Origin: Magallana gigas
Taxonomy: Eukaryota
DNA: 64,000 bases
Reading direction: 5' to 3'
Assembly: GCF_963853765.1 (NCBI RefSeq)
Contig: NC_088857.1
Coordinates: 15,438,001-15,502,000, forward strand
Part shown: piece after piece, positions 1 to 64,000 of the stretch
Layout: the number at the start of each line of letters is the position of its first letter
Position numbering within the stretch: position 1 is the first letter of the stretch
Position numbers and translations under genes: made by a program
The notes under the pieces: generated by a model
What the model saw: the letters and a program-made list of their open reading frames with translations, nothing else
What the model was told of the DNA's origin: nothing
Database searches by the model: none

Positions 1-13
1 ATTTTTTTTCTAG

Positions 14-1312
14 AAACAGCGAGAAGACGCTTTAAGCATTGAGAAAGTCTTGAACCGAGTAAAGGTACAACTCTTTATATTTCTAAACTTTAAGGGAATA
101 AATGATATGACAGTGATATCCATGTGTCCATAACTGGCAACTTTATTTAGAAATAAAGATTTACTTTAGATTTTACTCGTCAGAGTAATATGATTACCGT
201 TAGTTATACCGGTATACATCTATGACATTTTGGCAAGGCTGCTTTTTCCGTGATAGCGTTCAGTATTATAGTGCCTAAAATCTTGTTTAGTCCAAGACAC
301 GTCTTTATCCTCGTTACTTTCACCTCAATATATGATTTAATAGACGTGATTGATTCATTTAAAATAATATTCGTCACTGAACATTTATGCTTCTAAACAC
401 AGGAATACTTTAGAGAAATCCTCAAGGATTGCAGAAAAAGCATCAGAAGCGAACTTTTAAAAGTCAGACTTCCTAACCACGTCTTGGTAAAGGTATGTTA
501 TACATCAAATGGACACATTTTATGGAATAATCATGCATGCAATCATATATTATTTCCTTTGCATTTATTCTTTAAAAAATCATTCAAACATCATTCTGTT
601 TGTTACTTTAAACAGGCCAAAAAGCTACTTGATATGTTTAAAGCAAAGAGAAAGTATCTAAAGAAAATGCGCCCCGAACAGTTTCTGGTGAGTAATGAAA
701 CTACATGTATTTTATTGTAATCTAACAAAATAACATTCATGCATACTATATGTGTAACAAATTTATCAATGCATACTTTAGTGTGAATTGTCCAAATACA
801 TGTACATGCGTGTATGAAAATAATTAGTTCCGGTTTTAACCTCTTTCTAGACTCTTCTAAACGACTACAATATAACAACAGAATATTTGAGGCAGTACAT
901 GCTGGACAAGCCGAAGCACTCTGCAAAAGAGAAAACAGACCTCTCATGGTGTGTCACAAAGCAAAAACCGGAACTGACGTCAGGGAACAGAAAATGGGAT
1001 ATCTCAATGGACAAACTACTGAAGGTGGAGATAGAGCAAGAGGAAGATGAAGAGGATGACGGTTTTGCGCCTCGTAAATTGTTCCTTTCTGGCATAGAAA
1101 GCTTCAAGCCAACCCCTGCAAAGAATGAGGTGCAGATCATGGAATGGTAAATAGCACTAAAAATATTTATACAGCAGATACATGTGTATAATTGTTATTC
1201 ATTAGTGTATATTGTACTGTGCAATAGAGTTACGTGTACTTTGTCAGCTACAGGTATGTATAATTCCATGTTTGTTTATCATTACAGCAAGACCATTCGT
1301 CTGAGACGTTGA
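14..1312 (+). CDS. 3' part of an uncharacterised spliced gene (continues upstream of the window)
   Basis: Phase-compatible GT-AG exons 14-64, 403-486, 616-687, 851-1146, 1288-1312 (TGA). Translation: KQREDALSIEKVLNRVKEYFREILKDCRKSIRSELLKVRLPNHVLAKKLLDMFKAKRKYLKKMRPEQFLTLLNDYNITTEYLRQYMLDKPK...EEDEEDDGF...QIMECKTIRLRR*. An unspliced stop (TAA 1148-1150) is also possible. No family recognised. Confidence 0.7.
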
Positions 1313-3845
1313 TTGCGATCATTCCTAACCTTAGAAAAATTTGAAGAGGATTTTTGCTTAGTTCTGGAAAAAAACCCAGCTGAATCACACATTTGTTGCA
1401 ATATTTTGACATTTTAAAGGAAATAATGCTCATCGATGGACGTATTTACAAATGAAAAGAAAAGAGAGTGTTTGAACCAAAGACCCGTGATCAGTTCTTG
1501 ATCTACACTATTTCATGTTTTAAATGCTATAGGATGCAATTGACTTTTAACCTATAGTTTTGGAAATCTTGTAATACACTAGTATTGGCTCTAGAACTGC
1601 ATGATTACAGGTTCTCATTTTATATATTTTTTTACTATCAATTTTACATAGTTACATATACATGAGTTGATTTCGATTTTTTTCTATTCTCTTTTCTTTG
1701 TCAATTTTCTTATTAGTGTGATATCTTTATATTAAAAATTGAAACATTATTGCAGAGTTTACATTGAATGCAGGTCATTTTTTAACGGAAAAAGATTGAA
1801 TACTAGTATTTTGACGATTTAATTTTCTCTCTTTGTAATAAATTTGTTGTTTGAACATTTTGTTGTCATGTGTTGTCAATTATACTAAATTTGTTTATGA
1901 CTTGAACAACAAATCACCATTACCTTTTCATATTAATACTGAATAAATTGAGATAACCACTAGATGAAAAGTCGCTTGGCTCACAGAAAGACCTGAATAT
2001 ACGTACGGATTATCCAGGTAAAACTTCATCTAATTGTACATGCGCTAAAACAAAGCCTATGTATACCACGAATCCGTTCTATTACTATGGACAACATATT
2101 TCCTTTTAGATGTATTGGAAACCTATATCAATTTGTAGGTTACTGTATTATTTCATTACTGGTATTTTTATAGTCTAGGGTCATTTCTTGAAACACAATC
2201 GTTTATGAAAATATGACCCATCGATTCACGGATCTCGGACTTCGACCTCTGGTAATTAGAATACGAAAAATTACACAAATTGTAAAAAAAAACAAGGCGA
2301 TCGGCGATAAATAAAAAAACGACAAAGAAAACGGACGAATATGGAGGTCAATGACTGATAGAAATGTTGATCCTTATTGCAAGGGGGTGGACGAAAATGG
2401 ATATCATGACCCATTAACAAGAATGAAATTGTCACAACAGTTGGTGTCAAATGAATTTCCTTTCTTTACCTCAATTTTTAGATGTGTAACACACTACAGA
2501 TGATAAAATTTTTACCGACACAAGGAAATACTACGTTGATTGATAAATCGATATATTCATCTACATGTGAGTTAATTTCCCATGAGACCTAATCTCACTG
2601 CAGCTAGGTTTTTGCTGAGTAAACATTGAATCAACACCCGTGTAGCTTCCATTTGATACGAAATTTCACAAACAAATTACCTAGAAACCACAGTTTGCCC
2701 CGAAACAAAAGATCTAAATGATGAATAGTTCCGCTCTCAGGAATTTACATATTATATTATTTATACGATATGCACAAATATCGAAGTTATTATGAAAACA
2801 TGTTTAGATATGTTAGATAACAGAAAATAATGAAATTCACTTAGAATTGAATTTATAAAATATATTTACCACGGCATATAAATCTTCAAAAGTTACTCAT
2901 ACTGAATATCCTGTAAAACTGTACTGGATAAATAAAATAAAAATTCATCATTTAACTGGATATATGATTTCAAGTCATTTTGATTTCAAAACTTTTACTA
3001 GTATTGCAATGGTTAAACAGACATTTACAACCAAGGGAATAATATTCGAACTTGCATAATTATATGCATTATACTCATATTTAACACAAAAGGTCAACAA
3101 TGTCACCTTATATACATAAGAATAAATCATTAAAATTGTTTAAAATCTTCACCCAATGCATGCATAATTGATCAAATTCCACACAAGAGGTTCGTACTTA
3201 AATGAAAAGTTTTCTGTAATGTAGGTATATTGGAACAGGTGACAAAAAACTCTCTTTGAAAAAGCTATTTTGTATAATTGTAAAAACATCTTTTGAATAA
3301 AAGGAATAAATGGATTAACTGACCAATATTTACATTCAATTAGAGTCTTGAAGTCAAACCATACACTGATGTGTGCATTATTGTACTTCACATATGAAGA
3401 ACCCCAATACAGTATAACAACGTATTTCTATTAAGAAATATTGATTGTATGGATAATTCAAGAAAGTACTTGCATAAAAACTCTCAAATCAAAACAAAAA
3501 CTGAACAAAATATCTGAATACTAAAGTAAGTGTAAAATGTTGGCACTGATTCTATTATGACAAAACAAAGTTTAATATAGTTGAAGTTAAATGTGTTACA
3601 TGTATGTTTGAAATTTTATGCATTTCTGGTCTACAATGGTGTAAAATAGAACACTATTCTATAAATGTACAATGTAAAATATACAATGAACATCAAATCA
3701 GACATAAGCATAAAAATACACGTCATGGTATTGTCTTATTTGGAGTCAATCATGTTTTTCTCCGTTTATGTTTTGTACATGTCAAAAATATTGCATTTAA
3801 TACCGGGCAAGGGAACACATTGAAAGACTGGAGACCAATTGTATG

Positions 3846-6800
3846 TTATGATTCCTCGTCTTCGGCTATTTCTTGTAATGCTTCTTCATCCATCCTTTTT
3901 TCTAGTTTTATAGCGACCTTGACCTTTGCCCAATCTCTCCGGACGGAACTCCCACTCCCTGGGTACATCATGCTACTGATGACACTTCCGGGGTGCCCTC
4001 GTCCTAGAAAAAAGTTTATTCACAACAGAAAATGTAAGTTTTACTCACTAGTAAATAATATAACTGCTTAAAAAAAATTATTATTTTATAATATTATTTT
4101 ATTAATTTATTAAAGACTAATTATATATAAGGCCTGTATATTTCCACAAGCCTCATATCTATCAATATGAGAATCATGATACTAACCAGCATGTCTTAAC
4201 CCTCCAACATGAGACTCCGGTTCCTCGTAATGCTCTTGCAGATACTCAACATTCAAATGCAGCATTTTTGATTCTAAAGGTAAACAACACAACGTGTTAG
4301 TGCCAATCCTAAATTTCTAAAATCCTTATTAATTAAAAAAAAATTCATAAACGATGTTATTTAAAACATTCATTACTAATGCCTATTAAATTCTACGTAG
4401 ATAAGTTCTTAAAAGTCCTCCACCCATCTGGAAACAGTTCTGTATGGAAGCCCAAACGTCTAAACAACTTAAATCTAGCACGTGTTTGACATGAAAATAA
4501 AAGAAAAAATTTCGATTTTGGGGAAAAATCGACTTTTACAATTTTTACCACTATTTATAAAAACCAAAGTCCCTGTAGTATTCGAGCTCTGGACCTGCAG
4601 ATCAAAGTTTCGACCATTGCGCTAGAGCGATATACACCAACTACTGGCAACGTTAACAGTTTCTTAATGGGTTAAAATCGCCATTTTAGTGACGTACTTC
4701 CATAAAAAGTAGAAGCCACAGGGTGTCGAGTATCTTTCATTGAAAAATATTCTCAATCAAGTATATCATATGATGTTGAAAACAACAATATAATTAAAAA
4801 TCCTCGAAATATTTACTTTGAGCTTCAATTTCCCAGCTGTAATGAAGATTGTCTCCAATGTTTTTATCTTTCTTCATGAGTTCAAATTTGGTTTTTCTAA
4901 GTGGTGCTTCTGAACCCTCCAGCCCCTTTCGTTGGTTAAGCTTGGACCAATGTCGTTGCTTATGCTACAGCAGAGAAATATATAGTTTCAATTATTTACG
5001 TCAATGATAAGCATTTTCAAAAGATTGAATAATACTTGCATCTGTTGAATAGGCTAAATGTTTAGTTGTTTAATTTCTATTAGCAGCTGGTTGAATCAGC
5101 GGAGAGTTGTATCATAATGTATATTATATGCAACCGGAATGCAATCGTTACATAACCACGTACTCTGGCCGCAAGCTCGTCACTCTTTTCTTGTTTTTCC
5201 AAATCCATTTCCAACTCTTCTTCTGTGCGAACGGCGAACTCTGCCAGTTTTTGTTCGACGTGTGTTTTAACTATATTATATTTAATATGATAAAGTTATA
5301 GATTTGTTAGATACACAATCACTAAGGTAAATTCTTTTTATTATTTTTTCAAATATGAAGCATACCGATATCTTAACACCGATATGATAAATAAAAATAG
5401 CGTTTCCCGGTGTTATAGTGTTACATGCTTATCTTGCTTTTTTCAGATAATTATCAATAACTCTTCTAGAATATTTACCAATAGGATCGTCAATTGCTCT
5501 CAAAGCACATAGGTTGATAACAAGCAACCAACAAGGTGTATCCCCGGCCTCTATCCCATCTTTCACCAGACTTAAACACGTGACGCTTTGATATCGTAAT
5601 ATGGTGTCGTCACCATTTGGGTTAATTTTCATCTGGATAGCCATTTGACACTTAAATTCCTCCATGTCAAATATCTGTGAGATAATTAATATTAACAATT
5701 GTATTCATGTGTATATTCATATTAGAATTTGTAATGCAGTTTAGAATTAACAGAAAAATATGTATCAAAAACATATCCAATACCGTTGACAGACCAATCT
5801 CACATTTATATCATTTTTCCCTGTTCAAAATTCGTTCTGATACTTTTGTGCTGATTTAACGAAAGCTTGTAACATAATCTATCTTCCACTTAAACACGTC
5901 TTGGAAAAAGCCCAAAATGCAGCGAAGTTCCAAGAAGCGAAAATGAAGCTGATACAAAATGTTCCTAGCAAAGAGTACACCATTGTACTTAAAGGTACGT
6001 GAATAACTAGGTTGAACATATTAAAATAAGCGGGCTAATACGCCTTGGCAATTAACCACACACACATAAAAACAGATGAAAATTAAAGATATGAAAACAC
6101 TCATTTAAAACTGTTTAAAAAATCTATGTTGCATGTACATTTAAGGTAAAAATAGCATCAAAACAAAATAAACTTAATGTAGATACGGTGTATTAGTGTA
6201 TTGTAAAGTTTACCTTCACGGGCACATGGTGAGGCAGTTTCCCCTCGTGATTGATGACATCCAGAGAGAAGCAGTGTTCTGAGGGGTCGTCATGGCCTCT
6301 CACGATCACGGGGTTCTTGCCTAGCCGTGTCGCCGTGATGCTCCCGTCCATGTCTTTCCGGAGTTTTACTCCCTACCGGGAAATGAATCGATCGCTTAGA
6401 CATTCTTCAATACATATGTAATTAGTTGCAAGGGATGATTAGATTGTATCATGAATAAATGACGATCAAATATAAGTTCTTAGTAATTGTTTCAACGTAA
6501 TTTCAATAAAACATTTCTTAATTAAAGAAAAAACATTTCTTTTCTCTGTTTACTCGAGTGAAGAATGTAGGTGAGCAGTTTTTTGTTTTTTACTACGGTG
6601 ACTGTATTTACCTTAAAAATTCTTCACAACCGTTACAAACTCTACAAGGAATCATTCGTGTTACAGTTATAAACGCACCTGGCCAACATAAGGCAATATA
6701 CTGGCTGTTTCGTCGTCCCGATATTCATTACGGAAGTAGGACAGGCTTATTCTTTGAAGGTAAACAAAAACCATATTTAGTAATTGATACTAATAAATGT

Positions 6801-9800
6801 AACATGATTAAAAATCCATAAAAAATGTAATTTTGGTGTTTTTTTTTTTAAATGGCCATTCCGAATAGGTATTGTTCATATAAGTGAAATTTCTCTATTT
6901 CTATTGTTGTTATTGAATATTTTTTGAAAGGAAACGTTGCTACATGACCCGCTATCTTTGTTAAATAGCAATATGAAATGATAATAATAAAACGTGCTTT
7001 ATCAAGGCGACAGTGATCATGAACAGGAACTTAATAGCAAAAGTATTTGTTTGCATTGTTTGTTTGATTTTTACTTTTTACTTTTTTTTCTAAATAAACA
7101 TTAATATTTGAAAAATAGCAATAAAAAAAACTACCCTCGAGAGTTATTAACAATAATGTTTGGAGATTAGGATCATAGAAACTAATTTTGTTATGTTCAA
7201 ACTAATAAAACGGAGAGGGTTCACGAAAGCTTCAAAGTTCTTAAAGTTAAAAAAATGTCCTTAGTTACCTTTCCCCGTCAAACTCTGAACCAACTTTTCC
7301 GTCGATGGTCACCTCTCTCTCTAGTATGTAAAACTTTTGAACAATTCTATCTCTCTCCAGGTACACTATTTTGCACCAGGCATCAGGATCAACAGATTTC
7401 CATTTTGCGTGTAAATGAGCCAGAGATTCCTGAATTAGAAAAATGGAATTATTTATTTATAAACAAATTGTAGAATGTATTATTATAATACGATATCGGA
7501 AATGGTTATCATTTTAGCATGTGTATTTTTTCTCTGCCTTAAAATTGTTGAAATTGATCTTGTCAACGGATTTGTCAATTGTGCTAAATATGGTTACATG
7601 TATATATTGTATGTGCAAATGAAACTTATATCATAAAAATAAAAAAAAATGTTTAGCATGTGTATACGGAAAAAAATAAGAGAATATACCTTGGATACTA
7701 CTGTGGTTTCACCAATTTTCGTTGAATACCAATTTTCATGGATTTCGTTTTAAGTTGATCCATGAAATTAAATGTTCATTGAAATGCAATTTCTATTAAC
7801 ATTTTGTATTGATGGGGACATTGGCCACGAATTTACATATCCTTGAAACTGTGATTTTCACTTCATCCACGCAAATTGATACCCTTGAATATTAATGAAA
7901 CCACAGTATATGTATGTATACTGTTCCTAATGATAAAATATCTCTACATTTTGTACACTAAATACATTGTACATTATAAATCTTGGATTCGACGATTACC
8001 TCTAAGTAAGTAGAATTTTCTTTACGACACCCTGTTTCCTAAATTCAAGCATTTATTAGTAAAAACTACTGTTAACAAACAAACAAAACCCCCAAAACAC
8101 TAGCAACAGACATTAGGAGGAGAAAAAAAAATAGACTGGCAAACCTGAATAATATTATACTCCATGGATTAGAATTACATGTAACACATGTCACAACTAC
8201 CGAGTCCCCAAATACTGGTGATAGAACATCAACCTAGGCGCTTTATATGCTGTGTTCGACTGTGCATAAACGTTGAAATCGATACAGGGCGACTATAGGA
8301 GGACGGACGCTTTATAACACACGAAACATATTGTTATGGGTGTGTTTATCAGTTACAAGGTCATCTTAAATTTGTGCAGGTGACTGTGTTACATGGCGAT
8401 TATTTAAATAACCACTTCCTTCTTTAATATTTTGTCATCCAACATATTAAAATCATATTATCAAACTTTTTTTTTTACCAAGTATACGAAAAAGTATTTC
8501 AAACATACAAAATTATACATTTATGCGTAAATATTTTGTGTTATTTTTCTAATTAAAAATCAATATAAGTTATTTTTTTTGCTCTAGATATGAGGAACTA
8601 TACCTGGGCAATTTGATACAATTGACGTCTTGAAGCACCATATCCAGATCTAAACGGATGGAAAGTAAAAAAAAGTTTTGAGAAAAAAAGAAACTCATTG
8701 CAATCGTCTAAATCAAATATTATTTCCTTTATTACCAAGCCATTCTGAGGCGGTGAAATGATTTTATTATCAAATTGCTATAAAAGGTGTCGTGTTATTT
8801 GTATTCTTGGTAAACTGTTCTATTTAATCCATTACGAGTTACCAGTAATTCACTGCTTTCCTTTATACCTAGAATTATAATACTCGGATTGCACGTGACC
8901 ACCGTAGTGAAAACTTTCCTCCATACTATCGTAGTCTGGAGCGTCGTATATATCGTCGTCCATACGCCTCGGTAGTCCTCTCCTGACATACTGAGATTGT
9001 CTGGTACTTCTTCTCCTCAGTTCTTGCTCTTCCAGCTGTTCAATTCAAAATGAGGATTTTAAAGTAGTAGTATGACTTGCATACTGGTGGAGTCAAAATT
9101 AACTGTAACTCAATTTTCGTATAATTATTCTGTGGGTAGCTCCTTGTCAAAAATTAACATTCACGTGCAAAATGAATAAATGAAAACATTTTTTAATTAT
9201 TGCACACAAAAGCTGATGAACTACATACTTAACAACCCGACGAGCTATTACAACATTAGCAAATCACAAAAAAGCCTCATTAAATGATCTCACGTTTTAT
9301 TCTATGAGACTTTGAAAACTCTTTGTGTCTGTAAATAAAACATGCAAAAGGAAAAAAAAATACTTTATCACTCTTACTTTTTTTCTATAATGATGTTTGT
9401 CAAGATCATTCGTTGAAACCATTATATGAAACAGCTGATCTCCTGTTTTGGCCGCAATGTTTCCAAGAGAGAACACTTGATCTTTGCAATATGTTATATA
9501 TTGCAGCGTGTCCAGAAACTTTCGACGGGCAAGATACATCTGAATTGTAGTTTGAATCAAACGAAGATCCGAGATAAACTTTTCCAAACACATGTTTAGT
9601 TGATCCACATGCCAGTATTTCAGAAACACCTGCGAGGCAAAAAATGTTTCTGGTAAGTCCATATGATTCACACTGAGAGAGAGAGAGAGAGAGAGATTTT
9701 CTTTTTAGTGTTAGGTAAAGCAGTCAGATCATACCTTTGATTTTCCAATTTGATAGTCGTACAGTTGAGCTTTCTGTAATATTCTATCGCAGTTGGCTGG

Positions 9801-12800
9801 ATTTATTTCAACGGATTCAGTAACAGGAAAGCCGACTACTTTATACCTAATTTATGATTGCATGAAAACAATATTTTATTTCAAATGTTTATCATTTTAT
9901 CAAAAAATGCTTGATAAATGGTAACAACAGTAGGCCTTCGAATTATTAACACAAAATAACTAGAAATTAACATACATGTTTTTAACTTCAGAGTCAAGAG
10001 TAAACCGATGAATATCAAACTATTAGAATCTCACAATACCTAATGTTTTTAGCAATTCATGAGAAACATCCACAAGCGAGACGTAGACAATACCTGTTAT
10101 TGAAATCTTGCATGTGCATACGAGTAGGATATCCCAATTTTCTTATTCTGGTCGTTTCGAATACACCAGTATTGAGAAGCTGATTATGAACAAGTTTTAC
10201 GTCAAAAAATCCGTATTGTTTTTCTGCATTTGCCCGAATACATCTACATAAAACAAAACATTAACTGAGTTAAATCGAATTGAAGAAAGAATTTAAAATA
10301 AAATAATGCTATACAAAGCTAGCCTTACCGAACAAACTGGGGTTCTGATGCTTTGAGATTCTCCATAAGAGACGCAAGTGAATTCTAAAGAACAAACGAA
10401 ACAATAAACTTAAATACTAGGTAACTTGACTTAAAATATCAAGTAATTATTGCTAATGAAGAATAATCGGATAATACAATTAAATTCAGAGTTTCTGAAG
10501 TAAATTTATCAAGCATATGAAATAAAATCATAGTTCCATGCAAATCATTTGAATCAATTTTTAAGATTTATTTTACATTCAAGTCATATTGCTAAAATCG
10601 ACGAAACGCTTATTTTTTTCAAATATAAACATGTTTTGCTACGTTGTCTCTTAATCAGCGACGATAAATTGAGTAACAGTTTCCAAAACTATTCATTGTT
10701 CAGTAGTTCACGTAAACCTACATTAAAACATAACCTTGATTACAAACCCTAGATCTTTTTTATAAAGGACGAAGTGTTTAACATATTCGACCTACCCTGA
10801 AATGAACACTTGTTGAAGTACTTGACGAATTGGGTATAGCAGGGAGTGGGCGATCTATATTTGTTCTAAATATAAAAAAAAAATCCGTTGATATAAGAAT
10901 AAACATGACGATTGATCAAAATAATTTCACTGTTCCTGTAAAAGGTAGAGCTGAAGGACAATTTCGCTATCACTAATCTTCACCTTTGTTTTATTTTCTT
11001 TCCTGCTCGTTTTGAGAGGGTTTCCCCTGGACCTAACGCTGGCATGTTTGGTTGGTTCCACTCAGGTACCGTCCATTGGCTGTTCCGTTTGTCAATGTTT
11101 CTTACAATGTTCAAGCAAAATAATATGAAAATAATATTTAGACAATCCGAAGAATTTGTAAAATGTAATGTCGCTTTCTTTAAAAAAAAACCCAATCAGA
11201 TGTAATAGACTGTATTACCTGGTGTTACTGTCAGGTCGGTCATCAAATAGCTCATTGATTAACCAGTTGTGACTATTTTGCATAAGGCTTATGAAATTGG
11301 TACCCAACGTCTCTCTGTTTTTCTCAATAAAACCAATGGCGTTGTATGTGACCTGTTGGATGCGATATAATTAACATGCATTGCTAAATAACAATCAAAG
11401 GCAACCCCCCCCCCCCCCCCCAAAAAAAAACACAAAAAAACCCACAACAACCCCCCCCCCCCCCCCCCTAGACAAAACACTTAAAAACCCAACTAACCTG
11501 ACCTGCATAATGTTCTATTGTAAAAACCGGATCTCTTGATTTGCACCTTTTATATACATCATTCTTCCCAAATTCTTTATTCATGTGATCTACAAACGTG
11601 CCATCTGTTGACATTTGCAATCTGCATTCATCTTCCAAAATGGCAAACAATCCGATAGGTCTCTATTCAAGATATAACAATACGTAAGTCTGAAGATACT
11701 TCAAAAATTAAATTCATGATAATATAGTAAAATGATCACAGATAGAGTATTATAAGCTTCAAACTCACATCAAAGAAGAGACCAAGAATTTCGTTATTGT
11801 TGGTAAATTTGATCTTTGGCTGTTTGATACCCTCTGCTTGATATTCTTGCAGTTCCCATGAAAATATGTAAGTATTGAAAAAGCTCTGCAATTGTTCATT
11901 AGCACTGTTAATGCACAACTGTTCAAAACTGTTCACTTGAAACCTCTCAAATCCAGCCATGTCCAATAAGCTTATAATTCCAGCATCAGTATACCTATAC
12001 ATGTAGATTACAAAGAAAGTTAAATACAGGTTTTGATTAAAAAAGAAGTGTATCGTATAATGAAACTGTGAATATTTATTTAAATGATCCTCAATGTTTG
12101 CCTTGATAACTATATGTATAAGTTATATTTTCTGTTACTTATTTAATGTAATTTACATCAATTTATGAAATTTTTGTGTCAATGGAAAATCGCCAATGTT
12201 ACTATAAATAGCACAAATTTAAAAGTAAACAAAAAACCAAACAGCGTCAAAGTAAAAGCTTCCGCTATACCAAATAGTTACACAAAGAGCCACGTTTTGT
12301 CAAATGTGTTGGCATTTTGTTTCTTCTTTTTTTTAGTTTTCTTATTAATAATGTGTTTTAAAAACAAGACTATGCATTTTGGACACATACAATGCGCATA
12401 AATTTCCATGACCTACTGTGCTGCGCGTTGAAGAAATCGGGATTGAATACCTAACGCTTGTTGCAAAATTCAAGGCAGCAACTGTTGAACTTTTTTTCTA
12501 CTAGACAGACATATTTTTGTTTATAGCCGCTTTGAAAATTTGGTCGCTCTCTGACGCTTTGCCGACATTAAATGCATGAGAGAGAGAGAGAGAGAGATTT
12601 ATTTTCAGTCTTTACTACACAATATGCATAAAGACACACCAAACGAGCCCGGCTTTCAGTACTTCAGTACTTTGATTTATTCAGACCCACCAAACTGTGT
12701 TGAACAATTAACCAAAAGAAGATGAATTCAAATAAATTACGACGCGTAAACCTAGCACCACATGGAGACCCATAAAGAGAGAAACAGAAAAAAAAAGATT

Positions 12801-15800
12801 ACAAAAACTGACCGTTCTTGGTCGTCCTGGACATGAATGACTTGGTTGATTCTTTTCACTATCCAAGTAAACAGTCGGCTATATAGGGCTTTACACAAGG
12901 CATCCCTGCCATCACACGCCTCGTGCATTGACTTCAGTCTCACGATCCTCTCGCCTTCACAGAATAATAAAATAAAACTTAAATTTCAAGACACCTTACC
13001 AATAGCTGATCATCATGCCATGCACATTTCAAAACGATTGTAAGATTATTTTAAAAAGAAGAATAACTGAATGTTGTTATAAAGGTTTTAATCTATGCTA
13101 ACCTCTGACAAAGCTTGATGAAGCTATCAGGACTGTTACCAGGTCGTCAGCTTGCAGGGAGAGTAGTCGGCTTCCTAAGCAAATATATTATGTATTAGAA
13201 TATATTCTTAAAAAGTTAACAAACGATTACATGTAAGTAGAAAAAGAATGAAGTAAAAAGAAATAGTTACCGTAATCCACCTCGTCTTCGTTCACTATGA
13301 TGAGCTGCTGAAGTTCGGGGTCTGGAGCAAAGTCGATGTTACTGAGATGCAAGATGCCAGCCATGATGGCAAAAATTATATTAACGATCTGAAAAGTAGC
13401 AAACACATTGAATACCGTTGTAATTATTGACGAATTCTTTGAAGTATTTTCATGAATTGTGTCTCACCTGAGAAGGAAACCCTGTGTCATTCATGGCTTC
13501 TTTCAATTCTTCAAATCCGCTCCTGTTTGCCTCATAATCCATTTGAGAAGTAAAAACTGGTGCCCCGTGTCTAGGGTCCGTGATTCTACGTTGGTAGAAT
13601 AGATATGTACAATTTCTATTGCTACATGTATACTTCTAGTATAGGGTCAAAATTCAATTTAAAAAAAATGAGTTTTAGTGGGCGTTTAGCTTAGTTTGTA
13701 TCAGTCAAAAATTCCGAATATTTCAATTTCAAGTTTGAATATTTTCCTTTACCTTTATATATAGTTCTTCTCTTTAGAAGATTAATAGATTATCAAAATG
13801 GAAAGGGACACGACCACAACAAATAATATTACCTGTAGTGTTCCGGACGACTCAGATAGAAATGTTCGATTTCGTATTGAGACAATCCAGCAAACATATA
13901 GTAGAATATATGGAAGGACCTTTCACCATTTCCACAGTGTACGACTCGACTTTTCTCTAACATGTGTTCCGTCACCTTTGCTGAATAGACATGTAAATGA
14001 AAACTGTGATAATTGCTTGATTTTGTGTAAAAATACTCTGAAACATGGTTTTGAGCATTAAACCCTTTACCTCCAATAATCTTTCCTTGCTTGTTGAACA
14101 TGACTTCAATGAGCTTCCCAAATCTACTGGAATTGTCGTTCATTGTTGTCTTAGCGTTTCCAAAAGCCTCTAGTATAGGGTTTATCTGTAATGAAAGTCA
14201 CAATTTTTTATCCTCTTGCCCCTTTAATAAAACGTACATTGTAACTTTTGTTTTTGTAACTTTTGTTACTATATGTATAAATACAAATAATACTGATATT
14301 TATTTGTAAATGACCCAACCTCGACTATTTGTTCGGCAAGTTTAGTTGGCTCCTGTGACTTTGACATACGGGCTAGCTGGGCTATTGTCATTTTCGTGCT
14401 CTCCGTTTTACCTACCAACGATATTGGGAAATAAGGAAGCAATGCACGAAGATTGATAAAACATCACATTTTTGTTGCAAAGAACATGTAGTATAAAAAT
14501 ACTTATAATGAAATTATAAAGATGAATTGAAATTATTCATATCTCTTATTCTAATAGATTACAATGTTACATGTACATGTATCTACATCAATGATATTTT
14601 AATAGAATGATAAAAATAATATTTCTACAAACGTATTATGCACTCAACAGATGTATCACATGCACATATCACTATGGCATATTTAAAGATTATAATGAAA
14701 TGCAAGAAACTATTCTAACATGAGACGTTCGCTACCTGCTCCTGATTCACCGCTGACTAGAATAGCTTGGTTGACTCTGCCCCATATCAAATTCCTGTAG
14801 GCTTTACTTGCAATTGCGTATATGTGTGGAGACAGATCTTTAAGATTCTTGGCTTCAGAATAAACCAACCCCACCTGAAAATAATTATCTTATTTCATTA
14901 CTGTATATAAAAATATATTCGAGGATTCTTCAGTAATTATATTTGCTTAAAGTAGCTAGGTTTTGACAAGGAGAACAAATCTGTCACAGACAGTAAATTT
15001 TAGTAATTAACAAGTAAATTTGTTTTGTCCATACCTCCCCTCCATAAATTGGCAGCATCATGTTTGGGTTGACGGCCACTAGTATGTCTCCAAGATAAGT
15101 CTAAAATAAACAAATCATTTGAATGTAAATATTGTTACCAAAATATGTATTATTCTCTTTTGATTTATGTACTATTAGATGAATGGAGAGTGTATGATTT
15201 AATGGGTAAACTTTTTGCAGTTGTTTTGGTTTTATTACGATGTTCTTAAAACATACAGTAGATGGTAATATCATTTTATAATGTATTTTAAGATCATTAA
15301 ATCAGGATCATTGATTGTCTCAATTGTATCAGATATATGATTTGTGAAGCCTATTACATATACTTTAAATTTCATAGCGCTGACAATGAAAATTTACATT
15401 ATTAAAGACGAGAATACTGATTTGTTTTTAAAGAATAAACGCAAAACACCCGTCACTATTCAAATCCATGTAGTTTATGTGACTGCAACAAATCATGGGC
15501 GAACGATCTGTTTTGTATTTACTTTAATTGAAGGTAGAAAACATAGCAAAACATCTCCTTTTTTTTTAGAATTCCACTCAATGATTTGTATGCAATTATG
15601 TACTAGAGTATTTTAAACTTTGCTTGCGAGGTTAATTGTTTGCATTATTCAAAGTGTGTTAACTAGAAACAGTCATCTTGCTTATAATGCTTAATATTTT
15701 GTTAGCGAAATTCTGCAATAAATTTTCTGAAATATCTGCATAACTAAACAAAGTCCCGAGGGTTGCGTGAATCAAGTGAGTGTGTAGTATTAGTTTGCAT

Positions 15801-16974
15801 CTGATTCTATAACTACAAATAATTCTAGAATTACGATCATTCTTATCTTATCTGGCGTTAAGGGGTCACAAATTAAACAAATTTTAGTTTCACCAAAATA
15901 TATAATAAAAAGACAGACGTTTGTTTAAATAGTTTATTTTTTTATAGTTTTCTCCAAAAATATATTTGTTCCCGTTATACGTCTAAGTTCACAGTCAAGA
16001 AAACTTAAAATGACACTACTTTTTCATTTAGAAGAAATTTTATTAAGAAACTTTATTAAATATATAAATTAAAAAAGAGATTTTTAATGATTGTTCTTGT
16101 ATTATAGTTATCTATCTTGCAGCTGCACTGTATATCTGATGGTCAGAGTGTAAACAAGTTGAATGTATATCCAACAGATGGCCAGTATTGAAATTTTCTT
16201 GTAACTATCGGCGTATTTAGATCAGTGGTTGAAAAAAGATTTTCATTCACTTTTATTTCTCGAATTTCATATGTCACGATGATTCCCATTTTTGGATGTT
16301 TTGTGTCTAGCTTTGATTGATATACCGGAAGGTTATGTGACTCTAAAGAAGTCAAAATATGAAAAGATTACAAAAAGACGGATTGCAAATAGAGTGACAA
16401 AAGGTCTAAAAGACAATATATATATTCAGATACCATTTGTGATTAGGTAAAAGAGTAGCAACAAAATATTTCAAATGGTAATATTTGATTATTTTCTTTC
16501 ACAAGAAGATAATTGTTGGCTACCTCTAAGTGTAGACATAAACCGAATCGCCATGTATTGCAATAAAGCTGTTTTAAGATAGTGCTTACTTTTTGACTGA
16601 CAGACAACAAGGTGTAAACCCGATAACACTTTTTGCTTATATTGGGGTAAGATATCAACATTATTAAACCTAAGTCTTGTAGGGTTGAACCATCTTCCCA
16701 AACCAAGGGTTTCTGATCCCCATCTCTGCCCACAAACGCCGAATTGAAAACCCTTGACTTTGGAAGAAGGATTCAACAAATGTCATCAATCCTATAGGTA
16801 AAGTTTACAGTTCATACACATTCTGAAAGATGCAATTTATTTAGTAATTAATAGATATCTTACATATATGGTATTTCTTTCATATCGTCGTTTTAACTCA
16901 TGAAGAAGAGAATCCTCAGTCAGGTCTCCAATAACCGCCATATCGTCGCCATAACTCTTTTCTGGTACTGCCAT
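3846..16974 (-). CDS. Unconventional myosin (class III-like motor, no kinase domain) with one IQ motif and a C-terminal Smad MH2-like domain; 29 coding exons, ~1227 aa
   Basis: Exons (5'->3'): 16974-16864, 15100-15035, 14874-14736, 14411-14320, 14185-14071, 13980-13833, 13585-13468, 13388-13271, 13174-13103, 12954-12813, 11994-11769, 11662-11498, 11352-11219, 11079-10984, 10865-10796, 10384-10329, 10243-10094, 9846-9735, 9629-9378, 9035-8869, 8649-8604, 7429-7269, 6751-6679, 6372-6214, 5674-5479, 5270-5164, 4964-4817, 4273-4187, 4003-3846. All phases match (3684 nt). Motor motifs: [10 protein letters not shown]-loop [17 protein letters not shown], switch-1 NDNSSRFGK, switch-2 [40 protein letters not shown]-like motif [15 protein letters not shown]. 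An in-frame TAA just upstream of the ATG fixes the start. Confidence 0.93.
5479..7429 (-). other. Smad MH2 (DWB)-like domain encoded by myosin exons 22-25
   Basis: [28 protein letters not shown] / [29 protein letters not shown] / VKIFDMEEF / [10 protein letters not shown]...[17 protein letters not shown] is colinear with Smad MH2 motifs as I recall them (WCSIAYYE..., FCLGLLSN...HIGRGVRL, KIFN.QEF, IRMSFVKGWG...TPCWIELHL..PL..LD). Confidence 0.85.
7701..7906. mobile_element. MITE (~206 bp) with a TA target-site duplication, Tc1/mariner-like, in a myosin intron
   Basis: TA|CTGTGGTTTCA ... TGAAACCACAG|TA terminal inverted repeats. Confidence 0.75.
9675..9696. repeat. (GA)n microsatellite
   Basis: Direct reading; a similar tract lies at ~12578-12597. 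Confidence 0.8.
11404..11468. repeat. Two poly-C tracts (poly-G on the transcribed strand) separated by A-rich sequence
   Basis: C-runs at about 11405-11421 and 11451-11468, roughly 30-90 nt downstream of the myosin exon 12 donor. Confidence 0.8.
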
Positions 16975-19900
16975 TTTGATTTCTGCTTAGAAACCACTTG
17001 ATGATATTATTTTTTATCCTGTGAAAAAAACTTCATGGTTGCAATGGAATGTTTTATATCTTGAAATTACTTATCTCTAGATATATATTTTTCTAAACAT
17101 GGTATCTTTAATCAATAAATCCGGAACGCTTTGCTTTTTATGTCTAGATTCAGTTGCTTTGATTTGATAGTGAACAACCAAAAATACACAAAAGGTCAAG
17201 TTTCCTATTATTTTATTCATTCAAACATTAAATTGTGATATAAAAACACGTTGAATATAATTTTGAAATGATCTTAAAGCCGTAGGGAAAATAATACTAG
17301 TACAGAAAATATTGTTTTGAATGAGGAAGTATTGAAGCAATTTAAGACCTTAATCTCTGTAACCTATTCAACCCGTAATGGACCATAAAACTACACAGTA
17401 AACTGCCGTGAGAATGAATTGCAATTATGCGAGAGATCCACTGTGAACAGCAAGTAATTATCCTACACGTGTGTATTTCTACATCGTAAAGACTCCTCTA
17501 TAGGTTGTAATGTTGCCTTTCAGACCGACCCTGCCTTATTTTTTTTTTTTGCACGCTTTGCAAACTAAACACAATTCTAAAGAAAGACGGAAAATAATAT
17601 GATGATAGAAACGATTAAGCTACATTAGTTTCAAAATATCTTTTTTTAAATACAATTGAATTAAGAACTGTATGTATTAACAAATTTCTTTACGGTCTAA
17701 CAATTACGGTGTAAAGGACACTTGTTATCTTACCAAGTGTGTCTGTTTAAGTTTTTCAAGGTTACTAGAGCTAGTGTATCTTTTTCTTTTTATTACAGAT
17801 GGATGCAATGTTGATAGGTCTGACATTTTATTATACAAAACAGGTGGAATGCTACACATCTCATGAGCTATCAGAGCAAAACTCACATTCTTTGTTCATA
17901 TTTGGATTTAATTAATGTTTTTTTTTATAAGAAATCTGCAATTGATTTGATGTAATCATGTAAACAACGAGAAAATTTTTAAATTTTCTACACAGGAATG
18001 TGAGGGTCTATACATATTGTATCAGATGATTAAGTAGAAATGGACAGTTATGATTTCAATGATATCAGACATTCGAAGACAAACTGGGTCTTATTTCTAA
18101 CTTTCAACAAACCATAACAGAATTCTTTATCAGTTTATGTATCACTAAGATGACTTCTATTAGAAATGACATAGCTAGCTAATGGATACTTTAGGTACAC
18201 ATTCATCAAATTTATTTTGGCAATTTCTTAAAAAAAATATTTTTTTTTTCAAACTCGTGTACGTCAAATTTACGGTAGTTTGTTATGAAGAGTTTTAGAA
18301 TAATAGCATTCTTTTGCAATGATTCATTTAGGTCCCAATAATCATCAATTATATCAAATTGACAATAATTTTAATAAGCAGTTTTATACCTCTAGATTTA
18401 GATTAAAAAACAAAGTCCATTCTTTGAAGTAGACATTGTGTTTAAGATTAATGTGTAAATCCAGCAGTAAATCATTTATTTCTATTTCAAATATGTTATA
18501 CGTTTTTTTTTCTTGAATTCATGTCATGCAATACATATGAATTATCGATATAAACTAATGATTTTCAAAGATCCCAAGAACTTTCCTAAATCGAGTAACT
18601 GTTAACGCAGACAAGGTCTCGTTACAAAAAAGTAATGCACCTTATTCAAGTATTTATCGATTTTTGCCATTTTATACCACGGTCTTCTTTTAGTCCGCAA
18701 CATTACTCAAAGAGAAAACGGTCTTATGAAGTTTACACTTTTTACATATATGCAAGGTTCAAGATATGGTCTATATAAAAGACGAATATTTCAAACTGAT
18801 TTAAATTACATGAATCCGAGTTGATATCGAAGTTGTCGAGTAAGCAGGTGTTGTAAAATGTTTTGCTCTTGGAAGTTATCTAGAAGAAAAGAGCTAATTC
18901 ATACCTTTAAAAAACGTCAATTGCAACATCTTCAACACTTGTTCTTAGAAGTCACCATATTCTATTTTAGGTTTTACCTACTTCGAGATCGTTAATATAA
19001 TACATTTCCTCGTCAGGCTAACAGACACAACACAACAGTTCAGCAACATCAAATGTCATCATATATAAACATCTTGTTAACTAATTATTTCTTTATCGAT
19101 AGAAACTGAATATACAAATACACTGCAGCGATTGCTTTTGCGAGAATTTAGATTCTTAGAGTGATCGTTAATAGTGCTTGTCCTATTTCTAAATCAAGCA
19201 AGCACAACACTTTAAACTCATAATCAATCTCCGTTTGAATGATCAATGACACAAGAGCTATTGTTATCAATACCTACCTTCAAGATTATACAACTTCCAT
19301 GACATCATGAACAACAACATCCAAATATAGCGACCACATCGCCATCCATTTTTTTACCCACACACAAAATGAAAATCGCCGCGGCACAGTGTAAATTTTT
19401 AGGTAAAATCACGTTTAAAGGGTAGAATTACAGCTGCTTTGTATTGTCGGGGCACCCAGTAAGGGGTTCAGATCACTTGAAAGAGTGCAGTATTTCAATA
19501 ATCTTATCAGCTGATTGCTGGGACGCCTGTCAATTGCAAGGAGACTCGATATGGATAACCACCGTATGCTCTTCTTAATATAAACTGTATTGAATATTGT
19601 TATCAGCAAATTCGTACAGGAGTAGGACTACCTACTTTTTACAAACACGTGTACACGTTCTATTTTGTGTTTATTTACAAACTAGCATTACGGTTTGTGC
19701 CTTTGATTTTTTCTTTTATCACTACTATTAATAGAGTGTGTTTAACTTCATTATTCAAGATATTAGACTCATTAAGTTTTGGTTTATTCATGCTGATGTA
19801 CATACTTAGTTTCCCCCTTTGTATTTTGGGTTGTCATGTATTGATTTCTGGACGCAGATATGCATGGCAGACCATCAATAAATCTTTACAAGAAGGAAGT

Positions 19901-21401
19901 AAAATTCAGCGTCATCTGTTCAGTGTAATAAGGTTTTTCTTAAACCCCAATAATGAGCCAGATATGTCTCAATTCATTTTTTTACACCTGCATATCGGGT
20001 AAATAACCGAAATATTGCATCAAATGTAAACTTTTAATCTCATAATAAATTTGTTCAATGATGGATTTATGGAACTTCTTTACATTTTATAGAAGCAGGA
20101 AGTTCAGAGGAATCGATACCTTTATATTGATTTAAGTTGGTTAGTCATCTCTACATTGTAAAATGAGATAAAACACTCTTGCTTGGTCTTTCTTCTGGTA
20201 TGTGTAATATTCCGCTATACACATTTTACTCAAAGAAATGCTGAATTTATTATTTTAAACAGTTTGTTACAATGTACTCCATAAGTTAAATGTTACTCAA
20301 TAATTTGCTTTCTAATTATTTCAAAAATATTTTTTATATCTGGATTTCATCAAAAATTACCTTTTTCAGTTATCTAAAAACATTTCCATATTTGGAATGT
20401 ATAATGTGATATGGATATAAATATTAATCAGCAACATCATTTGACTAAGTCTAGTTTTATTTACTATGCAAAGGCTACACCGAATGGCAGACGAGGACTG
20501 ATTAACATCAACAAATAAAAACAACAATAAATGGATACAGCTGGGTTGTAAGCACATCACTATTCACAAATACATGTACAATCAAACAATATCAGCAAAA
20601 GTTATACATCCTCTTTGAATAAGAATATTTTATCCATATGTATGCACGGAATGTACTAATCAAGCCTGAGCAATAGCGTTAAACCTATACAAAAATATCT
20701 TCTTACAAAGTAAGAAAAAAATATTTTCACAACCAACATATTTATACATTCTTGTAAAATCCAAAAGGGTATGTAATGAAATCGTTGTTTCTTTAAAGGT
20801 AATATAAAGAATAGCATTCATTAAATATGAAGGCCTTAATACTTTTCAGATACTCATTAGAAATGATATAGAGATATTTATATATTTATCACAGGGTTCT
20901 TTGAGACTTCAAGTTTCATGATTTATTGTTCTGCAAACATAAAACTCTATCACATGATCCTAGAAACAAACAAAAACTTGAATAAGGACAAACGTATTGT
21001 AAATAAATATAAAAACGGACAGATTAAGTGCAATATACAAACCAAGTAACAAGAAATAAAATAAAATTTTAACAAGAACCTAAAATTCTATAATACCTAC
21101 ATGTAAATATTAATTTTTTTTTCAGTTACTACCGATATGAATAAAAATTTCAAAAAATTATCTTAATAACAGACTTCGTCAAATATAGAAATATGCTACA
21201 TTTAAGCAATTTAAGATATTACTATTTAAAATATGCAAATAATTCTTTAGGCTAAATTACCTTTCAACCTGTTCATGAAGCACTTTCTACATAGTTAAAA
21301 TTCTTAGTTTATTACATTACACTAGCTTTATTTGATAAACACCTAAACTGAAAGCACATCTTGTCTACATAGAAAAAATACAACGCAAAATATTTAATCA
21401 T

Positions 21402-24400
21402 TTAACTTGACTTAGGTTGAGCGGCAGCTTTATTAAGGCCAAGATAGTTCACAATTTCTCCTCTAATTTTCTCTGATATGGCATTTCCTGGTGAGACAGT
21501 TATGTCTAAGATGGTAGTGTTACATTTGAGTAACTCCACTAGCTTCCTTCCTCCTTCATCAGAAATAGACCCTTCCTCTAATTCCAGCACCTTCAGTGTT
21601 TGATTGTCTTTCAATCCACTGACAAGACCAGCGATGCCATCATCCCCAATCTTGTTGAAGTCCAGAGTCAACGTATGAAGGGTGGTGTTCTTTTTCAACG
21701 CCTTCCCGAGTCGTTTCCATCCCGCCACTGTAATTTTGGTGTTCCCATTTAGGTTCAGTGTTTTCAGTGATGTGTTGGATTCTAGAAGAGTCGATACGTG
21801 TTCAACTCCCTCATCTCCGATGGCAGTATCTCCAAGATCCAGTTCCAGAAGCTGACAGTATTTTGGTGGATTTTCTTCGTCTTTGTGGGAAAGATATGCG
21901 CTATGAATATCTTTCAGGCTTTCTGAAATGTACTTGATTCCTGTGTCTCCGACTGGGTTTCCATGAAGTCTGTTTAAATCCAATAACAAAACTACATTGT
22001 AAAACTGCACTACCAGTACATAAATTGAAACTTACAAAAATTCATTTAAATTGTCATGTTAATAAATTTTCTAATATTAAAGTATTCATATCTTTTAATT
22101 GCACCGAAGAAAAACTTCTTACAAGAGAATCTGCAGCGATGGTTTCTCCACAAGAAGTTCTCCAATCTCTTTTGCAGAAGTTGCGTTGAGTTTATTCAGG
22201 TTCATATTGATCATCTACAATCAAAAGGAGAATGTAATGAAGGTCACAAAAATGGATACCTAAAATGAACCTTCCTGATATCAATAATTTAAGATTACCT
22301 ACCTGTATTTCTGATTTTGTTGTTTTCAGAGCTTTTAGAATGTTTTCAAACTTGTCACTGTCCAGACACGCATTTCTGAGTGAGAATGTCTTGATGTCGT
22401 CTTTCTTAGCCAAATAGTCCGAAATTTCAGTTACCTGAAATAAAATCAGAATTTCTTAATAACAGTTAAAACAACTAAGCATAGAGAGGGTTTTACTTAA
22501 AGAAATGTAAAATAAATCAATTAAAACTCACTTTACTCGAAATGTGTTTACCTGTTCGTTGGATAGAGCTATGCTGTTAAGATCTATATCAGATTTCCCC
22601 TCAAACATTGGTGTAACGGATCCCTCAACTGGGATTCCTGGTTTTACTCCAATTCGGGACAAATAAGATGTAGCACCCTTTCCACCAGCCTCAACCTCAT
22701 CAGGATCATTTCCTGTCAAAAATTAATGCAGATATATCACTTAATACGTTTTTGAGACATTTTCACATGAATGCTTATTACTTGCTGTTGAATACTAATG
22801 GTCAGAATCAGTTTTGACAAGATTTACCATTTTTAATAAATAAAAGCAATTGGAAAATTGAAAAGTTTCACAAAACAAGTGTTCTACCTCCATGCATGTT
22901 TTCACCATCAGTGTCACTGTTGAAAATCGAGACCTTCTTGTCAGTATCACTCTCGCTGATAGGCAAATCTTTTTGTTCTTTAACAGACTTCGCATTGGAA
23001 TCACTCTTTATATCTTTTTCCTCAGGTTTTTCTGCAATTAGTTTAAATTTTAAATTTCAGTAAATTTTATTTTTGATATTTCAAATAAGCATAACTAAAG
23101 TCTCGCAGTGTATACAAAGGCAAATATATATCAGGATTTAGTATTTTAATCTATATTCATTAAATTAAAAGAAATGTTGAAGTAATGGTCGTTTAAAAAA
23201 ATTAAAACAAAAGGTCTCATCGCAGAAAGTGATGTTTTTTCAACAACACAAACTAAATTTAAGGATAGGATTGACGATCAATCTACCAGAAAAGTGAACA
23301 AGATTTCATTACAAAAATACATCTAAAAGAGATTTGAAAGAAATACACTTAACACAAATCCATAGAATGTTTTTTCTTATGCGTATACTAGAGCTTCAGA
23401 AAGAGACAATTAAAACTATTAATTATGAAACATGTTGACGTTATAAATATGCTCGGTTTATCAACTGATCGCATCGCCCTAATACCCGTTGATTCTTGAT
23501 GTTAATTATCAAATTATCAAAAACTTGCACAAAACTTCTCTAGTTAAAATTCAATTTCTACTACATGTACTTCAAAATCAAAAGATTAATATTTTTCATC
23601 CAAAACCAGAATGAGAATTCTTCTTTAACACAGCAATCATAAAAACTACGCAAATAAAAATCAATAAACAGGCCATGAACTAAAAATCAACTGATTAAGT
23701 GAAAACCACAACTATTTCAATGCCACCATGTGCATGCGAAAACTTTACGATCTACTTTTTTCCCATACCTATTTCTAACTGTCTTGATTCACGGAAGGGC
23801 GTCAGTGGAGCAGAATTATAAATATTAACAGAGGAACATAGGAAGATGTTAGTTGAAAGGTGAATGTAACATACAACATAAATAATTCGGTGTCTGATCT
23901 GAATGAATTTTATGACCAGTGCAATTCTTTTGGGAGGGCAGCAGCGGCATATTATTACATAGGATTAAAAAAATGTGGACAAAGACACAAGAAATACTTT
24001 AAAAAAGAGTTTGTGAAAATTAATTGTTCTTCATTGGACGGGGAGGTGGTGTATAAAACGTACTCCTTTCATTATTCAAGTTTCTTTACAAAAATTCCAA
24101 ACAATAAAAATAGAATTGTTCTTCTAAGGCATTACCTAACAAATACCGCACCAATAAAAATAACATAGATGCAAAACTACATTAATCTGAATTGAAATTC
24201 TTATATCTATATTATTAAAAAAGCAAGATTTAAATTCCTTCCCTTTCTACAACAGTATTTGTTACCACCTAGATTCATTATTTAAATCTGGTTAAAATAA
24301 GAGACAGAAGATTAGTGGATTGAGAACAAAGAACAAAGACAGACATATAAGAGTGCACTACAACAGCATGTTAGTCAAATTATAAGAGAAAGAGAGAGAG

Positions 24401-27400
24401 AGAGAGGGGGGTTAGGTGGGTACTGCTCCAGAAGATTGCTGCTCGCCCTGCCCTGTAGATGAGAAAACAGATGTGTTAATTGTTGACAGTTAGCAGTAAA
24501 AACTGTTTCTTAAACAAAGGTTATCCTCACGTAGTCATCAATAACTCTTGACTGAGCTTTAAACAATTGCTTATGGCAACATTGCCCTCACTAGCAAGAT
24601 ATATTTAATCAGAATTATCATATTGAAGTAAATAAAAAAAATTATGATATGAAATCGTAGATTGCTCCATTGGTGTAAAAGCTTTTGACCACAGGGCATT
24701 ACCTTTGGATTTCTTTTTCTCTTCCTCGTTCTCGCTTTCAGAGTCGGAAGATGAAGAACCAGAATCAGAACTGCTGTCTTCGCTACCACTTGACTCATCT
24801 GTACATTTATGATACAGTAACATATAAGTAAATAAAAATATACATCTAAAGTTAGATTTTATCATTAAAGTAAACTTCTAAAAATTAATTAAGAGAAATG
24901 ATAAAAAAAAAAGCAATCTAATAACCTTTTTTTGTTTCTGTATCTGGTGCTGGCTTTTCAACTATCTTTTCAATGACCGGAGAAGACACCTTTGGTCCAG
25001 GGGGTGGTGAGGGTACTTTTGTCACAGCAGGTTTCTCTGATCTATCAGTTTCTGTTTCTGACGAGTCACTACTGCCAGAACTGGAACTACTTGAACTTGC
25101 CGTCGGTTTTGTTGTGGCTTCTGCTGGCTTTTCCACTTGCTTTTCTATGACAGGGGATGAGGGTTTCGGTCCCGGAGGTGGGGAGGGTACTTTCGTCACA
25201 GGGGGTTTCTCTGATCTGTCAGTTTCTGTTCCTGATGAGTCACTACTGCCAGAACTGGAACTACTTGAACTTGACGCCGGTTTTGTTGTGGCATCCCCGG
25301 GTTTTTGCACTCTTTTTTCTATGACAGGAGATGAGGGTTTCGGTCCCGGAGGTGGGGATGGTACTTTCGTCACAGGAGGTTTCTCTGACCTGTCAGTTTC
25401 TGTTTCCGATGAGTCGCTGCTGCTTGAACTGGAACTTGAAACAGATTTTGTAGGCTTGGCTTGTTCTTCTGACTTTGTAATAACAGTTTCCTCTTTTCTC
25501 TGAACAGGAGGGGACGATGGCTTTACGGATGGTTTAGGGGCTTCCGTCTCCGTTTCCGATGAACTACTAGAACCACTGCTTGAACTACTTGACTTTTTCG
25601 CATCTTTCAACTCCTCAGACACTGGAAGAGGAACACTCGCCTTCCTTTGCTCTTCAATGGTCACGCTTTGCTGTTCAATGTTTCCACTAAGGGGGCTAGA
25701 TTTATTCTTTCCAACTTCTGTTCTAGCTGTCGTCGACTCCGAGTCACTTGAACTGCTCGACGAGGAAGAAGAAGATGGTTTCCTGCTAAATTTTGTAACA
25801 GCAGGTGGGGATGGGCTTTTCCTTGGTGGTGATGGAATCTTTGTTTTCTTATCAGATTCTGACTCACTTGATGAACTGCTAGATTTCTTTTTGGAAACAA
25901 AGCTCGAGGTTTTCTTCTTTTTACTATCTGAATCAGAATCTGAACTACTCTTTTTATCCTTTGTAGCTTCTGCTCCAAACTTTCTTTTTGCTTCTGTGGA
26001 ACTGGTACTGGAGCTTGAACTTCTTCTAATTTTTTTCTTTTTCTCATCATTTTCCGACTCGCTGGTGGAGGACGAGGAATGCTTTGTTGTGCTAGGGAAT
26101 TGTTTCTTACCTCCATCTGAAGACGAGTTCGATGAAGTAGAACTCTTTCTGAAACTTTTCAATTTGTCTTGTCGTGGTGGCGAATCCTCATATTGTTTTT
26201 TATATTGAAATTCCTTAGGAAGTGGAGACCGTGGTCTAAAAGATTCTTCCTCTGTAATGGATTTTCCAACATCACCACTTGTAACCGATTCTGTATAACT
26301 CGTGTAATTAAATTCAACAGGTACGGACTCCTTCCTAACTATTGGTGTAGGTCTTGGTTGAGAATCTAACTGCCTTGACTTTCCTATTAAAACTTTATCT
26401 GTTTCCTCTTTCTCCTCAGGCTCTGATACGTGCACAGATGAAGTAGATGAGGCCGAGGATATAGATGCTCTACGAACCGGTGAGGGAGACCGTCTTCCTG
26501 GGGGTGATGGTGATCTTCTGGCAGGTTCTGGGGATGGCGATTTTCTTTTAGGCTCTGGAGAAGGTGATTTTCTTTTTTCATCAGGCGATGGAGACCTATC
26601 TTTTGATTGGGATTTCGCAACAATGACTTTTTCAGGAGTTCTAGACCTTGACCTTGAACTTGATGAGCTAGATGATGAGCTGAAAATAAAAGGTCCGAGT
26701 TGAATTAAAAATAAAATATGTTTGTCAAAAAATCCAAAACAGAGGATTGGGCTTAAAAAATGAAATGCCCTCGCTTTATTCATACCTCGAACTACGTTGA
26801 CGTCTGATAATTGTCTTTTCTTGTGATTGAACTGTAGCAGAAGAAAAAAATAACTAACATGAAAATTTACAGAGAGTCTCCAACACATGACACCTTTTCC
26901 GTCTGCATTTTGATATAAAAATTCATAAAAGTAAGAAACGTGACAATTCTGGAGGAGGACAATTTAGTGTTGCATTAATATTCATTGCATATCATTGGTT
27001 TGCGACAAAATGAGCAATTAAATAAATGACAAAACCAACAAAGAGATTACCAAAAAGAGCAACTGTGAAAATTAGAATACAATATTTCAACATTTATTAT
27101 TATACCTTTAGTTGCGGCATTCTGCTCCTTGCTATATTTTTCTCCATCTGGGTATTCTTCCTCATCAGAATATCCAGATACCTGTATATATATATATCAA
27201 ACAAATTAAGAGGGTTCGATGGTCATGGCTAATTTTAGACTGTATTGATCTCCTTTAAAGAGTAGTTCTTTATAAAAATATAAGTAAATACCCAAACTTA
27301 TAAGGTAAAATATATGGATTTTTTTCTATACTAAATAATAGTTTATAACTAAACATATAATATCTTAAAAATCTTAGGGAGGTCTTGTGATAATTTGTAG

Positions 27401-28304
27401 ACCACCAAGCCTCCTTTAGAAGCCTCGGTATAAACTATGATTTTACAGAATAAATTAATTTTTTCCTGTCTTTACTCAAAATATTTACCTTTCTGATTTC
27501 GCTAACACTTTCTTTATCCGTCTCCGTTTTCTCAGTTCTGGTATCCTCATCGGCGGCCAGGCCTACTATTTTTTTCTTTTTCTTGTCTTCATACACGAAA
27601 TGTGAAACAGCGTTTCTATCACCCTCCTCCTCCTCCTCAGACTCGGAGTGAGATGGCGACGATGATCTTGAAGATGACCGCGAGGAATGGGATGATGCGG
27701 ATTCTGGTTTTTCTGTAATTATTAAAATCTTTTATTTTAAAAACACATCTTCAATGAACTCTTTTCATCAAATTATGAAAAGGGTAATGTTTTCATCTTC
27801 AAAAGTGAATAAAAATCTTACCTTTATTTCTTTGCCAGAAAAGTTCTGCTCTGCACAGAACTCCCATTTCAAAGCAATTGTAATTATAATTTATGTATGT
27901 AGGAGTAGTATTGTGTGTACTCTATATACATTTTAAATCCATTAAAATTCAAAATGTTTAATGCAAAAAAAGGAACAAATATGATCGCATCTCTATTTAT
28001 TAAACATAAATGAACAATGGTATATTTTTTTCTTTTCACCTCGTGAAATACAATTGTAAGATTTAAAAAATAAATTAAACTTTAAGTAAATATATGATAT
28101 TATATATTTAAAACAAAATGAAAAAAATCACAAAAACACTGGACAAAAAAAAGGATTTTGATTAACAATACAGACACAAAGTAATAGTAATAATGTGTTG
28201 ATAAACCACTTCGAAATCCCGCTCAAGAAAGTGATATTTATATGTGTCCTTTCACCGCCTCTTGTTTTTAGACGACCGTTTTTCCCTTTGGTATTGGCAG
28301 GCAT
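21402..28304 (-). CDS. Ser/Pro/Lys-rich protein with a C-terminal RI-like leucine-rich-repeat domain resembling LRRC73; ~1113 aa from ATG 28304
   Basis: Exons 28304-28256, 27712-27489, 27181-27106, 26831-26786, 26679-24926, 24798-24703, 23031-22888, 22712-22552, 22434-22303, 22214-22123, 21969-21402; phases match (3342 nt). LRR segment LLHGNPVGDTG...LELDLGDTAIGDEG...LNLNGNTKITVAGWKRLG...LTLDFNKIGD...LELEEGSISD parallels vertebrate LRRC73 as recalled (LFLHGSPLTDAG, LDLGDCMLGDE, LTLSANPGITPKGWSRLA, LNLDYNPLGD). The start codon is less certain because these exons may also be 3' exons of ERICH3. Confidence 0.8.
24926..26679 (-). CDS. Large (1754 nt) Ser/Pro/Lys-rich low-complexity internal exon of the LRR gene
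   Basis: Core of ORF 24918-26888; acceptor ttttattttcag and donor gttatt; many SSSSS runs, RSPSP/KSPSP motifs. Confidence 0.85.
24945..25440 (-). repeat. Coding tandem repeat, 174-nt (58-aa) unit, about 3 copies
   Basis: The anchor gtcacag..gg.ttctctga recurs at 25021, 25195 and 25369 (spacing 174); the peptide ETDRSEKPPVTKVPSPPPGPKPSSPVIEK recurs three times. Confidence 0.9.
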
Positions 28305-29178
28305 TTCTTTCTTTCTTGCCTTGTGTATTTAAACGATTGTTTTTTCTTCTGATATAACTGACAAACATTCTTCTCTTTCTTTTAATTCAGCTGAAATGAA
28401 CATTGCGCGTATTCTTTCAAAATTTAAGTCAAAATGTATAGAGTGACATGGAAGCTGAATTTTGTCTTTCAATAAAAAAAATGGCAAACTTTTTATGCTT
28501 CTTTTTACTATAAAAAACCCCAAAACACTTGTTTTTCAGACTTGTACAATCTTAAAGAGAGTGGAAACAAATTACCCATCAGATCTGCCTTATAAATATG
28601 ATACTTTTTACCATACACTTTCTATAAGTAAAGAAAAAATCTATATATTTTAGATTTGACGTTTTAAACATATTTTTGAAAGAGTGTTTTGTTAAAGGAG
28701 ATTTATATTATCTACAAATCTACTATTTAGCCCTCTTAGAATGTTGAATTTTTCAAAATTCCAAATAAGTGTTGCAAATAAACATTCAACAATAAAATCA
28801 ATCAATTTTAATCAATCTTAAATAGCTAGTCAATAAGTTGAATGGTTGAAATTTTCAAAATAAGAGCAAAAACATCATTTTTCATAAACATGCAAAATGA
28901 AACAGATCGATTCACAAACACATAATATCCGCAGGAAAAACAATGAAGCAGAGAAAAGAAGTCTAGTAATCGGTATAAAACCGACTGACCAATACAAAAG
29001 TCTCTAAGGCAACAACCTTTGCAAGAGTAAAGCAGAGTGAAAATAGGATGGAATGACGGGTTACACCTTGCAGCCAGGTATTTCATGACAGCACAGTTTA
29101 CAAGCACATATTTTAAGGTGTACATTGCTGAAGACGACTTAGGTACGTATAGTGAAAAACATGCTTAATAGGCATGCT

Positions 29179-32100
29179 TTATTTATTTGAGAGATGTGCA
29201 GTGCTTTGACTTGTGGAATGCTCCTCAGATATTGTTGACATAACATCAATATTATAAGCTACCGCCATAACTTTTTTGTAAGTTTCTTTGTCTAAATTTT
29301 CTAAATTATCTAAGTCGATCATCTGACCATCAATTTCCAAGAAGTTTGGGGTACCATCAGTCGATTTGTCATTTTGAAAATCTTTTGGGTATTTGACCTC
29401 TTCTCCATTCATATAGAATTTAATATCCGTTTCTGAAGACTCTGAACTAGAACTTACAGAAGCATTAGAATCTTTCCTCTCACAAAGTTTTTGGTTTTTC
29501 GCTTCTTGATCAGTTTGAATTTTATCAGTATCAGTTTGAGCTTTCTTCACATGCTCCTCCTTGTTTCCGTTCATTTTGTCTTGTTCATTTAGTGTGTTAA
29601 GAGCAGTAACCTCTTTGTGTCCTTGATCGGTATCCTTTATCTCGATTTCATCGACCTTATTTTTAGAAGTTGAATTTGATTTGTCAATTCCGCTGGAAAT
29701 GACACTCGCTTCTTTTACGGCAATGCGTGGTGAATTATGTCCTGTGTTCTCTTTACTTCTATCAGGCACTTTTTCTTTCCCTTCGTTTGTCTTGTATATG
29801 GTTTTTTTTATTGTCATCTGATCTGTCTCTGCATACTGGACAATCAATGCTCCCGATTTTGCTTTCACGAGGCGTGGCATTTCCTGTGATTTGTTCAAAG
29901 GTTCACTAACATCTACCACATCAACCACGGGACAAGCAATGGATCTTACCTCTTCTTTCTCAATTGGGATAGGTTCTAAATTTGATATTTCCGAATCATC
30001 ATGGATGTCTTGCAATTCAACTTGAGGAATGAAATTATTTTCATCTGCTGTTAAATGCAGTGACTTTTCCTCATTTATTCCACGAGTAAACGACGTAGAG
30101 ATTTCTTCAATTTTTGTTTCTCTTAATACTAAATGGTCTGTGTGTAAACTCGCTGTATTTTCGCTATCAAAATTGGCACTGTCGGTCACAGCATTTGATC
30201 TATCATTGATCTGTTCATCGTTTTTCCTACTTTCCTCATTTGACATGCCTTCGATCACTCTCTTAACAATTAATGATGCTTCCTCACTCGTACACAAAGA
30301 GAAATCGTCCTCATTTTGCTCAGTTAGTGAATTCTGTTGTATTTCTAAAGTTGTTTCTCTATCAACAGCCTCAAACAAATTATGCAAAGCTTCCTGGCGC
30401 TTTAACGGTCTTGGTTTGCTGAATTCTTCTTTTTGTTTAGGTAAGCTCTCTGCAGAATAGACCTTTTCTTCTTCAGGAGAACTTTTTACGTTTGTTTCTG
30501 GCGGACCATGTGTATATATAACATGCTCTTTCACAGTAGACTCCTCAGCTAAACAGTGTGTGACTTGTCCATCGGGGTCAGTGCGAGGTGTAATGGGCTT
30601 CTCTTGATTCCTGATCTTCCCATCCGTATGTTTATCAAATAACTTCATCTCTTCTGATTTAACTCTTTGCAACACATCTTCAACTATTAATTCAGCTTCC
30701 TTTGTTGTATCTATGGACACGGTATCTTCTTTTTTGTCGTTCGATGTTGAAGTCTTATCTATTGACTCGCTTTCCTTAACACAAGGTTGTCCCATTGATA
30801 ACTTAACTTTTTGCAATACATGCTCAACAATTATTCCTGCTTCTATGCTTATATCTAATAAACTTTCTTCGTCTTTTTGTGCATTTTCGCAATCCATTTC
30901 TTTTTTGGGGTCACTTATTGAGTTAAGGGTTTTCAGCAAATCGTCAACAATAAGATCTGCTTCTGCACTCGTGTCTAAAGATATTCTATCTTGTTGCTGG
31001 TCATCTGATGCGCAACTCAAGGGGACGTCTTCTTCAGAACTCTTGTGAACAAGGATCGAAGACTCCGAATCATCACTAAATTTGATGGTTTCACCTTTTT
31101 CTTTCACTAATGTGTTTCGTGGGGTTGAACATTTCGTAGAGGAGGAAAAATCATCTGTGATCATTTCCCTTACCTTAACATCAACAGTCTCAGTGTACAA
31201 TGTTTCATCTTTTGCTATATAAACAAAGGTTTTGGGTTTGACAACTTCAATTTCTTTTTTCTTTACAACAATCGGCATTGATTGAGATCGCCTTTGTTTT
31301 GTTAGCATGCTTTCTTCATGAAATAGATTTGCATTCTCGGATTTTTGTCTCATGAATGGTGACGATGAATTGTATGCGTTCTCATTTTCCTTTGAACACT
31401 GTGCAGCATCGGTGAGTGAAAGTTCCTTCACTGTTTCATGTTCCTGACCCTGTTTTCTTTTGTCCTGTTCATCAAAATAGGTGCTATAATCTGTGTACTG
31501 ATACTCGACAGGTATATGCATTTCTTCTACAGACGTTTGTACTTCGCCGTCTAATTGATCTTGGCTGTTTTTAGGAATATCAAATATTTCATGTATTTCA
31601 TCGCAAACATTTATTTCGTCTCTGTTTGGTAAGATATCTACATCCTGAAAGTCAAATAAATTGGTCTTGTGCAATTCTGACACATCACTTTTAAATGGTT
31701 TGTGAGGAGTGTCTGGATCAGATATCTTATCTAATAAACTGACAACCATATCGAAATCTTTATCACTTATGCTGTGGAATTTATCCTCTACAGAAAGGTT
31801 GTCAAAATCTTCTAGGTAAAATTGCTTAATTTTCGTATTTCGTTTAGACGGTTGCTTTTCTAGTTCCTGACTATGGTCATATTTGGTTTCTTCCACTGTA
31901 TCCGTTTCCTTTCTTAAATCAAAGGTTAAAGCAACTTTTTCCTCCTCATTTGTATTCATGTTTGCCTCATGTTCTGTTTCAGAAATTACGACACCTTCTT
32001 TACCAATTAGATGGTCATCGTTCTGATTTGATGTTGAATTAACATTTACAGCTTCTTCAACTTTTTCTGTAGGTTCGTTATCGTTAACAATGCAGGCAAA

Positions 32101-33593
32101 CTCTTTCTCTGTTTGCTTAAAGGTATTAATAGCTTTCATTGCTGTATCTATTGCTTGTTGCGAGGCTTCCACAACCTGTTTGGATGATTCGTTCACTTGT
32201 TTGGAAGACTCATTCACTTGCTTTGAAGATTCATTGACTTGTTTACTTGATTCTAATACTTCTTTTGAAGAGTTAACTACTAGTTTTGATGACTCAGTGA
32301 CTTGTTGGATTGAGATAGCCATTTGTTTTTGCGACTCCAAGACAGCTTTCACGACTTCTTGTGATGCTTCTAAAGCCTGTTCAACGCTTCTATGGCTATC
32401 AAAGCTTCTAATACTAGCATCAGATAATCTTCTTGCTCTCCCATTAGTCTCTGATGATATTCTACCGCTATCAGTTAAATAGCTTGCACTTGAAACCTTC
32501 TTCTTTCTCTTTTTCTTTTCTAAAACAATAGGTTGTAGTTTCTTTTTCCCATTAGGCTGATTTTCAAATGGTAAAGAAGACAATGACGTTTGGGAACCAA
32601 GTCTTCCTGATTCCTTTTCAAGGGAGCTGGATGAACCAAATCCTTCAGAAGTTGTTTCTTTTTGTCCGTCTTGATCGCTTTCTGAATCAACAGAGATTCT
32701 CGACTGCATTTCTCTTTTCTTTCTTCTTACTTTCATCAGAAGTGTTGCAAGAGGTCCAATTATGTTCATGTCTTCATACGTTGTTTTTAAGGGACCCTGT
32801 CTCAGTTCTTCATTTTCGCTATCCTCTTCTACATAAAATTTCTTTTCCTCATCAAATGACTTCATGCTTATTGTTTCGGGATTTGGTTGTGCATTCTCAT
32901 TTACAGACACACATGCATTTTCATCATGCTGTGAAAGCTTGTCTCCATTACATGCATAAGCTTCATCGTAATACTCACCACATCTGGATGCGTTTGGAAC
33001 TGAATTTTTGTGGTCTTGTGTTTTTTGCTTTTCATCTTGATCTTTAAGGGAAATAACTGTGCTTTCACTAGAACCTTCAAAGTCATCAGAGTAATTATCA
33101 TCTGATTGTTTGTCCTGCGGTTTGTTGTCATGCTCTATTACTTTATTTTCAGCATCATCCTTTTCATTTCTTTTCTTTTTGGAATCCCCTTGGCTTTCAC
33201 TTTCTTTCTCAACTTTCATGTTATCATTTTCTTTAATTTTCCGAGGAGATTCCAAGTCAGTCTCTATTTCAGAAACTTCATCACAAGTATCCATAGCACC
33301 TTCATCTTCATTATTTACTAGAGCATTTGGGTTCCCATCTTCTACATCTTCTGGTTTTACATCCTCAATTTCAGCTTTATCATCTTCATCATTTACTATC
33401 TCTGGCCTACTTAATGAGGACTCTGGTGTTCCCATTTTTTGCACCTCAGCATTAAATCTGACTTGTTTGTTTGTCGTTTTCAGATTTTGCTCTTTACCAT
33501 TTATTTCCCCTTCTTCATTTTCTTTTTTGTCTCCTGACTTTTTCTCAAATGAACAAGGATTTTCTAAACCCTCAATGGTCTCGCCGTGAATTT
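29179..33593 (-). CDS. ERICH3: Giant (4415 nt) acidic low-complexity terminal exon of ERICH3
   Basis: 1480-aa ORF 29179-33621; acceptor tgtaatatttcag at 33594; phase 1 matches exon 35343-35275. Confidence 0.85.
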
Positions 33594-36500
33594 CTGAAAT
33601 ATTACAAAGAATTTCTTGCACATTTTTTTCATTATTGTATTATAGAAACTCTTTTAAAAATTTAAACAAATTGAAATACCCTACTTTAAAAATGAGCAAT
33701 ACAAACTAACTACAGAATGAAAAAAATTTGAATCTATATAAATATCTTGACTTGAGTTATCAAAGATTGCAACTAACCTTACAACGAGATTCTCAACATC
33801 TGGTACATTGTGGAAAGTGATGACCAGGGGGTGGTGTTGTGTACAGGTTGGTGATGGGCAGTTCTCAAACAACATCAGTTTATTAGTGACTTCAATTTAA
33901 CAAAGGCCAGAAAACGCAAGCATATAAACAAATAATGAGTGAAAAAATCAGCTGTGCTTTGTGTTTGATTTAAAATTAATAAAGGAAAGTCTGAGGAATT
34001 CGGGATGCAATTTGATTTTTTGTTCATATTTTATGAACCAATTTATTAAATTGCATATCATAGTTTTTAAAAACCAAATAAAAAAAACAAGTAGCGTCTT
34101 CAAAAACAAACAAGATGGGGAAGGGATGATTATTCTAAATTTATTACAAAAAGATTCTGTACATATAAGCACAATATAAAGTGATCATTGGCTAATTTTG
34201 GATAAATTAATTCACACATGCAATTTCATACTTTAACCTTGGTCAGGGAAAATCATTAATTGGCAAATGAATATTTATATATACCAAAATTCCTATACCA
34301 TTACTGTTTTATGTGAGCAACTTTTAAGCCCAGAATATATATTATCTGTCCTGCCAAGGAAAAAATATGAAATCAACATGCTAATCTAAAATCTAATATA
34401 TAATTTTTACTCAAAGGCATGATATAATTCTAACATGGACAACTTTCTATTTACATCAATCATAATGAAAAATATAGAGAAAATAAGAAAACATTTACAT
34501 GTGGTTTACCAACATATATTCCATTTAAAAATAAAACCAAGAAAGTCAAAGATTTTCACTGACCAAGGTGTTTCAATTCTAATTGTGATAACTTCACACA
34601 GAGTTTAATTTTTGTCACAAAACAGACAGTTCACAATAAATTTTAATCACCATTATTTGAAGAATCATCCTGACCTCCTGTCAATTGTGGAGAGGAATAA
34701 TGTAGAATCAATCAAGAAAAGGTTGCAAACAAAGTGAACACTTTGTCTTGTTTTAACTATTTAAAGCCTCAAGAACAATTAAATTTAATATTGAATATTA
34801 TACCACTTTTTTTCTAAATTGTCAAAATTCTTCTCTTTTTTTCACTAAACAATGATAAAATATGTTCACAGTTCCTTTTTGTTTTTTCTTATAAACTATA
34901 ATAAAATTAAGTACAAAAATGTATCTATCTAAAAAGTAAATAAATATAATATCAATGAAAAAAATGTAAATACAGCATCTTGATAGTTATTGTTTTCTTG
35001 TATCTAGAAAAGCAATAGGTATGTGTGTAGAAAACGGCTTTCTAATTCAACTGAAACTATGCTTGTGATTAAGGGTCAACAGAAGTATACACTTATCACA
35101 TTTGGTCAATAATATTGAGTGCATTCATCGATCAGTCTGTAAAATCAATGCAATAAATGGTCCAACATCAGAGTTACTCGGACAATTGCTTTGAAATGTG
35201 GAGTTCTGTTACAGATATAGCCATAAAAAATATTGAGAAACTTTTACGATTTTTTCATCAAATGAAAACCTTACCTTTCTCTTCATCCTTTTTCTCTTCT
35301 TCTTCATCTTCATCATCATCAAAATCATCGTCATATTTTTCATCTGTAAAGATATTGTTATCTAGTTTAAAGCATATTTTATGTCATAATATTTTATTAA
35401 GTTTGTAGGGGAGTTCATATTAAGAAAAGTAAAATTAATTGTTACAAGTACATCTAGTCATAATGAATATAGAAACAATATCATAAATCTTAGAAAGATA
35501 CTTTACTAAAGATACAACTGTATACATTATTTTCAAAAAGCAAGCATGCTAAACACATATACAAGTTGGTACACAAAACATAATCATTACAATTCCAATG
35601 CAAACATGGATGAAATGCAGGTTTGCAAAGCTTGTAAAGGTTAACATGACAAATACTAAATTTTCTAATTCTGTATGATTGTTCTAAATATAAACACATT
35701 ATTTTCCATGATACAAATAATGAAGATTTAGTGATTGTGACATTTGAGGCACAGAGGTACTTTACATGTATGTGGTTTAATTAAAGTATTTTTAATACAT
35801 TAATGATACGAATGAAAATTTTAAGTAAGGAAATATTAAGACTGTTTTAAAATTAAAAAGTTATTTAAGAGTGAAATATGAAGTGTGTGTAATCAAGATG
35901 GTGTGTGGTGTTTAGAATTGCACAATAGCGGTGAGTTTCAAGAGGACACTAAACACAGAAAAACAGCAGGGGTACCTGCTTCCTCAGGGGAAATAACATC
36001 ATCTTTCACTTCCTCTTTAACCTTTGGACTTTCCTTGTTTTTAGATTTACTAACTGTGTAAATCAAATGTAAAGGTTGCATCACAAATATGCTTTTAATA
36101 TGATATTCAATATTATCATTATCACATTAGATCTGAATGAAATAAATATGTGTATGATTGACTACAATATTTCAAACACCAACAATTAAACTATGATAGC
36201 ATATATCTGCAAAAATATAAGCATTGACTTAATTTGTTTCTTTTTAAAAGGAATACTGTTTTAGAAAACAACAATTGAAACATATAAGGTGATTAATCAG
36301 ACAATGTTTAATAGCATCATCGTAGAAACCCTTTCCTGACAAGCAGTGATTTGCATTTCAAAATCGAAAACAACACCAATAAAAGGGCAGTACATGCTTT
36401 CAAATAAAGAAACATTTGGGATCAAAAATATCTCGCATAGACTTCAGAATGAAAAATGTTTAAAAATAATCTCAATTAACGTAATCTAATTTTCTGGCTG

Positions 36501-39500
36501 TTAAACTCTCATTTCATGCTGAAATAATATGACATATATGTGTAGCTGGCATTTCGAATCTACAGCTGCCCGCAAACTAAGGGATGACACTAGCATGCTA
36601 TAACACATAGAATTCTACCATCTTTCTCCCTATCCTCAGTAGGGTTTAGGTCAATGAAAGTGTCACATTTGTTCTTTTGTTGAGTGGAATCATCCTCCAC
36701 AGGAATTTCCACATTTTCATCCTCCTCCTCATTCACTGGTCAGTGGATATACATTGTAGATAATGTTAATATAACCCCAATCAACTTATTTCCAGTTTTG
36801 ATACTTATCAATTGAAGTAAAAAGAAAGATTCTGGAAAATTCATACCTTCACTACTCAGTTCCTGTACATGGCGTCTATCGACAACAATGACCTCCTCCT
36901 TCAATTGTTCAGGCTGTTTCTGGGTCTTTGGGGGCCTCTTCAAAGATCTTGGACTAGCCTTACTGGTCAGCTTACACCTAGACAACCATTTAACAGAGTT
37001 GAATTCTCTACTGACTAAGGTTTGGAAAAATAATTAATAGTTCAAACTTATACAAACTTATAGATATTTGCACACTGAGGTTTAAATTTACACTGGCCCT
37101 TAATTATGCTCACTTGTAACATGGAGTGGCACCTTCCACTTTTAGGAGACTAAAATGGCCCATCTTCCCGCCAAGTTTCACTCCCTTTGCATGCTTATAC
37201 TCGCAGCAAGTGCTGACACGACAGTCTACCCGACCATCCATGAAAATGGACAGACTGAAGGGGAAGCCGCGGTGTCGACGAGAAATAAAACTGAAGGTGT
37301 CTACAACAATCAAATGAACAAACTGATTCTTGCATTTGTTAAAGTCATGACATTTAATAAAAAAAATAATTGTGCAATCATATAGTCTAGAATGTGCTTG
37401 TTGTCTTTAAAAAGTATTATTTGCAATTATAGCTTTAGTATCTTGATCATCAATATCTCCAAAACCATATGCATGAGAATGCCAAAGTTATCATTCTTTC
37501 TTCAGACCACATCAAGTTTAAATGTATATGAGATAAATAACTTTGACTGTAAATAAGCAACAGAAATGAACATACCACCAGGTTTCAGATTTTCTTTAAA
37601 CACAGTCAAGGTATTTCCTCCACAGTGTTGTTGGTCAATAGAAATATTCTGGGTGGGGTCATACTGATCCCTGGGGAGGGTCAGGTTAGGCCCATGGTAC
37701 TTCATAGTGATCTCACAAAGGGTCTGCACCTCCCCCTGGTGCAACATGGCAGGTTCCTGTCGGTGCAGCATCAGTGTTCCCTGTGGGTCAAATTAAATAT
37801 ATATATTTACATACAATTAAAGTATATTTTTTGCCATAATTGTTATTAATACATCATATCTTTAAAAAAAATTCACTTTTTAAAAATTTTATCTAAAAGA
37901 TTTTGATGAATTTGTTCTTAATGTACCGGTAGATGCAAGGAAAATACATTGGTAAATGATTATGTGAGAACCTTTACCTTTAAAGCCAAAAGCATTTAAT
38001 CACCACTGTTGTTGCTATATAACTAAATTGCTAACTTGACATTGCTAATAGCAACTTCCTTAAAGTAAATATCTAATACAAAAACACACATTTGTTTGCT
38101 ATTGTTGAAAAAAAATTCCCTTTCAGTTTTGTATTCTTTTAGTATTTATCCTCAAATTTATTACATTTGGAATGATAAATTCAAATCAAAATGCATAAAA
38201 TCTTGAAAAGTGTTACCTTTTGGCAATTGTATATGTATAAAGCTAATATCTGATTGTTAAAGATGGCCGTTTTCAATGAAGCATTGCAATAAGTCAAAAA
38301 AGGCATTTTTTTCTTGTGGCAAAAATTTGATCAAATAAAATATGTCTATATATTGCATGCATATGCAATCTCATCATACAAGATGATTAGATCCAATGAG
38401 AATCCATAAAACTGTCTACACTGTGTTGCTAAAAGGTAAATAACATAAAAATTATCAACATGCATGCAATGGTTTTATATGAGTACTCTGGTACATGCAT
38501 CAATAAAATCAATAACTAGTTAATAAGCAATTCGCTAATTTGAAAAAATAACTATGAATATGTGTAAACAATAAACTAAAAAAAAACCCCATCTAATATC
38601 TAAATGCTTTTTCCCAAAATTTAAAAGCATCAGGTTTCCCACCATCATGCTGTTAGATAACTGAGGCATGCTAAAATGAACTTGTTACAACTCAGAATAA
38701 AGGGTGGGTGTGCAAGGGGATACTATGCATACTTCCACAACTCTTGGTCTATTAAGAGGTCGTCTTTGGTAGCCGTTTCGAGGGCCTCGGGAAGGGGTAC
38801 CCTTTAAAGAGTGGTCCCGCTCAGAGCTTACACTATAGCTCCTCTCGGAACCTCTCTCTGATGATTGTGCAGACTGAAATTCCATGGACATTGAAGGTGA
38901 TAAATCATTAAAAATGGTTTTATATGAGTTTAGTATACAAAAAAATGAATCAGGTTGCAAATTCAAACAATGCTGTCACAGAACAAACAATCTATATTAG
39001 ACCTGAATAGAGGATGAAAAATGAAAACCTGCCTTATCAGTAAATTTCTTTACTCTTACACATATATTTTGTTGACAATTTGGTTAAATGGGTCAAATCA
39101 ATTCAAGAATTGATCCAAATATATCAAGATGCCTGAAGAGGGGAAGAAAAGGTTGACACCAATTGCCAATATAAAAGACAAATAGAAAATTATGATACCT
39201 TCTTCTCCCTTGGGCTTAAACTGCGATGGGGTTCTGCAGTCCTTGGGCGGGAGCGAATGCGAGGTCGTGACCCCACGCGGTTGCCACGGTGGCTCCGGGG
39301 AGGAGTGGGAAGAGGGGAGTGCAGATATGGAGACATAGATTCCTGCTCAATACGAGACAACTGAAGGGCATATTTCCTCAAGGCTGCGGAGTCCAGCTGT
39401 TCAGAGAGAGTAAAAAGAATTTAGCATTACTTACTTGTAGACTTAATGTAAATTATTGATACTGATTTCATACAGTCCCAGAAACGTTCTACTTTCACAT

Positions 39501-42500
39501 TTTTCCGTGCGTTCACCATGTGTTCACATATTCATTTTGCACTCTGTTTGCGCTCTGCATTCGCTCATCTTTCAATGTTCATAAGCGCTCACCAACTTCC
39601 ATTTAGCATGAGCTCACATTTTGCTCCAAGTGCGCTCACCCTTTGCTCAGCATGTGCTCACCGCGCAGTTATTCACCGTTCAAGTGGGAAAGTAGAACAT
39701 TTCAGGGACTGTAACAATTCCTAGATTATCATTCATTACTTAAAAGTTTTAGAAATCACATTTTAAATGAATAATTTTTAAAAAGATATATATGCTTGAA
39801 TTCCCTTCCCTTAAAAAAACTCCCTGCTTTTCATTATGTCTTTCAGATAAGAATCTTTAAAGAAATTTTAATTAAATACAAAAAAACTTACAGCATAAAG
39901 GTGCTTGGTATCAATTTCCTGGGGCTTAGCCTTGGTTGTTCGAAAATCCTCACGTCCATTTGGACTCAGCTCACGGCCATGTTCATCCACATATACAACC
40001 TGATAATTCACGTATTAACAACTTTGAATCAAAGTTTTACTTGTAGCTTTATGTCTGAAATTTTTTTTTACAAAATTTCTAAAATTTCATCACAAATTCT
40101 TTTTTTTGTAATATAATACATTTTGTAGTAAAATCTAAAAGTTTTAATAACTGATACTCAATTTAAACATAAACATTTTAATAAAATTGTATAAGAAAAA
40201 GTACATTAATTTTGTATATGTGTGGTTTTTTTATTTCCTGAATTAACAACTAAAGGAAAAATAAATATCATTTGTTACATGTATTAATTCAAAAGTAAGT
40301 CTTTGCGTTATACATGTATTACATATATTTGTATATGAAGCAATCCAGCAACATCATTCATTACAATGGATTAAAAAGCATGATTAAACCTAAGCAGCTA
40401 GCAACCACATTATTGACATTATAATTAAGTTTGACAACTGAATTACATAAGCATAATAAGCTATAATTTTTCTAAAATTCTTAAGATATAGAGTCTAAAA
40501 GTCTTATGTAGTGTACATATTAATCAACTGACAACTAACAAGAGCATCATATGCATATTAAAGCATCTACTGTGCTTCTTTTATGTGATTTAACAATGAA
40601 AGACTACTGCATATACTGTGTACTTAAAAGAATACATGTATGTTTGATGCTTATTTAATAAGATTTTTTTTTTAACTGATGTTCTTTCAGTTAATTGCTG
40701 CTGCATGCATTACTTAATTAAGTAATTAAAACACAGATGAGAGCTTAATTATTGCCATGCAATGAACATGCAATTCTTTCAAATTATTTAAGTTGATCTG
40801 ACAAATGATGTAAATTATAAATACTGCAAGTTGCATAGGTGCACATTATGACGTATATTTATATGTATACATGAATATATGCCAACATTGTGAAATTGTA
40901 ACGATTGTCATCATGCATGTATTTCAACATTGCAATCATCATTCTGCTGACAGTGAAGTTTTGAAAGTGGGGACCTGAGTGACTTACATTCTCATAATGA
41001 TTTCCCGAGGGGGCACTTTGCGGCCTATACCTCTGTTGATTAGCTGTTTCAGGGCGGCTGGCGGAACGACTTGACCGCGGGGATAAATACGGCAAAATCT
41101 CTTCATCCCCTTTTCTCCCTCTTGAGCTCTAGCATTAAAAAGCATTAACAGGTACAGAATACAAATATCACTTCAAAACTCCATTAAGGGATTAATTCTG
41201 CAATATCACACTGTTAATGTGTTAGCCTAATTATCACCATAGTTCTAGATAATGTAATGTTAGTTGAAACAATGCACTAAGAGGACTTAAAATATTGGAC
41301 TCTGTCGCATTCTAATGCCCTGGAAAACAACTCAGTTTTATCTTCATAATGTTATAGATACGACTAAAAAATGGTTGTTGCATGTAAATCATTGCTTTTC
41401 TGACCAAAAAAATCAATACGGCATATATATATTCGATCAATTTACTAGGGCCAATGATTCCCCTGAACAGCTTTATCAATTATTCAAGCCAGCTTAATTG
41501 TCTTTGTACAAGACTGAATCCTTCTCCATTCAATGAGTTACTGACTTCTTGTACATGTACAAGGTATTCCCTTAGAATTATTTTTCTATTTAGTTGACCT
41601 TGCAAATTGAACTACCGGTAACAGAATATACCACAATTTTTTCATCTGTTTTAAAACCTACACATCAATCATGTATGTATTTAAAAAAAAAACATGTACA
41701 ATGATATTTTAATGTTCATTAGGAAAATATTCTGCTTAGCTATATATGAATTATACCCATAATGGGTTGGGCGCCGTTGCCGGGGTATGTTTATTAATTT
41801 AAAACACTCGTCAAGGATTTTTCCATTCCAATGCATTATACATATGCATATGATATAGCACTTAACTCTTTAAAGCCATCAATAAAACATTTATTAAAGT
41901 GTAATCAATTTTCATTTAATTTTTAATCATTCAAAATCAATGCATGAAAAAAATCACATCTAATTAGCTATTAGGCGATCTAAGATCTACATTTCAGATT
42001 AATTTTGCCATTTAATAATGGTACAAGTGTACTTCAATTGATACACCTTAACAAATTTGAACATTTTTGATAATCTTCAAGACCATTTTTTTTTTTTTTG
42101 TCTTTAGATTTATAAGCATTTAATCTTTTATCGGATCAATGAATCTCTATAACAGTTTATTGAACAGTTTAAGCTGATTGAGTTACAGGTATTAAAATCT
42201 GATGCACTTGTACAATTCTATCAACCTAATCCTTAAGTCTTGAATTTCATTTAAGCTTTTAAGAGTAATTCATGCACATATCACAAACGTCTTCCTTTTG
42301 AGTTAAAGTGGCCTGTCTGCATTATTGAAGTAATACTGTTGAGTTTAATAACAACTTTTTCTGTACGCACATTCTACAGTTACATGTATTACCACTCAAT
42401 GCATGAAGATTAAAGAATTAGTCACACACAAATTTAATAAGTGATGCCTATACCCAATGAAAACAACAAAAGTTTATAATAACACATCTATTAAAGAAGT

Positions 42501-45500
42501 CAACACTGGTCAATGAAGACACTTTAACAAACTTTTTCTTCCTCCTCCTCTTCCTCTGGGGGTGGCGGGGGTGGGGTTGGAGTGGGGGGTGGGACCCATT
42601 TGGCTCGTGGTGACAGAAGTGGCAGCAAATAAGAGTCATTGCTGTGTTTATCATTCTAAAATAGGTCGCATGCTATATGTACGTCCACACCAAGAGTCAA
42701 TCTTAAAACTATATATCACTATCTGAGTAATTGCTCTGACAACTTAATATCGATCTCCACGCTACATGTATTTAATATCTAATTTCTAATCTATTGACAA
42801 ATTAAGTCATTTACTAAAATGCAACGCACATTCCTATAATTCAATCATTTCCTGCACGCAATTTACTCATTAATTCAATTAATATATTGATCGAACATCA
42901 GCATGTGTAAATTGATGAAACTTTACATAATGACACCGAGTCATACTAATTGTCATGCAATAAAACTTATTGACAAACCTGACATACATACAATTTTAGT
43001 AAATGTAATTCTAATGAAGAGTCTCTATGGACTTATACCTGGCTCAGGTACAATTAAGGTGCAAGTAAACGAGAACTAAAGAGAACATATTGAATTTTCT
43101 TCCTGCACCAAAGTCCTGCGTTACTAAGAAATTAATCACTACTGTGATAAAATCAATAGTCTTTGGGCCCTGATAAGATATACTCATGAAAAAATAATAA
43201 TCCAGACAAATCTTGCACATTAAAATGATGAGGATTTAACATATCAATAGATATTTTGCAGGCCTGAGGAACAAATTCTGTTTACCATGAAGCATTAAGG
43301 CATTGATCTTAACTGTCTACAGTACTCATCTGCAAAACAGTGCACATGACACAAATATGTGTAGGAAAATGAAATTTACACACTTTTAAAAAAAAGATCT
43401 GCACTGTTCAATTTGATGGATATAATATATATATTCTATTAAATATCTATAAAAATTGGTTATGCACATGCATGTATATTACAATATGCATTCGAATAAA
43501 TATGTTGAATGTTGATTTTATTCACCATGTATGAGCTAGTGTATTCAATTTGCTCTGTCCCTTGTATACATGTTATATGACGTACAGCAGGATAAAAATT
43601 AGTGATGTGTCTACAGGGAGATAACTCTGAAGCAGGAATGTTTCCATAGTGACACCAGATACCCTTAAAAAGCAAACTGGCGGGATTCGGTCACTGCAAT
43701 TGTACATGAATGAACCTAGCAGATGCAAACTATCTAACATGCATAGCAATATTACACTGCTTTTTTGACATTAACTTGAGTCCAACAGATCACTGCATAC
43801 TTCATTGAAATTGTACTGCTAGTGACTCTGCAGAAGACCTTGAATTGTCACCCATAGTATACATATAATATGATAGACTACTTGCAGACACCGGCAATCA
43901 AATGTGTGAATTTCATTCTCACCCGATAACGATTTCTACCAATTTTCTCCTCCTTAACCACTGTTTTATCCTAGTTGTAAATAACACATATATATTTATA
44001 TTAGGAGCTAGTCAAGGAGTTTTCTTCAGCATGCTTGCTCTTTCAGACTGTGACAGATGTTAAAACACTAAGATACGTACTGTACATCCCAAACATCTGA
44101 ACATGAATACATCACAGTAACATGCACTCTTATCGTAAATGTTCCATTCCATTCATGGCTGTGTTCAATCAGTTTCATATGTTGGTCGGAGTATCATAAA
44201 AACTTTATTGTCTTCTTTAAAATTTTGATCTTTCAAAAAATTTCAATTTCACAACCTGCTCACTTAAAACATTTATAGGTTGCAAAATTTTGAGCTAATG
44301 ATGATGATGCTAGAATAAATGAATATATAAATTACAATTCTTTCCTCCCTATTCCCATCACTGATATTGGGCCTATGAAATTCTTAAGTCTCTTACCCTC
44401 ACTCTTCTAACGAGCTCAATCTTGGCAATCTCCTCCAGCTTTCTCCGGATTTCCACTTGCCGGGTGCGTTCCATGTCCAGCGACTTGTGTACAATGGCCT
44501 GAGCTAACATGTCCTTCACATGCTTCTTGTGCTCTTTTCTAGCCATGTTGAGTCTATACTGATTTTCTGATAACAGTTCCCCGCGTTTGTTCACCTAAAA
44601 TTGAATTTTCATATAATTTCATGTTTAACATGACCTGTATAGTAATTTTCTTCATTTGAAACAAAATTTATCTTCCAGTGACTGCAAACAAATGTTTGCC
44701 ATATCAAAAATTTTATTTTATGAAAAAAACATACTTTAATACTAGTATACGAATCAATACAAGTTATTTTTCACTTTTTTTTTTTGGTAGAGTTATACGC
44801 AAATTATCAATCTGGTTAAAAAAAATAATAAAGGGTATTAAAAGATTTGATAATGTCCAAAAGTTTCTCTCTTAATTAAATATACATAGCATGCTTGTGC
44901 AGTAGAACTGAGCTCATACCAGTCCGGCCTTGCGAAGGTGTCTTCTCATGCGGGTGTTGGAGAAGTACCCTGACAGGTTCCTGTCCGTCAGGCTGTTGTA
45001 GGTGGCCAGAGGCCTGTTTCATACAAAAACAAATCAGATCATTAGAAAATTGATAATATAAAACCAATTAATAAAAGCCCATGTATTCAGGCTTCAGAAG
45101 AGGTAGTTCTAACACTTGATCTCCAACTTACCAAGCTTCAGTTTGAACATTGTATCTGATCATGAGGGCAAACAACCATTGTTTTTAAGGTGCATGGTCT
45201 TATACAAAATAAAAACTATTTCATCAGCTTTGCAATAATTTACAGTGAAATATTATGTGAAGCTACATATTAACACAATAACATAAATATTACATGTAAG
45301 GGGCAATTGATAGATCTATGGATGCATGCATGTTTATAAGTACATATACCTTTTTTAAAACTATATGATATACTGACATTCGTCTTTGTCAAGTTATCTA
45401 GATGAATCAATGACTTAATATAGAGAAAATAAGTTGCAAAGCATCATGTTATTATAATTTCAGAATGATTTTCAATTATTTTTAATTCATATATACATGT

Positions 45501-45941
45501 AACATGTATATGCTCTGAATTAAACATCAAAATCATGTAAACTTTCCATGAATATCCATTTAATTCTGAAGTAATTGATTCTTCATAAAACTCAGGAGCA
45601 TTCATTTTCATGATATCCTACAGCCACCTAATCTCCTTAGCAGTGATAAGGTCTCAACACACTAAATCTGCTCCCTGGCTTGTGTGACGATTTATCAAAC
45701 AAATTATTCAAATCAGCGACCCCCTATTCTAAGTAGCATGATACTAGGAGACTCAAAATTACAGGCTAAACATACCCCCGACTGTTTGTTGGTGCAAATA
45801 TTGATTGATTCAAAGTTAAACATAGAAACCAAAACAGACATGCATTGTTTGGTCTATATCAACATTAGGCATTTTATATATGCATGCTTGGGAAACTTAA
45901 AGAGTTTATAGTCATGCGATGTAAAAAACTCTCTCTCTCTC

Positions 45942-45972
<31 letters not shown>

Positions 45973-46629
45973 TCCCGTAAAACATTAAAAACCCCAAGTT
46001 CACCCTATTATAAATTTATTGATTTTAAAAAGGAGAAATATTAATCAAAGCTACTTCATTAACTATATATTTTCTGAGTAAATAATGATAAAAAATTTAA
46101 TGTTCTATGAGACCTGTGTGAAGAGAGATTTAATGCCTGAATACACAAAGACTTGAAATGTAAATAACACTGCATGTTTATTTAATATGCAATTAATCAT
46201 GCATGCAGCAGATATTTAAATAAAATGAATCAGATACGCTATGTACTGCAAACATGATAACTTGCCCTTACATTAATTAAGCTACTGGTATCTGTCTGAA
46301 AAGCTAATATTACCGGTAATATGGGAAATGTGTTCAGAACTGTATCTAAATTAATTAACACCTCAAAAAAGATATTAACTTGCATAACTATTGGCTGGAG
46401 GAAAAATTTAAGTTTTTGTCAATGAAAGATTCATGATGAATTTAGACAGTCGATGATCTCCATCCTGCAGTGTTTATAAATTTAAACTGACCCATTATGA
46501 ATATACTCATCATATATATCTCTGTCATGTAGGTTTCCTTTGAGAAAACTTGCATTAAAAGATCTTTATGTACAATAGAAAACAAATGATCGAACTTTTG
46601 AAAGATATATCGATCAATATATAAAACCA

Positions 46630-46667
<38 letters not shown>

Positions 46668-46764
46668 CGACCCCCCCTGGAAAATGAAAATTTATTAAAT
46701 TTACATAGTAAAATTATCGCAAAAATATGCCTCGGACCCCCCCTGGCAAACACAATTATCCTTC

Positions 46765-46798
<34 letters not shown>

Positions 46799-47417
46799 AT
46801 GCAATGATTAAAAAAAGTACATCATGAAAAAAATCAAGCTTTTTTATTTTTTCCAGACCATACCGGAGGTTAATAAAACCATGCAATTTAATAAGAATAT
46901 GAAGGCAGTAAAATCTATATAATGCATGGGGTTCATTCCCCAGATTTGATGTTTAAAAATTATATTGAAAATTCACCAAGTTATATATTTTTTTATGAAG
47001 GTCACTCTATAGATACCGGGTAATAAGACTATATTTGTCAGTGGTATATTTAATCAATGTGTAAAATATTCATTTCAAAATATTTCTTAATAAAGGTTTA
47101 TTGTTAATGTCTTTAAAAATATTAGCAATATTTGTAACTGATAAAAATTAATTATCTTATCTTCAACTTAATTCGGTCATAATAATTGTAATGGTACATT
47201 CAACATGTTCAAAAAGGTTCACCTAATTTCAATAATTTTGTTTAAATTAGTTTTCATCTCATGAACCCATGAGATTACTCCATTATGATTAAAAGTAGAC
47301 ACCTTATTTTTTCAATACTAAAATTTACAGATATATAATCTACTTGAAGCTATCAATGCATTGATTAACATTACAGAAATCCTGTTCATCAACTTACCCT
47401 TCGTAAACGTGACTCAT
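29179..47417 (-). CDS. ERICH3: Glutamate-rich protein 3 (DUF4590 domain plus long acidic C-terminus), ~1997 aa
   Basis: Exons 47417-47398, 45013-44920, 44594-44397, 41128-40988, 39396-39199, 38873-38733, 37780-37576, 37300-37114, 36977-36847, 36735-36619, 36053-35976, 35343-35275, 33593-29179 (5994 nt, phases match). N-terminus MSHVYEGPLATYNSLTDRNLSGYFSNTRMRRHLRKAGL...LAQAIVHKSLDMER and QQHCGGNTLTVFKENLKPGDTFSFISRRHRGFPFSL...CCEYKH...PCYKC match ERICH3/C1orf173 as recalled. Confidence 0.9.
45930..45971. repeat. (CT)n microsatellite in ERICH3 intron 1
   Basis: Direct reading, with one interruption. Confidence 0.8.
46632..46802. mobile_element. GC-rich MITE (171 bp) with a 3-bp AAT target-site duplication in ERICH3 intron 1
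   Basis: AAT|GCATGCGCGGATC(T)AGA ... TCTGGATCCGCGCATGC|AAT; internal GGACCCCCC(C)TGG repeats. Confidence 0.85.
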
Positions 47418-48410
47418 TTTTACTTTATGCGTTCGTATAAATTGGTTTCATCAATCCATGTCTCGAAATTACTCCATCATTATGGGAAAAACTAGGAACA
47501 ACAGTTTTCAACACAGCTCGTCGCCGGGGTGAACCACGTGATCAAACAAAGTGCGAGATTCCCGAGTGCTCTCTAGACTTTACCATTCACATACCCATAA
47601 ATCCTGTTTCCGAAATTACGGAAGTTGATAAATAATCTAAAATCAGACATCACTCATTCGCTGTATATATATAATCCCGGAAAATATAAAGGTTAAATCG
47701 TGTTTTGAATATATGAATAAGTGTTATTTATGTTAAACGAAAACAATGTAAACAATTAATAAAAAATAATCACTACAGAATAAGGAAGTACATCAAGAAA
47801 AAAAAAGAAAGAAGAAAATTATTTTACTTCGTAAAAGGTTTTTTCTTTTACTCACATCCGCGAGAGTTATTATAGTAGTACAGTCCACTATCTTCGCACC
47901 AGCCTAAGCACCATCCCCATAGGGCATGCGCGAAGGAAAGATGGGTCATGCGACATGCGTACTTCCTTCTTTCTGTTTTGAAACATTCAATTTCAAACGA
48001 AGAGGTATTTTTTTCTTAATTTGTTTTAATGACAATACCATATTATGGTAACAAAATTTGTTTGAGAATATAACCAAATGCAAAACTCATTTACTTTTCT
48101 TTGAAAATAAACCCAATCGGATTTTTCTCAAATATTAAAGGGGAAAAAATTGGCGTCAACCTCGTACGTATTATATAACCCTTTCTATGATCGATTTAGT
48201 CCTACCATATAATGGTAAGCACACCACAGAATTTGCCAAAATTAAATTTTAATCACTCTGGACCTGATATGTGTCTGCAGAGGGATAGGTAATGTCAGGG
48301 ACGTATATACTAACGATTGTGTTATATATGTCTCTGGTAATGTTCACTATTCAATTTCAAGAACTGTCTATTGCAGATTATAATCGGTGTGTCGTAGTAT
48401 TAGGAAAAGT

Positions 48411-51400
48411 ATGGCCAATGCAAGTAAGTTTGTTGGTTTTATCAATTAACCTATATACGAGCATCATTGTAGCATACAAACAATTTTTTGCATTACCAAA
48501 AGCGGTATACATTGCTACATATGATTGGCTGTTCGTTCGCCCTAAAAAGCGCTCGCCCTTGACGCCGTTCGCTCTAGTTTCCGCTACATATGGCACGTCA
48601 AATTCACAAAAATAAGTTAAACATAGTTTTACAGTCGATAAACTAAGCTTAACGATTGTAAACTACATTTTAAGGACAGAATTCTATAGTTAACGATTTA
48701 GTTAACTTTATTTAACACCCTTAATCTATATTTCACATATGTTAACTATAGTTAACACATTCATCTATGTTTCAGAAGTGTAAAACTACCATTAACACGG
48801 AACACGGAACCATTTGCGATTGCAAAACATAATTTATCTGATAAATATAGTTTCACAATTGTGAAACTATGATTAACAAGTCTGAACTATAGTTAAGGAA
48901 TGTAAATTATAGTTTACAGAAGTGAATCTATATTTATCAGCAAAATCTATTGTTAATGTTATTTGCAGACAGATAAACTTAGATTATAATCTGTAAACTA
49001 TAGTTTACATCTGTTAAATGTGGTTTTGCAGATGAAGACTATAGTTAACTGATCGTTAATTATAGTTAACAAATTGTTAACTATAGTTTGTGGTTCGTAA
49101 AGTTATCATTCGATAAAGGTAGTTTATTGACTCAGACTGTGAAACTATGTTTAGCTCATTTTGTGAATTTGGCGTGCCATAGCTACAACCCTTTCCCTAG
49201 ATGTTTTCCTGTCTTTCTTCAACCAAATTGATATTTATTTCCCAGGAAAACACTAGCACCACACCTATTTGATATCTATAACACTAGCACCACACCTATT
49301 TAACCTCTATAACACTAGCACCATACATATTTAACCTCTATAACACTAGCACCATACATATTTAACCTCTATAACACTAGCACCATACATGTTTAACCTC
49401 TATAACACTAGCACCATACATATTTAACCTCTATAACACTAGCACCACATATATCTTAGCTTTATGAAACTAGTACCACACATATTTAATCTTATAACAT
49501 TAGCACCTTACATAGCCTACCTCTTTCTCACTAGCCCACACATATCTTTAAAATATTAGCACCATACATATCTAGCCTTTTTAACACTGGCACCACGCTT
49601 ATCTAACCTCTATACACTAGCGACACACATATCTTAACTCTATAATGTTAGCACCACATATATTTAACCTCTATAAAATTACTACACGCATATTTAACCT
49701 TTATTACACTAGCACCACACATAACTTTACTCTTTAACATAAGCACCACACAAATTTAACTTCTTTAACACTAGCACCATGCATATCTTACATTTGAACA
49801 TTTTCACAACACATATCTTACCTCCTTAACACTAGGGCCAAACAATTATCTCTAAAACACAAGCACCACACATATTTAACCTCTATAACACTAGCATCGC
49901 ACATATTTTTAAACCTCTATAACACTAGCACCATACATATCCAACCTTTGTCACACTAGCACCACACATGTATTATCTCTAGAACATTAGCACCACTCAT
50001 ATTGAACTTCTAAATATGAACATTTATTTAAAGTTGATGTATTTCATCTACGTTAAGTTGAGTTATTTTTTTCATTATTTTTCTTAAAAAGAAATTGCTT
50101 TTTATTCAGTTTGCACTATAATTATTTATATAATGTCCAAACAGCTGTACCAATTTTAATCGTTTTATGAAGAAGAGTCCTTAATTATTCGAGCCCTTGA
50201 AAAAATTTTCATATTGAAAGCTGTTAAAATCTACACGTTGAGTCAAACTTTGTTATCTCGAACTAAATGGGGCTGTCTAAAATCTTCAAGAGATCTGAAT
50301 ATTTGAGATATTGAGGGTTAATTACTTAAAAAATAACTGATTGATACTTACAAATCATTTCAACATATCCTAGTATGTATTCGAGATATCAATGTCTGAG
50401 ATTTCAAAGTTCAACTGTATAAGTTTATGCTTAGATAATGTAATTGTTTCTATATAAATCTAATGAACAGCATTTATTTGCTCGCCTTGAAACAAGATAT
50501 TAAATGATATAATATCTTTTATTTTAATTAGGTTTAACCAAAGTTAATGAGCAGTACTGGGCTTCAGTTCAGGGCAAGGTAATGCCAGCATGTTTGCCAT
50601 AAATAATATTATAGGTTTTATTGCAAATCAATTTTTTTTTCATAGTTAACTATGATTAATAGTTAATAATAGACTAATTAAAAGAAGAAAATTGTATGCA
50701 TTAGGATTATTAACAGAGGGCTAGCGCTACATAGTGATTTATGTAGTGATGACTGTGCGAGACCATTCATGACAAGTTTGAAATTTTGATTTGCTTTTAA
50801 CTTGTACATCATTTCATTATCTAACATGATTTTCAAAGGAAACATATACGGGAATAAATCTGTTGAATGTTTTTATTACTGGGGTCATAGTGTTTCTTAA
50901 ATATTTATATCTTGCATTTTTAAATCAAAATTTCCATAATTATCTTTAGTATTATAACTACTGTATTAGGTTAAAGACTGGATTCAGAAAACAGATGCCA
51001 CTGTATTAGTTTTGTACATACCCCAGCCAACAAAGCGTAATCCTATCCCTACTTTAAAATTTGAAGGTAAGTTTTATTTTGAAAATATAATTTGACACAA
51101 GAGTCAGTTATTCTTTTATTCATTGATGTACCGGTATAAATGTATTTACCGGTAAATGTAAATACATATACATGTACTTAGTGTAAGAAATAAGCATTTT
51201 GATGATTGACAAAATAAACTAAGTTTATTTCATTTTTTATACACATTTTTTGTACATGTTTTATATTTTACTGGAAATACATGTACATTTGCTTAAACAT
51301 GTTTACTTTGTAGGGTCAAGAAAGTTGAAAGCTGTGGTAGAGTCAGAAGAAGTGAGGAGTGCCATCAGTACAGCTTGCAGCGGTCCCCCCCCTCCTGTGA

Positions 51401-52774
51401 AATCCTTCAAAGATGGTGAGTAATACATGTACAGAAAGATATTTTTATTCATTGAATAAGAATCGAGGAAATGTCTTTAAACATTAAAATAAAAACTCTT
51501 TGACATGAAAGAAAATAACAGATATGCTTTTTATTCAGCTAGTTTTCTTTTCTTTTTTTTTTGTATGAAAATTACCATCTGGATGGGTTTTTTTCGCCCC
51601 ATGTAATTATTTTCTTTTTGGGAGTTGATTTTAATCAACTTTCCCATGCAGTTACTCAGACAAACCGAAAGTGAAATAGTGTTTGGACCTTGAAAATGAT
51701 TGATGAATTCGATGTAATGTATGCTAAAGCATTGTTTTTCAAGGAAACTTATTTATAAATACTTTGAAATAAGTCAGATTTTAAATGTTACGAACAATTT
51801 AAATATTTTTTGAAATTTTCACCCTGACTTGAATTCACACATACACAGGTTTTTTTTAAAGAGAGATAATTTGAAACATTGGAATTCACCCAGTCTTAAA
51901 TTTACCAGCTGGCAAAGTTGGGTGAAAATAAAATGAGTGTGCAAATGCTTCCCTGTATACAATATATCCAATATTTTAAATGAGTTTTTATCACTTTCAC
52001 AAAGTTGTTAGTGATTGTATTTTCTTAATTCAGAGATGGTGAACATAACCATACAGCCCTGGACTATGCAAGTGAAGAGGTGTATAATATCTAACTTGGT
52101 TAGGCAGTATAGTAAGTAAAAAAATCCTTAGAGAATCATATTTATTTTTTATTACCCACTCATGCAACTTGTTGTAAGGGGGGTATAGCATCTCATGTAT
52201 ACATGCATGTATTTGGTCTTCTCAATTACATGTAATGCATTTCCCTCCACAATATTTCATTTTGCAAGGGGATGCTCTGCATTGCAATGCACTTGTTTTT
52301 TAATCTATTTCTATATCATTTTTTTTTTTTGTGTTATACTGGTATAAACTTCAAAATCTCTTTATAGTGGAATTGAAGTATGGTAAGAAGAGAGACATTT
52401 GGGGTTACCCTTCCCTTAAACCAGAGTGGTGGCCTAATGGCACTGACTTCATTTCCCCGAATGAAAGACGGACTGTCGGTAAGATTAAGATTAATTTTTA
52501 ATATCTAGTAGTTTAATTTTACTGGTGTGCAATTTATCACCTTTTTTTTTTACCTCATCCCTATTTGTAGGTAAATACAGATTGTACCAGTCCTGTATAT
52601 TTTTTGTTGTCCTTTGTTGTATACTAGTTGTTTGCTTGAGGCGAATGTGTAAGGAATATGAATTTATGTTGAAATCTCACCTATATAACTTGCAACACAT
52701 TTTCCTTGATTTTAGACAAACCGTTGAGTAATATAAGCATGGATCAGATTCTTGATTCATACGTAGAGTGGAAG
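48411..52774 (+). CDS. Divergent NRF1/EWG-type DNA-binding-domain protein (at least 169 aa; last exon not resolved)
   Basis: Exons 48411-48423 (ATG, in-frame stop upstream), 50532-50578, 50970-51066, 51314-51415, 52034-52111, 52368-52478, 52716-52774; phases match. VLVLYIPQPTKRNPIPTLKFEGSRKLKAVV and LKYGKKRDIWGYPSLKPEWWPNGTDF parallel NRF1 as recalled (IVLCISPSKPNPVFKVFGAAPLENVV; LKYSTGRGKPGWGKESCKPIWWPEDIPW). Confidence 0.65.
48589..49181. mobile_element. MITE family A, copy 1 (~590 bp)
   Basis: TATGGCACGTCAAATTCACAAAA ... TTTTGTGAATTTGGCGTGCCATA inverted termini; internal GTTAACTATAGTTAAC-type palindromes. Confidence 0.8.
49249..50005. repeat. 31-bp minisatellite, about 24 copies (unit ATAACACTAGCACCATACATATTTAACCTCT)
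   Basis: Near-perfect 31-nt period at 49280-49450, degenerating towards 50005. Confidence 0.9.
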
Positions 52775-53882
52775 GTATTGGAATGATGATTTTAAGAGTT
52801 AACATGCCCTGAAAATTTAGAATTTCTAGTTTTTAATCATTTGATTGCACGATAATCAGGAGTTAAGAAAAATTTATTGTGGGTGGTTAGGGGTGTTATC
52901 AGTAACACAAAAATTACCTGTTCAAAACAGATACACTGTAAGTACATGTATTTATTCTAAACTCTAAAGATTTATTTTTCAGTATGTTATGTAAATGAAA
53001 TGATTATCTTGCAATCTTTTGAAAAATTCATTACAAGTAGTTTAGTTCATCAAATATTTGTAAGTGAAAGCAATTTATTTGAAATTTATATTCATTGGTA
53101 ATTGCAATGGATATACATGTTTAGTTATTCATGAATAATGCTAGAATTGTCTTGAAATTTCTTTATAAATCAACATCTTAAAATTACATGTAATACATGT
53201 GTTACAATTGGCAAATAAGAGGCAGGCAAGTTTCAACCAGGACTCATATCCAAGGCCTCCAGCATACCATGCCAAGTGCTATAACCACCAATCTAATGCA
53301 ACCTATATATTGGTTGACTTTTGCTGGCCTGTGAACCTGGTGACACATGTATTTTTAATTTTAACATAGGAAAAAATAAATGATCATATGTGACAAAATG
53401 AATTTTGAAGACTTTAAGCCATTTAACTTAAATATTACATGAGCATTGACCTTCTTAGTACTAAAATGCATGTCCTGTTTATGCTGCAATACCCAACTGT
53501 ATGTCTGGCAAGCATGTAATATGAAAATTCTATGGAACGCCCATTATCAATATTGCAGGGTTGTCTCTAAGAATTTAAGTTTTATGTATATCTGTATAAA
53601 AGGATGCAACTGTAACAGTAAACAAAAATCAGTGTGACTGGTATAGGATATGGTTAAGTTAACTTATATGTGTATATATTTTAGAAGCACATATTTTCAT
53701 ATAATACAACAACTACCAGGTATTGCTACTTTTACATGTGTCATTAATGGCATTAAGGTGAATATATGTATTGTACTTCAAGGTGGATAAATCATATCAT
53801 ATTGACTGGAACTCCACCCGAACCCCCCCCCCCCCCCCCCCAAATGATATTTAAATATCAATACATAGCTTATAACATATAC

Positions 53883-56705
53883 CTTTTCTTGTGTACAGGA
53901 ATTTTCTTCACTGTAACGATGATCCTCTACAATCAGACACATTAAAGAACTTAACACATAAATCTATATTCCACAAAGTTTTTGTATGTAAAGTATATGT
54001 AGAAAGCTTAATTGTAGATATAACACAATGACATGGACCAATATGCAGGGTATTCTAAGATTAAATGATGAGTTTTATTATTATACAAAGGTTGAACAAT
54101 GTTATTTTAAGTGCATAGTCAAAAGTGAAAGCTAAAATTCATGCTTGTGCATGGCAATTACCGTGGCTCTTCCATTAATTTGAACTTATCCTTATACAGT
54201 ATTTTGGGGGCATAATCACATTTGCAGAAAAGGCAAGAAGTTTAAAAAAATACAAAAGAATTGAATCATAATTTTTAACACAAAATTTTAATCAGTTTGT
54301 ATGATACACAGTATAATTCAGTTATGAGACTATAATCTTTCAAAAGTTTATCATAATTCATTTTCATTGTCTTTGCATGAATATATATATCAGATACCCA
54401 ATATCAAAAATGAAGTACATTGTAGTCTGTAGATATTAATCAAAATTTCATATTAAGCAATCTTCTTTGGTGTTAAAAGTTTCCTTACAGGTCTTTCATA
54501 GATGCATGTAGCCATGAATGAACCATTACCTGAAACAGTAATCTCCTCAGAATTCTCTTCAACACTGTAAAGATTCTTAAATTTTCTACAAAGCTCTTTA
54601 GCAGCTTCAACATGTATACATCCTGCATACAATTCCTCTACATCTGAAATGGAAAAATACATATAATCATCATTGAGATGGTGACCATCTCAAAGGACCT
54701 AGCTTGCTTATAAACAAAAGATATTAGAATAAAAAGCATTTAAAAAGACTTGCTTTAATTTTAATAGGCATGCATCTGTGCAAGATTGGGCTAATGAGAA
54801 AGAATGTGGTGGCTCAATTTTCGTGGAATAAGTGCATGGGTACCTCTCATCCACGAATCAACATCCTCCAAGAATTAATTAAATTAGGGTAATAAAGTCA
54901 TATTTCCTTTGTAGATTTTAGAGAATACACAAAATTATGTCGATCCCACGAACCTATAAAATTTTAGCAATCCACAAAAATTGGCCCCCACGAAATTTAA
55001 TGATTCCACATTATATCAGGTATGACCTTCACATTTGACCAAAAGTATTGTTCAAAGTCCATATAAACCCATTACCTATAAATTATGTTCATGTAAAATT
55101 AGTGCCAATATGGCTAAGGGGAAAAGTACATGAATATGATCTGAATTTTTTTTTAATTTTACCCAATGTGACCTTGACTCTTGACTTAGAACTCTCTTCA
55201 AGGTTAATACACACCCTTTTACCAAGGGCACTCTGTTGGTGAAGAATGATTCATATTGGACCTAGGGGAATTAAATGATATATAATCCAGAAAAGGATTT
55301 TTCATATAATTCTGCTATAACCTTATAACTTTAAACCATAAAACTTAATTGGTTATAGATGGGTGTGTGTGAAGTATGAGACAAATTTAGCAAAGGAGAG
55401 AAAAAATATGCTTCAAACGAGGACAGACAGAGGGATGGACACAGACGGACTGATTACTAAAGGGTGCCTGCTGAGCGGGGTCCTAATAATTCATGTAGCT
55501 GAAATGACATCATGATTTTGAACATTTCTATTCAACTTTGTATTTCAATTAAAAGATGAAATTTACTTTGAAAATTACTTTGACTATAATATATAATATT
55601 TAAAACATAAATTTTCATGATTATGATTTTTTGAAAATAAAAACATGTAATTATAATTTTAAAATTATGGAGTTAATTGGACTCATACCTTCAGAGGTGC
55701 AAGATCGAACTTTGTTCATGAAATAATGCCGATCTGAGTCACAAGAGCAGGCGTATCCCAACTGTGGCATTTTTTGCACAATTATAGGTTTGACGTTCTA
55801 AAATTGAAATTTAAATACTCCTTAACTTAATTGATAAAAAACATATTCAATCTGCATGCAGCAATCAATATAGAGAACAAATTGGTTGTCATTAGTCTGT
55901 GTAAATATATATAACGAACAGATTGAATTTAATATTTTCATTGAAAATTTAGGAAATACAAAACTAGATTAATTATATAACAATTAATTAAGTTAAGAAA
56001 ACAAGAAAAATAAGTGAATGTAATAAAGTCTTTACACTGAGTGTTTTGTCAGTTGAATTCCAATCCATTAAGGCACACACTTCAATATTTTTATCCAAAA
56101 AAACACATCCCCTGCCTTGAAATATAGAAAATAAATATAATCTGCAGTCCTCTGAGCTTTCCCCACCGATTTCCAAAAAGACATCACCACTCAGAGGCTG
56201 GATATTTTGATGAATTTCAGAACTTGCAGTAGAATTTTCACTTCGGTGATAACTTGATGGCGGCCTGTCAGTAGAAGACGCAGTTTCCTAAAAATGAGAA
56301 TATAAAATCCCCTTTAAATAACTATATAAGGGAAAAACTCATAATTCTTTTATTCAATTTTTAAATTACAAGTCCATATCGTAAATGCATGTACTGTATA
56401 AAGTAAGAAATTTATCTAATGAAATAAAAAGCTAATTACAGCTTTTCTTGATTTAATTTTGGTTGAGGCACTTGAGGGTTTCCAGGGACGTCTCTTGGTT
56501 GGAAGTTTGGAAAAGTCCAATCCACATTCTCCCTGTACAATGAATCTTTTCCTCCAGTTTTCCACTGTAGGTTGAACCCTCTGTTTTAAAGAAAATTAAA
56601 GTATATGATATAAATAACATATAAATACAGATAATTTTTAAATACACTGTACCTCCAGGATTAAAAAAAAATACATACCTTTTTTTTAACATCTTTAGGA
56701 TCCAT
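53883..56705 (-). CDS. SWIM-type zinc-finger-like protein (CxC...CxH), probably an N-terminal fragment of a transposon-associated protein; 3' end unresolved
   Basis: Exons 56705-56679, 56580-56440, 56287-56036, 55797-55689, 54643-54530, 53926-53883; phases match. MDPKDVKKKRVQPTVENWRKRF...GYACSCDSDRHYFMNKVRSCTSEDVEELYAGCIHVEAAKELC... Confidence 0.6.
54805..55012. mobile_element. Degenerate MITE-like repeat (TGTGG..TCA...TGA..CCACA termini)
   Basis: Imperfect inverted ends resembling the 7701-7906 family; TCCACGAA-like internal motifs. Confidence 0.4.
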
Positions 56706-57176
56706 TTTAGATTTTGGAGATTCTACATACGGGATTGAAGACTTGACAAGTCTGCAAATTCTTCTGTGTAAATTAACAGTACGTAAATTTGTGATTTATT
56801 GATCTAAGTGATATATATTATATTATCATGGATAAAATGTAAAATGTAAAATTCATATATTTGTAGATGCCTAATTAAAGGCAAGGGGTTCACATCTAAG
56901 TAAAATCACGAGAAGCATATATCTTGCAGATTTAAAATTATAAATCTCTTTAATATGAACATGCAGTATGTAAATTACACATGTGTGATCTACTATTATA
57001 GCTGATATAAGTAATATAAATCATGGATAAAAATTTAAAAATTACATATTCTAGAATCTGCAAAAAAAAATGACATGGCATTATTTACATCGCATCCAAT
57101 ATATTATTTTCATTCCAAAATGATAATTTAATGCTTAAAATATACACCCTTAATCACTGAATATTGAGATTATATC

Positions 57177-58366
57177 TATTGCATGCCAAATTAACAAAAC
57201 CAAGCTAAACATAGTTTCACATTTGATAAATTTGGTTTATTGACTGGTAACTATAGTGTTATGAGCAGCAAACTAATAGTTAACAATTTGATAACTATAG
57301 TATTCATCTGTAAATTTATATTTAACGATTACAATAGATTTTGCTGATAAATATAGATTCATGCACGTCTGTAAACTATAATTTACATTTGTTAACTATA
57401 GTTAAGAGTTGTTAGTCATAGTTTCACAATCGTGAAACTATATTTATCAGATAAATTATGTTTTGCAATAGCAAATGGTTGTTTTCAGTCTTAATTATAG
57501 TTTTACACTTCTGAAACATAGATACCGGTAATAGCGTTAACTATGGTTAACAGATGTGAATTAATATAGATTAACTGCGTTAAATAAAGTTTCAAAGATG
57601 ATAAACTAGATTTATTGACTGTTAAGTTTAGTTTAAGGATGCTAACTATCGTTAACAATATTTGACTGTTAACTATAGTTTACGAACCGTTAATTATAGT
57701 TAACGATTCATTAACTATTATATAGTTAATGATTCATTAACTATAGTTAACGATTCGCTTACTGTAGTTTTCATCTGCAAAACCATATTTAACGGTTGTA
57801 AACTTAGCTAGTTTCGAATGAAAAATCTAAGTATATCTGTCTGCAAATAACGTTAACGATATATATTTTGCTGATAAATATAGAGATTCACATCTGTAAA
57901 CTATAATTTGCATTTGTTAAGAGTTGTTAATCATAGTTTTACACTTATCAGATAAACCATGTTTTGCAATCACAAATGGCTGTTTCCAGTGTTATACTGT
58001 AAGTTTATATAATATATATATAACCCCTCTGAAACATAGATGATCCCGTTATAACTATATGGTTTACAGATGTGAATTACAAATTTTCGTCATTAATAAT
58101 AGTTTTCTGTCCGTAAACTATAATTTATAACCGTTAAACCTATAGTTTATCGACTGTGAAACTATAATATTAGCTTACTTTTTTTATCTAATAATTTATA
58201 TAACCCCTCTGAAACATAGATGATCCGGTTTACAGATGTGAAATACAGGTTTTGTCGTTAATAATAGTTTTCTGTCCATAAACTATAATAAATTCATAAC
58301 CGTTAAACCTAGTTTATCGACTGTGAAACTATGATTAGCTTATTTTTATTAATTTGGCGTGCCATA
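57177..58366. mobile_element. MITE family A, copy 2 (~1.2 kb, internally duplicated), inverted relative to copy 1
   Basis: Termini TATTGCATGCCAAATT ... AATTTGGCGTGCCATA. Internal 57340-57560 is the reverse complement of 48700-48950. The block TAACCCCTCTGAAACATAGATGATCC occurs at both 58021 and 58201. Confidence 0.75.
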
Positions 58367-58744
58367 TACCCCCCTCCCCCCGAGACGTCAAGATCGAGGG
58401 CTGGTATGATGATTTAATGATATACAGCAACCTCGGGCTAATATAGGATGCGATATAAAATTTGCCATGTAGTAGGCCTAATCTAAAAATATTTCATTCA
58501 TAGTATACGAAATATTTTACCTGTATACCTTAGTTACAAATCATTTTTGCTCTGCTTGCAATATTTCCAGGTGAAACCGACATGTCAAACTGAGATACAC
58601 AGATACACCAATACCTTCCTTTTCAATAAAAAAAAATATACGCTTAATTATAAGTATATATATCAGCGGTGAATTTATGGCATTAATACACAGGATGTCT
58701 AGTAAGGTTAACGTAAAATGAAAGCGGAAAGTAAACAGAATTTG

Positions 58745-58755
58745 GCGCATGCGCA
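58745..58755. promoter_or_regulatory. NRF1 (alpha-PAL)-type palindrome GCGCATGCGCA, about 60 bp upstream of the HACD ATG; a weaker copy is at 47922-47932
   Basis: Matches the established NRF1 consensus TGCGCATGCGCA at 11/12. Confidence 0.55.
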
Positions 58756-58813
58756 ATGAAGATGGTGCTAAGGCTGGTGCTAAGATAGTAGATTACACTA
58801 CTATAATACCTCC

Positions 58814-61800
58814 ATGGCGACGCCAGGGAAAAAAGCTCCGACTCAAAGTCCAGAACCTGAAAATGGTCTATCTGTCGCGTATCTTGTTGCTTACAATGTG
58901 TTGCAGATGATAGGGTAAGATAAATATGAAATATTTGTTTCATATTTGCAATGTGTAGCATTATTGATTTATTCTGTGCTGAGTGTGCTCCTTTGAGATT
59001 TTAGGGGAGGGTTGCTCCCTGGGTAACAGTCAAATCGACACATGTTCATTTAGGCATTTACACATCTATATAGTCAATTCGGTACTGAATGAAATAGAAA
59101 AAAACTGTCAAGTATAATTAATTATTTTAAAAAAAAATGCATTTAAGTTTGCATCTATTGTTGGATGAAAGATGACTTGGAACAGACCAGGATTTAAAAG
59201 TAGGACTGGTCTTAATCTATAGTCAAGTAATATAACAACTCAGCTATCTGACGATGACAATTGAACCAATTAGACTGTCACATTCCTCCCAGCTATTCTC
59301 TTTTGAGAAGTGGACAGGCATAGCCTACATCCATGTCTCTTCGCAAGCCCTCATATTTTAAATTGATTCTGGAAAACGTGTAAATGTGGGAACCAGAGAC
59401 GGTTTAGGCTTCGACCAATATTTCGACTCCAGTTTCCCTATATTTTCGTAAAGACCCATTATTTCTTCATTTTAAACATTAATGCATGCATATATCAAAA
59501 AACAACACTAACCTGCTGTCTGTACTTCTAATTGACAATTCTAGTAGATTAAACTGAACCCAGCTAATGCTTGTTGGGGTCATCTTCTGTGATATGGTTC
59601 ACTTTTGATATCCAATCTGTGTCTTATGCCCAGGTTGGTTTCAGTGTAATATTTATAAAGCTAAGTACATGTATATACTGAATTAACTTGAGAATGCTAT
59701 ACTGTGCATGTACATGTATCTTCATAAATGTAAAAGTGGGATTAATTCTCTCTGAAAGAGTCTTTGTGTTTTCATTGTCATTCATCTTATTTTATTTATT
59801 TCTAGATGGACACTCTTAATGTTTAAATTAGTCTATCACATGGCCTTTGAAAAAACTGTTGCTGGATTGTATGACGAAGTCGCAACTTTCCTGAATATTT
59901 TTCAAACGGCAGCAATTTTAGAAGTAAGTCAAGTTATTATACAGAAATTTCATAAATGTGATGTGCATTAAACAGAATTATGCATTCCATTTTTTTTTTA
60001 ATGTGTGATTTTTATATTTTTTTTATTCACCATTTGTTATTTTTTAACTACAAAGTTTCCATGACAAAATGAAGGTTATTTTAGAGTTCTTTGATTTAAT
60101 ATGCACACTGATTTTGCAAACCACAAATTATTGGTGAGAATTTGTTCAAATATTGAACTGCTGTATCCCTGGTACTTTTTCAACGTACATGTAAGATTGA
60201 ACATAATATAGACAAAGTGTAAAAAGATTTATTGCTGTACTTCACTGAACCTGTGACAGATTCTTCACTGTGCTCTGGGGTTGGTGCGGTCCAGTGTGGT
60301 GCTTACAGCCTTCCAGGTGTTCTCCAGAGTTTTTCTCACCTGGGCAATTACCTACAGTGTTCCATCGGTAAGTCTTATGATTACCTTTATCAATGGCCTA
60401 TTTTACTTTTTTGTACATTACAGTACGTGTATTAGAGATATCAGTTACTGGTGACTTAGTTATTTGTCATATTTACGGTACTTGGGAAGTCTTCATGTGC
60501 TTTTGAAAACTGTCCCTTGCCAAGTCTGTCTATTTCTATCAACTGGATTGATGATTTATTGGGACTGTATTGGGACATTAACTGAAAATATACTTTTGTT
60601 TATCAGGCTGCCAAAGTAAAAAGTATTCTTTGCCACAATTTATGTACTATGATGGATAATGTCAATTCGCATGATGAAATCATAAACAAATATTGACTAA
60701 TTCTATTTACAGTCTCAAAGTTCCTATGGGGTCCTGTTGTTTGTAACTGCTTGGACAATCACGGAAATCATCCGATATTCATTCTACTTTTTTACACTAC
60801 TTGGAGGTGTCCCATATCTTATTGTATGGTGTCGGTAAGTCTAGAAGTTGTATGCTGATATACATGTATGTACAGGTATTACGGATACATGCAGTTGATT
60901 ACTCATTCAGAGTTTGCAGGTGTACAGTCTTATCTGTGTAATAGTTAGATCATATCTTATTTGCATATATTTTATTTAATATAATCTAACTTACTTAGAA
61001 CATAACCCACTTTTTCATTGGCTGATCAAACGTTCTGCACCAATCAGACATTATCTCTCTTTTGTTTATGACTCTCTTAGCTCTCAATCGAAATGTGACT
61101 TCGCCTTCAATTTAGAGAAATCCTTAACGATTAAAAACATCACTTAATAAAATATTTAGCAACTGCTGATTGGATGAAAAAGTGGGTTATGTTCTAAGTT
61201 TGGGTTCAAGGGGGTTTAAATGAACTAAACTGCTCAAGCAGTTCCTTTATTTTCCAATACAGCTATGGAATGGATTGCCTTTAAATGTATATTTACTCAT
61301 GAGAAAATGCCCCAAAAAAAATGTTTCTTTGCAATTCTGCTCCTAACCCCACTCGTACAGTACACATGCATACACTCAGGCCAAAATGAAATTTTGTTTG
61401 TTTGGAATTGCCTCCTGCCTTATTGAATTATCCCCTGCTGATAAAATTTTATGTGGAGATTTTTATTTGTTTTACCAAAAAAATTCCCTCCCTCCCTACT
61501 GGACCTAGAAACCTCTAGGCAGCAATTTCAAACAAACATTTTTTTAAGGTTGGCCTCATGCTTCCATTACCCCCTTTGTGACTATGTTTGTTTTTATGTC
61601 TGATTCTTATCAATAAAACTTGAACATGTAAGCTCAATCAGATTCTATTGAAATGTAAATTTTTTATTTCAGGTACACCTTCTTCATTGTCCTGTATCCC
61701 ATAGGAGTAACAGTAAGTATGAAAAAAGAATAATCCTGAATATATCTATTTTTTTTTTAAATTTTAAATTTTTTATTATGACAATAATACAATAAAAAAA

Positions 61801-62760
61801 AATAGAAAAATAAATTAACAAAGTCTCATAAATAAGAAACATTTGCATGCACCATTTGGTAAAGTGTTGTTTGGCGTATTTTGAGAAGCCCTAACTTTTA
61901 CAGTTGATTCTGACACTGGCATCCAAATCTGCATTATTTGACAAGAAAAGAATTGATGATAATCGATCATTATATGTTTTCGTAAGTCATCCTATGTAAA
62001 GAGCATAGAGCTTGAACAATTTCAATTGTGAGAATGAATCTTAATATACCGAATAGTGTTTGGGTATTATGAAAAAACTGCTCAGAATGAGGGGAGACAG
62101 AACACCATCCTTATTCAAAATGGGTAACTGCAGTACATCTGATCAATTTCTTTATGTCTGAAGGAATCAATTCAGGTATTCCAAAAAAAAATTCTGAAGG
62201 AATAAGGAGCAGATTTGGTTGAGGGAGAGGGTTTGAGGTTAGGTTAGTATTGGTTTAAATATGAATTAAAAGTATTCTTAAAAAAATATACACTACAGCC
62301 AGATGAGTCTGTAAAAGTCAGCACTTTTCCCCAAAAGCTAACATTATATACATAAGCATATGCGAAAAAAGGAGAACAATGAGAAAATAAAATCAACATA
62401 AAAAAAAAAAACATGTTCACACAAGTTGTGTCCAGAAAAATAAAATACAGTCACATATATTGGTCCATGGTGTCTACAGCTTGGTACAACTTTTCTCAAA
62501 CTAAGAACATTAATCACTTTGTATAGATTATAGCACAAAAATAAACAGAAGTATGAAATAGTCGTCTGATCTTGTGTGTTTTAGAGCATTTGATTGAATT
62601 TAACATTTTATTCCAGGGAGAACTTATAACTGTCTATAGCAGTCTAAAAGAAGTCCATGACAAGAAACTGTATTACCTTCAACTGCCAAATGCAGCCAAC
62701 ATTGCATTTAACTACTTCTATTTCCTTGTCTTCTTTATGATCATGTATATTCCAGGTAAG

Positions 62761-62813
<53 letters not shown>

Positions 62814-62969
62814 AGCTTATTTCTGTAGTATTTTGATATGCAGCTTTTCTTGCAAATCTATTACTATTTCTTTTCGTTTTGCTTAACAGTTTTTCCCCAA
62901 CTCTACACTCATATGCTGGCACAGAGAAGGAAAGTGTTGGGAAAGATTGATAAACCCAAGACTCAGTGA
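58814..62969 (+). CDS. HACD: Very-long-chain (3R)-3-hydroxyacyl-CoA dehydratase (HACD1/2, PTPLA family), 235 aa
   Basis: Exons 58814-58914, 59806-59923, 60260-60367, 60713-60834, 61673-61712, 62617-62755, 62890-62969 (708 nt). Motifs [59 protein letters not shown] (catalytic Tyr/Glu), [16 protein letters not shown]. Confidence 0.95.
60993..61199. mobile_element. MITE (~207 bp) in HACD intron 4
   Basis: ACTTAGAACATAACCCACTTTTTCAT ... ATGAAAAAGTGGGTTATGTTCTAAGT, a perfect 26-bp inverted repeat. Confidence 0.8.
62764..62808. repeat. (GA)n microsatellite, about 22 units, in the last HACD intron
   Basis: Direct reading; starts about 8 nt after the donor in a 134-nt intron. Confidence 0.9.
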
Positions 62970-63807
62970 ACATGGTGGGAAATCCAGTGTTTTTAAATAA
63001 ATGCTTTTATAAAGTGAGGACTGAATGCACCATTGAATAAATGGAAAAGTAAACAACCTGAATAGTCAATTGTCCATTTTTTTCTTTCCAATTAAGGACA
63101 CACGAGATGTTCCTCAATTTAATATACATGTAATTTTCATTGATATATTTTATTTCTTATTTATTTACAGTTAAACCTGTTAATTCCTAAAAATTCAGGG
63201 TATATTACATGTACCAGGCTCTTGTCGGAGCTAAAATGTTTGGAATTTTCTTTAAAATAGCGTGCAAAATTCATTTGAATGCTTATGAATAGAGATATAT
63301 ATTTTCAATTGAACGCTTTATATCTAAATTAAAAAAGTTTTATAAAACATGAAAATATGATAAAAAATTATTATGGAATTTCTCAGTGGAAATCTTCACT
63401 TTGTGGAGATAGGAAAAAAATGAAAAAAAAAAATGGAAGAAAGGCTGCCTCTGACTTTAATGATGTTAATTCTGTTAATTTTCCTCTTCTAAAACGAGGG
63501 CAACATAAAATCAATTTTATCATACTTTCATTTGAGGAAGGAAACAGGAAAGCAAGAAAAATATGCAACGTAGCCTATTCACAATATTAATATCCCTACA
63601 TGAATTCACATATGGGATCTCTCATGATTTTGGATGGTATAGGATTTTTTTTATCCATTGAGTTGTGTGTTTTCTCTATCCCCGAGCCTTGGCGAGGTAA
63701 TGTTTAATTATGCAAGTATGATTCAAATAAGAAAACTTTTAAAGATTTGGTGAAAAGTCAAAAATTGAATAAAAACAGAACATGACATTTCCCACCCAAA
63801 TACGATA

Positions 63808-64000
63808 CTACGTGCCAGCTGGAATGGTACCGTATTGGTCGTTGTTCAATATACTGTTGTCTACTTTGCCTAGATTATTGTGGGTACTATAATCGTAAGT
63901 TTTATCGCAGTCAAAATCTTTGGATGTATTATAGACATCACTACCGATATTGGTGACATCAGCACATGATATGCTTACGTCATACACATTCACATCACCA
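63808..64000 (-). CDS. C-terminal end of a gene entering from beyond the window; Tyr/Asp/Asn-rich tail typical of receptor cytoplasmic ends
   Basis: Open frame from the window edge: GDVNVYDVSISCADVTNIGSDVYNTSKDFDCDKTYDYSTHNNLGKVDNSILNNDQYGTIPAGT*; higher GC than the flanks. Confidence 0.5.
   Translation of the reverse strand, partial: GDVNVYDVSISCADVTNIGSDVYNTSKDFDCDKTYDYSTHNNLGKVDNSILNNDQYGTIPAGT

Follow-up and report, generated by a model that had tools for sequence, protein, structure and literature searches.

The window, a 64,000-nucleotide stretch of the Magallana gigas genome, carries on its minus strand one gene of 29 exons, all introns of which are GT-AG and which encodes a single open reading frame of 1234 amino acids (Table 1). 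The model ATG is at 16974, and the stop codon occupies 3846-3848. The encoded protein is 100% identical to RefSeq XP_011451184.3 (P0165), named "myosin-IIIa isoform X2" of M. gigas, and the protein-level tests were run on this record, the sequence of which is the same as that of the 29-exon model. Isoform X1 (P0164) differs solely by 17 extra N-terminal residues, the first 14 of which map to an upstream exon. Intron 5 measures 90 nt and is free of stops, so that it may be retained in some transcripts. An Rfam scan of the window returned zero matches.

Table 1. Features of the MH2-tailed myosin gene, in window coordinates
Feature	Position	Strand	Basis
Coding span, 29 exons, 1234 aa	3846..16974	-	GT-AG introns, RefSeq identity, 29 cDNA blocks, RNA joints for exons 18-29
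Exons 1-8	16974-16864; 15100-15035; 14874-14736; 14411-14320; 14185-14071; 13980-13833; 13585-13468; 13388-13271	-
Exons 9-16	13174-13103; 12954-12813; 11994-11769; 11662-11498; 11352-11219; 11100-10984; 10865-10796; 10384-10329	-
Exons 17-23	10243-10094; 9846-9735; 9629-9378; 9035-8869; 8649-8604; 7429-7269; 6751-6679	-
Exons 24-29	6372-6214; 5674-5479; 5270-5164; 4964-4817; 4273-4187; 4003-3846	-
Putative alternative upstream coding exon, RefSeq isoform X1	19279..19320 (low end approximate)	-	Mapping of the isoform X1 protein
Myosin motor domain, aa 10-721, exons 1-19	9618..16947	-	Pfam PF00063 and motifs
P-loop GESGAGKT, aa 101-108, interrupted by intron 3	14404-14751	-
Switch I, aa 152-160	14114-14140	-
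Switch II DMAGFE, aa 385-390	11946-11963	-
Neck, aa 717-816	8991..9737	-	AF2 model, 28-orthologue alignment
IQ-like motif, aa 741-755	9516-9560	-
Low-complexity linker, aa 818-861, predicted disordered	8637..8987	-	pLDDT <50, gappy alignment columns 100-240
Expansion-type N-alpha-MH2 domain	5513..8621	-	Pfam, phmmer, AF2, Foldseek
N-alpha helix, aa 867-880, exons 21-22		-
MH2 core, aa 889-1057, exons 22-25		-	Pfam PF03166
TPCW strand	5510-5542	-
C-terminal extension, aa 1069-1234	3849..5479	-	Alignment, tblastn, AF2 model
RxWSKxNxR	4926-4958	-
YSW	4830-4847	-
RxxWAKxK	3915-3941	-

Stranded poly(A) RNA reads and RNA contigs displayed every joint between the neck and the final exon (exons 18-29) on the minus strand, namely 9735/9629, 9378/9035, 8869/8649, 8604/7429, 7269/6751, 6679/6372, 6214/5674, 5479/5270, 5164/4964, 4817/4273, and 4187/4003. 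The least-supported of these, 8604/7429, was covered by 2 raw reads and one contig at a depth of 88. Additionally, a 4115-nt Logan transcript contig from a closely related oyster (L001), with 94% amino acid identity to the window protein, gave 29 contiguous alignment blocks on the window, which correspond to the 29 exons. Together with the RefSeq identity, these data bear out the proposal, made in an earlier sequence-only reading, of one gene with 29 exons, and the joints that this reading had singled out for confirmation (9035-8869 to 8649-8604 to 7429-7269) were all found in RNA reads. A protein ending directly after the MH2 domain, where the open segment 5704-5435 closes in a stop, was rejected, as the reads use the donor at 5479 and skip this stop.

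An artefactual merger of a myosin gene with a neighboring MH2-only gene, introduced either in the reading or in gene prediction, might be suspected from the long introns lying between the neck and the MH2 exons (1174 nt, 8604 to 7429), and from the annotation of Solemya velum, which is split into a motor-only (P0057) and an MH2-only (P0007) protein. Against this, spliced reads span the junctions, many runs contain full-length transcript contigs (79 members in the P0044 cluster, with contigs of 4.1-7 kb), the same fusion occurs in >40 species, and orthologues are colinear end to end with the oyster protein. We consider the chance of such a merger negligible, and the identity of the gene and its one-gene architecture practically certain.

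Motor, neck, and Expansion-type tail

Pfam placed a Myosin_head domain (PF00063) at residues 10-721 with an E-value of 1e-193, and the P-loop and both switches lie within the open reading frame, confirming the intact motor that had been recognized from the letters alone. No kinase was detected by Pfam in the window protein, in which the motor begins at residue 10 and to which isoform X1 adds only 17 residues, and no Chitin_synth_2 domain was detected either. The neck is predicted to be one continuous helix of ~100 residues (AF2 model, helix 3-102, pLDDT ~90). As for the one IQ motif proposed previously, a single IQ-like motif is indeed present, with an invariant Q and conserved LARR in an alignment of 28 orthologues, but residues 715-800 gave no match to Pfam IQ (PF00612) even at E<=5; a fragment of a relative (P0009) did match, with an E-value of 0.001. 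The linker that follows the neck differs in length among the aligned orthologues.

The tail contains a Pfam MH2 domain (PF03166) at residues 889-1057 (E 6e-20; 72.6 bits versus a cut-off of 25), although this match is decisive with the full protein only, since the MH2 matches of single exons are sub-threshold (E 0.0014 and 0.19). For the same reason, a scan of the genome with the PF03166 profile misses the window locus, as its exons score too low; a protein-based scan found this to be the only N-alpha-MH2 locus in the oyster genome. No MH1 domain was detected by Pfam in the window protein, and SSxS is absent from the C-terminus, which reads AEDEES and lies 177 residues past the MH2 match. The sequence-only reading had described the tail in these terms, as an MH2 domain lacking both MH1 and SSxS, and had staked the description on an MH2 profile match, which was found.

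Its label of "Smad MH2-like", in contrast, did not hold, while its hint at Drosophila Expansion/Rebuf proved productive at the level of both sequence and fold. The tail scored 83 bits against Drosophila Expansion and 35 bits against the best Smad. In a phmmer search of the PDB, the window tail matched 4r9p with an E-value of 1.8e-22 and Smad1 with 8.9e-8, and a profile built from 40 tails matched 4r9p with 8.8e-51 and Smad4 with 5e-24. The AF2 model of the tail (pLDDT 95) matched 4r9p in Foldseek with a TM-score of 0.88 and an rmsd of 2.1 Å, compared to TM-scores of ~0.73 for Smads. The Foldseek alignment to 4r9p covers 199 columns, and the sequence alignment begins at Expansion residue 40, inside the N-alpha helix; the model of P0044 872-1076 likewise has a helix at its residues 2-11, with pLDDT >90. 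In the L3 region, Expansion aligns to the tail without gaps, whereas between SFVK and TPCW Smad4 has 6 residues more than the tail profile, so that the oyster tail has the shortened loop of Expansion/Rebuf (11 residues) and not the 17-residue L3 of Smads. The added helix of an N-alpha-MH2 domain lies over the surface at which Smads trimerize, and its L3 loop, which binds phosphoserine in Smads, is shortened (PMC4388265). The oyster tail is an N-alpha-MH2 domain of the Expansion/Rebuf type and not of the Smad type.

A phylogeny of MH2 domains, of the kind the sequence-only reading had suggested, was consistent with this assignment. Myosin tails and Expansion-like proteins were split from oyster Smad1/5, Smad4, and Smad6/7, which had been cut from the oyster genome as outgroups, with 100/100 support, and the Expansion-like proteins (P0025 and P0184, of arthropod type, recognized by a CM2-like motif and near-identity to the Expansion alignment) nested with lophotrochozoan myosin tails (93/83). 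Expansion-type MH2 has been stated in print to be confined to protostomes; myosins of echinoderms, hemichordates, and sponges also carry this domain type.

Beyond the MH2 domain, the C-terminal extension harbors three tryptophan motifs, invariant in orthologues as far apart as oysters and echinoderms (W396/W434/W493 of the 28-orthologue alignment), which are flanked by helices in the AF2 model. By tblastn, the extension is colinear with a Sinanodonta protein (P0027).

The MH2-myosin family and its motors

The oyster gene is an orthologue of an old animal family of MH2-tailed unconventional myosins. The family comprises class-80 in echinoderms and hemichordates and unclassified orphans in molluscs, annelids, and brachiopods, with sponge members as well, and some 40 animals have an annotated orthologue. 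More than 40 proteins combining PF00063 and PF03166 were found, from bivalves, a chiton, Patella, Lingula, annelids, echinoderms, hemichordates, and sponges. As the sequence-only reading had surmised, the architecture appears in large myosin surveys: Sebe-Pedros et al. 2014 (PMC3942036) reported MH2-tailed "myosin III-like" myosins in the sponge Oscarella and the choanoflagellate Salpingoeca, and Kollmar and Muhlhausen 2017 (PMC5583752) reported class-80 MH2 myosins in Ambulacraria together with mollusc and annelid "orphans". Both the architecture of motor plus MH2 and the gene are thus already catalogued in myosin surveys and RefSeq, and what is added here is the Expansion-type identity of the tail.

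Exon-by-exon ranking of paralogous motors did not show the nearest class, and a motor tree, which the sequence-only reading had also proposed, was used instead; the chitin-synthase motor sequences in it were roughly assembled from HSPs. The three oyster chitin-synthase motors fell in a clade with bilaterian MH2-myosins (93/100), as sister to the lophotrochozoan MH2-myosins (88/90), while ambulacrarian MH2-myosin motors formed their own clade (99/93), and classes III, XVI, and the SH2-myosins were separate from the MH2-myosin clade. The grouping of chitin-synthase with MH2-myosin motors agrees with that of Kollmar and Muhlhausen 2017 (PMC5583752). The position of the chitin-synthase motors between the lophotrochozoan and the ambulacrarian class-80 clades accounts for why that survey left the lophotrochozoan MH2-myosins as orphans. 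However, AU tests failed to reject either a bilaterian MH2-type motor clade excluding the chitin-synthase motors (p 0.13) or a single clade of all myosin tails without Expansion-like proteins (p 0.10 and 0.20), and the nesting of both motor and tail is therefore suggestive only. With this in mind, the motor sequences suggest that the chitin-synthase-fused motors, whose loci lie elsewhere in the genome, are the closest paralogues of the oyster motor within the oyster genome.

Proposed function and rival readings

We found no functional paper on the oyster gene or any orthologue, no mention of XP_011451184 in any paper, and no paper tying Expansion/Rebuf to myosins. Two features point indirectly to chitin: the Expansion-type tail and the sister relationship of the motor to those fused to chitin synthase. 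In flies, the N-alpha-MH2 domain is specifically required for chitin translocation, and Kkv and Rebuf were not found to interact physically.

Our preferred reading is that the motor head would walk along, or anchor to, cortical actin, and that the tail would serve as a protein-recruiting module that is neither a Smad-like trimerizer nor a phospho-Smad binder. Judged from fly Expansion/Rebuf, the likeliest task of the tail would be to organize a complex at the apical cortex that lets chitin synthases deposit chitin, with the shell and the larval shell field as candidate sites. We give this explanation as a whole, comprising identity, anatomy, a non-Smad adaptor tail, and chitin by analogy, a probability of roughly 0.6. 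Among its parts, the action of the tail as a non-Smad adaptor is likely, while a role in chitin deposition, drawn from the analogy with flies, is plausible but tentative.

The strongest competitor, which we regard as a serious possibility though somewhat short of even odds, is that the protein is a general cortical or cargo myosin, the MH2 domain of which recruits non-chitin partners, for instance in membrane trafficking or receptor tyrosine kinase (RTK)-linked apical remodelling, and that the chitin link of Expansion/Rebuf is a later ecdysozoan specialization. The family is older than chitin-based shells and has been retained in echinoderms, hemichordates, and sponges; its occurrence in the first two points to a broader role in the ancestor, and no report of a chitin synthase in echinoderms or hemichordates was found in the literature searched. 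The conserved tryptophan motifs are found in myosins only, and Expansion has been tied to RTK-dependent terminal-branch morphology, at least as Iordanou 2014 is cited in PMC4388265. Weighing against this reading are the placement of the chitin-synthase motors as sister and the need for N-alpha-MH2 in fly chitin translocation, which are independent pointers.

The MH2 fold is common to the tail and Smads (Foldseek probability 1.0 to Smad2/3/4, in addition to the Pfam match), and the sequence-only reading had envisaged a motor carrying Smads or receptors, such that the tail would bind phosphorylated R-Smads, Smad4, or receptors and haul them along actin. Given an Expansion-type tail with the extra helix and short L3 loop, transport of Smads is unlikely: the tail resembles Smads less than half as much as it resembles Expansion, it has no SSxS, and Expansion neither trimerizes nor takes part in TGF-beta signaling, with TGF-beta read-outs unaffected (PMC4388265). 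We judge this proposal very improbable. A slightly better but still poor prospect is that the tail chiefly oligomerizes the heavy chain, giving a processive motor with two or three heads. In its favor, MH2-type domains of Smads and IRFs oligomerize; as no obvious long coiled coil is seen in the protein, processivity would need another dimerizer; and the long predicted neck helix might pair. However, the N-alpha-MH2 domain of Expansion elutes as a monomer in SEC (PMC4388265), and the N-alpha helix, also predicted in the oyster tail, clashes with the Smad trimer geometry.

Returning to the preferred reading, a more far-reaching and decidedly speculative version is that Expansion/Rebuf are the motor-less remnant of an ancient MH2-myosin tail, that a lophotrochozoan duplicate of the motor was fused to chitin synthase, and that the oyster gene may be the intact ancestral form, the molluscan counterpart of Expansion/Rebuf coupling cortical actin to chitin translocation. 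The Expansion-type tail provides a handle on how the N-alpha-MH2 domain enables chitin export by chitin synthase, as well as on why lophotrochozoan chitin synthases bear a myosin head. Should the oyster myosin act together with chitin synthases, a single gene would make the connection of actin to chitin secretion during shell formation testable, and the protostome-only statement for Expansion-type MH2 would need revision.

Comparison with known systems

Like the oyster protein, class-80 and orphan MH2-myosins consist of a motor, a short neck, and a C-terminal MH2 domain. The starfish and acorn-worm members are colinear with it end to end, with 36-38% identity and the same three tryptophan motifs, but the oyster motor lies in the lophotrochozoan branch of the motor tree, apparently beside the ambulacrarian class-80 clade and not within it. 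Class III myosins rank among the next-closest motor classes (~40% motor identity) and have an N-terminal kinase and several IQs. Membership in this class was rejected, as the class III clade (100/99) excludes the oyster motor and no kinase was found; since the protein is without a kinase domain, the RefSeq name "myosin-IIIa" is a misnomer. Work by Weiss in 2006 is reportedly cited for class-36 chitin synthases with an N-terminal myosin head. These class-36 myosins are lophotrochozoan (Zakrzewski 2014, PMC3942024), and their tail is a multi-pass chitin synthase, in place of which the window protein has its MH2 tail.

Smads share with the oyster tail the MH2 beta-sandwich and the W-C and TPCW strands, but have no N-alpha helix and an L3 loop that is 6 residues longer. 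Drosophila Expansion/Rebuf (PDB 4R9P) have the same type of domain, with ~30% identity, the N-alpha helix, and the short L3 loop. In these motor-less proteins, however, the MH2 domain stands at the N-terminus, ahead of a disordered region that carries CM2 (YYCG..ARVPN in P0184 and P0025). The oyster protein is without CM2, having neither YYCG nor ARVPN, just as Expansion-like proteins are without the WSK, YSW, and WAK motifs, and the MH2 domain is the only part that the oyster myosin and Expansion/Rebuf have in common.

The MH2-tailed myosin gene and its transcripts

The window is animal DNA, AT-rich and free of gaps, and minus-strand open segments between 16974 and 3846 hold unmistakable pieces of a myosin motor, followed downstream by two others that correspond, in the expected order, to the beginning and end of Pfam MH2. 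Splice joints in the 3' half of the gene model were taken from RNA reads, the rest followed colinear tblastn matches to three full-length relatives retrieved via the tail, and leftover junctions were settled by GT-AG, phase, and homology. The model has 29 exons, GT-AG throughout, and a single 1234-aa ORF from the ATG at 16974 to the stop at 3846-3848, exactly the exon count and coordinates of an earlier, sequence-only reading. Its protein is 100% identical to XP_011451184.3 (P0165, "myosin-IIIa isoform X2 [Magallana gigas]"), indicating that this gene was already annotated with the same CDS.

The gene is expressed. Eleven CT..AC joints, all of minus-strand origin, link exon 18 through exon 29 in stranded poly(A) RNA reads (two runs) and RNA contigs (two sets). 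Among them were 9035/9378, 8649/8869, and 7428/8603, so the junctions that the sequence-only reading had singled out for confirmation (9035-8869>8649-8604>7429-7269) are present in reads. Exon 5674-5479 ends at a splice donor ahead of an in-frame stop at 5435, and the ORF therefore continues for four more exons. L001, a Logan transcript contig of 4115 nt that comes from a close oyster relative and encodes a 94%-identical protein (P0044), aligned as 29 blocks in succession, each bounded by the ends of an exon, and RefSeq orthologues from Crassostrea virginica (80%), Ostrea edulis (76%), and Saccostrea (75%) aligned end to end with the model. Together with the RefSeq identity, the RNA joints, L001 blocks, and end-to-end orthologues exclude, for practical purposes, the alternative that motor and MH2 belong to two genes.

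Several other features were observed (see table). The predicted upstream exon of isoform X1 (P0164) would extend the gene ~2.3 kb past the start in the sequence-only reading, and retention of intron 5 would lengthen the motor by 30 residues, placed after switch I and before the next strand. The element in intron 21 resembles a MITE. Its coverage by reads and contigs exceeded that of the intron on either side 10^3- to 10^4-fold, on both strands, and reads broke exactly at 7699 and 7908-7911, indicating a very abundant, transcribed repeat family. Neither the 656-aa nor the 1480-aa open frame had a Pfam match; both probably belong, as exons, to a neighbouring gene for a large protein of low complexity. 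The assembly also differs from all or most RNA runs at many single bases (e.g., 4878, 4922, 4931, 5546, 7411, and 9446-9524, with G>A at 5546 in every run), which look like ordinary oyster polymorphism rather than editing.

Features in the window, and chitin-synthase myosin genes elsewhere in the oyster genome (loci L006-L011, genome G000)
Feature	Position	Strand	Details
Upstream coding exon, isoform X1	19279-19320	-	alternative; adds 17 N-terminal residues
Intron 5	13981-14070		90 nt, in frame, without stop; tblastn reads straight across
Element in intron 21	7699-7908		~210 bp; 22-nt terminal inverted repeats, 86% complementary
Open frame, 202 aa	21405-22010	-	leucine-rich repeats (LRR_6, E 2e-18)
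Open frame, 656 aa	24921-26888	-	S/K/P-rich; 174-nt tandem repeats
Open frame, 1480 aa	29182-33621	-	E/S/K/D-rich
Chitin-synthase myosin gene	C6:46.56 Mb (46.557-46.577)
Chitin-synthase myosin gene	C5:7.54 Mb (7.534-7.565)		recent tandem pair with the next
Chitin-synthase myosin gene	C5:7.59 Mb (7.582-7.624)		recent tandem pair with the preceding

Domains of the protein and type of its tail

The gene encodes a motor that looks competent, followed by a long helical neck, an adaptor domain of the Drosophila Expansion (Exp) type, and a conserved C-terminal extension. Pfam matches on P0165 are Myosin_head (aa 10-721, E 1e-193) and MH2 (aa 889-1057, 72.6 bits, E 6e-20; cut-off 25 bits). None was obtained for IQ, MH1, SH2, kinase, or chitin synthase, and the ATP-site motifs read from the ORF (17 letters not shown, plus DMAGFE) are canonical. 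The intact motor, the MH2 tail, and the lack of MH1 proposed from the sequence were thus borne out; the proposed IQ motif is no more than IQ-like. In an AlphaFold model of neck and tail built with 28 orthologues, the neck is predicted to be a single continuous helix of ~100 residues (aa 717-816, pLDDT ~90). Beyond it the model has a linker predicted to be disordered (aa 818-861), then a helix leading into the MH2 domain, and last the extension. The extension carries three short Trp motifs, RxWSKxNxR, YSW, and RxxWAKxK, all invariant across lineages as far apart as oysters, echinoderms, and hemichordates.

The sequence-only reading had described the tail as Smad MH2-like, but it lies far nearer to 4R9P, the structure of the Exp N-alpha-MH2 domain (1.8e-22 for the oyster tail alone, against 8.9e-8 for the best Smad). 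Starfish (1.1e-23 against 1.4e-12) and sponge (6e-17 against 7e-10) tails behaved likewise, and a profile of 40 orthologous tails matched 4R9P at E 8.8e-51 (175 bits) and its best Smad, Smad4, at 5e-24 (88 bits). An AF2 model of the domain (P0044 plus 39 others, pLDDT 95) superposed on 4R9P with a TM of 0.88 (rmsd 2.1 A, 30% identity), compared to ~0.73 on Smads (21-26% identity). Both features defining the N-alpha-MH2 type (PMC4388265) are common to Exp and the oyster tail: the extra N-terminal helix, with the alignment beginning inside the Exp helix at residue 40, and a short L3 loop, aligned with Exp without gaps and six residues shorter than that of Smad4. This is the only N-alpha-MH2 locus found in the oyster genome; Smad MH2 loci lie elsewhere. 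These results strengthen the Expansion/Rebuf reading of the tail. Given that the N-alpha helix of Exp covers the Smad trimer interface, and that Exp is monomeric and without a TGF-beta role (PMC4388265), the Smad transport suggested earlier is disfavoured, and the oyster myosin is unlikely to carry Smads or to trimerise in Smad fashion.

Motor and MH2 phylogenies

Three oyster genes pair Chitin_synth_2 exons with myosin exons 12-35 kb upstream, and the heads they encode share an FHIFY-x-MFAGLSQ stretch with the MH2-myosin. In an ML motor tree, these chitin-synthase motors, assembled roughly from ungapped HSPs, formed one clade with bilaterian MH2-myosins (93/100), as sister to the lophotrochozoan ones (88/90), and classes III, XVI, and SH2-myosins formed separate well-supported groups. 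An AU test rejected neither nested nor sister placement of the chitin-synthase motors (p 0.13).

The MH2 tree, rooted on oyster Smad1/5, Smad4, and Smad6/7 cut from the genome, split Smads from all other MH2 domains at 100/100, which puts the tail outside Smads in the comparison that the sequence-only reading had called for. Stand-alone Exp-like proteins (four nematode and two arthropod-type, the latter with a CM2-like YYCG..ARVPN motif) formed one clade (98/98). It grouped with the myosin tails of Lophotrochozoa (93/83), separately from those of Ambulacraria and sponges. Such a topology would be expected if Exp and Rebuf (Reb) were ecdysozoan motor-less counterparts of the oyster myosin tail, although the alternative to this nesting was not rejected in AU tests (p 0.10 and 0.20).

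Possible role and known relatives

As the earlier reading suspected, the architecture is not new: it had been described and annotated before, under a name that misleads. C-terminal MH2 myosins were reported in Oscarella and Salpingoeca and discussed as a possible origin of Smad MH2 (Sebe-Pedros et al. 2014, PMC3942036), and Kollmar and Muhlhausen (2017, PMC5583752) defined ambulacrarian class-80 myosins by a C-terminal MH2 and placed lophotrochozoan orphans of the same architecture with or next to class-36 chitin-synthase myosins. Our database search found PF00063+PF03166 proteins in >40 species (bivalves, chiton, Patella, Lingula, annelids, echinoderms, hemichordates, and sponges), most auto-named "myosin-IIIa/b-like". 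RefSeq/UniProt names vary by species, including "unconventional myosin-X-like", "-Ic-like", and "-IXAa", and none fits, as the proteins lack kinase, PH/MyTH4-FERM, and RhoGAP domains. In Solemya velum, a motor (P0057, 1015 aa, PF00063 only) is annotated apart from an MH2 tail with three Trp motifs (P0007, 384 aa), which probably reflects splitting of the gene model and not a genuine fission.

A literature search found no functional study of an MH2-myosin and, as far as searchable literature shows, no earlier link of Exp/Reb to myosins. Based on fly data and motor kinship with chitin-synthase heads, our best single guess (probability about 0.3) is that the oyster protein helps organise apical cortical actin so that chitin can be secreted as the shell forms. 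Its tail probably recruits proteins and does not trimerise. In flies, N-alpha-MH2 is needed for chitin translocation dependent on the protein Kkv, and direct Kkv-Reb contact was not detected. The main rival reading, to which we would give somewhat less than even odds, is that the protein serves more generally as a cortical adaptor; it is favoured by the presence of the family in echinoderms and hemichordates as well.

Among known systems, class III myosins stand apart from MH2-myosins in the motor tree, and the grouping of class-36 chitin-synthase heads with MH2-myosin motors agrees with Kollmar and Muhlhausen (2017, PMC5583752). Exp and Reb have their MH2 domain in common with the myosin tail, but not its flanking motifs.

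What the first reader, a model, noticed from the sequence alone, without database searches (positions are those of the whole stretch)
47868..58808. 10.9-kb inverted-repeat-bounded element carrying an NRF1-like gene and a SWIM-finger gene
Seen: 64-bp ungapped inverted repeats (54/64 identical) at 47868-47931 and 58745-58808. They enclose two convergent multi-exon genes, each apparently transcribed inward from one end. Established: large spliced DNA transposons with SWIM fingers exist (Zisupton/KDZ type), but those have short TIRs and 8-bp duplications. Here the repeats are long and the ends fit only a TA duplication. I know of no TIR element family that encodes an NRF1/EWG-domain protein. Inference: this is an undescribed DNA transposon family, or an internally deleted or domesticated derivative of one.
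Basis: partly seen in the sequence, partly recalled or inferred. Interest (0 to 1): 0.85.

Follow-up and report, generated by a model that had tools for sequence, protein, structure and literature searches.

The report
Deleted Zisupton/KDZ transposon copy in a bivalve
The inverted repeats bound a real, recently mobile DNA transposon of the known Zisupton/KDZ superfamily; this copy has lost its transposase core but keeps the expressed 5' half of an accessory gene with an NRF1-like motif that travels with this transposon lineage.

Summary
The inverted repeat is real: 71 nt, 83% complementary. It marks the exact ends (47864 and 58812) of a mobile element. Two more copies in the same genome share both ends at 97-99.8% identity. 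They lie in unrelated flanks and have perfect 8-bp target duplications. One of them (chromosome C8) carries seven colinear exons of a KDZ (Kyakuja-Dileera-Zisupton) transposase. It is not a new superfamily, and the duplication is 8 bp, not TA.

RNA-seq confirms a seven-exon + strand gene that starts in the left repeat. It gives a 149-codon partial ORF. Only about 45 residues (WG..KPEWWP..SP) resemble NRF1, below Pfam threshold. Its last splice donor joins an exon absent from the reference genome, so fuller copies exist in other individuals.

No SWIM finger was found.

A related 22-kb family in the same genome, and a locus in another species, show the same convergent layout. There the accessory gene also has a PHD finger, and family 2 adds a Ulp1 protease exon. 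A similar terminal repeat occurs in a further species.

The element ends 1 nt before the start codon of the neighbouring HACD gene.

The parts
47855..47863 (.). Left flank copy of the presumed target-site duplication (CATCCGCGA, decayed)
   Evidence: It matches the right flank CATGGCGA in 7 of 9 positions with one gap. Sibling copies have perfect 8-bp duplications.
47864..47934 (+). Left terminal inverted repeat (GAGTTATTATAGTAG...). An NRF-1-site-like GGGCATGCGC lies at 47922-47931.
   Evidence: homology to the C7 and C8 copies begins exactly at 47864/47863; motif position; the repeat is conserved in a second family and in another species.
47864..48002 (+). Exon 1 (non-coding) of the accessory gene, inside and just after the left repeat
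   Evidence: an RNA contig in run X1 joins 47864-48002 to the downstream exons. The 48002>48375 joint is GT..AG. This exon is rare in raw-read run X21, so most transcripts may start at about 48000-48375.
48375..48423 (+). Exon 2, with the start codon at 48411 (MANAS...)
   Evidence: in-frame stop upstream. The 48423>50532 joint is seen in 22 reads of X21 and in contigs of X1 and X3.
48588..49182 (.). Left subterminal repeat zone (20-21-bp units with an AACTATAGTT core); candidate transposase-binding sites
49249..50012 (.). 31-bp satellite, about 25 copies, inside intron 2. It is expanded in the C7 and C8 copies.
50532..50576 (+). Exon 3
   Evidence: Homology with the C7 copy ends at 50564, inside this exon.
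50565..53570 (.). Segment present only in this copy among the reference copies. It holds exons 4-7 of the accessory gene.
   Evidence: no other genomic match apart from a short high-copy repeat..
50968..51064 (+). Exon 4
   Evidence: joints 50576>50968 and 51064>51312, both GT..AG, seen in 4 runs.
51312..51414 (+). Exon 5
51615..51812 (.). High-copy ~200-bp interspersed repeat nested in intron 5. It is not part of the element proper.
   Evidence: 3462 first-look candidates, 78-88% identity; depth in the thousands, with loose ends at both borders.
52033..52111 (+). Exon 6
52368..52478 (+). Exon 7, encoding the NRF1-like WG..KPEWWP..SP motif. It ends at a GT donor whose acceptor exon is missing from the reference.
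   Evidence: The downstream letters AACTCTGAAGG... are absent from the whole genome.
53571..53571 (.). Internal deletion or rearrangement junction
   Evidence: homology to C8 resumes at 53571; contigs of X1 and X3 covering 52449-53580 diverge from the window at 53571 and end there.
53571..58741 (-). Right arm shared with the C8 copy (and, from 55041, with C7). It is the presumed promoter-proximal, non-conserved 5' part of the transposase gene. No transposase core is present.
   Evidence: 98.6-99.8% identity; no tblastn hit of KDZ homologues in the window; its open frames have no family match. The exon structure here is inferred, not shown.
57176..58367 (.). Right subterminal repeat zone (AACTATAGTT units)
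58742..58812 (-). Right terminal inverted repeat (read inward: GAGGTATTATAGTAG...), with a perfect GCGCATGCGC at 58745-58754
58813..58820 (.). Right flank copy of the target duplication (CATGGCGA). It contains the ATG (58814-58816) of the flanking HACD gene.
   Evidence: a downstream exon matches Pfam PTPLA at E 7.5e-11.

Best explanation
The segment 47864-58812 is a non-autonomous, internally deleted copy of a cut-and-paste DNA transposon of the KDZ/Zisupton superfamily.

Inferred complete element: two convergent spliced genes. From the left end runs an accessory gene (NRF1-like KPEWWP motif; in related families it continues into a Ulp1 protease and/or a PHD finger). From the right end runs a multi-exon KDZ transposase. 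Each is probably driven by a promoter at the inner edge of its terminal repeat.

Inferred mechanism: the transposase recognises the conserved ~70-nt terminal repeats and probably the subterminal AACTATAGTT arrays. It excises the element and reinserts it with an 8-bp target duplication.

The window copy: a central deletion removed the 3' ends of both genes. It can move only if a transposase is supplied in trans, for example by the C8 copy, whose catalytic exons are open. Its truncated accessory gene is still transcribed and spliced.

Shown: mobility, ends, 8-bp duplications, KDZ transposase in a sibling copy, absence of that core here, and the spliced transcript.

Inferred: the complete two-gene ancestor, promoter function of the repeats, binding sites, and trans-mobilisation.
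For: 1. Mobility.
- Three copies (C5 window, C7:14278193-14298136, C8:21757919-21776794) share both ends at 97-99.8% identity in unrelated flanks.
- C7 and C8 have perfect 8-bp duplications.
- An RNA-run contig joins element base 47864 to C7:49345008-49345037. The reference has no element at that site, so this looks like a non-reference insertion.

2. Superfamily.
- The C8 copy has seven colinear, stop-free exons on the - strand. They match residues 289-774 of the 775-aa homologue P0007.
- Homologues found with one of these exons (461 at E<=0.001) include full-length proteins with Pfam KDZ above threshold and CxC4.
- One C8 exon alone hits KDZ at E 0.001.
- An 8-bp duplication is the Zisupton signature (PMC12730594). 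Multi-exon transposases are typical of Zisupton (PMC9297572).

3. Deletion.
- No KDZ homologue matches the window.
- Homology to C8 breaks at 53571, where RNA contigs from other samples also diverge.

4. The accessory gene belongs to the element.
- Exons 1-3 lie in the stretch shared with C7, and exons 1-2 in the stretch shared with C8.
- A related 22-kb family in the same genome has 108-bp perfect repeats and termini GAGGTATAATAGTA. It has the same convergent layout: an NRF1-like exon, a Peptidase_C48 exon and a PHD exon facing KDZ exons.
- A locus from another species shows a KDZ gene convergent with a KPEWWP exon and a PHD finger.
- The terminal repeat is recognisably conserved in family 2 and in a third genome.
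Against: - The window copy's own flanks are only an imperfect duplication.
- No reference copy holds both complete genes, so the full element is reconstructed, not observed.
- KDZ was not scored above Pfam's threshold on any single exon of C8. Spliced proteins could not be submitted to the family tools.
- The 5' exons of the transposase gene in the right arm have no RNA or homology support. One candidate open frame carries a stop in C8, so C8 may not be autonomous.
- Family 2's duplication reads as 7 bp, not 8.
- SWIM, part of the canonical Zisupton domain set (PMC11343200), was not found.
Confidence: 0.85

Rival explanations
1. The NRF1-like exons are a host gene fragment captured only by this copy (transduplication, or filler DNA at the deletion), not a gene of the transposon family.
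For: Exons 4-7 (50565-53570) occur in no other reference copy. The motif resembles a host transcription factor, and the genome has genuine NRF1 genes on C4.
Against: The start-codon exon and exon 3 lie in sequence shared with the other copies. The same motif-bearing gene sits convergent to a KDZ transposase in a second family and in another species. No parent locus for exons 4-7 exists in the genome.
Confidence: 0.08
2. The window copy is no longer just a transposon remnant. It has been co-opted: its right repeat serves as the promoter or 5' UTR of HACD, and/or the truncated NRF1-like gene is a domesticated host gene.
For: The element ends 1 nt before the HACD start codon. A perfect NRF-1-type palindrome lies 59-68 nt upstream of that ATG. 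The accessory gene is expressed in many RNA runs from several studies.
Against: Copies are 97-99.8% identical, and an apparently non-reference insertion exists. This means very recent activity, with little time for domestication. Most spliced transcripts continue into an exon absent from this copy, so they come from other copies. HACD transcription start was not examined.
Confidence: 0.1
3. It belongs to another superfamily with 8-bp duplications and long repeats (Mutator-like, hAT, P), or to a wholly new superfamily.
For: Long repeats plus an 8-bp duplication also fit Mutator-like elements and hAT. No family domain is detectable in the window copy itself.
Against: The only transposase found in a sibling copy is KDZ-type. 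No MULE, hAT or THAP family appeared in any Pfam scan of its exons.
Confidence: 0.03
4. The repeats are promoter-associated palindromes of a fixed host locus, not transposon ends.
For: Both arms contain NRF-1-like motifs typical of housekeeping promoters, and they sit between two host genes.
Against: The same ends bound copies on two other chromosomes, with target duplications.
Confidence: 0.01

Closest known systems
Zisupton (KDZ superfamily) DNA transposons, first described in platyfish (Bohne et al. 2012; cited from PMC12730594, PMC9297572, PMC12062965)
   Same: Terminal inverted repeats, 8-bp target duplication, a large multi-exon transposase with a KDZ core preceded by a cysteine-rich region, low copy number and recent activity.
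   Different: No SWIM finger was detected. A separate convergent accessory gene carries an NRF1-like KPEWWP motif. From memory only (the paper is not held): the fish element's name refers to a zinc finger and a SUMO (Ulp1) protease. If so, the Ulp1 exon seen in the sister family here is not new, but its place in a separate gene would be.
Cryptococcus KDZ1/KDZ2/KDZ3 and KDZx1 (PMC11343200)
   Same: KDZ1 is 10,944 bp, with an 8-bp duplication, long (236-bp) repeats and several genes besides the transposase. It has been shown to transpose.
   Different: These are fungal and of the Dileera clade (KDZ1-3). Their extra genes are of unknown function and show no reported NRF1-like, Ulp1 or PHD content.
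Fungal KDZ elements carrying TET/JBP dioxygenase genes (PMC12730594)
   Same: KDZ transposons that carry a second, chromatin- or DNA-directed gene as stable cargo.
   Different: The cargo here is a putative DNA-binding, protease and PHD protein, not a dioxygenase. The host is an animal.
NRF1/EWG transcription factors (Pfam PF10491)
   Same: They share the WG..(K/R)P.WWP motif. The best language-model neighbour is a molluscan Nrf1_DNA-bind cluster, at score 0.85, which is a lead only.
   Different: Only about 45 of 213 domain positions align, at 13 bits against a 23.5-bit cut-off. Pfam PF11001 (YDR124W-like) scores equally. It is not a member by test.

Membership tests
KDZ/Zisupton DNA transposons | KDZ (RNase H-like DDE) transposase, Pfam PF18758 | tested here: inconclusive
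   Window copy: absent. Sibling copy C8: seven colinear exons match KDZ proteins at E down to 8e-28. One exon hits PF18758 at E 0.001, 19.2 bits, below the 26.6-bit cut-off. Its homologues score 28.8-35 bits, above the cut-off. So the feature is met for the family through C8 and not met for this copy.
KDZ/Zisupton DNA transposons | 8-bp target-site duplication | tested here: met
   C7 has CTCTGAAT and C8 has CATAGTTA, both perfect. The window copy is imperfect (CATCCGCGA versus CATGGCGA). The 8-bp figure for Zisupton comes from PMC12730594.
KDZ/Zisupton DNA transposons | Terminal inverted repeats | tested here: met
   71 nt at 83%. The sister family has 108 nt at 100%. The repeat is conserved across families.
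KDZ/Zisupton DNA transposons | CxC-type cysteine cluster N-terminal of the KDZ core | tested here: inconclusive
   C8 exons align to the region of homologue P0122 that Pfam calls CxC4. The exons alone gave no Pfam hit.
KDZ/Zisupton DNA transposons | SWIM zinc finger (canonical Zisupton domain set, PMC11343200) | tested here: not met
   No PF04434 hit at any copy. No CxC..CxH pattern in any frame of the window element or of C8. A motif split by an intron would be missed.
KDZ/Zisupton DNA transposons | Multi-exon transposase gene | tested here: met
   At least 7 exons over 4.3 kb in C8. The description of Zisupton as multi-exonic comes from PMC9297572.
NRF1/EWG DNA-binding domain family | Match to Pfam PF10491 above the gathering score | tested here: not met
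   13-13.3 bits, E 0.07-0.08, covering profile positions 144-170 of 213 only. A genome-wide PF10491 search found no hit in the window. tblastn to the genome's own NRF1 gene gives E 0.002 over 32 aa.
Mutator-like (MULE) and hAT elements | MULE or hAT transposase domain | tested here: not met
   Pfam scans of the C8 and window open frames returned only KDZ. The homologues carry KDZ and CxC4 only.

The most novel reading that the evidence does not exclude
A clade of animal Zisupton-like transposons, found in at least two bivalve genomes and one further invertebrate genome, is a conserved two-gene system. A KDZ transposase faces a convergent accessory gene. That gene combines an NRF1/YDR124W-like KPEWWP DNA-binding motif with a PHD finger and, in at least one family, a Ulp1/SENP protease. 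Both genes would be driven by housekeeping-type promoter motifs (an NRF-1 palindrome or CCAAT boxes) built into conserved 70-110-nt terminal repeats. The accessory protein would then be a transposon-encoded chromatin or SUMO-directed factor needed for transposition or for evading silencing. I found no description of this class of transposon helper in the literature I could search.
Probability: 0.45. Interest if true: 0.65.

Novelty: new member of a known kind. Interest (0 to 1): 0.45.

Why it matters
- It gives a fully delimited, very young Zisupton/KDZ family in a bivalve. The ends, the 8-bp duplication, one copy with an open catalytic core and a likely non-reference insertion are all defined. 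Few animal KDZ elements are characterised to this level.
- It shows that a gene an annotator would call 'NRF1-like transcription factor' is transposon cargo. The same gene type recurs with KDZ transposases in other genomes, which affects gene-family counts in molluscs.
- The copy sits 1 nt from the start codon of an essential lipid-synthesis gene (HACD). This is a natural test of whether a transposon end can replace a promoter.

Tried and rejected
- Pfam SWIM and Nrf1 searches of the whole genome gave no hit in the window. A regular-expression scan for SWIM found nothing.
- The exon that follows the donor at 52478 was sought in the genome, allowing 2 mismatches, and as 12-mers in all fetched loci. 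It was absent.
- The search for homologous proteins with the 99-aa open frame of the right arm gave one unnamed 68-aa hit, so there is no gene model for the transposase 5' part.
- Contigs encoding homologues P0007, P0001 and P0027 were too short to show neighbours.
- I asked whether the NRF-1 palindrome in the repeats is the binding site of the element's own NRF1-like protein. The sister family has the protein motif but no such palindrome anywhere in 22 kb. It has CCAAT-type ATTGG boxes instead. I therefore read the motif as a promoter element for host factors and dropped the self-binding idea to low odds.
- Literature searches for NRF1/EWG domains in transposons, and for a Zisupton-Ulp1 link, found nothing. 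The original Zisupton paper is not held.
- Spliced proteins could not be given to Pfam, structure or homology tools by reference, so no fold was predicted for the accessory protein.
- A masked N run in locus L016 was left alone.


Full report
**Observation**

The repeat finder and a blastn of the two ends confirm an inverted repeat at 47864-47934 and 58742-58812, 71 nt and 83% complementary. There is also a second layer of inverted similarity 0.7-1.3 kb inside each end (48588-49182 versus 57176-58367). It is made of 20-21-bp units around the palindrome AACTATAGTT. All 7 perfect copies of that 10-mer in the 64-kb window lie in these two zones, against 0.18 expected. The only two matches to the NRF-1-type palindrome GCGCATGCGC (one mismatch allowed) in the window sit at the inner edge of the two arms.

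**It is mobile**

The window is G000:C5:15438001-15502000. Searching the genome with each end found two more copies:
- C7:14278193-14298136, 19.9 kb.
- C8:21757919-21776794, 18.9 kb.

Their homology to the window starts exactly at 47864/47863 and ends at 58812-58815. Identity is 97-99.8%, and the flanks are unrelated. With the element defined as GAGTTATTATAG...CTATAATACCTC, C7 is flanked by CTCTGAAT on both sides and C8 by CATAGTTA. Both are perfect 8-bp duplications. The window copy has CATCCGCGA on the left and CATGGCGA on the right, an imperfect pair.

A diverged (83%) right-end remnant lies at C4:27430229.

A contig in RNA run X1 joins element base 47864 to 30 nt that occur once in the genome, at C7:49345008-49345037. 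The reference has no element there. The simplest reading is an insertion present in that animal and absent from the reference.

**What the copies contain**

Only the ends are shared: 47864 to about 50564 on the left, and 53571 (C8) or 55041 (C7) to 58812 on the right.
- C7's interior is a tandem array of a reverse-transcriptase element that I judged Penelope-like by eye from its open frames, nested in the transposon.
- C8's interior has, on the - strand, a chain of open frames.

A phmmer search with one 213-aa C8 frame against 1.84 billion proteins gave 461 hits at E<=0.001. The long hits carry Pfam KDZ above threshold (28.8-35 bits against a 26.6-bit cut-off) and CxC4.

Laid back on C8, the 775-aa homologue P0007 aligns colinearly in seven stop-free exons, residues 289-774. 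Conserved blocks include LLFDGTS, VIYDNACNL and NTQ.VEQ.N, which I take to be the catalytic D, D and E (inference). One exon alone hits KDZ at E 0.001.

None of these proteins matches the window anywhere in 45001-62000. The window copy lacks the whole conserved transposase. Its homology to C8 breaks at 53571, immediately beside the first of C8's large conserved exons.

**The left gene**

RNA runs from several studies hold about half of the unique stretch 50565-53570. Laying two poly(A) raw-read runs and two contig runs on 47800-53799 gave six GT..AG joints on the + strand. The reads have the polarity expected of a + strand RNA in a stranded library.

| Exon | Coordinates |
|---|---|
| 1 | 47864-48002 |
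| 2 | 48375-48423 |
| 3 | 50532-50576 |
| 4 | 50968-51064 |
| 5 | 51312-51414 |
| 6 | 52033-52111 |
| 7 | 52368-52478 |

Exon 1 is rare in the raw reads, so many transcripts may start at about 48000-48375.

The open frame starts at 48411 (MANAS...) after an in-frame stop and runs 149 codons to the end of exon 7.

Only exon 7 resembles anything known. The stretch ...WGYPSLKPEWWPNGTDFISPN... scores as follows:
- Pfam Nrf1_DNA-bind: E 0.07-0.08, 13 bits, profile positions 144-170 of 213.
- Pfam PF11001 (YDR124W-like): E 0.04.
- tblastn to the genome's own NRF1 gene: E 0.002.
- A language-model search put a molluscan Nrf1 cluster first, at score 0.85, which is a lead only.

'NRF1-like motif' is fair. 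'NRF1-family member' fails the test.

After exon 7 the contigs of two runs, labelled as two different organisms, continue with AACTCTGAAGGTAGTGGGAGGAAGGATTT. That sequence is absent from the whole reference with 2 mismatches allowed. None of its 12-mers occurs in any fetched copy. Contigs covering 52449-53580 diverge from the window at 53571. So fuller copies, with more exons, exist in other animals. The window copy is cut at 53571.

**The accessory gene belongs to the transposon**

Exons 1-3 lie in sequence shared with C7, and exons 1-2 in sequence shared with C8.

A protein search with exon 7 found weak paralogues. Three of them lie in a 17-22-kb repeat (99.5-99.98% identical copies at C2:18.09M, C2:59.30M and C4:6.84M). 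The C4 copy of this family ('family 2') has these features:
- It is 22,073 bp, bounded by 108-bp perfect inverted repeats whose termini read GAGGTATAATAGTAAC. The window element's termini read GAGTTATTATAGTAG and GAGGTATTATAGTAG.
- It has a 7-bp (CCTACTG) duplication.
- On the + strand it has the KPEWWP exon (Nrf1_DNA-bind E 0.016), a Peptidase_C48/Ulp1 exon (34 bits, above cut-off) and a PHD finger (24.9 bits, above cut-off).
- On the - strand near the right end it has KDZ exons.

This is the same convergent layout as inferred for the window family.

Two loci from other species add to this:
- In assembly GCA_903813345.2 (from memory an annelid; unverified), a KDZ gene is followed by a convergent KPEWWP exon and a PHD finger at 30.4 bits.
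- In assembly GCA_902652985.1 (from memory a scallop; unverified), the sequence GAGGTATAATAGTAGTGTCG...GATCTAAGAACCTCG lies 3.5 kb upstream of a KDZ gene. It aligns without gaps to the repeats of both families here.

That note led me to look for the protease.

**Right arm and SWIM**

The right arm (53571-58741) holds open frames shared with C8, but none has a family match or useful homologue. One of them has a stop in C8. I had no reads call left for this arm, so its exon structure is not shown. No SWIM finger was found by Pfam or by pattern.

**Promoter motifs**

The window family has the NRF-1 palindrome at the inner edge of each repeat. Family 2 has no such motif anywhere, but has ATTGG (CCAAT) boxes at the same place. 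I read these as host-factor promoter elements driving inward transcription. Binding sites for the element's own NRF1-like protein seem less likely.

**Context**

The right flank is HACD (PTPLA, E 7.5e-11). Its ATG is at 58814-58816, 1 nt after the element, and lies inside the presumed target duplication. How HACD is transcribed now was not tested.

**Comparison with known elements**

- An 8-bp duplication and terminal repeats define Zisupton (PMC12730594).
- Its transposases are multi-exonic and long (PMC9297572).
- KDZ elements of about 11 kb with 236-bp repeats, an 8-bp duplication and extra genes transpose in Cryptococcus (PMC11343200).
- Fungal KDZ elements carry TET/JBP cargo genes (PMC12730594).

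The window element is therefore a new family of a known superfamily. Its possibly new aspect is the conserved accessory gene.

**Verdict**

I rate interest as moderate.

Noticed in passing
window 58813-58920 and 59756-60451: The HACD (PTPLA-family) gene starts 1 nt after the transposon's right end. Its original upstream region is now 10.9 kb away, on the other side of the element.
   Followed up: partly
G000:C7:49345008-49345037 (L022 1501-1530): An RNA-run contig joins this unique site to the transposon's first base. The reference is empty here, so this is a likely insertion polymorphism.
   Followed up: partly
G000:C4:6822051-6862050 (element = reverse-complement coordinates 8479-30551); also C2:59.30M and C2:18.09M: A 22-kb sister transposon family with 108-bp perfect terminal repeats and three copies 99.5-99.98% identical. 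It encodes an NRF1-like + Ulp1 + PHD gene convergent with KDZ exons.
   Followed up: partly
C7 copy, G000:C7:14282946-14294363 (approx.): Tandem, nearly identical copies of a reverse-transcriptase element (671-aa open frames; judged Penelope-like by eye, no family scan run) are nested inside the C7 copy of the transposon.
   Followed up: no
window 51615-51812: A ~200-bp interspersed repeat with thousands of genomic copies and very high RNA depth. Many reads carry a 34-nt insertion at 51690 relative to this copy.
   Followed up: no
window 49249-50012; C8 copy; G000:C4:27423900-27429050: A 31-bp satellite (AACACTAGCACCACACATATTTAACCTCTAT) inside the element's intron 2. It is expanded to several kb in the C8 copy and lies next to the diverged C4 remnant.
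   Followed up: no
G000:C7:5673685-5676515 (L019): A tandem triplet of short open frames with the same KPEWWP-like motif, next to a reverse-transcriptase element.
   Followed up: no
G000:C8:35609870, C7:11987799, C3:8771513, C6:28035673: Four loci encode a more distant (36-40% identical) KDZ transposase exon, each with one stop. This is another KDZ family in the genome.
   Followed up: no

Follow-up and report, generated by a model that had tools for sequence, protein, structure and literature searches.

NRF1-type sites in both terminal repeats of a mobile oyster transposon that encodes a probable remote relative of NRF1

Does a mobile element whose ends carry the binding motif of a transcription factor also encode a protein that recognises them? 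The question is raised by a locus of the oyster Magallana gigas, where a sequence-only reading proposed a transposable element with an NRF1 motif at the inner end of each inverted repeat and, between the repeats, a plus-strand gene with motifs colinear with the NRF1/EWG DNA-binding domain. We analysed the 64-kb stretch of DNA that contains this locus (64,000 nucleotides, called the window below). Positions 47864–58812 of the window constitute a copy of an oyster DNA transposon of the cut-and-paste kind, recently active and low in copy number, whose features are collected in Table 1.

Table 1. Coordinates in the window of the transposon and its contents
Feature	Position	Strand	Remarks
Left terminal inverted repeat	47864–47934	+	Terminus GAGTTATTATAGTAGT; identity with the C7 and C8 copies starts exactly at 47864
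Exon 1 (5′ UTR)	47864–48004	+	RNA contigs including Logan contig L065; joint 48004/48377
Left NRF1-type site, GGGCATGCGC	47922–47931	.	9/10 of GCGCATGCGC; inside exon 1
Exon 2	48377–48423	+	Start codon 48411 (MANAS...); RNA joints; protein P0018
Nested MITE-like small inverted-repeat element	48588–49181	.	Intron 2; own 23-nt inverted ends; hundreds of genomic copies
31-bp satellite array	49241–50035	.	Intron 2; same satellite in the same intron in Saccostrea
Exon 3	50532–50578	+	RNA joints; L065
Exon 4	50970–51066	+	RNA joints; start of the part aligning with the NRF1 dimerisation domain
Exon 5	51314–51415	+	RNA joints
Exon 6	52034–52111	+	RNA joints; TMQVKR aligns with NRF1 T201–R206
Exon 7	52368–52478	+	RNA joints; WG..KPEWWP..SPNERR motif block
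Exon 8, DKPLSNISMDQILDSYVEWK	52716–52774	+	19/20 identical to the Saccostrea exon in P0019
Convergent minus-strand gene	54528–56595	-	Adjoins the right repeat side; SWIM-finger gene
Array of MITE-like repeats	57177–58367	.	Inverted relative to 48588–49181; also in Saccostrea
Right terminal inverted repeat	58742–58812	-	Element end ...ACTACTATAATACCTC
Right NRF1-type site, GCGCATGCGC	58745–58754	.	10/10 palindrome
Right flank, CATGGCGA	58813–58820	.	Putative target duplication; includes the ATG of the HACD/PTPLA host gene

The stretch given in the sequence-only reading ended at 52774; the right arm of the element, and the site within it, lies about 6 kb beyond that point. The arms, an inverted-repeat pair of 71 nt each and 83% complementary, stand at the exact ends of the unit. 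There are three copies in the reference, on C5, C7 and C8, with identical termini and unrelated flanks, and similarity stops at the same base in every copy. A fourth copy, of 16 kb, in Saccostrea cucullata (L063, 9912–26073) is colinear over the whole element, and the alignment of the arms shows the left terminus to be invariant there. Perfect 8-bp target duplications flank the C7 (CTCTGAAT), C8 (CATAGTTA) and Saccostrea (TAAACCCA) copies. That of the window copy is imperfect, the left flank (47856–47863) being ATCCGCGA, which agrees with the right flank at 4 of 8 positions, or at 7 of 8 if one indel is allowed. In other oysters, RNA contigs connect the left terminus with sequence present in the reference as empty sites (C7:49345037 and a 4-copy repeat). 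Judged by these junction contigs of RNA libraries, the element is recent enough to be polymorphic among individuals. Target duplications and non-reference insertions thus strongly support the view that this is a transposable element. Internal DNA differs among the copies, with a retroelement array in C7 and a satellite expansion in C8; exons 3–8 of the plus-strand gene are present in one of the three reference copies, whilst exon 2 is found in C7 and C8 also. The right end of the window copy lies 1 nt ahead of the ATG of the HACD/PTPLA gene (58814–58816), with the PTPLA exons downstream, and the right NRF1-type site is about 60 nt upstream of this ATG.

Both sites lie at the inner ends of the arms, at the same position in each and within the inverted repeat; the motif read there holds in full for the right arm and with one mismatch for the left. 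The sequence GCATGCGC occurs five times in the window against an expectation of 0.24: once innermost in the left arm, at 47924–47931 (GGGCATGCGCG); twice innermost in the right arm, as overlapping copies at 58745–58754 (GGCGCATGCGCA); and twice (46632 and 46795) where they form the ends of a small, unrelated element with inverted repeats. With at most one mismatch allowed, GGCGCATGCGCA is the sole match in the window to YGCGCATGCGCR (0.03 expected), and we estimate the chance of a perfect 10-mer within 142 nt of such composition at ~1e-5. Conservation of the sites among copies, a point raised by the sequence-only reading, was observed. The left site is kept in C7 and, as GAGCATGCGC, in C8, and the right site is kept in C7, C8, a C4 fragment and Saccostrea, where it is perfect; the left site of Saccostrea is weakened to GGGCATGCGA, with both halves off consensus. 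The motif core GCATGCG is invariant in 6 of 6 aligned arms from two genera. Such conservation is not specific evidence, because the whole repeat is conserved and not the motif alone. GCATGCGC is absent within 20 kb in a related element of oysters whose terminus is similar and whose NRF1-like gene is a paralog.

The plus-strand gene is real and expressed. RNA contigs reveal a spliced mRNA whose 5′ end is the first base of the element, and the left site is found about 60 nt into exon 1; the GT..AG joints of exons 1–7 were seen in three contig runs and in raw stranded reads. The start of translation proposed earlier, at 50547, is out of frame, the start codon being that in exon 2. The proposed last exon is conserved in Saccostrea, but no RNA joint into it (52478>52716) was seen in the four RNA runs examined. 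The spliced product is identical to P0018 and has 151 aa, or 169 aa if the conserved exon 8 is included; the dominant RNA form in the runs examined stops after exon 7 and is without the last helices of the DNA-binding domain. In one RNA contig, exon 7 is spliced to the canonical acceptor of a C3 gene. Comparison with the Saccostrea ortholog over 169 codons gives a dN/dS of 0.12 at a dS of 0.60, which indicates purifying selection on the protein, and in that genus the element still contains the gene with the same exon structure and even the satellite of its intron. No parent copy of the gene was found elsewhere in the genome.

Kinship of the encoded protein to NRF1 is remote, though supported. 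A family profile compared with the PDB finds human NRF1 (8k4l_A, E 1.8e-6 over 124 profile positions; 8k3d_A, E 3.7e-4) and, apart from NRF1, nothing below E 0.5. A phmmer search of the PDB with the Saccostrea ortholog P0019 gives 8k4l_A at E 2.3e-4, Smith-Waterman comparison with oyster NRF1 gives Z 7.9, and with exon 7 alone NRF1 is ranked first or second by Pfam and PDB. In fold searches with a low-confidence AF2 model as query (pLDDT 54.9), the two NRF1 entries come out on top (Foldseek E 3e-3, probability 0.92, TM 0.28–0.30; VIA-align Z 5.9 and 5.5, next 3.3). The Pfam family Nrf1_DNA-bind (PF10491) scores both proteins below its gathering cut-off of 23.5 (P0018, 14.6 bits, E 0.027; P0019, 14.0 bits, E 0.041), and a six-frame PF10491 scan of the genome did not flag the locus. 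The colinear motifs claimed from the sequence are upheld by the profile search of the PDB, and tentatively by the fold searches, although not at the Pfam threshold.

NRF1 contacts bases through R206, N242 and R244 (PMC10810270). The equivalent of R206 is kept in the element protein (TMQVKR) and SPN is invariant in the family, whilst the N-x-R of SPNER stands two residues further along the loop than N242/R244, such that a match needs a 2-residue insertion; the ungapped HMMER alignment places S and N at the N242 and R244 positions. We infer that the protein may keep the TGCGC specificity of NRF1 and may bind the repeat sites. A homodimer through the N-terminal half is predicted (score 0.64 against 0.01 for the best control, partner pLDDT at least 62, runs agreeing in at least 37% of contacts), a pass that may reflect the model's memory of 8K4L. 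The predicted interface comprises residues 10–43 and 60–78 of P0019:28–215, and the homodimer mark is one that 17 of 29 eukaryote proteins with structures solved as pairs of one chain attain, against 0 of 30 solved as single chains. In alignments the element protein starts at about NRF1 residue 105–110 and thus lacks the N-terminal NLS/basic region. A Pfam scan of P0019 gives no further NRF1 domain, the NRF1 activation domain included. Overall, the protein resembles NRF1/EWG/P3A2 in its colinear dimerisation and DNA-binding halves, its WG..KP.WWP block, the arginine at the R206 position and the predicted homodimer, and the cognate palindrome of NRF1 sits in the element's own ends. It differs in its identity of about 20%, its length of only 151–278 aa, the missing terminal regions, an unrelated acidic, Ser-rich tail in the Saccostrea form, intron positions unlike those of the oyster NRF1 genes (of which the genome has two canonical ones), and in being encoded in a transposon.

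The minus-strand gene has conserved exons at ~56595–56437, 56200–56030, 55797–55678 and 54683–54528, with a SWIM-type CxC...CxH motif divided between the last two, and 62–77% amino-acid identity to Saccostrea by tblastx, where the gene call is of 129 aa. ORF scans of the window copy found no transposase. A candidate, with a weak KDZ/Zisupton-like signal, is confined to the C8 copy; it has several exons on the minus strand, is colinear with a gene of Mytilus and is absent from the window and Saccostrea copies. The Mytilus homolog P0013 matches KDZ (PF18758) weakly (E 0.0019, 18.3 bits; cut-off 26.6), the oyster ORFs do not match PF18758, and the C8 ORF resembles KDZ clusters in the ESM Atlas (0.88–0.90). 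We found no copy with both an intact NRF1-like gene and a transposase candidate.

Since the element encodes an NRF1-like protein and has an NRF1 motif in both repeats, it may bind or regulate its own ends. It holds two convergent genes, the plus-strand NRF1-family gene with its mRNA start at the left repeat and the minus-strand SWIM-finger gene. On the most likely reading, the inner-end sites of both repeats would have a control function close to where transcription of the element begins. NRF1-type dimers would occupy these sites, and the element's own protein would then be a probable binder, leading to autoregulation or end-marking, and might act alongside, or compete with, host NRF1. We assign this scheme a probability of about 0.5, and binding of the ends by the encoded protein is plausible, with roughly even odds. 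The evidence speaks neither for nor against competition with host NRF1 at the flanking promoters, which had also been suggested.

The main rival to self-binding is a promoter driven by host NRF1. Ordinary promoters often contain NRF1 sites, and host NRF1 by itself could account for the sites in the repeats: they would recruit the canonical factor for the element's genes, and perhaps for the flanking HACD gene, and the element protein would have another DNA specificity or a role elsewhere, its match to the motif being coincidental. This is possible, if not the reading we would choose. It is consistent with the two canonical NRF1 genes, the start of the mRNA at the left repeat with the site at a position in exon 1 typical of many NRF1-type promoters, the proximity of the right site to the HACD ATG, the uncertain equivalents of N242 and R244, and the paralogous element without the motif. 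However, an NRF1 homolog together with the NRF1 consensus at both ends of one element would be an unlikely coincidence, since most promoters are without such sites; in addition, an equivalent of R206, the WG..KP.WWP block and the predicted NRF1-like dimer interface are retained in the protein.

It is rather unlikely that the protein serves transposition instead of transcriptional control, an NRF1-like dimer on the inner edge of both repeats helping a transposase to find or pair the ends. Such a cofactor would be comparable to the Myb-like second protein of PIF/Harbinger elements, and would fit the equal position of the sites in the two arms, the presence of an NRF1-like gene in each of two diverged oyster elements with similar termini, and the purifying selection that acts on the protein. 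Harbinger/Nuwa and MULEs provide precedents for accessory ORFs of DNA-binding proteins (PMC12730594, PMC6446971). Against this, the intact gene and the transposase candidate never occur in one copy, and the paralogous element lacks such a motif. Quite improbable is the absence of any functional link, in which case the motif would be in the repeat by chance or as a relic, and the gene would be a captured piece of a host gene, carried passively. The confinement of exons 3–8 to one reference copy, and the gain or loss of internal DNA seen in C7 and C8, would agree with this, but the retention of the gene in another genus at low dN/dS, the failure to find a parent copy in the genome and the invariant motif core do not. 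Least credible is an origin of the three copies by segmental duplication, with a duplicated promoter as the inverted repeat. The lack of a clean target duplication in the window copy, and the host start codon adjoining its right end, would agree with it, yet three other copies have perfect duplications; these, the shared end points between unrelated flanks, and the empty sites already contradict it.

Some known transposons encode an accessory protein that binds DNA sequence-specifically, for example Harbinger with its Myb-like protein, the second ORF of PIF/Harbinger elements being of the Myb/SANT type. The oyster element resembles PIF/Harbinger (Nuwa) in having, besides any transposase, a separate gene for a putative sequence-specific DNA-binding protein; Harbinger differs in its 3-bp duplications, short repeats and a Myb/SANT fold that is not that of NRF1, and no Harbinger-type transposase was found in the oyster element. 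Zisupton/KDZ elements share the 8-bp target duplications (PMC12730594), whereas the KDZ signal of the oyster element is below the Pfam cut-off, two of its copies are without the candidate gene, and the known Zisupton accessory genes (e.g. TET/JBP in fungi) are unrelated to NRF1. Mutator-like elements, including MuDR with its two genes, mudrA and mudrB, and arthropod Spectre with its 74-bp repeats and 8-bp duplications (PMC6446971), are similar in their long repeats with promoter activity, 8–11 bp duplications, extra ORFs and SWIM fingers, but no MULE DDE transposase domain was detected in any ORF scanned.

Tentatively, an NRF1-type dimerisation and DNA-binding module may belong, as a permanent accessory protein, to a lineage of transposons with 8-bp duplications in oysters and perhaps beyond, recognising GCGCATGCGC-like sites at the inner edge of its own repeats and thereby coupling transcription or transposition to the NRF1 regulon. 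If so, one may ask whether the NRF1/EWG family and the transposon module share an origin by capture or domestication; in the literature searched, we found no paper linking an NRF1 domain to a mobile element. In conclusion, a young, polymorphic element, a gene conserved across oyster genera (dS 0.6), a palindrome at both ends and an mRNA start at the left end coincide here, and provide a simple case, amenable to direct testing, of a mobile element plugging into, or mimicking, a housekeeping transcription-factor network. As the element makes chimeric transcripts with host genes, and the window copy lies directly ahead of the HACD start codon, it may rewire host expression via the same sites.

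The NRF1-like gene lies within a transposon whose limits emerge from comparison with the rest of its genome: in searches of the 564 Mb, similarity to two other loci begins exactly at 47864 and ends at 58812–58815, and a terminal inverted repeat occupies the two ends (see table). The sequence-only reading had placed the element at 47868–52774, a span that takes in the left repeat and the gene inside it but leaves the partner repeat outside. Its observation that NRF1-type sites stand at the inner ends of both repeats is borne out, the left carrying GGGCATGCGCG and the right GCGCATGCGC. The window contains five matches to GCATGCGC where 0.24 would be expected; the two that fall outside the repeats (46632 and 46795) are the inverted ends of a small element of ~170 bp, unrelated to the 11-kb transposon. 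This small element (46632–46802) has inverted ends that start GCATGCGCGGATC and encloses G/C-rich 31-bp repeats. The sole match in the window to YGCGCATGCGCR at up to one mismatch, with 0.03 expected, is the right-arm palindrome. Both sites are retained in the C7 and C8 copies, the left site of the latter reading GAGCATGCGC, and the right site is retained in the C4 fragment; the copy from Saccostrea cucullata has a perfect right site and a left site altered to GGGCATGCGA, so that the check for loss of the site in other copies revealed none. When six arms are aligned, GCATGCG is invariant and the likeness between arms ends directly inside the motif. Invariance extends to the terminus and to a block of 20 nt (GCACCAGCCT.AGCACCATC), so it is not the motif alone that is conserved.

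Coordinates of the element, its copies and the exons of the NRF1-like gene (window positions unless a contig is named)
Feature	Location	Description
Element copy	C5 (within the window, C5:15438001-15502000)	10.95 kb
Element copy	C7:14278193-14298136	19.9 kb
Element copy	C8:21757919-21776794	18.9 kb
Right-end fragment of element	C4	
Element termini		form GAGKTATWATAGTA
Arms of inverted repeat	47864-47934 and 58742-58812	71 nt, 83% complementary (repeat search and alignment)
Left-arm inner end	47921-47931	one GCATGCGC copy, as GGGCATGCGCG
Left-repeat site under consideration		written GGGCATGCGC
Right-arm inner end	58745-58754	perfect palindrome GCGCATGCGC, two overlapping GCATGCGC copies
Exon 1	47864-48004	
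Exon 2	48377-48423	
Exon 3	50532-50578	
Exon 4	50970-51066	
Exon 5	51314-51415	
Exon 6	52034-52111	
Exon 7	52368-52478	

Several observations establish that the element is mobile. With its bounds taken as GAG...CTC, the C7 and C8 copies are flanked by direct 8-bp repeats (CTCTGAAT and CATAGTTA, respectively), while the flanks of the window copy, ATCCGCGA versus CATGGCGA, match at 4 of 8 positions, or as CAT..GCGA if one indel is allowed. From a protein search came Saccostrea LOC134254398 (the ortholog P0019), whose locus L063 contains the complete element at 9912–26073, colinear from the left repeat through all exons, a 31-bp satellite in the same intron, a minus-strand gene and MITE-like arrays to the right repeat; the flanks are unrelated, and here the 8-bp duplication, TAAACCCA, is perfect. 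In RNA-library contigs from other oysters the left terminus is joined to C7:49345037 and to a four-copy helicase-like repeat, both of which are uninterrupted sites in the reference. One such contig, L065, starts at the element's first base, spans exons 1–7 and passes at a canonical acceptor into five exons of a C3 gene; an insertion upstream of the C3 gene, absent from the reference, is thereby implied. The partner in this chimeric transcript lies on another chromosome (C3:7712294-7721422). These junctions, set against the uninterrupted reference sites, indicate that individuals are polymorphic for the element, which gives rise to chimeric transcripts, and the contigs are added evidence of its recent movement. 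Segmental duplication was rejected as an explanation for the copies because targets are duplicated and empty sites exist. Genome-wide, the 16-nt terminus GAGKTATTATAGTAGT has no further occurrences above chance.

The three reference copies have only the left 2.1–2.7 kb and the right 3.8–5.2 kb in common. The window copy shares more with the C7 and C8 copies than these share with each other, and its internal order is that of the Saccostrea copy, so it comes nearest to the conserved form. In the C7 copy, 50565–55040 has given way to tandemly arrayed reverse-transcriptase-like ORFs, and in the C8 copy 50004–53570 has given way to 5 kb of satellite together with 6.4 kb of single-copy DNA; the idea that all copies carry the gene was consequently abandoned, exons 3–8 being confined to the window copy among the three. 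The C7 array (L028:5935 to L029:5988) comprises two complete retroelement units and partial ones, with ORFs of 671 aa and 247 aa; its RVT_1 match is weak, and it is Penelope-like by arrangement. Magallana (49241–50035) and Saccostrea (L063:11046-14423) have the 31-bp satellite in one and the same intron of the NRF1-like gene; in the C8 copy it is expanded to about 5 kb and inverted in orientation. Intron 5 contains a SINE/MITE-like repeat (51615–51812) that recurs many times in the genome (identity about 80%) and is very deeply covered in every RNA run, word depth reaching 20,000. The minus-strand gene adjoining the right repeat has conserved exons; a regular-expression search confined to single exons found no SWIM finger, its CxC...CxH motif being split over two exons.

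Reads and contigs of four RNA runs, mapped on 47800–53799, define exons 1–7 of the NRF1-like gene by GT..AG joints. In the raw stranded run the first mate was on the minus strand in all joint reads, which in most such libraries denotes RNA of the + strand. The mRNA begins with the element itself: contigs of three assemblies, as well as L065, start exactly at its first base. The ATG proposed from the sequence, at 50547, is out of frame, the open frame beginning at 48411 (MANAS...). Beyond exon 7 the contigs are either unspliced to 53580 or joined to 29 nt for which neither window nor genome has a match at up to 2–3 mismatches (runs X1, X3 and X10); both forms reach a stop within 2–10 codons and yield a protein of about 151 aa, which is P0018. 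Read in frame, the 29 nt look like the first part of Saccostrea's tail exon, which is acidic, Ser-rich and absent from all three reference copies. The last exon suggested earlier (52716–52774) is identical to the Saccostrea exon at 19 of 20 positions and gives the quoted 169 aa, but no joint to it was seen in the four runs. Over the 169 shared codons the two oyster proteins are identical at 148, with dN/dS 0.12 and dS 0.60, and the NRF1-like protein is thus under purifying selection. At this dS for the gene, alignment of the element's non-coding parts between the two oyster genera stands at 70–78%. The gene DNA at 50565–53570 occurs nowhere else in the genome, which therefore holds no parent host copy.

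The proposed kinship with the NRF1 DNA-binding domain held up, and the protein is NRF1-like, remotely. With exon 7 alone, NRF1 came second in Pfam behind an unrelated fungal family (E 0.066), no other single exon matching it, and took the top two places in the PDB (E 0.12 and 0.4). Whole proteins scored 14.6 and 14.0 bits against PF10491 (Nrf1_DNA-bind), below the cut-off of 23.5. A phmmer search of all PDB sequences with P0019 returned human NRF1 alone (8k4l_A, E 2.3e-4, residues 59–178), and a seven-member family profile returned 8k4l_A at E 1.8e-6 and 8k3d_A at 3.7e-4, with nothing else below 0.5. The local alignment with oyster NRF1 covers 120 residues (Z 7.9 versus shuffles). Fold searches also put NRF1 first: despite a poor AF2 model (pLDDT 54.9), Foldseek ranked 8k4l and 8k3d top of 350,000 chains (E 3e-3, TM only 0.28–0.30), and VIA-align on the DNA-binding domain gave Z 5.9 and 5.5, the next match scoring 3.3. 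A homodimer is predicted via the N-terminal half, with a score of 0.64 (best control 0.01), partner pLDDT of at least 62 and runs agreeing in at least 37% of contacts; of the eukaryotic proteins whose structures are pairs of one chain, 17 of 29 attain this mark, against 0 of 30 of those solved as single chains. The pass may nonetheless stem from the model's memory of 8K4L. Unlike NRF1, the protein is without the N-terminal basic/NLS region and the activation domain, and the introns of its gene lie at other positions than in the oyster NRF1 genes. A six-frame genome scan with PF10491 listed two canonical NRF1 genes as well as a single partial locus (C4:1685566-1685715), and not the element's locus; exon 7 searched against a representative library found only fragments, a word search with P0002 matched only itself, and P0001 and P0006 sat on contigs too short to reveal their surroundings. 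At least four exon-7-like motifs (RGFWGIASLAPKWFPEGVPF.SP) form a tandem cluster at C7:5672998-5676515.

A mover for the family may be sought in the C8 copy, where minus-strand ORFs of the 6.4-kb single-copy DNA are colinear with Mytilus californianus LOC127734717. The Mytilus protein has a weak Pfam KDZ match (E 0.0019, below cut-off), and the oyster ORF is similar to KDZ clusters of the ESM Atlas (0.88–0.90). Zisupton elements make 8-bp duplications (PMC12730594). Together, the KDZ resemblance and the Zisupton-like duplications make a KDZ/Zisupton-type transposase the best lead as putative mover, although it falls short in the Pfam test. No domain that would support classification as hAT or MULE was found.

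Does the encoded protein recognise the repeats? A related unit of 11 kb bears on this question. It is present in three copies (C2:18091307-18102379, C2:59304891 and C4:6847051), two of them 99.98% identical over the full 11 kb and one running into an N stretch; it starts GGAGGTATAATAGTA, similar to the element's terminus, and its NRF1-like gene (P0020/P0017) is a paralog, with 23% identity to P0019. By its gene content the unit shows that NRF1-like genes recur in such elements. No GCATGCGC occurs within 20 kb of it, which weakens the general case for self-recognition. As to base recognition, NRF1 contacts bases through R206, N242 and R244, and its dimer reads two TGCGC half-sites (PMC10810270). 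TMQVKR of the element's protein aligns with NRF1 T201–R206, so this arginine is kept; SPN is invariant across the family, and SPNER could supply the N and R only if the loop is 2 residues longer. In the leading alternative, host NRF1 would employ the sites as promoter elements of an ordinary kind, the element's own protein having drifted in specificity.

What is solid is a mobile element with an mRNA starting at its left repeat, a protein of the NRF1 family inside, and NRF1 consensus sites at both inner edges. Immediately beyond it lies an HACD/PTPLA gene (58813–60835; PF04387, E 6e-11 on two exons), whose ATG at 58814 is 1 nt past the element's right end; the gene is thus cut off from its former upstream DNA and may be transcribed from the right repeat. 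That an NRF1 homolog and an NRF1 palindrome should come together in one element by coincidence is unlikely, and we therefore put self-recognition of the repeats by the element's protein at about even odds, in which case it would serve in autoregulation or in marking the ends.
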